From positions 1,986,001-2,050,000 of the forward strand of contig OZ249436.1 in NCBI GenBank assembly GCA_965235115.1: a DNA stretch of 64,000 nucleotides. Reading direction: 5' to 3'. The stretch comes from Laetmonice hystrix (Eukaryota). The translations under genes and the position numbers were made by a program. This document shows positions 1-64,000 of this stretch, piece after piece (position 1 is the stretch's first letter; each line of letters opens with the position of its first letter). The notes beneath the pieces were generated by a model that saw only the letters and a list, made by a program, of their open reading frames with translations, made no database searches and was not told the DNA's origin.

Positions 1-1454
1 GATGGCCGCTGGGTGACAGCAGTTAGAGGTGTGTACGAGGTGGCAGGCGTGAAGGGACAGTGTTGTGGTACGTTATGACCCAAGGATGGCCGCTGGGTGA
101 CAGCAGTTAGAGGTGTGTACGAGGTGGTAGGCGTGAAGGGACAGTGTTGTGGTACGTTATGACCCAAGGATGGCCGCTGGGTGACAGCAGTTAGAGGTGT
201 GTACGAGGTGGCAGGCGTGAAGGGACAGTGTTGTGGTACGTTATGACCCAAGGATGGCCGCTGGGTGACAGCAGTTAGAGGTGTGTACGAGGTGGCAGGC
301 GTGAAGGGACAGTGACCCAAGGATGGCCGCTGGGTGACAGCAGTTAGAGGTGTGTACGAGGTGGCAGGCGTGAAGGGACAGTGTTGTGGTACGTTATGAC
401 CCAAGGATGGCCGCTGGGTGACAGCAGTTAGAGGTGTGTACGAGGTGGCAGGCGTGAAGGGACAGTGTTGTGGTACGTTATGACCCAAGGATGGCCGCTG
501 GGTGACAGCAGTTAGAGGTGTGTACGAGGTGGTAGGTGTGAAGGGACAGTGTTGTGGTACGTTATGACCCAAGGATGGCCGCTGGGTGACAGCAGTTAGA
601 GGTGTGTACGAGGTGGCAGGCGTGAAGGGACAGTGTTGTGGTACGTTATGACCCAAGGATGGCCGCTGGGTGACAGCAGTTAGAGGTGTACGAGGTGGTA
701 GGTGTGAAGGGACAGTGTTGTGGTACGTTATGACCCAAGGATGGCCGCTTGGTGACAGCAGTTAGAGGTGTGTACGAGGTGGCAGGCGTGAAGGGACAGT
801 GTTGTGGTACGTTATGACCCAAGGATGGCCGCTGGGTGACAGCAGTAGGAGGTGTGTACGAGGTGGCAGGCGTGAAGGGACAGTGTTGTGGTACGTTATG
901 ACCCAAGGATGGCCGCTTGGTGACAGCAGTTAGAGGTGTGTACGAGGTGGTAGGTGTGAAGGGACAGTGTTGTGGTACGTTATGACCCAAGGATGGCCGC
1001 TGGGTGACAGCAGTTAGAGGTGTGTACGAGGTGGTAGGTGTGAAGGGACAGTGTTGTGGTACGTTATGACCCAAGGATGGCCGCTGGGTGACAGCAGTAG
1101 GAGGTGTGTACGAGGTGGCAGGCGTGAAGGGACAGTGTTGTGGTACGTTATGACCCAAGGATGGCCGCTGGATGACAGTAGTTAGAGGTGTGTACGAGGT
1201 GGCAGACGTGAAGGGACAGTGTTGTGGTACGTTATGACCCAAGGATGGCCGCTGGGTGACAGCAGTTAGAGGTGTGTACGGGGTGGCAGGCGTGAAGGGA
1301 CAGTGTTGTGGTACGTTATGACCCAAGGATGGCCGCTGGGTGACAGCAGTTAGAGGTGTGTACGAGGTGGCAGGCGTGAAGGGACAGTGTTGTGGTATGT
1401 TATGACCCAAGGATGGCCCCTGGGTGACAGCAGTTAGAGGTGTGTACGAGGTGG
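1..1454. repeat. Minisatellite, 84-bp unit, ~17.5 copies, runs off the left edge of the window
   Basis: Unit gatggccgctgggtgacagcagttagaggtgtgtacgaggtggcaggcgtgaagggacagtgttgtggtacgttatgacccaag starts at 1, 85, 169, 253. One copy has a 15-bp deletion near 314. Confidence 0.97.
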
Positions 1455-2897
1455 TTGTAATAAAGGACCCCGCCCCCTCCCAGGAAGTAGTAAATTATCC
1501 GGATCACCCGGACATCCTAATACCCGTAGGATTGGACACTGTTCGCTGGGAGGTTTGACAGCCACACCATGGTACCTGAATCGACATGAGTCCCAATTTC
1601 CAATCCTCGTAACATCAGTGTCGCTTAACCACGGATTGTTCACAAGGACATGCTGACTTGTGCCGTAAGCTGTAATTGTACTGATCGTAGGAGTAAGTCC
1701 AGTCAAAGAATCGTGATTCTTGCCTCAGAAAATACAGCGCCGGAGACGTCTTAATGTAGATGTTAAGATATTGCTGGAATAAGTGAAATATGATGTTACT
1801 GGTGGAGTCATGATTATGTTCTCTGGCCTTTGTATTTGTGCTGGGGAAGGGGTGAGGACCGTACATCTCCACAGATGATCTTCGCCCCCTGACACGAGTC
1901 GACTGTTGGAAGGTTACATCCTCGTGGTAAATCTCCACGGAATTTGGTGATAAAAAGTAACAATTGAACCTCACCCTAACCCTCCACCCCCCCTTCCCCA
2001 GACCTTCTCCAAGAAAACATATCCCTTTCCCTTTCCCCTCACCGCCACTTCAGTGGGACAGTTACTGTGGGGTTAACGGTGGGAATGCAATCCTCCAACA
2101 CAGGCCAGGATCAGAATCCTGTCAGGAAACACGCAATCCTTCCATCAGCGCACTGACACGGACAACACTGGAGGAAACCATGTCGTGAGGAACTTGTAGA
2201 AAAGAGGAATGGTGGGGTCGTTGAGTCACATCATGACGAGCAGTCTGGGTAACTTTTTGCGAGAGAAACGCAGCTCAATTTACGCTGGTTTGTATATAGA
2301 ACATCAAAGAGTTATGATATACCGTATGTCGGGTCTGATGTTCACCAGTCGGCGAAGTCATCTTCGGCCGTTTTTTCTCTCGTGTTTAGTCAGTATCAGA
2401 GTGAGTCACCAGGAGTGTGAGTAGGTGAGGGGAAGGTACAGACGGACTAAGTCAATCAGTATGACTCATGGGGAGGACCCTGTGGTCTGAACGTTCAGAC
2501 AAACATATATGGACGTTTCGTCACCCTGAATACAACACCCTGTCTTCCTCAGCTTTCCATATGTAGTGTTGGGATTGACTGCTACTGCTACTGCAAACAC
2601 TCCCTCTCGCCAGTCGATATGACAAATATATAATATAACAACAGTCAGCTAGCTTAGATATCTGTGTTGATTTTTGAAATTACAGTTGTCATTATACGTA
2701 TCACTAATTGAAGTTGGTAAGGTACGGACCATGCTGATCTGTCGCCAGATTAAAAAAACGTTAATATCAGATAGTATCGGTTGATAAGTGGCCGTTTTTG
2801 TCAGGGCTTGTGTCTGTAAATACCAGCGTTACTGAGATTGTGTCGAGTAAAGATGAGATTTGTAACACGTGACGTTGTAGGGCCTACATGTATGGTT

Positions 2898-3279
2898 TGA
2901 ACCGTGTTTACATGTAGTTCTGATACTGAACCGTGTGTACATACATGTAGTTCTGATACTAAATCGTGTGTACATACATGTAGTTCTGATACTGAACCGT
3001 GTGTACATACATGTAGTTCTGATACTGAACCGTGTGTACATACATGTAGTTCTGATACTGAACCGTGTGTACATACATGTAGTTCTGATACTGAACCGTG
3101 TGTACATACATGTAGATACTGAACCGTGTGTACATACATGTAGTTCTGATACTGAACCGTGTGTACATACATGTAGTTCTGATACTGAACCGTGTGTACA
3201 TACATGTAGTTCTGATACTGAACCGTGTGTACATACGTTCTGATATTGAACCGTGTGTACATACATGTAGTTCTGATAC
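2898..3279. repeat. Minisatellite, 33-bp unit, ~11-12 copies
   Basis: Unit actgaaccgtgtgtacatacatgtagttctgat; 11-aa periodicity in the overlapping ORFs. Confidence 0.95.
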
Positions 3280-3367
3280 CTTCCTGGTATCAACTTCACT
3301 CTCTGACGTATCTAAGGTAAGAGATGACCTTGAACAAACATCTCGTAACATGATCCGGTCATATATC

Positions 3368-5703
3368 TGAGGTTGAACTCACCGATCTGGTAATATATGA
3401 CCTTCACCTGTCCTTGACACGCCTACCATCGTGAGTACCAGACCAACAACTGAGGTTGAACTCACCGATCTGGTAATAGAGATATATGACCTTCACCTGT
3501 CCTTGACACGCCTACCATCGTGAGTACCAGACCAACAACTGAGGTTGAACTCACCGGTCTGGTAATAGAGATATATGACCTTCACCTGTCCTTGACACGC
3601 CTACCATCGTGAGTACCAGACCAACAACTGAGGTTGAACTCACCCTGGTAATAGAGATATATGACCTTCACCTGTCCTTGACACGCCTACCATCGTGAGT
3701 ATCAGACCGACAACTGAGGTTGAACTCACCGATCTGGTAATAGAGATATATGACCTTCACCTGTCCTTGACACGCCTACCATCGTGAGTACCAGACCAAC
3801 AACTGAGGTTGAACTCACCGATCTGGTAATAGAGATATATGACCTTCACCTGTCCTTGACACGCCTACCATCGTGAGTACCAGACCAACAACTGAGGTTG
3901 AACTCACCGATCTGCTAATAGAGATATATGACCTTCACCTGTCCTTGACACGCCTACCATCGTGAGTACCAGACCAACAACTGAGGTTGAACTCACCGAT
4001 CTGGTAATAGAGATATATGACCTTCACCTGTCCTTGACACGTCTACCATCGTGAGTACCAGACCAACAACTGAGGTTGAACTCACCGATCTGCTAATAGA
4101 GATATATGACCTTCACCTGTCCTTGACACGCCTACCATCGTGAGTACCAGACCAACAACTGAGGTTGAACTCACCGGTCTGGTAATAGAGATATATGACC
4201 TTCACCTGTCCTTGACACGCCTACCATCGTGAGTACCAGACCAACAACTGAGGTTGAACTCACCGGTCTGGTAATAGAGATATATGACCTTCACCTGTCC
4301 TTGACACGTCTACCATCGTGAGTACCAGACCAACAACTGAGGTTGAACTCACCGGTCTGGTAATAGAGATATATGACCTTCACCTGTCCTTGACACGCCT
4401 ACCATCGTGAGTACCAGACCAACAACTGAGGTTGAACTCACCGGTCTGGTAATAGAGATATATGACCTTCACCTGTCCTTGACACGTCTACCATCGTGAG
4501 TACCAGACCAACAACTGAGGTTGAACTCACCGATCTGCTAATAGAGATATATGACCTTCACCTGTCCTTGACACGCCTACCATCGTGAGTACCAGACCAA
4601 CAACTGAGGTTGAACTCACCGGTCTGGTAATAGAGATATATGACCTTCACCTGTCCTTGACACGCCTACCATCGTGAGTACCAGACCAACAACCGAGGTT
4701 GAACTCACCGGTCTGGTAATAGAGATATATGACCTTCACCTGTCCTTGACACGTCTACCATCGTGAGTACCAGACCAACAACTGAGGTTGAACTCACCGG
4801 TCTGGTAATAGAGATATATGACCTTCACCTGTCCTTGACACGCCTACCATCGTGAGTACCAGACCAACAACTGAGGTTGAACTCACCGGTCTGGTAATAG
4901 AGATATATGACCTTCACCTGTCCTTGACACGTCTACCATCGTGAGTACCAGACCAACAACTGAGGTTGAACTCACTGATCTGGTAATAGAGATATATGAC
5001 CTTCACCTGTCCTTGACACGTCTACCATCGTGAGTACCAGACCAACAACTGAGGTTGAACTCACCGATCTGGTAATAGAGATATATGACCTTCACCTGTC
5101 CTTGACACGCCTACCATCGTGAGTACCAGACCAACAACTGAGGTTGAACTCACCGATCTGGTAATAGAGATATATGACCTTCACCTGTCCTTGACACGCC
5201 TATCATCGTGAGTACCAGACCAACAACTGAGGTTGAACTCACCCTGGTAATACAGATATATGACCTTCACCTGTCCTTGACACGCCTACCATCGTGAGTA
5301 CCAGACCAACAACTGAGGTTGAACTCACCGATCTGGTAATAGAGATATATGACCTTCACCTGTCCTTGACACGCCTACCATCGTGAGTACCAGACCAACA
5401 ACTGAGGTTGAACTCACCGATCTGGTAATAGAGATATATGACTTTCACCTGTCCTTGACACGCCTACCATCGTGAGTACCAGACCAACAACTGAGGTTGA
5501 ACTCACCGATCTGGTAATAGAGATATATGACCTTCACCTGTCCTTGACACGCCTATCATCGTGAGTACCAGACCAACAACTGAGGTTGAACTCACCCTGG
5601 TAATACAGATATATGACCTTCACCTGTCCTTGACACGCCTACCATCGTGAGTACCAGACCAACAACTGAGGTTGAACTCACCGGTCTGGTAATACAGATA
5701 TAT
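3368..5703. repeat. Minisatellite, 89-bp unit, ~26 copies
   Basis: Unit ctgaggttgaactcaccgatctggtaatagagatatatgaccttcacctgtccttgacacgcctaccatcgtgagtaccagaccaacaa; period 89 (3451 to 3540). Confidence 0.97.
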
Positions 5704-6573
5704 TGATCAGCCACAGAGAATTTTACATTTATTATCTACTGCCAAAGGCAGACAAATCGGGAGGACATGATCTTTTTGTTAGACAGTCAGACATTCGGAT
5801 TGCCAGTTTGAAGTTTGAACAAGCTGGTTCGATGGTGGCGGCCATCCTGTTGACAAATGTTTGTCATATCCTTGTTGACATTTATACCCGACGTTTGTTG
5901 GGACAAGGAGTCAAGTACTGGTATGACAGTATATTGGTATCGATCCAGCATAGAGATTATCTGTTTTACGTCAACCAGGATTTCATCACTGAAACACCAT
6001 GCGATTTCGCGTCTGTAGTCAAGATAAACAACTGTTGGCACGGGAACGTGGCCATTTTTTAACACTAGAAATATTCGTATTTATTGGGAGATGTAGTTTG
6101 ATTTGGAGGATCTTCGAATCTAATTGGTAATAGTAGGGCAAGGCTAGGGATGGAGATAAGTTCTTTCGTTTTGTTTGGTAGGGGGGGGGGGGTCTAAGGA
6201 GCAAGTTTAGCGATAGAATTTGAACTGTTACCGCCATATTTGGTGGATATGTTACGATGGTGAACCTCTATTTGCCAGAGCAGACCTATATAATCGTCCC
6301 TGGCAAACACTTAGTGTACCCAATTCCCAGTGTGTAGATTTTGTCATGAATTATTGATTGATAAGGGTTGTGATTAGTGTGTTATCAAGGCAGTTGTTAC
6401 TGTTGCGACCCTTATTTAGATAGACATGCTAATGTGTTTGGTAATGAGAGAACTGGTCAGAATTCGGTACGGTGCGGGTCGTTGACGTTAGAGTCTGTAA
6501 TTTGAAAACTCGGACTGTCAACTGCCTGCTGGTAGGGGTATGGCCAGGATGACATACTGTCAGCAGGAACCGT

Positions 6574-6644
6574 AGGAGGAGGAAGAGGAGGAGGGGGAGG
6601 AGGAGGAGGAGGAGGAGGAGGAGGGAAGGAGGAAGGGGAGGGGG
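6574..6644. repeat. Imperfect (GGA)n microsatellite / polypurine tract
   Basis: aggaggagga... run directly visible. Confidence 0.9.
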
Positions 6645-6912
6645 ATGTAAGGGTAGGAGGCGGTGTCCTCACCTTTTAATAATGGAGAGGACTAGGAAGG
6701 GGGTGGCCACTGTGGAGTCCTCAACACCTGATGATGATGGAAATCCGATGATGAGGACTACCAGGCAGTATGTAAAGTCCTGATACTAGGAGGCTGTGTG
6801 TAAAGTCCTCAATATCTGATGATGATAAGGAGTAGGAGGTTGCGTGTGAAGTCCTCAACATTCGATGATTAAGACTTCCCAGCTGTAGATAAGCTGTCCT
6901 AGAGAACTCTAC

Positions 6913-9140
6913 CCGTGCTGAGAACTAGAGTTACAGCCACCGAACACAATGTCTGAACCACCCGCCCTGGCTGAGAACTAGAGTTACAGCCACCAAACAC
7001 AATGTCTGAACCACCCGGCGGTGCTGAGAACCAGAGTTACAGCCACCAAACACAATGTCTGAACCACCCGGCCGTGCTGAGAACTAGAGTTACAGCCACC
7101 AAACACAATGTCTGAACCACCCGGTGGTGCTGAGAACCAGAGTTACAGCCACCAAACACAATGTCTGAACCACCCGGCCGTGCTGAGAACTAGAGTTACA
7201 GCCACCAAACACAATGTCTGAACCACCCGGCGGTGCTGAGAACTAGAGTTACAGCCACCAAACACAATGTCTGAACCACCCGGCGGTGCTGAGAACTAGA
7301 GTTACAGCCACCAAACACAATGTCTGAACCACCCGCCCTGGCTGAGAACCAGAGTTACAGCCACCAAACACAATGTCTGAACCACCCGGCCGTGCTGAGA
7401 ACTAGAGTTACAGCCACCAAACACAATGTCTGAACCACCCGGCGGTGCTGAGAACTAGAGTTACAGCCACCAAACACAATGTCTGAACCACCCGGCCGTG
7501 CTGAGAACCAGAGTTACAGCCACCAAACACAATGTCTGAACCACCCGGCCGTGCTGAGAACTAGAGTTACAGCCACCAAACACAATGTCTGAACCACCCG
7601 GCCGTGCTGAGAACTAGAGTTACAGCCACCAAACACAATGTCTGAACCACCCGGCCGTGCTGAGAACTAGAGTTACAGCCACCAAACACAATGTCTGAAC
7701 CACCCGGCCGCGCTGAGAACCAGTTACAGCCACCAAACACAATGTCTGAACCACCTGCCCTGGCTGAGAACTAGAGTTACAGCCACCAAACACAATGTCT
7801 GAACCACCCGGCGGTGCTGAGAACCAGAGTTACAGCCACCAAACACAATGTCTGAACCACCCGGCGGTGCTGAGAACCAGAGTTACAGCCACCAAACACA
7901 ATGTCTGAACCACCCGCCCTGGCTGAGAACCAGAGTTACAGCCACCAAACACAATGTCTGAACCACCCGGCCGTGCTGAGAACCAGAGTTACAGCCACCA
8001 AACACAATGTCTGAACCACCCGGCCGTGCTGAGAACCACAGTTACAGCCACCAAACACAATGTCTGAACCACCCGGCGGTGCTGAGAACCAGAGTTACAG
8101 CCACCAAACACAATGTCTGAACCACCCGGCCTGGCTGAGAACCAGAGTTACAGCCACCAAACACAATGTCTGAACCACCCGGCGGTGCTGAGAACCAGAG
8201 TTACAGCCACCAAACACAATGTCTGAACCACCCGGCCGTGCTGAGAACTAGAGTTACAGCCACCAAACACAATGTCTGAACCACCCGGCCGTGCTGAGAA
8301 CCAGAGTTACAGCCACCAAACACAATGTCTGAACCACCCGGCCGCGCTGAGAACCAGAGTTACAGCCACCAAACACAATATCTGAACCACCCGGCGGTGC
8401 TGAGAACCAGAGTTACAGCCACCAAACACAATGTCTGAACCACCCGGCGGTGCTGAGAACCAGAGTTACAGCCACCAAACACAATGCCTGAACCACCCGG
8501 TGGTGCTGAGAACCAGAGTTACAGCCACCAAACACAATGTCTGAACCACCCGCCCTGGCTGAGAACCAGAGTTACAGCCACCAAACACAATGTCTGAACC
8601 ACCCGCCCTGGCTGAGAACCAGAGTTACAGCCACCAAACACAATGTCTGAACCACCCGCCCTGGCTGAGAACCAGAGTTACAGCCACCAAACACAATGTC
8701 TGAACCACCAGGTGGTGCTGAGAACCAGAGTTACAGCCACCAAACACAATGTCTGAACCACCCGGCGGTGCTGAGAACCAGAGTTACAGCCACCAAACAC
8801 AATGTCTGAACCACCCGGCCTGGCTGAGAACCAGAGTTACAGCCACCAAACACAATGTCTGAACCACCCGCCCTGGCTGAGAACCAGAGTTACAGCCACC
8901 AAACACAATGTCTGAACCACCCGCCCTGGCTGAGAACCAGAGTTACAGCCACCAAACACAATGTCTGAACCACCCGGCGGTGCTGAGAACCAGAGTTACA
9001 GCCACCAAACACAATGTCTGAACCACCCGGTGGTGCTGAGAACCAGAGTTACAGCCACCAAACACAATGTCTGAACCACCCGGCGGTGCTGAGAACCAGA
9101 GTTACAGCCACCAAACACAATGTCTGAACCACCCGGCGGT
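6913..9140. repeat. Minisatellite, 53-bp unit, ~42 copies
   Basis: Unit gctgagaac(c/t)agagttacagccaccaaacacaatgtctgaaccacccggcggt; period 53 (9067 to 9120). Confidence 0.97.
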
Positions 9141-9371
9141 TCACACCAAGGATTTGTCCCCTTCATCGTTATGCGTTTATCATGTCATAAAACAGATGAT
9201 CCACCGCCGTGCGCTGTCCTCGGCCTGCCGCGTGGTGATTCCTCCACAGGTGTAGCGGTAGAGGTTAGCGTTAAGGGCAGCGTTAGAGCCAGGGATAATT
9301 TTTACGGGAAGGTCTAGGGGCCGAGGTCAGGGGCAAGGGTTAGGTTTGGGATTAGAAAGAGCGATAGATTT

Positions 9372-9681
9372 GTTTTTGACTTACCACCAGAATTTGTGGG
9401 GGTGTTTGTCTTATCACCAAGTGTTGTGGGGGTGTTGGTCCCACCACCAGATTTTGTAGGGGTGTTTGTCTTATCACCAGGTTTTGTGGGGGTGTTTGTC
9501 TTATCACCAGGTTTTGTGGGGGTGTTTGTCTTATCACCAGATTTTGTGGGAGTGTTTGGCTTACCACCAGATTTTGTGGGGGTTTTTGTCTTACCACCAG
9601 ATTTTATGGGGGTGTTTGTCTTATCACCAGATTTTGTGGGATTTTTTGTCTTACCACCAGATTTTGTGGGGGTTTTACCAG
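9372..9681. repeat. Diverged minisatellite, 30-bp unit, ~10 copies
   Basis: Unit ttatcaccagattttgtgggggtgtttgtc; columns align at 30-bp offset. Confidence 0.93.
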
Positions 9682-10075
9682 AAGAATCCACCAGCCACTC
9701 CAAGGTTTCGTTGAGATAAACGTCGACCCTTTCTCACTGTGCCTCTTTCAGTCAGCACCGATTGGAGATTTTTGCCGTGGAGTTGCGAACAACCCAAACG
9801 ACGTTCATAACAACACTGAAGAAGTAAAGGTTAAAGTAATTGACATAATATCTAGGAAAACATTGTTTCAAACGTGGCAGAGTAAATATGTGATATAACT
9901 GCGTCATGTAGGCTACATATTTTCTGATCGAACATCTGGGTCAGATCTTTTTAACCAGTAGTTAAATTTAAGAATGAGTAGATCAAACCTAAACTCGTAT
10001 AATATAAATACGAGGACGAGTGCCAGTAAGCCGTGCCTGGCTGTAACGTTAACTCTTCAAATATCATCTTACAGC

Positions 10076-10437
10076 AGGCTGTAGAGAGAGATTTGTAGGC
10101 TGTAGAGAGAGATTTGTAGGCTGTAGAGAGAGATTTGTAGGCTGTAGAGAGAAATTTCTAGGCTGTAGAGAGAGATTTCTAAGCTGTAGAGAGAGATTTC
10201 TAGGCTGTAGAGAGAGATTTCTAGGCTGTAGAGAGAAATTTCTAGGCTGTAGAGAGAGATTTCTAGGCTGTAGAGAGAGATTTCTAGGCTGTAGAGAGAG
10301 ATTTCTAGGCTGTAGAGAGAAATTTCTAGGCTGTAGAGAGAAATTTCTAGGCTGTAGGGAGAGATTTCTAGGCTGTAGAGAGAGATTTCTAGGCTGTAGA
10401 GAGAAATTTCTAGGCTGTAGAGAGAGATTTCTAGGCT
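10076..10437. repeat. Minisatellite, 21-bp unit, ~17 copies
   Basis: Unit taggctgtagagagagatttc. Confidence 0.95.
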
Positions 10438-10807
10438 TTATTTTGGTATCTCACTCTAGGTTCAACCATTACCTCCTCAGAATATATTACTGTTTATTGT
10501 AAACATTAAATCTGTAAATTATAATAATCTTGACTTTAAAGTAAATAATATATTTTTCAAAGGTCGTATTTTACGACCCCCCCCCTAATCCATCTGGTCT
10601 GATTTGTCTAACACTAGTGTACGGTTAGTTCCTTGCCTGTTCATTTAGTCTGTCCATTGGTATTCTTGTTCTACATTCATCATTTAGGGTGCGCTTTATA
10701 TTCTAAGTTAAATAATGCATCGAACATTCTCAACACTAGAAGTGGAGATGCTTCAGGATTAGGAGGGAACAAATGATATTTGGTGAGAAAATTGAGAAAA
10801 ATGTGGT

Positions 10808-11269
10808 CAGCATACATTGAGTAAGGGAATAATGGGTGTGGTGGTGAGGTGGTTGTAGAATGTGTGCAGCATACATTGAGTAAGGGAATAATGGGTGTGG
10901 TGGTGAGGTGGTTGTACAATGTGTGCAGCATACATTGAGTAAGGGAATAATGGGTGTGGTGGTGAGGTGGTTGTACAATGTGTGCAGCATACATTGAGTA
11001 AGGGAATAATGGGTGTGGTGGTGAGGTGGTTGTACAATGTGTGCAGCATACATTGAGTAAGGGAATAATGGGTGTGGTGGTGAGGTGGTTGTACAATGTG
11101 TGCAGCATACATTGAGTAAGGGAATAATGGGTGTGGTGGTGAGGTGGTTGTACAATGTGTGCAGCATACATTGAGTAAGGGAATAATGGGTGTGGTGGTG
11201 AGGTGGTTGTACAATGTGTGCAGCATACATTGAGTAAGGGAATAATGGGTGTGGTGGTGAGGTGGTTGT
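10808..11269. repeat. Minisatellite, 59-bp unit, ~8 copies
   Basis: Unit cagcatacattgagtaagggaataatgggtgtggtggtgaggtggttgtacaatgtgtg, nearly identical copies. Confidence 0.96.
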
Positions 11270-11439
11270 GTTGGCGGTGTGGTTAGGGGGAGTAGAGGGA
11301 TGAGAGGTGGAGTGAGGCAGGGAGGGAGGGAGAAGGGAGAGGAGGAGGATGGGAGTACTTAAGACGGAACGAAGGAGAGATGGGAGGGAGGGAACAGGTG
11401 GGCAAGGAATGAGAGGGACAGAATTAGGGAAAGGGGGAA

Positions 11440-14088
11440 GAGGAGAGGGAGGGGGCGAGTCGGCAGTATGTATAATGCCCTGTGTACCCTCCCCGCCGTG
11501 TCAGGGGGGGAGGGGAGGGAGGGGGCGAGTCGGCAGTATGTATAATGCCCTGTGTGCCCTCCCCGCCGTGTCAGGGGGAGGAGGGGAGGGAGGGGGCGAG
11601 TCGGCAGTATGTATAATGCCCTGTGTACCCTCCCCGCCGTGTCAGGGGGAGGAGGGGAGGGAGGGGGCGAGTCGGCAGTATGTATAATGCCCTGTGTGCC
11701 CTCCCCGCCGTGTCAGGGGGAGGAGGGGAGGGAGGGGGCGAGTCGGCAGTATGTATAATGCCCTGTGTGCCCTCCCCGCCGTGTCAGGGGGAGGAGGGGA
11801 GGGAGGGGGCGAGTCGGCAGTATGTATAATGCCCTGTGTACCCTCCCCGCCGTGTCAGGGGGAGGAGGGGAGGGAGGGGGCGAGTCGGCAGTATGTATAA
11901 TGCCCTGTGTGCCCTTCCCGCCGTGTCAGGGGGAGGAGGGGAGGGAGGGGCGAGTCGGCAGTATGTATAATGCCCTGTGTACCCTCCCCGCCGTGTCAGG
12001 GGGAGGAGGGGAGGGAGGGGGCGAGTCGGCAGTATGTATAATGCCCTGTGTGCCCTTCCCGCCGTGTCAGGGGGAGGAGGGGAGGGAGGGGCGAGTCGGC
12101 AGTATGTATAATGCCCTGTGTACCCTCCCCGCCGTGTCAGGGGGAGGAGGAGAGGGAGGGGGCGAGTCGGCAGTATGTATAATGCCCTGTGTACCCTCCC
12201 CGCCGTGTCAGGGGGAGGAGGAGAGGGAGGGGGCGAGTCGGCAGTATGTATAATGCCCTGTGTGCCCTTCCCGCCGTGTCAGGGGGAGGAGGGGAGGGAG
12301 GGGCGAGTCGGCAGTATGTATAATGCCCTGTGTACCCTCCCCGCCGTGTCAGGGGGAGGAGGGGAGGGAGGGGGCGGGTCGGCAGTATGTATAATGCCCT
12401 GTGTACCCTCCCCGCCGTGTCAGGGGGAGGAGGGGAGGGAGGGGGCGAGTCGGCAGTATGTATAATGCCCTGTGTGCCCTCCCCGCCGTGTCAGGGGGAG
12501 GAGGGGAGGGAGGGGGCGAGTCGGCAGTATGTATAATGCCCTGTGTGCCCTCCCCGCCGTGTCAGGGGGAGGAGGGGAGGGAGGGGGCGAGTCGGCAGTA
12601 TGTATAATGCCCTGTGTGCCCTCCCCGCCGTGTCAGGGGGAGGAGGGGAGGGAGGGGGCGAGTCGGCAGTATGTATAATGCCCTGTGTGCCCTCCCCGCC
12701 GTGTCAGGGGGAGGAGGGGAGGGAGGGGGCGAGTCGGCAGTATGTATAATGTCCTGTGTACCCTCCCCGCCGTGTCAGGGGGAGGAGGGGGAGGGGGCGG
12801 GTCGGCAGTATGTATAATGCCCTGTGTGCCCTCCCCGCCGTGTCAGGGGGAGGAGGGGAGGGAGGGGGCGAGTCGGCAGTATGTATAATGCCCTGTGTGC
12901 CCTCCCCGCCGTGTCAGGGGGAGGAGGGGGAGGGGGCGAGTCGGCAGTATGTATAATGCCCTGTGTGCCCTCCCCGCCGTGTCAGGGGGAGGAGGGGAGG
13001 GAGGGGGCGAGTCGGCAGTATGTATAATGTCCTGTGTACCCTCCCCGCCGTGTCAGGGGGAGGAGGGGGAGGGGGCGGGTCGGCAGTATGTATAATGCCC
13101 TGTGTGCCCTCCCCGCCGTGTCAGGGGGAGGAGGGGAGGGAGGGGGCGAGTCGGCAGTATGTATAATGCCCTGTGTGCCCTCCCCGCCGTGTCAGGGGGA
13201 GGGGAGGGAGGGGGCGAGTCGGCAGTATGTATAATGTCCTGTGTACCCTCCCCGCCGTGTCAGGGGGAGGAGGGGAGGGAGGGGGCGAGTCGGCAGTATG
13301 TATAATGCCCTGTGTGCCCTCCCCGCCGTGTCAGGGGGAGGGGAGGGAGGGGGCGAGTCGGCAGTATGTATAATGTCCTGTGTACCCTCCCCGCCGTGTC
13401 AGGGGGAGGAGGGGAGGGAGGGGGCGAGTCGGCAGTATGTATAATGCCCTGTGTGCCCTCCCCGCCGTGTCAGGGGGAGGAGGGGAGGGAGGGGGCGAGT
13501 CGGCAGTATGTATAATGCCCTGTGTGCCCTCCCCGCCGTGTCAGGGGGAGGGGAGGGAGGGGGCGAGTCGGCAGTATGTATAATGTCCTGTGTACCCTCC
13601 CCGCCGTGTCAGGGGGAGGAGGGGAGGGAGGGGGCGAGTCGGCAGTATGTATAATGCCCTGTGTGCCCTCCCCGCCGTGTCAGGGGGAGGAGGGGAGGGA
13701 GGGGGCGAGTCGGCAGTATGTATAATGCCCTGTGTACCCTCCCCGCCGTGTCAGGGGGAGGAGGGGGAGGGGGCGGGTCGGCAGTATGTATAATGCCCTG
13801 TGTGCCCCCCCCCGCCGTGTCAGGGGGAGGAGGGGAGGGAGGGGGCGAGTCGGCAGTATGTATAATGCCCTGTGTACCCTCCCCGCCGTGTCAGGGGGAG
13901 GAGGGGGAGGGGGCGGGTCGGCAGTATGTATAATGCCCTGTGTGCCCCCCCCCCCGCCGTGTCAGGGGGAGGAGGGGAGGGAGGGGGCGAGTCGGCAGTA
14001 TGTATAATGCCCTGTGTACCCTCCCCGCCGTGTCAGGGGGAGGAGGGGGAGGGGGCGGGTCGGCAGTATGTATAATGCCCTGTGTGCC
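11440..14088. repeat. G-rich minisatellite, 68-71-bp unit, ~37 copies, G-quadruplex potential on +
   Basis: Unit gagtcggcagtatgtataatgccctgtgtgccctccccgccgtgtcagggggaggaggggagggagggggc with four G-runs of 3 or more per unit; ORF starts recur every 71 bp. Confidence 0.96.
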
Positions 14089-15249
14089 TTGCCGTGCCTG
14101 ACCCAGGCCGATGGGGGCCTGGCTGTGTGTATTGGAGACTGGTGAAGCGGAGATGATGGTTCTGTCACATCACCGATGAGCCTATTGACATGTATGGTCG
14201 AAGCGGGCCACCAGGCACCACAGTCTACGCTATTACCGCTTCTGTGGCTAAACTACCACTTATGTCATTATTCCGTCTCTGGACTGTCACAGAACGAGAC
14301 AGTTCTTTTGGATTGGCTAGGGTTATTCCATCATCGTACCATTCCCACAGAATTAAAGGCACGGGTAAAGGTTTAAAAAAGGTAAACACGATAATGTGCA
14401 GAAAGTATTGAAAAACACTTCTACTTCTAATATAAACATCTGGTTGTTGTTCAACATATCACAGATAACAAGTGAGGGATAGTCCACGGCCCACCAATGG
14501 CTTCGCCCTCGGCGTATAACCTGCAGGGAGACATGAGGGGTGGCCGTGGTCTATCTCACTTAGTCATCACGTTGGCAGTTGGAGAAATAAATGGCGAACA
14601 CCCCTAAATGACGCTGGGCTCGTTGGTCCAGTTGAATATATTTGGATCTTGGACTCGTCCGAGTGGCCCAGACCGACCATAGAAAGTCAAGTACCGTGAC
14701 CGGTGTGACCACCACCTTTTCATGGTGGTGCCAACGATCAACCTTGACCGCTTTCTGCTTTAAGTTGGAATAAAAATAGACAATTTCTTGCACGTGGTTT
14801 CGCAGCGCCTCTAGTGAGCTGTATCAGAAGACGAGTCCGTGTGGGTCCGGATCTCTGTAAAGATCCAGTAGAAACACCATGATAGACATACCGATAGTAT
14901 AGTTTGTGTCGCTGCAAGGATACTGACCTAAACCAGCCACGGTGGAGCTGAAAACAAACTTTGTAAATCATGCCTAGGGCAAGGCTGGGTAACAGCGGGT
15001 TATTTGTCCCCCCTTGCTCTTTAAAATTGATGAAAAGAGTTGATAAGGGATAACCTTGTAGAAAATCGTTTTCCTGTGTAGTTCTTATGTGTTGATTTAA
15101 ATTTGTTCGAGATTCAAGTTCTTTTAATTTTGTTTCCTTTTTTGATCGTGTTTTCACGTTTGTTTGGTCGGCCAGCTGTGATTGGTTGTTCTAAGTTGAT
15201 TCAGTCCAGTCTTTATTATTGACCGACTGACGTCTGATTGGCTGACCTT

Positions 15250-15594
15250 GGTGGATCCTTTGATTGCTTGTGGTAATCCTTGATTGTTTTTTTGGTGTAT
15301 CCATGATTGGGGAGTTATGTATCCTTGATTATTTTGATGGATCTTTGATTGTTTTTGGTGGATCATTGATTGTATTTGGTGGATCTTTGATTGTTTTTGG
15401 TGGATCCTGGATTGTTTTTGGTGGATCCTTGATTGTTTTTGGTGGATCCTGGATTGTTTTTGGTGGATCCTGGATTGTTTTTGGTGGATCCTGGAATGTT
15501 TTTGGTGGATCCTGGATTGTTTTTAGTGGATCATTGATTGTTTTTGGTGGATCCTGGATTGTTTTTAGTGGATCATTGATTGTTTTTTTGTGGA
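15250..15594. repeat. Diverged minisatellite, 21-bp unit, ~12 clear copies plus degenerate left edge
   Basis: Unit ggtggatcctggattgttttt. Confidence 0.92.
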
Positions 15595-16627
15595 TTCAGA
15601 ATTGGGTGGGACTAGTGGTGTGGAAACAGTAGCAGGCAAATGACACACAGCTGATCATATGGTCATTTCACAGAACAGAGTGAGCAGGTGAGTTTCAAGG
15701 CAGCTGGTGGCAGAAGGCTCAGCTGGTATGGTAGCGGATCCTTGAACCTATCTGTAAGCCTTGCTGCCAAATAACTGGTGTCCTTCTACAATTAACATGC
15801 CGGCCAATGTGCCTTGGCAATTCTTAACATAAGTACTTGGGCGGGGATGACCAGAGCTGTGCACTCGACGGGTCCAGCACGCCCAGAGACCAATGTGGAT
15901 GTTGTGTGGGATGAGGGTCTCTCATGCTGCATCAGGCGGCGGCCGGACGGCGGCCGGACGGCGGCCGGGCGGCTAGCAGTCAGCGCTTGTCAGCAACCAT
16001 GAACACCGCCATAAACTAGGTCATCAATATATAGAGCTTTTCATCGATTTTAGGGTGTACTACAAGAGCGTCGATCTAGTATATGCATATAATAGTAGTT
16101 AGTGGAGATAGACTGAGCGGAAAGCTTTGTCCTTGATATTGTTGAGACGTGGTTTGGGGGTCATACCCATGTTTTAGTGGAGGGTTTTTATACCGATTAA
16201 AGTCCCAGACATCGCCGGAAATACTCCAGATAGGCAGGCGTCACTTAGATCGACAAGAAGATCTGCAGTATTTGTAGAATGGTGTTTGTAGTTTTGTGAC
16301 CTTTTCGTATGCTTGGTTTGATGAAAGATGAAGAAACAGTTGTACTACTGTTGATAATGTGAAATGTCTAGATTTCAAAGTCTAGCTGACTAGAAGTCAA
16401 GATGGTAAAGGCAAAGACCAGGCTGTGCCGTGACTATGGATCCTTTTTGTCGATACTTTGTGCAACTAGAAGGAAACGATAATCGATTTGAGATTCGTGT
16501 GAATATTTATAGTACCTTTATGTAGTACATCAAAGCAACAAGGCCTAGGCAGGATAATAGCAATGACAACTTTTTATATAAAGCCTGCCATGATTGAAGG
16601 TCTGACTAGTAGGCCTATCGGAATGAA

Positions 16628-18311
16628 CATTGCTGACTGTATTGACTGTCGTCCCCTGTTAAAGTCATGCTCCCCACATTGCTGACTGTAATGACTGTCG
16701 TTCCCTGTTAAAGTCATGCTCCCCACATTGCTGACTGTATTGACTGTCCCCTGTTAAAGTCATGCTCCCCACATTGCTGACTGTATTGACTGTTGTCCCA
16801 TGTTGAAGTCATGCTCCCCACATTGCTGACTGCATTGACTGCATGCTCCCCACATTGTTGACTGTATTGACTGTCGTTCCCTGTTAAAGTCATGCTCCCC
16901 ACATTGCTGACTGTATTGACTGTCGTTCCCTGTTAAAGTCATGCTCCCCACATTGCTGACTGTATTGACTGTTGTCCCATGTTAAAGTCGTGCTCCCCAC
17001 ATCATGTTGCTGACTGTACTGACTGTCGTTCCCTGTTAAAGTCATGCTCCCCACATTGCTGACTGTATTGACTGTCGACCCCTGTTAAAGTCATGCACCC
17101 CACATTGCTGACTGCATTGACTGTTGTCCCGTGTTAAAGTCATGCTCCCCACATTGCTGACTGCATTGACTGTTGTCCCGTGTTAAAGTCATGCTCCCCA
17201 CATTGCTGACTGCATTGACTGTTGTCCCGTGTTAAAGTCATGCTCCCCACATTGCTGACTGTATTGACTGTTGTCCCGTGTTAAAGTCATGCTCCCCACA
17301 TTGCTGACTGTATTGACTGTCGTTCCCTGTTAAAGTCATGCTCCCCACATTGCTGACTGTATTGACTGTTGTCCCATGTTGAAGTCATGCTCCCCACATT
17401 GCTGACTGCATTGACTGCATGCTCCCCACATTGTTGACTGTATTGACTGTCGTTCCCTGTTAAAGTCATGCTCCCCACATTGCTGACTGTATTGACTGTC
17501 GTTCCCTGTTAAAGTCATGCTCCCCACATTGCTGACTGTATTGACTGTTGTCCCATGTTAAAGTCGTGCTCCCCACATCATGTTGCTGACTGTACTGACT
17601 GTCGTTCCCTGTTAAAGTCATGCTCCCCACATTGCTGACTGTATTGACTGTCGACCCCTGTTAAAGTCATGCACCCCACATTGCTGACTGCATTGACTGT
17701 TGTCCCGTGTTAAAGTCATGCTCCCCACATTGCTGACTGTATTGACTGTTGTCCCATGTTAAAGTCGTGCTCCCCACATTGCTGACTGTATTGACTGTCG
17801 ACCCCTGTTAAAGTCATGCACCCCACATTGCTGACTGCATTGACTGTTGTCCCGTGTTAAAGTCATGCTCCCCACATTGCTGACTGTATTGACTGTTGTC
17901 CCATGTTAAAGTCATGCTCCCCACATTGCTGACTACATTGACTGTTGTCCCGTGTTAAAGTCATGCTCCCCACATTGCTGACTGTATTGACTGTTGTCCC
18001 ATGTTAAAGTCGTGCTCCCCACATTGCTGACTGTACTGACTGTCGTTCCCTGTTAAAGTCATGCTCCCCACATTGCTGACTGTATTGACTGTCGACCCCT
18101 GTTAAAGTCATGCACCCCACATTGCTGACTGCATTGACTGTTGTCCCGTGTTAAAGTCATGCTCCCCACATTGCTGACTGTATTGACTGTTGTCCCATGC
18201 TAAAGTCGTGCTCCCCACATTGCTGACTGTATTGACTGTCGTTCCCTGTTAAAGTCATGCTCCCCACATTGCTGACTGCATGTATTGACTGTCGTCCCCT
18301 CTTAAAGTCGT
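16628..18311. repeat. Minisatellite, 49-bp unit, ~35 copies, with a 576-bp higher-order duplication
   Basis: Unit cattgctgactgtattgactgtcgttccctgttaaagtcatgctcccca; identical ORFs at 16760 and 17336. Confidence 0.96.
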
Positions 18312-18664
18312 AAAATTGAGATCTAACATACAGAGATATAGCGCCTAAACCGTGCCATTAATCAGAAATAGTCCGACTAAAATTGAGATCTAACATACAG
18401 AGATATAGCGCCTAAACCGTGCCATTAATCAGAAATAGTCCGACTAAAATTGAGATCTAACATACAGAGATATAGCGCCTAAACCGTGCCATTAATCAGA
18501 AATAGTCCGACTAAAATTGAGATCTAACATACAGAGATATAGCGCCTAAACCGTGCCATTAATCAGAAATGGTCCCACTAAAATTGAGATCAAACATACC
18601 GAGATATAGCGCCTAAACCGTGCCATTAATCAGAAATAGTCCAACTAAAATTGAGATCTAACAT
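18311..18664. repeat. Minisatellite, 67-bp unit, ~5 copies, abutting the 49-bp array
   Basis: Unit taaaattgagatctaacatacagagatatagcgcctaaaccgtgccattaatcagaaatagtccgac. Confidence 0.95.
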
Positions 18665-19333
18665 CATATTGGGCTGAGAAAAACTAACAAGCGACAAGTC
18701 AACCGACAGGGTTGAACTGATTGACATTATGCAGAAACATAACTTTGTCCTGAAATAATTGTCGTCAGAAAATAGGGATTAAACCCATAGCGTGTCATAT
18801 CAGGCTGCCAAACAATTGTGTACTGTTGACCCGGGCATTTGAAAATGTCAAACTCGCTGGGTACAGGGGTTTTATTGGATAGGTTTTATTTTACATGTCA
18901 TATACAGTTTCCATGTAAGATATTTCCGTATCAGTCGAGCCTCGATCCCCTCGCCCTGACTGTAGTCTTATACATAACAGGAATGAAGTGATGAGTGATT
19001 ACAATAATCAACCATTTACAATGGTCTTTGAGAAGTACAACATCACCGTTATACCGTGTTTTAACGTACGGAACTCTATGTAAGGTGTTTTCCAAGTAGG
19101 CCCCTACCCCTGAAATACAGTTCCGAGGGACCTGCAATCCCCGAAATATAGGTCCGACGGACCTGCATTCCTAGAGCTTGAAGTCCTTGATTTTATCATA
19201 AATCTTCATAATCGTCACACTAATCTTAATCGTAACCCTAATCTTAACCTTAATCCATTATGTGTTAATTATAATGTCTAATACCACGAAGTGGGCGACC
19301 TAGTACATGCATACCCAGTGAATCCTGGCCCGA

Positions 19334-19507
19334 CGGACTTACATTGCGGCGGATTTACATTGCGGCGGATTTACATTGCGGCGGATTTACATTGCGGCGG
19401 ATTTACATTGCGGCGGACTTACATTGCGGCGGACTTACATTGCGGCGGACTTACATTCCGGCGGACTTACATTGCGGCGGACTTACATTCCGGTGGACTT
19501 ACATTCC
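19334..19507. repeat. Minisatellite, 16-bp unit, ~11 copies
   Basis: Unit gga(c/t)ttacattgcggc. Confidence 0.93.
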
Positions 19508-21650
19508 TTTCACACCGGGCATTAGGACCTAGTGGAAGCAGCATAGATTTCTAGTGCTCTACAAAGAATATGGCTATGAAGGTTTTTGTATTATTCAAAA
19601 TAAAGCTCCACACATCTTATTATCAAGGACACCGGGCGTCTGCTATGTGTTCCCATGGTGACCGATAAAAATGACATATTTCTGAGAACATTTTCCTTCT
19701 CTATTTCTGATAGATATATATATATGGATAATGAAGAAGGATATTGTGAATAGGGCAGTAGCTAGGCAACAGGAAATGTTCCATTGAGAGCCCTCTGCTG
19801 GTGATGAGGAATTATTAAGGAGCCTGGAGAGGACGTTTAGTAGCGCTCCGGCTAGGCTTTGGTTTTATTGGCTCCAATAACAGTATAATCTACTTCACTG
19901 TTCGTGTAAATCTCTACCGCAATAACTGTAATCTGGCTTCCGTTTTCCTGTCAGCATTCAGGAATAATAAAGAGGTTAGCAAATTACCCATCAGATCCTG
20001 AAAACATCTGGTACATGGGGGTAAATGTCAGGCAGTGTACGCTCTCGGCTAACGTCAGGTGAGGAGGACATGGAATGGACGTCAGAATAAGACCAAGATA
20101 AGTCCGAGCTCGTCCACTTCATGGTGTCAATAGACTTAGGAAAATACATATAGATTAGGAATATGGAATTGACCTTTATTTCCGGTATTGCAGGTCCATC
20201 GGACCTGTATTGTAGGGAGACTTAGAAATCTGATACACGACTTTCCTAACCTCACGGAGGAAAATCTTTGTTGTGTTAAGAAATGCGTGGTGGGTTATTC
20301 TACTCGCGGCGCCGTGTCGAGGATGGGTGAAGTAAAGAGCATCTGTTCAAAGATTTGTTCAGTTAATTTGGTTAGAATGAGGTAATCATAGTCTCGATCT
20401 GGGGCTGGGGGTGTTTCAGCCCCAAGTCCTGTTTTTGAGGACCAAAGTCCCAGATCATCCACCTCCTAAGTTACTCCGGCGCAATGACTGACCAGGAGAT
20501 ACACGGGCGTACGGAAACCTTAAAACGAAGACCAGAATGAGAAGATGACGCCTAATTACCGTGAGAAGATGAGAGTTAGCGTGTGCAGGTATTGCTCTGG
20601 GCAGGTATCGGCTGTCTGCAGACAAAGGGAAGGCCAGGTATTGTTAAATGTCACCAGGCCTTGCCCCTGCAGTGTCGGCCGGGTCCGCGGGGAGGGGGGG
20701 GGGTGCTGTCCGGGGGGAGGCGTGCGGCCGCCGATCCGTACTGTACTGTGTGCATGCCACGAGCCACCACTCCGAACTTAAAAAGTACATTATTCCGCGT
20801 GAAGGAATCTGTTTGTGATAATGACAGGAGCGTAACTACGGCACGGACTGGGTGTCTAACAGACCGGCTCCTTTGTCTGCTCATCTGGAAAGTTCACTCT
20901 TAATTATTGACCATTCTGACCTTGTTTTGTCTGCTTGCAGAAGTCTTTTTGTCATTTTCTGTTGTAGATTGCTTCAGTTTTTAAAATATTGACGTTTGAT
21001 TTCAAAGAGGTTGTGTTTACTGTAAGAGTCACTAACTTTCATCAGATGACCTTCGGTACGTTAAAGGTCACTCGGCTCAGTAAAGTGAAACATCAGATCT
21101 TTCCTTTGTTGTCACGAACTAATCATTTATGATATGCCATCATGTTTTTCTAAGTTCGATATTGTTGGAGATAGATGAACTACAGAGTAATAGGTAGATG
21201 AAATACAGCAGGCCGTGGCAGTGGCTTCAATAGCTAGGTCGGTATCAAGTCAGTTTGACAATAAGAGTTATAAGTAACTTTCTAATATCTTGTACATGAG
21301 GGACAATAGCGAGGAATGACATCCATATTGACATGTATGGCAAGGATACGGCAGGTTATTTGTGTGAAACTTGATGCATTGCATCAGGTTGTGGAAGTCA
21401 TTATGAGTTCGCATACCCTGTGTGAGAATGGTAGAATCATTAGGTTAACAACAGCCATATAAAGTTTCATTGTAATACAATACTACAGGAGTAATCATTG
21501 CTCCGCACGAAGATCATCTCCTCTGTGTTGTTATAAGCCTTGTAAACCGCTACTGTGCCGAATATTACCTTAGTTATACCTGGGGCATTGGTCATGATAT
21601 TGAGAACCGACTAGTAAAGTTGCGAATTAAAAAAAATAATTCTGGAGGGA

Positions 21651-21860
21651 GTTTAGGCGAATTGTTAGTTGATGTACATTGATGTTTACCATAGTGCCAG
21701 GGTGTACTGGGGACAAAGTAGTTTAGTCGAATTGTTAGTTGATGTACATTGATGTTTACCATAGTGCCAGGCTGTACTGGGGACAAAGTAGTTTAGGCGA
21801 ATTGTTAGTTGATGTACATTGATGTTTACCATAGTGCCAGGGTGTACTGGGGACAAAGTA
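21651..21860. repeat. Tandem repeat, 70-bp unit x3
   Basis: gtttaggcgaattgttagttgatgtacattgatgtttaccatagtgccagggtgtactggggacaaagta at 21651, 21721, 21791. Confidence 0.95.
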
Positions 21861-21879
21861 CCGGTTTAAACAACCAGCG

Positions 21880-22045
21880 TCATATCAATACGGTCAGTTT
21901 TACTGGTGGAGGAAACTGGAGTACCCAGGGAAAACTATCTAACCGTCAGCAACTGACAGCTCCATGACGATTCCAACCCAGAGGTGAGAGGCGGTGTGCT
22001 GACGTGCTGGAGCCTCAGTCCGCTCAACCACCGCACCCCACGGTC
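21880..22045 (-). mobile_element. Decayed tRNA-derived SINE with V-domain core
   Basis: Minus strand reads ...ggtgcggtggttgagcgg (A-box-like)...cctctcacctctgggttggaatc (B-box-like, cf. GTTCGAATC)...gttttccctgggtactccagtttcctccaccagtaaaactg. This matches from memory the V-SINE core GGTTTTCTCCGGGTACTCCGGTTTCCTCC. Confidence 0.75.
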
Positions 22046-23356
22046 TGTAACCGAGAACACAAGCTGTGGCTGGCAGACGGTCAGGAAATAGTTCTAGTAC
22101 TGACGTGCTGGAGCCTCAGTCCGCTCAACCACCGCACCCCACGGTCTGTAACCGAGAACACAAGCTGTGGCTGGCAGACGGTCAGGAAATAGTTCTAGTA
22201 CTGACGTGCTGGAGCCTCAGTCCGCTCAACCACCGCACCCCACGGCCTGTAACCGAGAACACAAGCTGTGGTTGGCAGACGGTCAGGAAATAGTTCTAGT
22301 ACTGACGTGCTGGAGCCTCAGTCCGCTCAACCACCGCACCCCACGGTCTGTAACCGAGAACACAAGCTGTGGCTGGCAGAGGGTCAGGAAATAGTTCTAG
22401 TACTGACGTGCTGGAGCCTCAGTCCGCTCAACCACCGCACCCCACGGTCTGTAACCGAGAACACAAGCATGCTGTGGCTGGCAGAGGGTCAGGAAATAGT
22501 TCTAGTACTGACGTGCTGGAGCCTCAGTCCGCTCAACCACCGCACCCCACGGTCTGTAACCGAGAACACAAGCTGTGGCTGGCAGAGGGTCAGGAAATAG
22601 TTCTAGTACTGACGTGCTGGAGCCTCAGTCCGCTCAACCACCGCACCCCACGGTCTGTAACCGAGAACACAAGCTGTGGCTGGCAGAGGGTCAGGAAATA
22701 GTTCTAGTACTGACGTGCTGGAGCCTCAGTCCGCTTAACCACCGCACCCCACGGTCTGTAACCGAGAACACAAGCTCAGCGGACTGAGGCTCCAGCACGT
22801 CAGTACTAGAGAACACAAGCTGTGGCTGGCAGAGGGTCAGGAAATAGTTCTAGTACTGACGTGCTGGAGCCTCAGTCCGCTCAACCACCGCACCCCACGG
22901 TCTGTAACCGAGAACACAAGCTGTGGCTGGCAGAGGGTCAGGAAATAGTTCTAGTACTGACGTGCTGGAGCCTCAGTCCGCTCAACCACCGCACCCCACG
23001 GTCTGTAACCGAGAACACAAGCTGTGGCTGGCAGAGGGTCAGGAAATAGTTCTAGTACTGACGTGCTGGAGCCTCAGTCCGCTCAACCACCGCACCCCAC
23101 GGTCTGTAACCGAGAACACAAGCTGTGGCTGGCAGAGGGTCAGGAAATAGTTCTAGTACTGACGTGCTGGAGCCTCAGTCCGCTCAACCACCGCACCCCA
23201 CGGTCTGTAACCGAGAACACAAGCTGTGGCTGGCAGACGGTCAGGAAATAGTTCTAGTACTGACGTGCTGGAGCCTCAGTCCGCTCACCCACCGCACCCC
23301 ACGGTCTGTAACCGAGAACACAAGCTGTGGCTGGCAGACGGTCAGGAAATAGTTCT
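21999..23356. repeat. Minisatellite, 101-bp unit, ~13 copies, overlapping the SINE 5' head
   Basis: Unit ctgacgtgctggagcctcagtccgctcaaccaccgcaccccacggtctgtaaccgagaacacaagctgtggctggcagacggtcaggaaatagttctagta; ORF starts recur every 101 bp. Confidence 0.96.
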
Positions 23357-23784
23357 CCATCAGTTCAGACACGGCCATTCTCAGTGTTGTTTGTCAGATT
23401 TTGAATATTAGACTTTTTGTGACATATAAAATATGCCATATCTGTTTCATAGTTTCCAACGAAAGCGCTGATGTAAGCGTTAATTTTAATGAAGACCATG
23501 CTGCTGCTATGGGCTGTCCTTTTTCATGATTCTCTTTAGTCAGGAGAATGAAAGTGAATATCTGGTAAAGGTGTGTCGATGTAGGTGCAATTATTGTAAT
23601 TATTTGATTACCCGATGATAACGTGACGTCATCTTGTGTGGTGATTCTAGGAAGGGGGAATACAAGTGTCTAACATCGAGAATAGAATTTAGTTTTCTTG
23701 GCCGACTTACTTAGACCATATTTCCGATTAGAGAACATTTAACATTCTGAGATATTTACAAATCCAAGATATTTCACACAAAAA

Positions 23785-24093
23785 AGAGTAGTACAAAGAT
23801 AGAAATGGAAAGTAAGAAAGTCATCTCCTACCAACCGACAAGTAATGATGGGACATGAAACCATAACACCATCTTTACATTACAGAGTAGTACAAAGATA
23901 GGAATGGAAAGTAAGAAAGTCGTCTTCTACCAACCGACAAGTTATGATGGGACATGAAAACATAACACTATCTTCACATTACAGAGTAGTACAAAGATAG
24001 GAATGGAAAGTAAGAAAGTCGTCTTCTACCAACCGACAAGTTATGATGGGACATGAAAACATAACACTATCTTTACATTACAGAGTAGTACAA
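23785..24093. repeat. Tandem repeat, 99-bp unit x3
   Basis: agagtagtacaa recurs at 23785, 23884, 23983, 24082 with conserved intervening sequence. Confidence 0.94.
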
Positions 24094-25350
24094 TCTAAAT
24101 CTACAACTAGAGACAGGTCACTAAATAGATTGTAGCTAGAAGAAGACGACCAAAGGCAAGCTGGTGGTAGTAAAAGTAAGCTTGTCATTAATTCCCAGTT
24201 TGGGACTGATAATGTGAAGTATAAAGGCAAGCGTCATTCTCCGAGTTGTAAGATTGAAGATTTCATGAGCTGATACGCGACTTTTTCCAACTTTACCAAT
24301 CGTCCTGTCACTCTGACATGGCGAGGAGGTAATGGTTTAACGTCTGAATTCCTCCTTTCACGGCTGGGTGCTGTCGTTTGTTCCAGTTCTAATACTCGCC
24401 ATATTGAGTTGTGAATATCTACCCCGGCCTGGCCACAGTCATCCATAATGAAGGCCCGAGACGGTATTGACTCAATGGGCGCATTATGCAGACATTATGT
24501 AACAAGAGGAAGAGTCTAGCATTATTCACGACTTGATCAATACGTAACTACCGGCCACCAAGGAGACGCTGCCTCTGGTCTCTTGGTACACACGTTAACC
24601 CACAGAGCTGTAAATGACTGTCGGCAATTACTGAGAGCATAGGACCGCTGTGTCAGCTGGCCCCCTCATCCTATAAGTATATTACACTGCTTAAATATTT
24701 ACACGTTCTGTATGCATGCATGTACGCACACGTGTACATGGAAACCCAACACGGGATGTTTCTAAGTCCACACTTGAATTTAGTTGAAACCAGAATTGCT
24801 GATATTTGGTCCCATGCAATAACAAGAACTTTTCTAATCTTTTCCACGTGCGTTGAGACCAAATGAAAGCCTGTGTCATACTTGTAACTACAAAATGTAA
24901 GCCTGTGTCATACTTGTAACGACATAGGACGACTATGAGAAGAACCAAATTTCCATAATATTATGAGCAATCTTTATATATGCCTGCAAGATGTATAATA
25001 TACATATTGTAGAGTAGTAAATAAGATCGGCCTATCATATGGAGATTTATTTATGACTGCTGCATGACCCCAAACCTCATTGACCGGAGTGTGGAGCCTG
25101 TTTTATCAATGTGGTCTGGGTTTATTCACCCTGGAGTGGTGGTGCCGTCATCCATTGTCTATAAGACCATACAGATTTATGTTATCTACTGGCTACATTG
25201 AACATTGATCAACTGACGTTAGCTATCAGGCAACCAAAACAAGGCTAGGATCAGGCTGCTAAGTGTTACATTATGTGTGAATGTCGTGGGCCATTGTCAT
25301 CAGGGACATGTGCAGGCTGCTCGACTCCAGTCCAGTGGTGTGGTTCATGA

Positions 25351-28300
25351 AACAACCTGCAGCAAACTCTTAGTTCTCAATACTACTAGCATACAACAAC
25401 CTGCAGCAAACTCTCACTTCACAATACTACTAGCATACAACAACCTGCAGCAAACTCTCACTTCACAATACTACTAGCATACAACAACCTGCAGCAAACT
25501 ATCACTTCTCAATACTACTAGCACTACAACAACCTGCAGCAAACTCTCACTTCACAATACTACTAGCACTACAACAACCTGCAGCAAACTCTCACTTCTC
25601 AATACTACTAGCACTACAACAACCTGCAGCAAACTCTCACTTCTCAATACTACTAGCACTACAACAACCTGCAGCAAACTCTCACTTCTCAATACTACTA
25701 GCACTACAACAACCTGCAGCAAACTCTCACTTCTCAATACTACTAACACTACAACAACCTGCAGCAAACTCTCACTTCACAATACTACTAGCACTACAAC
25801 AACCTGCAGCAAACTCTCACTTCTCAATACTACTAGCACTACAACAACCTGCAGCAAACTCTCACTTCTCAATACTACTAGCACTACAACAAACCTGCAG
25901 CAAACTCTCACTTCTAAATATTACTAGCACTACAACAACCTGCAGCAAACTCTCACTTCTCAATACTACTAGCACTACAACAACCTGCAGCAAACTCTCA
26001 GTTCTCAATACTACTAGCACTACAACAACCTGCAGCAAACTCTCAGTTCTCAATACTACTAGCACTACAACAACCTGCAGCAAACTCTCAGTTCTCAATA
26101 CTACTAGCACTACAACAACCTGCAGCAAACTCTCACTTCTCAATACTACTAGCACTACAACAACCTGCAACAAACTCTCGGTTCTCAATACTACTAGCAC
26201 TACAACAACCTGCAGCAAACTATCACTTCTCAATACTACTAGCACTACAACAACCTGCAGCAAACTCTCACTTCTCAATACTACTAGCACTACAACAACC
26301 TGCAGCAAACTCTCACTTCTCAATACTACTAGCACTACAACAACCTGCAGCAAACTCTCACTTCTCAATACTACTAGCACTACAACAACCTGCAGCAAAC
26401 TCTCACTTCTCAATACTACTAGCACTACAACAACCTGCAGCAAACTCTCACTTCTCAATACTACTAGCACTACAACAACCTGCAGCAAACTCTCACTTCT
26501 CAATACTACTAACACTACAACAACCTGCAGCAAACTCTCACTTCACAATACTACTAGCACTACAACAACCTGCAGCAAACTCTCACTTCTCAATACTACT
26601 AGCACTACAACAACCTGCAGCAAACTCTCACTTCTCAATACTACTAGCACTACAACAAACCTGCAGCAAACTCTCACTTCTCAATATTACTAGCACTACA
26701 ACAACCTGCAGCAAACTCTCACTTCTCAATACTACTAGCACTACAACAACCTGCAGCAAACTCTCAGTTCTCAATACTACTAGCACTACAACAACCTGCA
26801 GCAAACTCTCAGTTCTCAATACTACTAGCACTACCACAACCTGCAGCAAACTCTCACTTCTCAATACTACTAGCACTACAACAACCTGCAGCAAACTCTC
26901 ACTTCTCAATACTACTAGCACTACAACAACCCGCAGCAAACTCTCAGTTCTCAATACTACTAGCACTACAACAACCTGCAGCAAACTCTCAGTTCTCAAT
27001 ACTACTAGCACTACAACAACCTGCAGCAAACTCTCACTTCTCAATACTACTAGCACTACAACAACCTGCAACAAACTCTCGGTTCTCAATACTACTAGCA
27101 CTACAACAACCTGCAGCAAACTATCACTTCTCAATACTACTAGCACTACAACAACCTGCAGCAAACTCTCACTTCTCAATACTACTAGCACTACAACAAC
27201 CTGCAGCAAACTCTCAGTTCTCAGTACTACTAGCACTACAACAACCTGCAGCAAACTATCACTTCTCAATACTACTAACACTACAACAACCTGCAGCAAA
27301 CTCTCACTTCTCAATACTACTAGCACTACAACAACCTGCAACAAACTCTCGGTTCTCAATACTACTAGCACTACAACAACCTGCAGCAAACTATCACTTC
27401 TCAATACTACTAGCACTACAACAACCTGCAGCAAACTCTCACTTCTCAATACTACTAGCACTACAACAACCTGCAGCAAACTCTCACTTCTCAATACTAC
27501 TAGCACTACAACAACCTGCAGCAAACTCTCACTTCTCAATACTACTAGCACTACAACAACCTGCAGCAAACTCTCAGTTCTCAATACTACTAGCACTACA
27601 ACAACCTGCAGCAAACTCTCAGTTCTCAATACTACTAGCACTACAACAACCTGCAGCAAACTCTCACTTCTCAATACTACTAGCACTACAACAACCTGCA
27701 ACAAACTCTCGGTTCTCAATACTACTAGCACTACAACAACCTGCAGCAAACTATCACTTCTCAATACTACTAGCACTACAACAACCTGCAGCAAACTCTC
27801 ACTTCTCAATACTACTAGCACTACAACAACCTGCAGCAAACTCTCACTTCTCAATACTACTAGCACTACAACAACCTGCAGCAAACTCTCACTTCTCAAT
27901 ACTACTAGCACTACAACAACCTGCAGCAAACTCTCACTTCTCAATACTACTAGCACTACAACAACCTGCAGCAAACTCTCACTTCTCAATACTACTAGCA
28001 CTACAACAACCTGCAGCAAACTCTCACTTCTCAATACTACTAACACTACAACAACCTGCAGCAAACTCTCACTTCACAATACTACTAGCACTACAACAAC
28101 CTGCAGCAAACTCTCACTTCTCAATACTACTAGCACTACAACAAACCTGCAGCAAACTCTCACTTCTCAATATTACTAGCACTACAACAACCTGCAGCAA
28201 ACTCTCACTTCTCAATACTACTAGCACTACAACAACCTGCAGCAAACTCTCAGTTCTCAATACTACTAGCACTACAACAACCTGCAGCAAACTCTCACTT

Positions 28301-31300
28301 CTCAATACTACTAGCACTACCACAACCTGCAGCAAACTCTCACTTCTCAATACTACTAGCACTACAACAACCTGCAGCAAACTCTCACTTCTCAATACTA
28401 CTAGCACTACAACAACCCGCAGCAAACTCTCAGTTCTCAATACTACTAGCACTACAACAACCTGCAGCAAACTCTCAGTTCTCAATACTACTAGCACTAC
28501 AACAACCTGCAGCAAACTCTCACTTCTCAATACTACTAGCACTACAACAACCTGCAACAAACTCTCGGTTCTCAATACTACTAGCACTACAACAACCTGC
28601 AGCAAACTATCACTTCTCAATACTACTAGCACTACAACAACCTGCAGCAAACTCTCACTTCTCAATACTACTAGCACTACAACAACCTGCAGCAAACTCT
28701 CACTTCTCAATACTACTAGCACTACAACAACCTGCAGCAAACTCTCACTTCTCAATACTACTAGCACTACAACAACCTGCAGCAAACTCTCACTTCTCAA
28801 TACTACTAGCACTACAACAACCTGCAGCAAACTCTCACTTCTCAATACTACTAGCACTACAACAACCTGCAGCAAACTCTCACTTCTCAATACTACTAAC
28901 ACTACAACAACCTGCAGCAAACTCTCACTTCACAATACTACTAGCACTACAACAACCTGCAGCAAACTCTCACTTCTCAATACTACTAGCACTACAACAA
29001 CCTGCAGCAAACTCTCACTTCTCAATACTACTAGCACTACAACAAACCTGCAGCAAACTCTCACTTCTCAATATTACTAGCACTACAACAACCTGCAGCA
29101 AACTCTCACTTCTCAATACTACTAGCACTACAACAACCTGCAGCAAACTCTCAGTTCTCAATACTACTAGCACTACAACAACCTGCAGCAAACTCTCAGT
29201 TCTCAATACTACTAGCACTACAACAACCTGCAGCAAACTCTCACTTCTCAATACTACTAGCACAACAACAACCTGCAGCAAACTCTCACTTCTCAATACT
29301 ACTAGCACTACAACAACCCGCAGCAAACTCTCACTTCTCAATACTACTAGCACTACAACAACCTGCAGCAAACTCTCACTTCTCAATACGACTAGCACTA
29401 CAACAACCTGCAGCAAACTCTCACTTCTCAATACTACTAGCACTACAACAACCTGCAGCAAACTCTCACTTCTCAATACTACTAGCACTACAACAACCTG
29501 CAGCAAACTCTCACTTCTCAATACTACTAGCACTACAACAACCTGCAGCAAACTCTCACTTCTCAATACTACTAGCACTACAACAACCTGCAGCAAACTC
29601 TCACTTCTCAAACCTACTAGCACTACAACAACCTGCAGCAAACTCTCACTTCTCAGTACTACTAGCACTACAACAACCTGCAGCAAACTCTCACTTCTCA
29701 ATACTACTAGCACTACAACAACCTGCAGCAAACTCTCACTTCTCAATACGACTAGCACTACAACAACCTGCAGCAAACTCTCACTTCTCAATACTACTAG
29801 CACTACAACAACCTGCAGCAAACTCTCACTTCTCAATACTACTAGCACTACAACAACCTGCAGCAAACTCTCACTTCTCAATACTACTAACACTACAACA
29901 ACCTGCAGCAAACTCTCACTTCACAATACTACTAGCACTACAACAACCTGCAGCAAACTCTCACTTCTCAATACTACTAGCACTACAACAAACCTGCAGC
30001 AAACTCTCACTTCTCAATATTACTAGCACTACAACAACCTGCAGCAAACTCTCACTTCTCAATACTACTAGCACTACAACAACCTGCAGCAAACTCTCAG
30101 TTCTCAATACTACTAGCACTACAACAACCTGCAGCAAACTCTCACTTCTCAATACTACTAGCACTACCACAACCTGCAGCAAACTCTCACTTCTCAATAC
30201 TACTAGCACTACAACAACCTGCAGCAAACTCTCACTTCTCAATACTACTAGCACTACAACAACCCGCAGCAAACTCTCAGTTCTCAATACTACTAGCACT
30301 ACAACAACCTGCAGCAAACTCTCAGTTCTCAATACTACTAGCACTACAACAACCTGCAGCAAACTCTCACTTCTCAATACTACTAGCACTACAACAACCT
30401 GCAACAAACTCTCGGTTCTCAATACTACTAGCACTACAACAACCTGCAGCAAACTATCACTTCTCAATACTACTAGCACTACAACAACCTGCAGCAAACT
30501 CTCACTTCTCAATACTACTAGCACTACAACAACCTGCAGCAAACTCTCACTTCTCAATACTACTAGCACTACAACAACCTGCAGCAAACTCTCACTTCTC
30601 AATACTACTAGCACTACAACAACCTGCAGCAAACTCTCACTTCTCAATACTACTAGCACTACAACAACCTGCAGCAAACTCTCACTTCTCAATACTACTA
30701 GCACTACAACAACCTGCAGCAAACTCTCACTTCTCAATACTACTAACACTACAACAACCTGCAGCAAACTCTCACTTCACAATACTACTAGCACTACAAC
30801 AACCTGCAGCAAACTCTCACTTCTCAATACTACTAGCACTACAACAACCTGCAGCAAACTCTCACTTCTCAATACTACTAGCACTACAACAAACCTGCAG
30901 CAAACTCTCACTTCTCAATATTACTAGCACTACAACAACCTGCAGCAAACTCTCACTTCTCAATACTACTAGCACTACAACAACCTGCAGCAAACTCTCA
31001 GTTCTCAATACTACTAGCACTACAACAACCTGCAGCAAACTCTCAGTTCTCAATACTACTAGCACTACAACAACCTGCAGCAAACTCTCACTTCTCAATA
31101 CTACTAGCACAACAACAACCTGCAGCAAACTCTCACTTCTCAATACTACTAGCACTACAACAACCCGCAGCAAACTCTCACTTCTCAATACTACTAGCAC
31201 TACAACAACCTGCAGCAAACTCTCACTTCTCAATACGACTAGCACTACAACAACCTGCAGCAAACTCTCACTTCTCAATACTACTAGCACTACAACAACC

Positions 31301-31762
31301 TGCAGCAAACTCTCACTTCTCAATACTACTAGCACTACAACAACCTGCAGCAAACTCTCACTTCTCAATACTACTAGCACTACAACAACCTGCAGCAAAC
31401 TCTCACTTCTCAATACTACTAGCACTACAACAACCTGCAGCAAACTCTCACTTCTCAAACCTACTAGCACTACAACAACCTGCAGCAAACTCTCACTTCT
31501 CAGTACTACTAGCACTACAACAACCTGCAGCAAACTCTCACTTCTCAATACTACTAGCACTACAACAACCTGCAGCAAACTCTCACTTCTCAATACGACT
31601 AGCACTACAACAACCTGCAGCAAACTCTCACTTCTCAATACTACTAGCACTACAACAACCTGCAGCAAACTCTCACTTCTCAATACTACTAGCACTACAA
31701 CAACCTGCAGCAAACTCTCACTTCTCAATACTACTAGCATACAATAACCTGCAGCAAACTCT
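25351..31762. repeat. Large A/C-rich minisatellite, 45-bp unit, ~140 copies, with higher-order structure
   Basis: Unit aacaacctgcagcaaactctcacttctcaatactactagcactac; 15-aa periodicity in the ORF track. Confidence 0.98.
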
Positions 31763-31765
31763 CCG

Positions 31766-31879
31766 ACACCGCCATGCCGCGGCCGTCCCTCCCCAGGTTC
31801 CCACACCGCCATGCCGTGGCCGTCCATGCAAGGTTCCCACACCGCCATACCGCGGCCGTCCATGCAAGGTTCCCACACC
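31766..31879. repeat. Tandem repeat, 36-bp unit x3, abutting the 45-bp array
   Basis: Unit acaccgccatgccgtggccgtccatgcaaggttccc. Confidence 0.9.
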
Positions 31880-32437
31880 AAATGCCGCGCCTGTATTTAC
31901 GAGTGTATTTACATACCACATATTGAGGGGTTGATTGGATGATGACTGGGGTAAAAACAACGATCGACGTTTGGGTTTCCAATAGTTAGATACTCGACCG
32001 AGATGGACCTGTAGAGGCAAGTAGCTCTGAGGGATGGTGGCTGGGGGGGGGGGGGGGGGGGAGTTATTGGTTAGACTTGAAGCCATGTTGACTTAGCTGA
32101 ATCTGTATTGCCGTTTCCATTAGTATCCCAAGGATATATCTATTAAATCATGGATCGGAGGAGGGTGAGTATTGCGAGTTCTATGCAATAAGTCCTGAGA
32201 CAAGGTCGAGTTCTGAGCAAACGGGAGTGAAGGGTTTCTGGTGTTTGCCCAGATAACCTGTCGGCCTGGTCTGAGGTCGACCGATAAGGGATTCTGCAAT
32301 ATTACATGGCTGTGGACCTCTATCTGGCGATAGTGCTAGCATTTCATGAAGAAAGCCTGTTGAAATGTCCAACTGCGGGCCATGGAGGTTGATGTGGAAC
32401 AAATTATTCCCTTCCTGAATTATGTGGCTGGTTTGCC

Positions 32438-34013
32438 ACTACGACACCTGTCCTGACCCTGAGTCTGGGGCCAGTGGTCACTACGACACCTGTCCTGACC
32501 CTGAGTCTGGGGCCATGAAGTGGTCACTACGACACCTGTCCTGACCCTGAGTCTGGGGCCAGTGGTCACTACGACACCTGTCCTGACCCTGAGTCTGGGG
32601 CCATGAAGTGGTCACTACGACACCTGTCCTGACCCTGAGTCTGGGGCCATGAAGTGGTCACTACGACACCTGTCCTGACCCTGAGTCTGGGGCCATGAAG
32701 TGGTCACTACGACACCTGTCCTGACCCTGAGTCTGGGGCCGGGAAGTGGTCACTACGACACCTGTCCTGACCCTGAGTCTGGGGCCAGTGGTCACCACGA
32801 CACCTGTCCTGACCCTGAGTCTGGGGCCAGTGGTCACCACGACACCTGTCCTGACCCTGAGTCTGGGGCCAGTGGTCACTACGACACCTGTCCTGACCCT
32901 GAGTCTGGGCCAGTGGTCACTACCACACCTGTCCTGACCCTGAGTCTGGGGCCAGGAAGTGGTCACTACGACACCTGTCCTGACCCTGAGTCTGGGGCCA
33001 GTGGTCACTACGACACCTGTCCTGACCCTGAGTCTGGGGCCAGGAAGTGGTCACTACGACACCTGTCCTGACCCTGAGTCTGGGGCCAGTGGTCACTACG
33101 ACACCTGTCCTGACCCTGAGTCTGGGGCCAGGAAGTGGTCACTACGACACCTGTCCTGACCCTGAGTCTGGGGCCAGTGGTCACTACGACACCTGTCCTG
33201 ACCCTGAGTCTGGGGCCAGTGGTCACTACGACACCTGTCCTGACCCTGAGTCTGGGGCCATGAAGTGGTCACTACGACACCTGTCCTGACCCTGAGTCTG
33301 GGGCCAGTGGTCACTACGACACCTGTCCTGACCCTGAGTCTGGGCCAGTGGTCACTACCACACCTGTCCTGACCCTGAGTCTGGGGCCAGGAAGTGGTCA
33401 CTACGACACCTGTCCTGACCCTGAGTCTGGGGCCAGTGGTCACTACGACACCTGTCCTGACCCTGAGTCTGGGGCCAGTGGTCACTACGACACCTGTCCT
33501 GACCCTGAGTCTGGGGCCAGGAAGTGGTCACTACGACACCTGTCCTGACCCTGAGTCTGGGGCCAGGAAGTGGTCACTACGACACCTGTCCTGACCCTGA
33601 GTCTGGGGCCAGTGGTCACTACGACACCTGTCCTGACCCTGAGTCTGGGGCCAGTGGTCACTACGACACCTGTCCTGACACTGAGTCTGGGGCCAGGAAG
33701 TGGTCACTACGACACCTGTCCTGACCCTGAGTCTGGGGCCAGTGGTCACTACGACACCTGTCCTGACCCTGAGTCTGGGGCCAGGAAGTGGTCACTACGA
33801 CACCTGTCCTGACCCTGAGTCTGGGGCCGGGAAGTGGTCACTACGACACCTGTCCTGACCCTGAGTCTGGGGCCAGGAAGTGGTCACTACGACACCTGTC
33901 CTGACCCTGAGTCTGGGGCCAGTGGTCACTACGACACCTGTCCTGACCCTGAGTCTGGGGCCAGTGGTCACTACGACACCTGTCCTGACCCTGTGTCTGG
34001 GGCAGGAAGTGGT
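32438..34013. repeat. Minisatellite, mixed 42/46-bp units, ~36 copies
   Basis: Unit cactacgacacctgtcctgaccctgagtctggggcca[tgaa/ggaa]gtggt. Confidence 0.96.
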
Positions 34014-34458
34014 GGATAACTTTTACATTCAGTCAACACAACTCCCCATGTCTCTCGGGACGTTGGTTTCAGTATGAATTTGTCTCGAATTTGCTGCGTT
34101 TGGAATCCTGACACAAGCTCTTTGTTCGGAGATGTGGGCTTGCAGCCAGGCGGCGGAGTCTGTCCTGATTGTACGGACTTTGCTAACTAATGACCACCAA
34201 CAGAAGGTGCCGCCTAGCCCCTGGGGCCCCACCCGGCCGCCCGGCCAGCGCGGCCAGCCCGGCCCGGCCAGCACTGTCTGACGGACAGCGGGAGGGAGGG
34301 CGGGCGCTGCCGATGGTCAGTTCAATTAGCACTGTATCGATCGGCTGGTCATCGTGCAGGGTCGGGTCAGGCTGGCGGGTGGTCGTCGTTATAATAGTCC
34401 AGGTGAACGTAGACGGAATGAACCACTTAAAGCCTGAACTATGTGAGAATATAGGTCA

Positions 34459-35150
34459 GGGGGTTGGGGACATACGGCACTCTGGGGTTGGGGACATACG
34501 ACACTCTGGGGTTGAGGACACCCTGGGGTTGGGGACATAGGACACTCTGGGGTTGGGGACATAGGACACTCTGGGGTTGGGGACATACGACACTCTGGGG
34601 TTGAGGACATACGACACCCTGGGGTTGAGGACATACGACACTCTGGGGTTGGGGACATAGGACACCCTGGGGTTGGGGACATAGGACACTCTGGGGTTGA
34701 GGACATACGACACTCTGGGGTTGAGGACATACGACACTCTGGGGTTGGGGTCATACGACACCCTGGGGTTGGGGACATACGACACCCTGGGGTTGGGGAC
34801 ATACGACACCCTGGGGTTGGGGACATACAACACCCTGGGGTTGAGGACATAGGACACTCTGGGGTTGGGGACATACGACACCCTGAGGTTGGGGGACATA
34901 CGACACTCGGGCTTGGGGACATACGGCACCCTGGGGTTGGGGACATACGACACCCTGGGGTTGGGGACATAGGACACTCTGGGGTTGGGGACATAGGACA
35001 CTCTGGGGTTGAGGACATACGACACTCTGGGGTTGGGGACATACGATACTCTGGGGTCGGGGACATACGACACCCTGGGGTTGGGGACATACGACACCCT
35101 GGGGTTGAGGACATACGACACCCTGGGGTTGAGGACATACGACACCCTGG
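34459..35150. repeat. G-rich minisatellite, 24-bp unit, ~29 copies
   Basis: Unit ctggggttggggacatacgacact. Confidence 0.95.
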
Positions 35151-35321
35151 ACCATGGACAGACCTGTAGGGGTACTAAAGGTTAATCTAGAGTTGGCACA
35201 GACAGTGGTTGATTCATACGTTACTCAGTTATTGATCAATTGTGGAGGTGTTACGGGTTATTATGAACCAATGTATCACCTGACCACTGCTGTATGAGGC
35301 CGTCTGGTCTGTGTGACAGCC

Positions 35322-36843
35322 CCTGGATTACAGTCAGTCTGTCGTAATCAATGGTCAGCTGCACCTGGCATAAAGTCAGTCTGTCGTAGTCAATGGTCAG
35401 CTGAACCTGGCATAAAGTCAGTCTGTCGTAATCAATGGTCAGCTGCACCTGGCATAAAGTCAGTCTGTCGTAGTCAATGGTCAGCTGAACCTGGCATAAA
35501 GTCAGTCTGTCGTAATCAATGGTCAGCTGAACCTGGCATAAAGTCAGTCTGTCGTAATCAATGGTCAGCTGAACCTAGCTCAAAGTCAGTCTCGTAGTCA
35601 ATGGTCAGCTGAAGCTGGCTTAAAGTCAGTCTGTCGTAGTCAATGGTGAGCTGAACCTGGCATAAAGTCAGTCTATCGTAGTCAATGGTCAGCTGAACCT
35701 GGCATAAAGTCAGTCTGTCGTAGTCAATGGTCAGCTGAACCTGGCATAAAGTCAGTCTGTCGTAGTCAATGGTCAGCTGAACCTGGCTTCAAGTCAGTCT
35801 GTCGTAGTCAATGGTCAGCTGAACCTGGCTTAAAGTCAGTCTGTCGTAGTCAATGGTCAGCTGTACCTTGCTCAAAGTCAGTCTGTCGTAGTCAATGGTC
35901 AGCTGAACCTGGCTTAAAGTCAGTCTGTCGTAATTAATGGTCAGCTGAACCTGGCATAAAGTCAGTCTGTCGTAGTCAATGGTCAGCTGAACCTGGCTTA
36001 AAGTCAGTCTGTCGTAATTAATGGTCAGCTGAACCTGGCATAAAGTCAGTCTGTCGTAGTCAATGGTCAGCTGAACCTGGCATAAAGTCAGTCTGTCGTA
36101 GTCAATGGTCAGCTGTACCTAGCTCAAAGTCAGTCTGTCGTAGTCAATGGTCAGCTGAACCTGGCATAAAGTCAGTCTGTCGTAATCAATGGTCAGCTGT
36201 ACCTAGCTCAAAGTCAGTCTGTCGTAATCAATGGTCAGCTGAACCTGGCATAAAGTCAGTCTGTCGTAGTCAGTGGTCAGCTGAACCTAGCTCAAAGTCA
36301 GTCTGTCGTAGTCAATGGTCAGCTGAACCTGGCTTAAAGTCAGTTTGTCGTAATCAATGGTCAGCTGAACCTGGCTTAAAGTCAGTCTGTCGTAATCAAT
36401 GGTCAGCTGAACCTGGCTTAAAGTCAGTCTGTCGTAATCAATGGTCAGCTGAACCTGGCATAAAGTCAGTCTGTCGTAATCAATGGTCAGCTGAACCTGG
36501 CTTACAGTCAGTCTGTCGTAGTCAATGGTCAGCTGAACCTGGCTTAAAGTCAGTCTGTCGTAATCAATGGTCAGCTGAACCTGGCTTACAGTCAGTCTGT
36601 CGTAGTCAATGGTCAGCTGAACCTGGCTTAAAGTCAGTCTGTCGTAATCAATGGTCAGCTGAACCTGGCTTAAAGTCAGTCTGTCGTGGTCAATGGTCAG
36701 CTGCACCTGGCTTAAAGTCAGTCTGTCGTAATCAATGGTCAGCTGAACCTGGCTTAAAGTCAGTCTGTCGTAGTCAATGGTCAGCTGAACCTGGCTTAAA
36801 GTCAGTCTGTCGTAGTCAATGGTCAGCTGTACCTGGCTTAAAG
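35322..36843. repeat. Minisatellite, 42-bp unit, ~36 copies
   Basis: Unit ctggc(a/t)taaagtcagtctgtcgta(g/a)tcaatggtcagctgaac. Confidence 0.96.
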
Positions 36844-37443
36844 CAGTGGTTGAGTGCCCTAAGACGAGACAAGATTATAGTCTAAAATCCGATGACCATT
36901 GCTTATCGTAGAGGTTCAGTGGTCTAAGGCTGTGCCTGGTGATCAAAGGGACTCTCACGTCTGACTCTGAATCCCATTAGTTCTACCTGTGAGAGCATTT
37001 GTCGGTGTCCTGCTGCAAGGTCGGTGGATTCTGCCAAGTACACCCGTATTTTGGTTACCTTCACTACTAACACAGACTCCCTTATAATGATTTCTTTGGT
37101 TGAATGCGAGGCAGAATCAAAGAGCTCTTGATGAATAAACATATTACCAACCCTTTGATAGGCAATTGTAAGCGTGATGGAGACATCAGAAGAAAGAGTA
37201 TAGGCTGTCAGAAGTTATGTCGCGTTCATCTCCTTGACGTCGCGTTCAGGTAAGAATATCGACATGTTTGGAACATGCGATGACAACCTTTGTAAAAGCG
37301 AGTACATGGTGTGTGTTGTATAAAGACTGCGTTGACATGTTGAGGACGTTTCCTGTGAACATTATTTTAGAGGTTTGCCTTGGATGATATCGTTTCTCCA
37401 GGTATTTCATAGAGTTGACTCAGAACACCAGGCCATGGGTTGT

Positions 37444-40400
37444 CAGTTTGTTCTGTACATGTACCTGTGTAAGGTCCAGTAGACCTGTGTAAGGTCCAGT
37501 AGACCTGGGACTGGCAGTTTGTTCTGTACCTGTGTAAGGTTCAGTAGACCTTGGTCTGGCAGTTTGTTCTGTACCTGTGTAAGGTTCAGTAGACCTGGGA
37601 CTGGCAGTTTGTTCTGTACCTGTGTAAGGTTCAGTAGACCTTGGTCTGGCAGTTTGTTCTGTACCTGTGTAAGGTTCAGTAGACCTGGGTCTGGCAGTTT
37701 GTTCTGTACAGGTCTGTGTAAGGTTCAGTAGACCTGTGTAAGGTTCAGTAGACCTGGGACTGGCAGTTTGTTCTGTACCTGTGTAAGGTTCAGTAGACCT
37801 GGGACTGGCAGTTTGTTCTGTACCTGTGTAAGGTTCAGTAGACCTGGGACTGGCAGTTTGTTCTGTACCTGTGTAAGGTTCAGTAGACCTGGGACTGGCA
37901 GTTTGTTCTGTACCTGTGTAAGGTTCAGTAGACCTGGGACTGGCAGTTTGTTCTGTACCTGTGTAAGGTTCAGTAGACCTGGGACTGGCAGTTTGTTCTG
38001 TACCTGTGTAAGGTTCAGTAGACCTGGGACTGGCAGTTTGTTCTGTACAGGTCTGTGTAAGGTTCAGTAGACCTGGGTCTGGCAGTTTGTTCTGTACCTG
38101 TGTAAGGTTCAGTAGACCTGGGTCTGGCAGTTTGTTCTGTACCTGTGTAAGGTTCAGTAGACCTGGGACTGGCAGTTTGTTCTGTACCTGTGTAAGGTTC
38201 AGTAGACCTGGGTCTGGCAGTTTGTTCTGTACCTGTGTAAGGTTCAGTAGACCTGGGACTGGCAGTTTGTTCTGTACAGGTCTGTGTAAGGTTCAGTAGA
38301 CCTGGGTCTGGCAGTTTGTTCTGTACCTGTGTAAGGTTCAGTAGACCTGGGTCTGGCAGTTTGTTCTGTACCTGTGTAAGGTTCAGTAGACCTGTGTAAG
38401 GTTCAGTAGACCTGGGACTGGCAGTTTGTTCTGTACCTGTGTAAGGTTCAGTAGACCTGGGTCTGGCAGTTTGTTCTGTACCTGTGTAAGGTTCAGTAGA
38501 CCTGGGACTGGCAGTTTGTTCTGTACAGGTCTGTGTAAGGTTCAGTAGACCTGGGACTGGCAGTTTGTTCTGTACCTGTGTAAGGTTCAGTAGACCTGGG
38601 TCTGGCAGTTTGTTCTGTACAGGTCTGTGTAAGGTTCAGTAGACCTGGGACTGGCAGTTTGTTCTGTACCTGTGTAAGGTTCAGTAGACCTGGGTCTGGC
38701 AGTTTGTTCTGTACAGGTCTGTGTAAGGTTCAGTAGACCTGGGTCTGGCAGTTTGTTCTGTACCTGTGTAAGGTTCAGTAGACCTGGGACTGGCAGTTTG
38801 TTCTGTACAGGTCTGTGTAAGGTTCAGTAGACCTGGGACTGGCAGTTTGTTCTGTACCTGTGTAAGGTTCAGTAGACCTGGGACTGGCAGTTTGTTCTGT
38901 ACCTGTGTAAGGTTCAGTAGACCTGGGACTGGCAGTTTGTTCTGTACCTGTGTAAGGTTCAGTAGACCTGGGTCTGGCAGTTTGTTCTGTACCTGTGTAA
39001 GGTTCAGTAGACCTGTGTAAGGTTCAGTAGACCTGGGTCTGGCAGTTTGTTCTGTACAGGTCTGTGTAAGGTTCAGTAGACCTGGGACTGGCAGTTTGTT
39101 CTGTACCTGTGTAAGGTTCAGTAGACTTGGGACTGGCAGTTTGTTCTGTACCTGTGTAAGGTTCAGTAGACTTGGGACTGGCAGTTTGTTCTGTACCTGT
39201 GTAAGGTTCAGTAGACTTGGGACTGGCAGTTTGTTCTGTACCTGTGTAAGGTTCAGTAGACCTGGGACTGGCAGTTTGTTCTGTACCTGTGTAAGGTTCA
39301 GTAGACCTGGGTCTGGCAGTTTGTTCTGTACAGGTCTGTGTAAGGTTCAGTAGACCTGGGACTGGCAGTTTGTTCTGTACCTGTGTAAGGTTCAGTAGAC
39401 CTGGGACTGGCAGTTTGTTCTGTACCTGTGTAAGGTTCAGTAGACCTGGGTCTGGCAGTTTGTTCTGTACCTGTGTAAGGTTCAGTAGACCTGGGTCTGG
39501 CAGTTTGTTGTGTACCTGTGTAAGGTTCAGTAGACCTGGGACTGGCAGTTTGTTTTGTACCTGTGTAAGGTCCAGTAGACCTGGGTCTGACAGTTTGTTG
39601 TGTACAGGTCTGTGTAAGGTTCAGTAGACCTGGGACTGGCAGTTTGTTCTGTACAGGTCTGTGTAAGGTTCAGTAGACCTGGGACTGGCAGTTTGTTCTG
39701 TACCTGTGTAAGGTTCAGTAGACCTGGGTCTGACAGTTTGTTGTGTACCTGTGTAAGGTTCAGTAGACCTGTGTAAGGTTCAGTAGACCTGGGTCTGGCA
39801 GTTTGTTCTATACAGGTCTGTGTAAGGTTCAGTGGACCTGGGACTGGCAGTTTGTTCTGTACCTGTGTAAGGTTCAGTAGACCTGGGACTGGCAGTTTGT
39901 TCTGTACCTGTGTAAGGTTCAGTAGACCTGGGTCTGGCAGTTTGTTCTGTACCTGTGTAAGGTTCAGTAGACCTGGGTCTGGCAGTTTGTTCTGTACCTG
40001 TGTAAGGTTCAGTAGACCTGGGACTGGCAGTTTGTTCTGTACCTGTGTAAGGTTCAGTAGACCTGAGACTGGCAGTTTGTTGTGTACCTGTGTAAGGTTC
40101 AGTAGACCTGGGTCTGGCAGTTTGTTGTGTACCTGTGTAAGGTTCAGTAGACCTGGGACTGGCAGTTTGTTTTGTACCTGTGTAAGGTCCAGTAGACCTG
40201 GGTCTGACAGTTTGTTGTGTACCTGTGTAAGGTTCAGTACACCTGAGACTGGCAGTTTGTTCTGTACCTGTGTAAGGTTCAGTAGACCTGAGACTGGCAG
40301 TTTGTTCTGTACCTGTGTAAGGTTCAGTAGACCTGGGTCTGGCAGTTTGTTCTGTACCTGTGTAAGGTTCAGTAGACTTGGGACTGGCAGTTTGTTCTGT

Positions 40401-43400
40401 ACCTGTGTAAGGTTCAGTAGACCTGGGACTGGCAGTTTGTTCTGTACCTGTGTAAGGTTCAGTAGACCTGGGTCTGGCAGTTTGTTCTGTACCTGTGTAA
40501 GGTTCAGTAGACCTGGGACTGGCAGTTTGTTCTGTACCTGTGTAAGGTTCAGTAGACCTGGGACTGGCAGTTTGTTGTGTACCTGTGTAAGGTTCAGTAG
40601 ACCTGGGTCTGGCAGTTTGTTGTGTACCTGTGTAAGGTTCAGTAGACCTGAGACTGGCAGTTTGTTCTGTACCTGTGTAAGGTTCAGTAGACCTGGGACT
40701 GGCAGTTTGTTGTGTACCTGTGTAAGGTTCAGTAGACCTGGGTCTGGCAGTTTGTTCTGTACCTGTGTAAGGTTCAGTAGACCTGGGACTGGCAGTTTGT
40801 TCTGTACCTGTGTAAGGTTCAGTAGACCTGGGTCTGGCAGTTTGTTCTGTACCTGTGTAAGGTTCAGTAGACCTGGGACTGGCAGTTTGTTCTGTACCTG
40901 TGTAAGGTTCAGTAGACCTGCGTCTGGCAGTTTGTTCTGTACCTGTGTAAGGTTCAGTAGACCTGGGTCTGGCAGTTTGTTCTGTACCTGTGTAAGGTTC
41001 AGTAGACCTGGGTCTGGCAGTTTGTTCTGTACCTGTGTAAGGTTCAGTAGACCTGGGACTGGCAGTTTGTTCTGTACCTGTGTAAGGTTCAGTAGACCTG
41101 GGTCTGGCAGTTTGTTCTGTACCTGTGTAAGGTTCAGTAGACCTGGGACTGGCAGTTTGTTCTGTACCTGTGTAAGGTTCAGTAGACCTGGGACTGGCAG
41201 TTTGTTCTGTACCTGTGTAAGGTTTAGTAGACCTGCGTCTGGCAGTTTGTTCTGTACCTGTGTAAGGTTCAGTAGACCTGGGTCTGGCAGTTTGTCCTGT
41301 ACCTGTGTAAGGTCCAGTAGACCTGTGTAAGGTTCAGTAGACCTGGGACTGGCAGTTTGTTCTGTACCTGTGTAAGGTTCAGTAGACCTGGGACTGGCAG
41401 TTTGTTCTGTACCTGTGTAAGGTTCAGTAGACCTGGGGACTGGCAGTTTGTTGTGTACCTGTGTAAGGTTCAGTAGACCTGGGTCTGGCAGTTTGTTCTG
41501 TACCTGTGTAAGGTTCAGTAGACCTGAGACTGGCAGTTTGTTCTGTACCTGTGTAAGGTTCAGTAGACCTGGGTCTGGCAGTTTGTTCTGTACCTGTGTA
41601 AGGTTCAGTAGACCTGAGACTGGCAGTTTGTTGTGTACCTGTGTAAGGTTCAGTAGACCTGAGACTGGCAGTTTGTTGTGTACCTGTGTAAGGTTCAGTA
41701 GACCTGAGACTGGCAGTTTGTTCTGTACCTGTGTAAGGTCCAGTAGACCTGAGACTGGCAGTTTGTTCTGTACCTGTGTAAGGTCCAGTAGACCTGAGAC
41801 TGGCAGTTTGTTCTGTACCTGTGTAAGGTTCAGTAGACCTGGGTCTGGCAGTTTGTTCTGTACAGGTCTGTGTAAGGTTCAGTAGACCTGGGTCTGGCAG
41901 TTTGTTCTGTACCTGTGTAAGGTTCAGTAGACCTGGGGACTGGCAGTTTGTTCTGTACCTGTGTAAGGTTCAGTAGACCTGGGACTGGCAGTTGGTTCTG
42001 TACAGGTCTGTGTAAGGTTCAGTAGACCTGGGACTGGCAGTTTGTTGTGTACCTGTGTAATGTTCAGTAGACCTGGGACTGGCAGTTTGTTGTGTACCTG
42101 TGTAAGGTTCAGTAGACCTGGGTCTGGCAGTTTGTTCTGTACCTGTGTAAGGTTCAGTAGACCTGGGTCTGGCAGTTTGTTGTGTACTTGTGTAAGGTTC
42201 AGTAGACCTGGGTCTGGCAGTTTGTCCTGTACCGGTGTAAGGTTCAGTAGACCTGGGTCTGGCAGTTTGTTCTGTACCTGTGTAAGGTTCAGTAGACCTG
42301 GGTCTGGCAGTTTGTTGTGTACTTGTGTAAGGTTCAGTAGACCTGGGACTGGCAGTTTGTTCTGTACCGGTGTAAGGTTCAGTAGACCTGGGTCTGGCAG
42401 TTTGTTCTGTACCTGTGTAAGGTCCAGTAGACCTGGGACTGGCAGTTTGTTCTGTACCTGTGTAAGGTTCAGTAGACCTGAGACTGGCAGTTTGTTGTGT
42501 ACCTGTGTAAGGTTCAGTAGACCTGAGACTGGCAGTTTGTTGTGTACCTGTGTAAGGTCCAGTAGACCTGGGTCTGGCAGTTTGTTCTGTACCTGTGTAA
42601 GGTTCAGTAGACCTGGGTCTGGCAGTTTGTTGTGTACCTGTGTAAGGTTCAGTAGACCTGAGACTGGCAGTTTGTTGTGTACCTGTGTAAGGTTCAGTAG
42701 ACCTGAGACTGGCAGTTTGTTGTGTACCTGTGTAAGGTTCAGTAGACCTGAGACTGGCAGTTTGTTCTGTACCTGTGTAAGGTCCAGTAGACCTGAGACT
42801 GGCAGTTTGTTCTGTACCTGTGTAAGGTTCAGTAGACCTGAGACTGGCAGTTTGTTGTGTACCTGTGTAAGGTTCAGTAGACCTGGGTCTGGCAGTTTGT
42901 TCTGTACAGGTCTGTGTAAGGTTCAGTAGACCTGGGTCTGGCAGTTTGTTCTGTACAGGTCTGTGTAAGGTTCAGTAGACCTGGGACTGGCAGTTTGTTG
43001 TGTACCTGTGTAATGTTCAGTAGACCTGGGACTGGCAGTTTGTTGTGTACCTGTGTAAGGTTCAGTAGACCTGGGTCTGGCAGTTTGTTCTGTACCTGTG
43101 TAAGGTTCAGTAGACCTGGGTCTGGCAGTTTGTTCTGTACCTGTGTAAGGTTCAGTAGACCTGGGACTGGCAGTTTGTTCTGTACCTGTGTAAGGTTCAG
43201 TAGACCTGGGACTGGCAGTTTGTTCTCTACCTGTGTAAGGTTCAGTAGACCTGTGTAAGGTTCAGTAGACCTGGGACTGGCAGTTTGTTGTGTACCTGTG
43301 TAAGGTTCAGTAGACCTGGGTCTGGCAGTTTGTTCTGTACCTGTGTAAGGTTCAGTAGACCTGGGTCTGGCAGTTTGTTCTGTACCTGTGTAAGGTTCAG

Positions 43401-46400
43401 TAGACCTGGGACTGGCAGTTTGTTCTGTACCTGTGTAAGGTTCAGTAGACCTGGGACTGGCAGTTTGTTCTGTACCTGTGTAAGGTTCAGTAGACCTGGG
43501 TCTGGCAGTTTGTTCTGTACCTGTGTAAGGTTCAGTAGACCTGGGACTGGCAGTTTGTTCTGTACCTGTGTAAGGTTCAGTAGACCTGGGTCTGGCAGTT
43601 TGTTCTGTACCTGTGTAAGGTTCAGTAGACCTGGGACTGGCAGTTTGTTGTGTACTTGTGTAAGGTTCAGTAGACCTGGGTCTGGCAGTTTGTTCTGTAC
43701 CTGTGTAAGGTTCAGTAGACCTGGGTCTGGTAGTTTGTTCTGTACCTGTGTAAGGTTCAGTAGACCTGGGACTGGCAGTTTGTTCTGTACCTGTGTAAGG
43801 TTCAGTAGACCTGGGTCTGGCAGTTTGTTCTGTACCTGTGTAAGGTTCAGTAGACCTGGGTCTGGCAGTTTGTCCTGTACCTGTGTAAGGTTCAGTAGAC
43901 CTGGGTCTGGCAGTTTGTTCTGTACCTGTGTAAGGTTCAGTAGACCTGGGTCTGGCAGTTTGTTCTGTACCTGTGTAAGGTTCAGTAGACCTGGGTCTGG
44001 CAGTTTGTTCTGTACCTGTGTAAGGTTCAGTAGACCTGGGTCTGGCAGTTTGTTCTGTACAGGTCTGTGTAAGGTTCAGTAGACCTGGGACTGGCAGTTT
44101 GTTGTGTACCTGTGTAATGTTCAGTAGACCTGGGTCTGGCAGTTTGTTCTGTACCTGTGTAAGGTTCAGTAGACCTGGGTCTGGCAGTTTGTTCTGTACC
44201 TGTGTAAGGTTCAGTAGACCTGGGTCTGGCAGTTTGTTCTGTACCTGTGTAAGGTTCAGTAGACCTGGGACTGGCAGTTTGTTCTGTACCTGTGTAAGGT
44301 TCAGTAGACCTGGGTCTGGCAGTTTGTTCTGTACCTGTGTAAGGTTCAGTAGACCTGGGTCTGGCAGTTTGTTCTGTACCTGTGTAAGGTTCAGTAGACC
44401 TGGGTCTGGCAGTTTGTTCTGTACCTGTGTAAGGTTCAGTAGACCTGGGACTGGCAGTTTGTTCTGTACCTGTGTAAGGTTCAGTAGACTTGGGACTGGC
44501 AGTTTGTTCTGTACCTGTGTAAGGTTCAGTAGACCTGGGACTGGCAGTTTGTTCTGTACCTGTGTAAGGTTCAGTAGACCTGGGTCTGGCAGTTTGTTCT
44601 GTACAGGTCTGTGTAAGGTTCAGTAGACCTGGGTCTGGCAGTTTGTTCTGTACCTGTGTAAGGTCCAGTAGACCTGGGTCTGGCAGTTTGTTCTGTACCT
44701 GTGTAAGGTTCAGTAGACCTGGGACTGGCAGTTTGTTCTGTACCTGTGTAAGGTTCAGTAGACCTGGGTCTGGCAGTTTGTTCTGTACCTGTGTAAGGTT
44801 CAGTAGACCTGGGTCTGGCAGTTTGTTCTGTACCTGTGTAAGGTTCAGTAGACCTGGGTCTGGCAGTTTGTTCTGTACCTGTGTAAGGTTCAGTAGACCT
44901 GGGTCTGGCAGTTTGTTCTGTACCTGTGTAAGGTCCAGTAGACCTGAGACTGGCAGTTTGTTGTGTACCTGTGTAAGGTTCAGTAGACCTGGGTCTGGCA
45001 GTTTGTTCTGTACCTGTGTAAGGTTCAGTAGACCTGGGTCTGGCAGTTTGTTCTGTACCTGTGTAAGGTTCAGTAGACCTGGGTCTGGCAGTTTGTTCTG
45101 TACCTGTGTAAGGTTCAGTAGACCTGAGACTGGCAGTTTGTTCTGTACCTGTGTAAGGTTCAGTAGACCTGGGTCTGGCAGTTTGTTCTGTACCTGTGTA
45201 AGGTTCAGTAGACCTGGGACTGGCAGTTTGTTCTGTACCTGTGTAAGGTTCAGTAGACCTGGGTCTGGCAGTTTGTTCTGTACCTGTGTAAGGTTCAGTA
45301 GACCTGGGTCTGGCAGTTTGTTCTGTACAGGTCTGTGTAAGGTTCAGTAGACCTGGGACTGGCAGTTTGTTCTGTACCTGTGTAAGGTTCAGTAGACCTG
45401 GGACTGGCAGTTTGTTCTGTACCTGTGTAAGGTTCAGTAGACCTGGGACTGGCAGTTTGTTTTGTACCTGTGTAAGGTTCAGTAGACCTGGGACTGGCAG
45501 TTTGTTCTGTACCTGTGTAAGGTTCAGTAGACCTGGGACTGGCAGTTTGTTCTGTACCTGTGTAAGGTTCAGTAGACCTGGGACTGGCAGTTTGTTCTGT
45601 ACCTGTGTAAGGTTCAGTAGACCTGAGACTGGCAGTTTGTTCTGTACCTGTGTAAGGTTCAGTAGACCTGGGTCTGGCAGTTTGTTCTGTACAGGTCTGT
45701 GTAAGGTTCAGTAGACCTGGGTCTGGCAGTTTGTTCTGTACAGGTCTGTGTAAGGTTCAGTAGACCTGGGACTGGCAGTTTGTTCTGTACCTGTGTAAGG
45801 TTCAGTAGACCTGGGTCTGGCAGTTTGTTCTGTACCTGTGTAAGGTTCAGTAGACCTGGGACTGGCAGTTTGTTCTGTACCTGTGTAAGGTTCAGTAGAC
45901 CTGGGACTGGCAGTTTGTTTTGTACCTGTGTAAGGTTCAGTAGACCTGGGACTGGCAGTTTGTTCTGTACCTGTGTAAGGTTCAGTAGACCTGGGACTGG
46001 CAGTTTGTTCTGTACCTGTGTAAGGTTCAGTAGACCTGAGACTGGCAGTTTGTTCTGTACCTGTGTAAGGTCCAGTAGACCTGAGACTGGCAGTTTGTTG
46101 TGTACCTGTGTAAGGTTCAGTAGACCTGAGACTGGCAGTTTGTTCTGTGCCTGTGTAAGGTTCAGTAGACCTGGGACTGGCAGTTTGTTCTGTACCTGTG
46201 TAAGGTTCAGTAGACCTGAGACTGGCAGTTTGTTCTGTACCTGTGTAAGGTTCAGTAGACCTGGGACTGGCAGTTTGTTTTGTACCTGTGTAAGGTTCAG
46301 TAGACCTGGGTCTGGCAGTTTGTTCTGTACAGGTCTGTGTAAGGTTCAGTAGACCTGGGACTGGCAGTTTGTTCTGTACCTGTGTAAGGTTCAGTAGACC

Positions 46401-47479
46401 TGAGACTGGCAGTTTGTTCTGTACCTGTGTAAGGTTCAGTAGACCTGGGACTGGCAGTTTGTTCTGTACCTGTGTAAGGTTCAGTAGACCTGGGACTGGC
46501 AGTTTGTTGTGTACCTGTGTAAGGTTCAGTAGACCTGAGACTGGCAGTTTGTTCTGTACCTGTGTAAGGTCCAGTAGACCTGAGACTGGCAGTTTGTTGT
46601 GTACCTGTGTAAGGTTCAGTAGACCTGAGACTGGCAGTTTGTTCTGTGCCTGTGTAAGGTTCAGTAGACCTGGGACTGGCAGTTTGTTCTGTACCTGTGT
46701 AAGGTTCAGTAGACCTGAGACTGGCAGTTTGTTCTGTACCTGTGTAAGGTTCAGTAGACCTGGGACTGACAGTTTGTTCTGTACCTGTGTAAGGTTCAGT
46801 AGACCTGGGTCTGGCAGTTTGTTCTGTACCTGTGTAAGGTTCAGTAGACCTGTGTAAGGTTCAGTAGACCTGGGTCTGGCAGTTTGTCCTGTACCTGTGT
46901 AAGGTTCAGTAGACCTGGGTCTGGCAGTTTGTTCTGTACCTGTGTAAGGTTCAGTAGACCTGGGTCTGGCAGTTTGTTCTGTACCTGTGTAAGGTTCAGT
47001 AGACCTGGGACTGGCAGTTTGTTCTGTACCTGTGTAAGGTTCAGTAGACCTGGGTCTGGCAGTTTGTTCTGTACCTGTGTAAGGTTCAGTAGACCTGTGT
47101 AAGGTTCAGTAGACCTGGGTCTGGCAGTTTGTCCTGTACCTGTGTAAGGTTCAGTAGACCTGGGTCTGGCAGTTTGTTCTGTACCTGTGTAAGGTTCAGT
47201 AGACCTGTGTAAGGTTCAGTAGACCTGAGACTGGCAGTTTGTTGTGTACCTGTGTAAGGTTCAGTAGACCTGAGACTGGCAGTTTGTTGTGTACCTGTGT
47301 AAGGTTCAGTAGACCTGGGTCTGGCAGTTTGTCCTGTACCTGTGTAAGGTTCAGTAGACCTGGGTCTGGCAGTTTGTTCTGTACCTGTGTAAGGTTCAGT
47401 AGACCTGGGACTGGCAGTTTGTTCTGTACAGGTCTGTGTAAGGTTCAGTAGACCTGGGTCTGGCAGTTTGTTCTGTACC
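37444..47479. repeat. Largest array: 45-bp unit, ~10 kb (~220 copies), with 49-bp and 20-bp variant units
   Basis: Unit gtttgttctgtacctgtgtaaggttcagtagacctggg(a/t)ctggca. Variants: +aggt insertion, and the short unit acctgtgtaaggttcagtag. Confidence 0.98.
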
Positions 47480-47541
47480 GTTGTTCTGAGACTGGCAGAA
47501 TCATTGATCCAGGACATGAGCGTTCAGACATACCGTTATGG

Positions 47542-49434
47542 CCCGGTCTGATGATGGGTGGAGTACGGACCGGTTTATGTGAGACCCGGCCTGATGATGG
47601 GTGGAGTACGGACCGGTTTATGTGAGACCCGGCCTGATGATGGGTGGAGTACGGACCGGTTTATGTGAGACCCGGTCTGATGATGGGTGGAGTACGGACC
47701 GGTTTATGTGAGACCCGGTCTGATGATGGGTGGAGTACGGACCGGTTTATGTGAGACCCGGTCTGATGATGGGTGGAGTACGGACCGGTTTATGTGAGAC
47801 CCGGCCTGATGATGGGTGGAGTACGGACCGGTTTATGTGAGACCCGGTCTGATGATGGGTGGAGTACGGACCGGTTTATGTGAGACCCGGCCTGATGATG
47901 GGTGGAGTACGGACCGGTTTATGTGAGACCCGGCCTGATGATGGGTGGAGTACGGACCGGTTTATGTGAGACCCGGTCTGATGATGGGTGGAGTACGGAC
48001 CGGTTTATGTGAGACCCGGTCTGATGATGGGTGGAGTACGGACCGGTTTATGTGAGACCCGGTCTGATGATGGGGGGAGTACGGACCGGTTTATGTGAGA
48101 CCCGGTCTGATGATGGGTGGAGTACGGACCGGTTTATGTGAGACCCGGTCTGATGATGGGTGGAGTACGGACCGGTTTATGTGAGACCCGGTCTGATGAT
48201 GGGTGGAGTACGGACCGGTTTATGTGAGACCCGGTCTGATGATGGGTGGAGTACGGACCGGTTTATGTGAGACCCGGCCTGATGATGGGTGGAGTACGGA
48301 CCGGTTTATGTGAGACCCGGTCTGATGATGGGTGGAGTACGGACCGGTTTATGTGAGACCCGGCCTGATGATGGGTGGAGTACGGACCGGTTTATGTGAG
48401 ACCCGGCCTGATGATGGGTGGAGTACGGACCGGTTTATGTGAGACCCGGTCTGATGATGGGTGGAGTACGGACCGGTTTATGTGAGACCCGGCCTGATGA
48501 TGGGTGGAGTACGGACAGGTTTATGTGAGACCCGGCCTGATGATGGGTGGAGTACGGACCGGTTTATGTGAGACCCGGTCTGATGATGGGTGGAGTACGG
48601 ACCGGTTTATGTGAGACCCGGTCTGATGATGGGTGGAGTACGGACCGGTTTATGTGAGACCCGGTCTGATGATGGGTGGAGTACGGACCGGTTTATGTGA
48701 GACCCGGCCTGATGATGGGTGGAGTACGGACCGGTTTATGTGAGACCCGGTCTGATGATGGGTGGAGTACGGACCGGTTTATGTGAGACCCGGTCTGATG
48801 ATGGGTGGAGTACGGACCGGTTTATGTGAGACCCGGTCTGATGATGGGTGGAGTACGGACCGGTTTATGTGAGACCCGGCCTGATGATGGGTGGAGTACG
48901 GACCGGTTTATGTGAGACCCGGCCTGATGATGGGTGGAGTACGGACCGGTTTATGTGAGACCCGGTCTGATGATGGGTGGAGTACGGACCGGTTTATGTG
49001 AGACCCGGTCTGATGATGGGTGGAGTACGGACCGGTTTATGTGAGACCCGGCCTGATGATGGGTGGAGTACGGACCGGTTTATGTGAGACCCGGTCTGAT
49101 GATGGGTGGAGTACGGACCGGTTTATGTGAGACCCGGCCTGATGATGGGTGGAGTACGGACCGGTTTATGTGAGACCCGGCCTGATGATGGGTGGAGTAC
49201 GGACCGGTTTATGTGAGACCCGGTCTGATGATGGGTGGAGTACGGACCGGTTTATGTGAGACCCGGTCTGATGATGGGTGGAGTACGGACCGGTTTATGT
49301 GAGACCCGGTCTGATGATGGGTGGAGTACGGACCGGTTTATGTGAGACCCGGCCTGATGATGGGTGGAGTACGGACCGGTTTATGTGAGACCCGGTCTGA
49401 TGATGGGTGGAGTACGGACTGGTTTATGTGAGAC
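47542..49434. repeat. Highly homogeneous minisatellite, 43-bp unit, ~44 copies
   Basis: Unit cccgg(t/c)ctgatgatgggtggagtacggaccggtttatgtgaga; period 43 (47581 to 47624). Confidence 0.97.
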
Positions 49435-49987
49435 AATAACACATGGTATCGGATTATGTCAAATATCTGTCAGTAATAATCCCAATCTCATACACCCTCG
49501 ACCTTGATCATGAAATGGCCATACCTGGGAATGAACTAAGATGAGAAGAACCTCAGGCAATGCTATATAAGAAGGTTGGATCGCAAAGCCTTTATTGCAT
49601 GCCATGCCTTCACCGTTTGCCTTTGATCCAAGCCGGGGTGGCAGCACAAAGGGCAGCACAGAGGTCGACTGACAAGATCGGGACCAGTGTTAAGTAAAGA
49701 TCTCTAAAGAGATCAGATTTTATCATCAGTAAGATGACAAACTGCATTCAGTCACCTCTGAGCTGTAGTCTGGTGATTTCCATGTTATCATTCTGTTATA
49801 TCAAATCATATTTTTTACCTGTACCCTTTGGAAACCGGAGATAATGGTTCCATGTACCGTAACATTTTACCACTGACCTCAATCTCAACATTTTACGTTT
49901 CTGTAGGTGTTTTAAGATTAGTGTTATATCATTAATCCTTGAGTCGTGTTCAGTTCAGTGCTAAGGTTGGTCTGTGTTTACATATCC

Positions 49988-50083
49988 CAGGGCGCGTTTC
50001 ACAATGATCGTTAACTTGTGCGTTAAATCCCCCATTGAAAATACATTGGTTTTAACGATACGACAAGTTAACGACAGGTTGTG
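49988..50083. mobile_element. Truncated palindromic MITE-like fragment (possibly Harbinger-type)
   Basis: Begins gggcgcgtttcacaa; internal inverted arms tcgttaacttgt...acaagttaacga. The right end is replaced by a poly-C run. The family guess is an inference. Confidence 0.45.
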
Positions 50084-50108
50084 CCCCCCCCCCCCGGGCT
50101 GGTGCAGA

Positions 50109-50254
50109 GGCCGCAGTGATTCAGTGGTCCAGGTCTGTAGCTACAGATCACAGAGCCTCGAGGTTGCAATCCCGTAATAAAGTCTTTGGCAGAGTTCAGA
50201 TGTAATCTATTTGCTCCAAGGTCGCTATTTTCTCCGGGTACTACAGTACCACCC
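50109..50254 (+). mobile_element. Decayed tRNA-derived SINE with partial V-domain core
   Basis: ggccgcagtgattcagtggt (A-box-like), ggttgcaatccc (B-box-like) and ttttctccgggtact (V-domain core) occur in the expected order. Confidence 0.65.
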
Positions 50255-50600
50255 AGGCGCTAAAACTTAGAATTACTACATCGTGTCGGTGTCACATAGA
50301 ATTTGATTGAACAAGAAAATCAGCTGATGACAAATGTCCAATTGACCAAACGACTATATCATTTTGTTCCCTGTCTAACATCTCAATTATTCCGTTTCAT
50401 ATCCCTTTTTCTCCCACATGTCAACTTTTGACCTTGGCTTTTTTTAAAAAGAAGAAGTGTCCTTTGATGTTCTTATCACGAATTAGTTTGCTCATTTCAG
50501 GTAGCGGCTGTAATCATATCGTAATGAGAAAAAGAAAAAAACTTGGCGAAAAAAAAACTGTTTGAGAACCACATCACAGTTAGGAAAGGGCTTATTTGAA

Positions 50601-51222
50601 AAGGCCAATGAGTTCTCCGTGAATTGTAGGCCTATCTCCTTGTATCTGTGGTCATCTTAGTGTAAGGCCAGTGAGTTATCCGTGAATTGTAGGCCTATCT
50701 CCTTGAATCTGTGGTCATCTTAGTGTAAGGCCAGTGAGTTCTCCGTGAATTGTAGGCCTATCTCCTTGAATCTGTGGTCATCTTAGTGTAAGGCCAGTGA
50801 GTTCTCCGTGAATTGTAGACCTATCTCCGTGTATCTGTGGTCATCTTAGTGTAAGGCCAGTGAGTTCTCCGTGAATTGTAGACCCATCTCCTTGTATCTG
50901 TGGGCATCTTAGTGTAAGGTCAGTGAGTTCTCCGTGAATTGTAGACCCATCTCCTTGTATCTGTGGGCATCTTAGTGTAAGGCCAGTGAGTTCTCCGTGA
51001 ATTGTAGACCCATCTCCTTGTATCTGTGGTCATCTTAGTGTAAGGTCAGTGAGTTCTCCGTGAATTGTAGACCTGTCTTCTTGTATCTGTGGTCATCTTA
51101 GTGTAAGGTCAGTGAGTTCTCCGTGAATTGTAGACCTGTCTCCTTGTATCTGTGGTCATCTTAGTGTAAGGTCAGTGAGTTCTCCGTGAATTGTAGACCC
51201 ATCTCCTTGTATCTGTGGTCAG
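50601..51222. repeat. Minisatellite, 63-bp unit, ~10 copies
   Basis: Unit aaggccagtgagttctccgtgaattgtaggcctatctccttgtatctgtggtcatcttagtgt (50601 to 50664). Confidence 0.96.
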
Positions 51223-51680
51223 TGTATTAAACTGAAGATCAACCGGATACTGTATGTGAGCTAGGTCAGGACTAGAATGGAGTTCACTTTTGGTCATTTC
51301 TTTGTTAAAAGTGGGGGATTGGATTACGTGCATAAACTGGCCGAGAAGGCCAGCTCGGCGAGTTGGGAATAGTTTGAGGTCGTCGGGCAGGCTAGCAGGC
51401 AGGCGCACAGGCAGGCAGGCGGGTAGGCAGGACCCTCAGGCTGCTGCAGATCCCCCCGGTTTAAAATGTATTTTGGGTTTGAAGAGTGGAATTGCCCAAG
51501 GCTGCAGTCACTCGCCTGGCCTGTGAGCGGGCGTGATTGTGTCATATAATGACACAGATAAAATGTGTAGATCGAGGCACGGAAATGTCAGTGTGGAGCT
51601 ATTTCTGTCGTGGCCGTCGAGTGTTAAATATTAGCGATGAGAAAGTGTGAGTGCCAGTACGTGGTGGCTGGGCGTGATGT

Positions 51681-54600
51681 AACATCTCGCCGCCAATCGG
51701 TCTCAGACAATGCTGTGATCGCAGCCTGCAGGCCCGTATAGTGGCAACATCTCGCAGGCCCGTATAGTGGCAACATCTCGCCACCAATCGGTCTCAGACA
51801 GTGCTGTGATCGCAGCCTGCAGGCCTGTATAGTGGCAACATCTCGCCGCCAATCGGTCTCAGACAATGCAGGCCTGTATAGTGGCAACATCTCGCCGCCA
51901 ATCGGTCTCAGACAATGCAGGCCTGTATAGTGGCAACATCTCGCCGCCAATCGGTCTCAGACAATGCAGGCCCGTAAAGTGGCAACATCTCGCTGCCAAT
52001 CGGTCTCAGACAATGTAGGCCCGTATAGTGGCAACATCTCGCTGCCAATCGGTCTCAGACAATGTAGGCCCGTATAGTGGCAACATCTCGCTGCCAATCG
52101 GTCTCAGACAATGTAGGCCCGTATAGTGGCAACATCTCGCTGCCAATCGGTCTCAGACAATGCAGGCCCGTATAGTGGCAACATCTCGCCGCCAACTCGG
52201 TCTCAGACAATGTAGGCCCGTATAGTGGCAACATCTCGCTGCCAATCGGTCTCAGACAATGTAGGCCCGTATAGTGGCAACATCTCGCTGCCAATCGGTC
52301 TCAGACAATGTAGGCCCGTATAGTGGCAACATCTCGCTGCCAATCGGTCTCAGACAATGCAGGCCCGTATAGTGGCAACATCTCGCCGCCAACTCGGTCT
52401 CAGACAATGTAGGCCCGTATAGTGGCAACATCTCGCTGCCAATCGGTCTCAGACAATGCAGGCCCGTATAGTGGCAACACCTCGCTGCCAATCGGTCTCA
52501 GACAATGTAGGCCCGTATAGTGGCAACATCTCGCCGCCAATCGGTCTCAGACAATGTAGGCCCGTATAGTGGCAACATCTCGCTGCCAATCGGTCTCAGA
52601 CAATGCAGGCCCGTATAGTGGCAACATCTCGCCGCCAACTCGGTCTCAGACAATGCTGTGAGCGCAGCCTGCAGGCCCGTATAATGGCAACATCTCGCCG
52701 CCAACTCGGTCTCAGACAATGCAGGCCCGTACAGTGGCAACATCTCGCCGCCAACCGGTCTCAGACAATGCAGGCCCGTACAGTGGCAACATCTCGCCGC
52801 CAACTCGGTCTCAGACAATGCTGTGATCGCAGCCTGCAGGTCCGTGTAGTGGCAACATCTCCCAGGCCCGTGTAGTGGCAACATCTCCCAGGCCCGTGTA
52901 GTGGCAACATCTCCCAGGCCTGTATAGTGGCAACATCTCTCAGGCCCGTGTAGTGGCAACATCTCCCAGGCCCGTGTAGTGGCAACATCTCCCAGGCCCG
53001 TATAGTGGCAACATCTCGCAGGCCCGTATAGTGGCAACATCTCGCAGGCCCGTATTTAATAGTGGCAACATCTCCCAGGCCCGTATAGTGGCAACATCTT
53101 GCAGGCCCATATAGTGGCAACATCTCGCAGGCCCGTATTTAATAGTGGCAACATCTCCCAGGCCCGTATAGTGGCAACATCTCCCAGGCCCGTGTAATGG
53201 CAACATCTCGCAGGCCCGTATTTAATAGTGGCAACATCTCGCAGGCCCGTATAGTGGCAACATCTCCCAGGCCCGTATAGTGGCAACATCTCGCAGGCCC
53301 GTGTAGTGGCAACATCTCCCAGGCCTGTATAGTGGCAACATCTCGCAGGCCCGTGTAGTGGCAACATCTCCCAGGCCCGTATTTAATAGTGGCAACATCT
53401 CGCAGGCCCGTGTAGTGGCAACATCTCGCAGGCCCGTATTTAATAGTGGCAACATCTCGCAGGCCCGTATAGTGGCAACATCTCGCAGGCCCGTATAGTG
53501 GCAACATCTCGCAGGCCCGTGTAGTGGCAACATCTCCCAGGCCCGTATTTAATAGTGGCAACATCTCCCAGTTCTGTGTAATGGCAACATCTCCCAGGCC
53601 CGTATAGTGGCAACATCTCCCAGGCCCGTATAGTGGCAACATCTCCCAGGCCCGTGTAGTGGCAACATCTCTCAGGCCCGTGTAGTGGCAACATCTCCCA
53701 GGCCCGTGTAGTGGCAACATCTCCCAGGCCCGTGTAGTGGCAACGTCTCGCAGGCCCGTGTAGTGGCAACATCTCGCAGGCCCGTGTAGTGGCAACATCT
53801 CGCAGGCCCGTATAGTGGCAACATCTCCCAGGCCCGTATAGTGGCAACATCTCCCAGGCCCGTGTAGTGGCAACATCTCCCAGGCCCGTGTAGTGGCAAC
53901 ATCTCGCAGGCCCGTGTAGTGGCAACATCTCGCAGGCCCGTGTAGTGGCAACATCTCCCCAGGCCCGTATAGTGGCAACATCTCCCAGGCCCGTATAGTG
54001 GCAACATCTTCCAGGCCTGTACAGTGGCAACATCTCCCAGGCCCGTGTAGTGGCAACATCTCCCAGGCCCGTGTAGTGGCAACATCTCCCAGGCCCGTGT
54101 AGTGGCAACATCTCTCAGGCCCGTGTAGTGGCAACATCTCCCAGGCCCGTGTAGTGGCAACATCTCCCAGGCCCGTGTAGTGGCAACATCTCGCAGGCCC
54201 GTGTAGTGGCAACATCTCGCAGGCCCGTGTAGTGGCAACATCTCGCAGGCCCGTATAGTGGCAACATCTCCCAGGCCCGTATAGTGGCAACATCTCCCAG
54301 GCCCGTGTAGTGGCAACATCTCCCAGGCCCGTGTAGTGGCAACATCTCGCAGGCCCGTGTAGTGGCAACATCTCGCAGGCCCGTGTAGTGGCAACATCTC
54401 CCCAGGCCCGTATAGTGGCAACATCTCCCAGGCCCGTATAGTGGCAACATCTTCCAGGCCTGTACAGTGGCAACATCTCCCAGGCCCGTGTAGTGGCAAC
54501 ATCTCCCAGGCCCGTGTAGTGGCAACATCTCCCAGGCCCGTGTAGTGGCAACATCTCCCAGGCCGGTGTAGTGGCAACATCTCCCAGGCCCGTGTAGTGG

Positions 54601-55291
54601 CAACATCTCCCAGGCCCGTGTAGTGGCAACATCTCGCAGGCCCGTGTAGTGGCAACATCTCGCAGGCCCGTGTAGTGGCAACATCTCGCAGGCCCGTATA
54701 GTGGCAACATCTCCCAGGCCCGTATAGTGGCAACATCTCCCAGGCCCGTGTAGTGGCAACATCTCCCAGGCCCGTGTAGTGGCAACATCTCGCAGGCCCG
54801 TGTAGTGGCAACATCTCGCAGGCCCGTGTAGTGGCAACATCTCCCAGGCCCGTATAGTGGCAACATCTCCCAGGCCCGTATAGTGGCAACATCTTCCAGG
54901 CCTGTACAGTGGCAACATCTCCCAGGCCCGTGTAGTGGCAACATCTCCCAGGCCCGTGTAGTGGCAACATCTCCCAGGCCCGTGTAGTGGCAACATCTCC
55001 CAGGCCGGTGTAGTGGCAACATCTCCCAGGCCCGTGTAGTGGCAACATCTCCCAGGCCCGTGTAGTGGCAACATCTCCCAGGCCCGTGTAGTGGCAACAT
55101 CTCCCAGGCCCGTATAGTGGCAACATCTCCCAGGCCCGTGTAGTGGCAACATCTCCCAGGCCCGTGTAGTGGCAACATCTCCCAGGCCCGTGTAGTGGCA
55201 ACATCTCCCAGGCCCGTGTAGTGGCAACATCTCCCAGGCCCGTGTAGTGGCAACATCTCGCCGCCAACGCGGTCTTAGACAAGGCTGTGAT
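51681..55291. repeat. Compound minisatellite of nested 65-, 49- and 26-bp units (plus 31-bp variant)
   Basis: The 49-bp unit caggcccgtatagtggcaacatctcgccgccaatcggtctcagacaatg dominates to ~52840, then the 26-bp unit caggcccgtgtagtggcaacatctcc. Confidence 0.96.
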
Positions 55292-55564
55292 CAATAGCCA
55301 AGGATTGGGAGCCCCTGATGCCCCCTCCCTCCCGGCCACTCTAGCCCCACTCCGGCCACAGAGACGGTCGGCCGGTCTAAGCCGGAGATTGGCTCAACTA
55401 ACGTCCGTCTAAAGTCCACCCTCACACACCCCTACCATCACCACAACCAACAACCACAACCCCTGCTTCAAACAAGGCTTGCCATGAGAGGTGGGAACCT
55501 GGGCCATGTTGATTTGACTCCGCTAGACGCGGGAAGACGAGTTGGTTTGTGTGAAGGCAATGCG

Positions 55565-57605
55565 AGGGTTTTACCACAGACCACGTGCTATCACTGAGTC
55601 TGAACCTCCCTACCACTGGTCTACAACCTCAATGTGTACAGAGATGTGGGCATTATACGGATGGTATTTGATATCATTTGGTGGGGAATGCCCGACAACC
55701 AAGGCCTGGTCCCCCCTACCACTGGTCACAACCTCAATGTGTACAGAGATGTGGACATTATACGGATGGTATTTGATATCATTTGGTGGGGAATGCCCGA
55801 CAACCAAGACCTGGTCCCCCCTACCACGGGTCTACAACCTCAATGTGTACAGAGATGTGGGCATTATACGGGTGGTATTTTATATCATTTGGTGGGGAGT
55901 GCCCGACAACCAAGACCTGGTCCCCCCTACCACTGGTCTACAACCTCAATGTGTACAGAGATGTGGGCATTATACGGGTGGTATTTTATATCATTTGGTG
56001 AGGAATGCCCGACAACCAAGACCTGGTACCCCCTACCACTGGTCACAACCTCAATGTGGACAGAGATGTGGGCATTATACGGGTGGTATTTGATATCATT
56101 TGGTGGGGAGTGCCCGACAACCAAGACCTGTTCCTCCCTACCACTGGTCACAACCTCAATGTGTACAGAGATGTGGACATTATACGGGTGGTATTTTATA
56201 TCATTTGGTGGGGAGTGCCCGACAACCAAGACCTGTTCCTCCCTACCACTGGTCTACAACCTCAATGTGTACAGAGATGTGGGCATTATACGAATGGTAT
56301 TTTATATCATTTGGTGGGGAATGCCCGACAACCAAGGCCATGTCAGTAATATCCACAGGGTTTTACCACAGACCACGTGCTATCACTGAGTCTGAACCTC
56401 CCTACCACTGGTCACAACCTCAGTGTGTACAGAGATGTGGGCATTATACGGATGGTATTTGATATCATTTGGTGGGGAATGCCCGACAACCAAGGCCTGG
56501 TCCCCCCTACCACTGGTCACAACCTCAATGTGTACAGAGATGTGGGCATTATACGGGTGGTATTTGATATCATTTGGTGGGGAGTGCCCGACAACCAAGA
56601 CCTGGTACCCCCTACCACTGGTCACAACCTCAATGTGTACAGAGATGTGGACATTATACGGGTGGTATTTGATATCATTTGGTGGGGAATGCCCGACAAC
56701 CAAGACCTGGTCCCCCCTACCACGGGTCTATAACCTCAATGTGTACAGAGATGTGGGCATTATACGGGTGGTATTTGATATCATTTGGTGGGGAATGCCC
56801 GACAACCAAGACCTGGTCCCCCCTACCACTGGTCACAACCTCAATGTGTACAGAGATGTGGACATTATACGGGTGGTATTTGATATCATTTGGTGGGGAA
56901 TGCCCGACAACCAAGACCTGGTCCCCCCTACCACGGGTCTATAACCTCAATGTGTACAGAGATGTGGGCATTATACGGGTGGTATTTGATATCATTTGGT
57001 GGGGAATGCCCGACAACCAAGACCTGGTCCCCCCTACCACGGGTCTATAACCTCAATGTGTACAGAGATGTGGGCATTATACGGGTGGTATTTGATATCA
57101 TTTGGTGGGGAATGCCCGACAACCAAGACCTGGTCCCCCCTACCACGGGTCTATAACCTCAATGTGTACAGAGATGTGGGCATTATACGGGTGGTATTTG
57201 ATATCATTTGGTGGGGAGTGCCCGACAACCAAGACTTGTTCCTCCCTACCACTGGTCTACAACCTCAATGTGTACAGAGATGTGGGCATTATACGGGTGG
57301 TATTTGATATCATTTGGTGGGGAGTGCCCGACAACCAAGACCTGTTCCTCCCTACCACTGGTCTACAACCTCAATGTGTACAGAGATGTGGGCATTATAC
57401 GGGTGGTATTTGATATCATTTGGTGGGGAATGCCCGACAACCAAGGCCATGTCAGTAATATCCACAGGGTTTTAACACAGACAGCACGTGTTATCACTGA
57501 GTCTGAACCTGTTCATCCCGAACACGGGTCTACAACCTCGATGTATACAGAGATGTGGGATGGTATTTGATATCATTTGGTGGGGAATACCCGACATCCA
57601 AGACA
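55565..57605. repeat. Minisatellite, 105/106-bp unit, ~18 copies, with a longer form interspersed
   Basis: Unit ggtctacaacctcaatgtgtacagagatgtgggcattatacgggtggtatttgatatcatttggtggggaatgcccgacaaccaagacctggtcccccctaccact. An extra segment occurs at ~55565, ~56336 and ~57445. Confidence 0.95.
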
Positions 57606-57778
57606 AATGGGATGAGGAAAAGAATATTTCTGAGAAAAGACGGACAACAAACGTAGTGTTCCTTGAAAGATAGCAGTGAAAGAAGTTCCCGTCGGTTTGA
57701 GCAGTTGTTTTATGTGTCAGATTCGATTTGAGCTTGACTTATTTTCCCTTTCGGATACACATCGATGTGGTGGTACTA

Positions 57779-58275
57779 TGACACGGGAGACAGCGGTGAC
57801 ACGGGAGACAGCGGTGTTACGGTGACACGGGAGACAGCGGTGTCACTGTGACACGGGAGACAGCGGTGTCACTGTGACACGGGAGACAGCGGTGTCACGG
57901 TGACACGGGAGACAGCGGTGTCACTGTGACACGGAAGACAGCGGCGTCACCTTGACACGGGAGACAGCGGCGTCACCTTGACACGGGAGACAGCGGCGTC
58001 ACCTTGACACGGGAGACAGCGGTGTCACCTTGACACGGGAGACAGCGGTGACACGTGAGACAGCGGTGTCACCTTGACACGTGAAACAGCGGTGACACGG
58101 GAGACAGCGGTGTCACGGGAGACAGCGGTGTCACTGTGACACGGGAGACAGCGGTGTCACGGTGACACGGGACACAGCGGTGTCACCTTGACACGGGAGA
58201 CAGCGGTGTCACCTTGACACGGGAGACAGCGGTGTCACCGTGACACGGGAGGCAGCGGTGTCACCGTGACACGTG
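57779..58275. repeat. Minisatellite, 26-bp unit (17-bp short form), internally palindromic
   Basis: Unit tgacacgggagacagcggtgtcactg; arms tgacac/gtgtca. Confidence 0.93.
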
Positions 58276-58328
58276 ACCGTGTCAGCGGTTCAGGTAAAAC
58301 TAGCGGTCTCTCGGTGCACTTGGAACAT

Positions 58329-58875
58329 GTATGATAGGGGTATGAGAATCGCCCCCTCCCATCTCTTGGCGGCACGTGCCGTGTGACGATTCGCTCAGCG
58401 TGGCCTGTAGTATGATAGGGGTACGAGAATCGCCCCCTCCCATCTCTTGGCGGCACGTGCCGTGTGATGATTCGCTCAGCGTGGCCTGTAGTATGATAGG
58501 GGTACGAGAATCGCCCCCTCCCATCTCTTGGCGGCACGTGCCGTGTGATGATTCGCTCAGCGTGGCCTGTAGTATGATAGGGGTACGAGAATCGCCCCCT
58601 CCCATCTCTTGGCGGCACGCGGCGTGTGACGATTCGCTCAGCGTGGCCTGTAGTATGATAGGGGTACGAGAATCGCCCCCTCCCATCACTTGGCGGCACG
58701 CGACGTGTGATGATTCGCTCAGCGTGGCTTCAGGTTGTAGTATGATAGGGGTACGAGAATCGCCCCCTCCCATCTCTTGGCGGCACGTGCCGTGTGACGA
58801 TTCGCTCAGCGTGGCCTGTAGTATGATAGGGGTACGAGAATCGCCCCCTCCCATCTCTTGGCGGCACGTGCCGTG
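58329..58875. repeat. Minisatellite, 81-bp unit, ~6.7 copies
   Basis: Unit gtatgataggggtacgagaatcgccccctcccatctcttggcggcacgtgccgtgtgacgattcgctcagcgtggcctgta. Confidence 0.95.
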
Positions 58876-59173
58876 CCCCGGGGACCACATGGGAAGGCGA
58901 CATCTGGTGTAGTATAAATACAAACATCCCAGCATCATGTGACACCGGGTGACTGTGTTAGCTGTGAATGAAGCAACCAGTTCTAGAGGGCTCTACACGT
59001 GTACATTTACAACCAGGGACTGCAGAGGTATCTGGCTGTCATATTATAAGTGACCCTAATTTGAACCTTACCCAGACCATGGGCCATTTTCTACAAAATA
59101 AGGTTGGCGGAAAGGTCACTAAATTACGCAGTTTTATTTAGAATCTCAGATCAGTTCGCTTTCACCACATTAA

Positions 59174-59615
59174 AGGCAGGGTAAACACCCACGGCAAATA
59201 AGGTTTCATAGACCAAATGAAACACCAGCATTTACCTCAGGGCAATAAATTCCACAATTACGTTGTCAGAATGAAGTAATTAACGTGTAACTGTCCGATG
59301 TATGACGCCGCTGGTTCTGACCTTGACCTTCTTGTGTGTTCATCACAGCCGAATGCTGCACACCGCGGTGTATTGCGTAACATTACATGTTACTCTGCTC
59401 ACCCGACCTTGTCTACACGATGTTTGGAGTCCCAACGTTTGTAAACGTCCGAGGTGTTAAACACACAAGTAGAACAAGCGGCGTCACACATCGAGCAGTT
59501 ACACGTTAATTACTTCATTCAGAAAATGTAATTGTGTCATTTATTGTCCTGAGGTAAATGCTGGTGTTTCATTTGGTCTACGAAACCTTATTTGCCGTGG
59601 GTGTTTACCCTGCCT
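59174..59615. mobile_element. Non-autonomous fold-back DNA transposon (MITE), TTAA TSD, AGG...CCT termini (Kolobok-like)
   Basis: TTAA at 59170-59173 and 59616-59619. Imperfect inverted arms of ~145-165 bp (aggcagggtaaacacccacggcaaataaggtttc... / ...gaaaccttatttgccgtgggtgtttaccctgcct). TTAA with RR..YY ends fits Kolobok better than piggyBac (CCY ends). Confidence 0.88.
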
Positions 59616-59937
59616 TTAACTTGAAGAGTGGACCTGTAGATACTCGGGGATATCACCGAAAACACGCGATTCATTCTTTAAAAAAACAAGTGATAACATT
59701 TGTCATTTCCTGAAAGTGTCCAGAATCAGTAACGTCTGCTTATGTAGAGCCATTGAACGTCGGACATAAACAAGTAAACGTTACGGACACCCGTCATTTA
59801 TTGTGTGTTCATGCAGTAGTTGTCGGCGTGTTCGTTAATCTGATCGGGTGAGCAAGGTGAAACTTGGTTGATTAAATAATCCCTATTGATCATGACCCAG
59901 GGACCCGTTAATGACGGTTGGTTACTGAGGGGTGCTA

Positions 59938-61208
59938 TCAGGTCGGTCATCACAAACAGTTTGTAAACCAAGCGGGGATCTTACCTGGTCATACAGGACA
60001 TAGGGTCGGAATCTGTCAGCGGGGATCTGGTACTTACCTGGTCATACAGGACATAGGGTCGGAATCTGTCAGCGGGGATCTGGTACTTACCTGGTCATAC
60101 AGGACATAGGGTCGGAATCTGTCAGCGGGGATCTGGTACTTACCTGGTCATACAGGACATAGGGTCGGAATCTGTCAGCGGGGATCTGGTACTTACCTGG
60201 TCATACAGTACATAGGGTCGGAATCTGTCAGCGGGGATCTGGTACTTACCTGGTCATACAGGACACAGGGTCGGAATCTATCAGGTCAGTCATCACAAAC
60301 AGTTTGTAAACCAAGCGGGGATCTTACCTGGTCATACAGGACATAGGGTCGGAATCTGTCAGCGGGGATCTGGTACTTACCTGGTCATACAGGACATAGG
60401 GTCAGAATCTGTCAGCGGGGATCTGGTACTTACCTGGTCATACAGGACATAGGGTCGGAATCTGTCAGCGGGGATCTGGTACTTACCTGGTCATACAGGA
60501 CATAGGGTCGGAATCTGTCAGCGGGGATCTGGTACTTACCTGGTCATACAGGACATAGGGTCAGAATCTGTCAGCGGGGATCTGGTACTTACCTGGTCAT
60601 ACAGGACACAGGGTCGGAATCTCTCAGGTCAGTCATCACAAACCGTTTGTAAACCAAGCGGGGATCTTACCTGGTCATACAGGACACAGGGTCGGAATCT
60701 GTCAGCGGGGATCTGGTACTTAGCTGGTCATACAGGACATAGGGTCGGAATCTGTCAGGTCGGGCCACACAAACAGTTTGTAAACCAAGCGGGGATCTTA
60801 CCTGGTCATACAGGACATAGGGTCAGAATCTGTCAGCGGGGATCTGGTACTTACCTGGTCATACAGGACATCGGGTCGGAATCTGTCAGCGGGGATCTGG
60901 TACTTACCTGGTCATACAGGACATAGGGTCGGAATCTGTCAGCGGGGATCTGGTACTTACCTGGTCATACAGGACATAGGGTCGGAATCTGTCAGCGGGG
61001 ATCTGGTACTTACCTGGTCATACAGGACATAGGGTCGGAATCTGTCAGGTCGGGCCACACAAACAGTTTGTAAACCAGGCGGGGATCTGGTACTTACCTG
61101 GTCATACAGGACATAGGGTCAGAATCTGTCAGCGGGGATCTGGTACTTACCTGGTCATACAGGACACAGGGTCAGAATCTGTCAGGCCCGGCCACACAAA
61201 CAGTTTAT
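59938..61208. repeat. Minisatellite, 53-bp unit with interspersed longer form, ~21 copies
   Basis: Unit cttacctggtcatacaggacatagggtcggaatctgtcagcggggatctggta (60001 to 60054). The long form adds gtcagtcatcacaaacagtttgtaaaccaag. Confidence 0.95.
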
Positions 61209-61983
61209 AACTCTTCACTACAACAGTAATTGTTATAATTCAAGAACTACTTGATTTCGTCATTCGTACCAATTGCAAGGACATATGTAGCTACTCCGGC
61301 GATTAAAACAATCGGTGGACTAACAAATTATTTCGGTTTACCAACGAGTCAATTTACAATCTTTGAAATCCTAGAGACTGATACTAACCCAACAATATTC
61401 TTAAAGCTAACCTCTAGAACTACATGGTGTCGTTAATCTTGGTGTGAATGTGGCAATCATTGATTTATGACCAGATGTGTCCGCCTGCTGAATGGCCAAG
61501 TGTTGTGCCGTGAGGAGTATTGGTCTCTTTCAGAACATACAAAGGAATTTATCAACACATTGCGAAGTGGTAATTCTAGCACACAACACGACAGTCGAGC
61601 CGTCTTTCGTGTGGTTTTCTGTTAAAGAGATGCCTGATGTCAATGAGGAGGCGTCCGGTGACTGTTTGACGGATTGTCTACTGCTAGTGTATAGAAACGG
61701 GGAAACAATGAGTATATACGCCGGCAATCTGTCCTTATGGTATGGTTGGAGATACCCCAGATACATAATCGGCAACTTCAAATCTATCACTGTCCCCAAC
61801 CTTAAACCTAATCCTAACTCTACATAGATTTTCATGGATATTTTCACGGCAGTGGAAATATCCCCGTGATAAAAGTATTACCACCATGCCATGGAAATAG
61901 CCATGAAAATCATTGTAGTAAATTCAAGTGTCTGTGTCCTCGTGGGCCACCGTAGCCCTGCTTCGCTTAAAGCTTGCTGTTTA

Positions 61984-62202
61984 GGGGCCGACCAGTTAAC
62001 TTTGATGGGAGGGGGGGGGGAGATTTTATGAATAAATTTCCTGGCTCCAATTTCTTCGGGAAAAAATAATTTGGCTGCCCCTGTCATTGAATAGAGATGC
62101 ATTGAAATGTCTAAAAAAAATTCCGGATCTGAAATTGTGTGAAAAAAATATTCTGTCCAAACTAAATCTCCCCCCCCCCATCAAAGTTAAATGGTCCGCC
62201 CC
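61984..62202. mobile_element. MITE, ~45-bp TIRs, TTA TSD (PIF/Harbinger-like)
   Basis: tta|ggggccgaccagttaactttgatgggagggggggggagattt ... aaatctccccccccccatcaaagttaaatggtccgcccc|tta. A 3-bp TWA TSD is typical of PIF/Harbinger. Confidence 0.8.
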
Positions 62203-62322
62203 TTAGAACCTTTCTGAAACCGGGGCCCATCAGTTTCGTAGGAATATGCCATTGGGGAGTGACTAAGTTAGAACTGGCATGAGTGTGTTTGGAGTAGGAG
62301 GCGGAGTGTGGGGGTGGGTGGG

Positions 62323-62484
62323 TGGCAGGTACAGGTTAGACCACCTGTCAGATATCGTCACGTTGACAGGAGTTGACAGGCAGTCAGGACGACACGCCAA
62401 TGGTATGGCAGGTACGGGTTAAACCACCTGTCAGATATCGTCACGTTGACAGGAGTTGACAGGCAGTCAGAACGACACGCCAAT
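62323..62484. repeat. Tandem duplication, 83 bp x2
   Basis: tggcaggtac..ggtt..accacctgtcagatatcgtcacgttgacaggagttgacaggcagtcag..cgacacgccaat at 62323 and 62406. Confidence 0.9.
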
Positions 62485-63016
62485 AAGTGACAGGAGGAAG
62501 AGGATATGGAGATGTAATGATAGGAGAGTGGCTGTCCCTATTAAATCTCCCATACGACTCGGCTTGGAGATTGTGGGGGCGACTGTCGCCCACTAATGGC
62601 CCACTGTCCAGTCCGTAACAGATTGCGGAAATTTGATTTAACATAACTTCAGCCAAGGCAATTCCATTAGCCAAACTATTAAGGTGATATTCCGGACAGT
62701 TTTTCTCATACATTAACCATGTAGTAAAATTGATTAAGCCGCCAATAATTCTATATAAAAAGATATCGATTGTTTTGAGGTACGATTTACTAGGTTCCTA
62801 GTAAGGACTTTATCCGAATATACCTCAAAATGCAAAAAGATTGTGCAAAAGTGGACTTTTGAAAGAAGCTAAGTACTACACCTCCAGCTTGAGCTTTGTA
62901 GGTATTTTACAAATGTTGCAAAGGAGATTTCATGTTGTATTTATGGTGATATTTGATGCGGGTCTAGAGCAATTTAATGTAAGAATTGAAAAGTGACCTA
63001 CATAATGTAGTATTGG

Positions 63017-63119
63017 CTAATAAAATGTTCTTTTCTTCTTATCTTTGCAGGTAAGTACTCACCTGTGGTCTCCGTATGTATGCCGTTGTTTGAGCGTGTC
63101 ACGCATCTGATAATTTAAG
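63017..63119 (+). promoter_or_regulatory. Candidate recursive splice site (3'ss/5'ss juxtaposed at 63050/63051) with cryptic 69-nt exon
   Basis: CTAAT branch motif at 63017-63021; AG-free pyrimidine tract tgttcttttcttcttatcttt; GCAG|GTAAGT; downstream donor AAG|GTAACA at 63119/63120. Sequence evidence only, no transcript data. Confidence 0.55.
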
Positions 63120-63366
63120 GTAACATGTACATATCTCCGAATTTTGGTGGTCAGAAATAAAACTAAACTACCCCTATACTCCAGACCCTAACGCCTATAT
63201 TCCAGGGGCTGGTTTCTCAGTCTTTGGGCAAGTCTCTTGCCTTACTTGCCTGACACGAATGGACTGTCCAACCGGCCTGGAATAAAAGGTAATGCAAGGA
63301 CGGGAATAGTGTGACAAAGAATCCGGCCCCTGGTGTTCAAATCTCTCCAGAATACGCATCCCTTAA

Positions 63367-63893
63367 AGGGGCATATTAATTATGAGGAAACATTGAAAAT
63401 CGGTATTTCATAGAACTTTTGCTGTTTTCATAAAGAGATCCTTCATTAAAATTAGTATTGGTAAACAAAGACAGACTTATCAGTTTCATTTTGCGTGAGA
63501 AATCGAAGTTAATTAAGCTCCCTTGCCCACTTCTCTGCCGATTTCGTAAACTATTTTTTGGGTGGCATTCTGATGCCGGGCGATCGAGTGCCACTGCTGA
63601 ATTGTTCACAACTAAACGAAGCACGTGACTAAGCACATGCAGCGAGTGCACACGCAGGATCTGACACAGTATGCAATTACACGGGTTGATGGGAGGTTGT
63701 CTGCCAAATTATGGTGGGAGATCGGGAGAAATCTATAGGTTTGGTCGTATAGAACCTACTTGTGCTGCATACGCAGCGAAAACACGTCGGAGGACAAAAT
63801 GCTGTGGTAGGATTATTTACTTGGATCCTTAGTACACGGTCATGTTGGATAATTGCCGGAAATCCTCAAAAACGTGTTTCATAGCATGCCCCT
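63367..63893. mobile_element. Probable non-autonomous DNA transposon, TTAA TSD, short TIR (Kolobok-like)
   Basis: ttaa|aggggcat ... atgcccct|ttaa (TSDs 63363-63366 and 63894-63897). Only 8 bp of perfect TIR, with patchy match beyond. Confidence 0.6.
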
Positions 63894-64000
63894 TTAACTG
63901 GGCCTGCTTCTAGCTGTACACTACCCCAAACTACGTGGGAGTGGTACTAAGGGTGAATAACAAACCTTTCGTGAGTTTAGAATCGTTCAAGGAGTAGACC

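Follow-up and report, generated by a model that had tools for sequence, protein, structure and literature searches.

A probable recursive splice site with a cryptic exon in a 150.6-kb intron of unc-13, and a putative class of similar sites in a lophotrochozoan genome

A tandem acceptor-donor junction at position 63050/63051 of the window, the 64,000-nt stretch of DNA analysed here (C1:1986001-2050000), is probably an intronic ratchet point of the fly type with a cryptic RS-exon. The evidence from sequence supports the recursive-splicing interpretation given in the first-pass annotation of this DNA, and suggests that this animal, too, may remove long introns in steps.

Results

Splice signals at the junction

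The elements of the site are listed below in window coordinates.

63017..63021, + strand: branch-point motif CTAAT (sequence match), branch A at 63020
63028..63046, + strand: T-rich polypyrimidine tract, 19 nt with one purine (18/20 pyrimidines)
63047..63050, + strand: 3′ splice acceptor GCAG, with the best acceptor score in 264 kb
63051..63058, + strand: candidate ratchet-point donor GTAAGTAC, identical to the first eight bases of intron 3
63051..63119, + strand: candidate cryptic RS-exon, 69 nt, delimited from the sequence
63120..63125, + strand: second (RS-exon) donor GTAACA after AAG, junction 63119/63120

The first-pass annotation had described CTAAT with its branch A at 63020, an AG-free stretch and GCAG followed immediately by GTAAGT, and its coordinates are exact. 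The pyrimidine tract is likewise present, at a length of 19 nt and not the ~21 nt claimed. The AG-free zone covers 38 nt, between the AG at 63009-10 and the next one at 63049-50. As also annotated, an AAG/GTAACA donor lies 69 nt downstream and the interval has stops in all three frames (at +2, +58 and +66), with more at +41 and +61; one frame is open for 21 codons. A Pfam scan of four short peptides returned no family.

The site divides a long intron of unc-13

The window lies on contig C1 of a 627-Mb, 35-contig animal genome. Searches with homologues place unc-13, a 470-kb gene of the + strand, at C1:1952265-2422377. Its best named matches are in molluscs and annelids, and those of a second gene (the turtle/IGSF9-like one below) in annelids; by these matches the animal is a lophotrochozoan, probably an annelid. 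A match to the UNC-13 C2A domain (PDB 2cjs, E 3e-10) comes from a candidate exon 94 kb downstream. By homologue mapping, the window is wholly within intron 3 and has no unc-13 exon inside it.

C1:1983689-1983788, + strand: unc-13 exon 3, which joins exon 4 directly in UNC-13 homologues
C1:1983789-2134393, + strand: unc-13 intron 3 (150,605 bp, phase 2, within the C2A-coding region), its interior including window 1..64000
C1:2134394 (start), + strand: unc-13 exon 4, consecutive to exon 3 in homologues, with an in-frame join

As the annotation had surmised, the window is part of a very long + strand intron; it is not intergenic. The site cuts this intron into 65,262 nt (5′) and 85,343 nt (3′). 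Were the 69-nt exon included, TAA 63052-63054 (+2) would be in frame with exon 3, so the interval cannot be a coding exon of unc-13. An ordinary unc-13 coding exon starting at 63051, an outcome that the annotation had allowed for, is thus ruled out, and homologues pass directly from exon 3 to exon 4.

Two other readings would place the end or the start of a transcript at the site. The hexamer AATAAA (63019-63024) overlaps the branch motif and has GU-rich sequence downstream, as for an alternative terminal exon with intronic polyadenylation and an early transcript end. However, AATAAA is common in AT-rich DNA and occurs at -50..-1 in just 2 of 19 members of the class described below, and a U1 site beside a polyadenylation signal, such as the perfect one adjoining it here, should suppress cleavage. 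We regard this reading as highly improbable. It is just as hard to credit that GTAAGT acts only as the donor of an alternative first exon, transcribed from an internal promoter and coding from ATG 63025 for 8 codons plus 2 bases. This ATG is preceded by an A-rich context and its frame, phase 2, fits exon 4, but such a fit is expected by chance in one case out of three, the protein made would probably be without the first third of the C2A fold, and the branch motif, the AG-free zone and the second donor would be left unexplained.

Rarity and copy number of the site

Splice scores were computed with rough matrices based on general consensus frequencies. Among the 13,827 unmasked AGs of a 264-kb region (the window and 100 kb on each side, both strands), the AG at 63049-50 ranks first on this scale, and the site ranks first of 3,223 AG/GT sites by summed acceptor and donor score. 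A third-order Markov simulation, which underestimates pyrimidine runs, yielded one comparable site in 30 Mb, or ~0.005 per 150.6 kb. A loose pattern fitting the site matches 1,029 times genome-wide versus 941 for the reversed control, which corresponds to ~0.12 per 150.6 kb on one strand. Thus the loose motif by itself is not significant. The site is its only match on either strand of the 470-kb gene. A single A in the pyrimidine tract keeps the site from matching the strict and branch-anchored patterns used below. The second donor is weak by matrix score (3.1), lower than all 12 second donors of the strict set (4.3-6.5), and donors scoring at least 3.0 lie 30-90 nt downstream at 7.3% of background positions.

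Up to ~63200, where a dispersed repeat begins, the element occurs once in the genome. Single contigs span the site in all three DNA runs (one sample, one study), which rules out an artefact of assembly. Over 61250-64000 the three runs show one variant in the candidate exon (63084), three just downstream and none in the splice signals; they represent one individual and are too few for a statement on constraint. A tandemly duplicated splice junction (a minisatellite 'mirage') was rejected, as there is no tandem repeat over 62485-64000 and the site is single copy. A second candidate, at window 37249, was set aside as having neither a branch motif nor a downstream donor. Beyond the element, window 63366-63917 is an interspersed repeat with a summed contig depth ~10^4 times the single-copy level.

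A putative class of acceptor/GTAAGT sites in the genome

The strict pattern (12 pyrimidines, N, YAG, GTAAGT) has 22 matches genome-wide versus 11 for its reversed control, and the branch-anchored pattern 28 versus 18. The excess over the reversed controls is modest. GTAAGT is found in 22 of 560 strict acceptor/GTNNNT sites, about twice the composition estimate (p 4e-4).

Twenty of the 22 strict sites were examined first. A branch motif (YTRAY with its A 17-35 nt upstream) was present in 12 of them, a donor at +30..+90 (a window set after these 20 sites had been viewed, and unchanged for the held-out and control sets) also in 12, both in 11 (Fisher p 8e-4) and neither in 7. The corresponding background rates in unmasked DNA are 17.8% for the branch motif, 7.3% for the donor and 1.4% for both. 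Matched controls were 20 strict acceptors with a non-donor GT, picked on C1, in the order listed, from 100 of the 560, with poly-C runs, donor-like sites and one microsatellite left out. These controls carried the branch motif in 2/20 (p 1e-3), the downstream donor in 0/20 (p 2e-5) and both in 0/20.

The held-out set comprised 15 of the 28 branch-anchored matches, 11 being already in the first set and 2, further copies of one repeat, being left out. Picked on the branch motif alone, these sites have a donor at +30..+90 in 6 of 15 cases (p 4e-4 versus 7.3%). Five extra sites, including the last two strict ones, added one donor, which belongs to one of those two. The hidden exons measure 36-79 nt, with a median of 50 (n=19). 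An excess of lengths divisible by three, seen in 8/12 of the first set, was not supported by the held-out sites (3/7). Together these counts argue for a ratchet-like class of at least about 20 sites in the genome. As the annotation had proposed to check, the motif does recur genome-wide, in a class characterised by branch motifs and a short hidden exon. A host gene was identified for two of the ~20 class members, and both lie on the sense strand of introns longer than 70 kb.

These data bear on whether the elements of the unc-13 site came together by chance in AT-rich intron DNA and are unused, a coincidence selected out of a large search space. Such a coincidence gains from the ~0.12 loose motifs expected in an intron of this size, from a second donor that sits at the threshold, and from the strict set itself, in which 7 of 20 sites are without branch motif and downstream donor and at least one (L033) is an ordinary exon end. 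However, branch motif and downstream donor occur together at 1.4% of background positions and in none of the 20 matched controls, and the site is in sense orientation and has the top acceptor of 264 kb. We therefore think chance an improbable explanation.

Ratchet-like sites with short hidden exons were noted at L031, L035-L037, L039, L040, L042, L044, L046, L047, L049, L051-L053, L056, L057, L063 and L067, and at C2:4491860, C7:7889920 and C12:14111218. Two co-oriented pairs of sites are 118 kb (C12) and 199 kb (C29) apart; the rough p of 0.004 is post hoc and is not relied on. An Ig exon lies 212 kb from site L037. Two tandem arrays dominated the output of a search for the two-donor pattern, leaving 12 single sites versus 4 control matches. 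Arrays at C1:19017248-19018039, C1:19554304-19555424 and C12:26313500-26316375 have units with a pyrimidine run and AG/GTAAG, which inflate motif counts.

Donor competition at the unc-13 site

In the proposed mechanism, the 69-nt cryptic exon would be defined between its strong acceptor and the weak donor at its far end as the polymerase moves through 63051-63125. Exon 3 would then be joined to 63051, and the first 65,262 nt would leave as a lariat branched at 63020. The join of exon 3 to 63051 rebuilds a donor identical to the native intron-3 donor over -3..+8. Splicing of this donor to exon 4 would remove the other 85,343 nt together with the cryptic exon and leave no trace in the mRNA. If the downstream donor won instead, the in-frame stop would truncate UNC-13 at about residue 51, and RNA with a premature stop is a target of nonsense-mediated decay.

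The calculated U1 pairing energy is -6.8 kcal/mol for both the native and the rebuilt donor and -6.5 kcal/mol for the exon donor at 63120. The second donor, weak by matrix score, is thus about equal to the rebuilt donor by pairing energy. Since the rebuilt donor is barely stronger, constant skipping of the 69-nt exon is not assured. The near-tied donors and the in-frame stop at +2 would also suit a regulated poison cassette exon, in which the 69 nt are often included and lower the long UNC-13 isoform by nonsense-mediated decay, re-splicing being secondary. In the excerpted text of PMC8605326, a fly ratchet donor weakened below its exon donor led to full inclusion. Some members of the class may likewise be included, as site L048 (below) has a stronger exon donor and a stop-free frame. 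However, nothing about a poison exon calls for a perfect donor right at its start, the exon donor is here the weaker of the two by intronic consensus, and the excess of 3n lengths was not repeated in the held-out sites. We consider this reading unlikely, and prefer the ratchet point with a cryptic exon.

RNA folding predicts a further element at the junction.

63047..63066, + strand: predicted 6-bp hairpin over the AG/GT junction, a near-palindrome

Its pairing probability in the unspliced RNA is 0.96-1.0 at -3..+2, and most of its 5′ arm would be lost after the first splicing step. Compared with shuffled sequences, the hairpin gave p 0.31 at this site and p 0.05 at the 19 other sites, which is a trend only; the hairpin was rejected as a class feature and may be incidental. 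Within the same near-palindrome, a donor-like minus-strand site at 63063 faces the + strand site. A minus-strand coding exon ending at 63063 was considered and rejected: the nearby acceptor scores -0.9, and a stronger one, 214 nt off, lies in a dispersed repeat and is not listed as stop-free.

A second placed site in a turtle/IGSF9-like gene

Site L048 (C19:13370472/73) is located, in sense orientation, within a 73,644-bp intron (C19:13343512-13417155) of a turtle/IGSF9-like gene, whose best named matches are in annelids. This intron separates the first two Ig exons, and a search for Ig domains found an exon 47 kb downstream of the site. The hidden exon of 39 nt is in frame and contains no stop; its inclusion would insert 13 residues between Ig1 and Ig2. 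Its donor is stronger than the rebuilt donor (-10.3 versus -6.8), and the 39-nt exon may be an expressed RS-exon.

The 81-kb and 97-kb gaps of the turtle-like gene have no match in the strict or branch-anchored lists, and the 221-kb exon-free stretch of unc-13 (C1:2158934-2380325) has none to the loose pattern. Long introns in this genome thus need no such sites. The 221-kb stretch, in which no exon was mapped, may hold variable-region exons or an internal promoter. DNA beyond C1:2150000 was covered by pattern and protein searches only.

Relation to known recursive splicing systems

Flies and vertebrates provide the proven cases of recursive splicing. For Drosophila, ratchet points and their cryptic RS-exons were reportedly described by Hatton in 1998, Burnette in 2005, Duff in 2015 and Joseph in 2018, and cryptic RS-exons of long vertebrate neuronal genes are said to have been described by Sibley in 2015. 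To our knowledge, UNC13 genes are not among the vertebrate hosts.

According to excerpts of the fly literature, ratchet points are tandem acceptor-donor sites in long introns with a ~50-nt cryptic exon and donor competition (PMC8605326), and at most of them a second donor follows less than 100 nt downstream (PMC6224609). The unc-13 site resembles those described in these excerpts (Ubx-RP, kuz-RP1/2, Bx-RP) in having a strong acceptor and the consensus donor GTAAGT on the sense strand, deep in a long intron. It further shares with them a short cryptic exon, a second donor within 100 nt, a stop in the host frame on inclusion, and a host of the neural or developmental kind. The median of 50 nt for the hidden exons here matches the '~50 nt' given for flies in the legend to Fig. 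1 of PMC8605326. Unlike the Drosophila sites, however, the unc-13 site belongs to another superphylum, its intron is swollen by minisatellites, its donors are nearly tied and it is a prediction from sequence; the genome has tens of strict sites versus more than 500 in the fly. The vertebrate RS-exons (CADM2 and about nine others, in excerpts of PMC6224609 and PMC8605326) are similar in their definition by a downstream donor within a very long intron, and in a rebuilt donor that depends on the last bases of the preceding exon and competes with the exon donor. The expressed Drosophila RS-exons Ubx m1/m2 (51 nt) are the closer parallel to L048, with its 39-nt, in-frame, stop-free exon and strong exon donor, whereas the unc-13 exon could not be translated in the host frame.

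The closest precedent in kind of evidence is that of Shepard et al. 2009 (PMC2773006), who used sequence to find ratchet-like sites in long introns of invertebrates. They counted sites on the sense versus the antisense strand, whereas the signal here is branch motif plus downstream donor. Table 2 of that source gives sense-strand enrichments of 8.2 in sea urchin, 4.0 in bee, 8.0 in beetle and 21.7 in fly, with enrichment in mosquito too; for vertebrates the source gives a ratio of 1.5 or less, and none of the 13 species surveyed is a lophotrochozoan. The annotation's remark that such sites are little described in other invertebrates has to be qualified for sea urchin, bee, beetle and mosquito, in which sequence enrichment had already been reported. 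In the literature searched, by title and the start of the abstract, recursive splicing combined with annelid, mollusc or unc13 gave nothing on topic. The mechanism is known; the lophotrochozoan lineage is without a report in that literature.

A cryptic-exon signature of the same size in lophotrochozoans would fill the third big branch of the bilaterians, and would argue that exon-defined recursive splicing is ancestral. We put forward, as a speculation with rather poor odds, that recursive splicing by way of ~50-nt cryptic exons goes back to the bilaterian ancestor and is still in use in lophotrochozoans, that this worm and insects share an unc-13 ratchet point at the same intronic position, and that the site has a role as a switch. 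If so, the near-tied donors would decide whether the intron is removed stepwise or the RNA of the C2A-containing UNC-13 isoform decays, and would link the processing of a long intron to synaptic release. Failure at the unc-13 site would remove the long UNC-13 isoform. The class provides ~20 exact coordinates, including one in this synaptic gene.

Neighbouring sequence features

By masking, tandem repeat makes up 71% of the window. A 53-bp tandem repeat at 59980-61185 on the minus strand has CAG/GTAAG in most units, giving ~20 donor-like sites antisense to unc-13. Short tandem repeats also reach the acceptors of unc-13 exons 4 and 5 (L019:4340-4394 and L020:3200-3430), and the first bases of exon 4 recur once ~50 nt upstream of its acceptor. 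Just past the window, L011:844-4390 contains a direct duplication of ~1.9 kb with near-identical ORFs 1,936-1,942 bp apart. Finally, about 40 kb upstream of unc-13, an exon with a CGHC motif lies on the minus strand (L028:5350-5640, C1:1911350) and presumably belongs to a protein disulfide isomerase-like gene.
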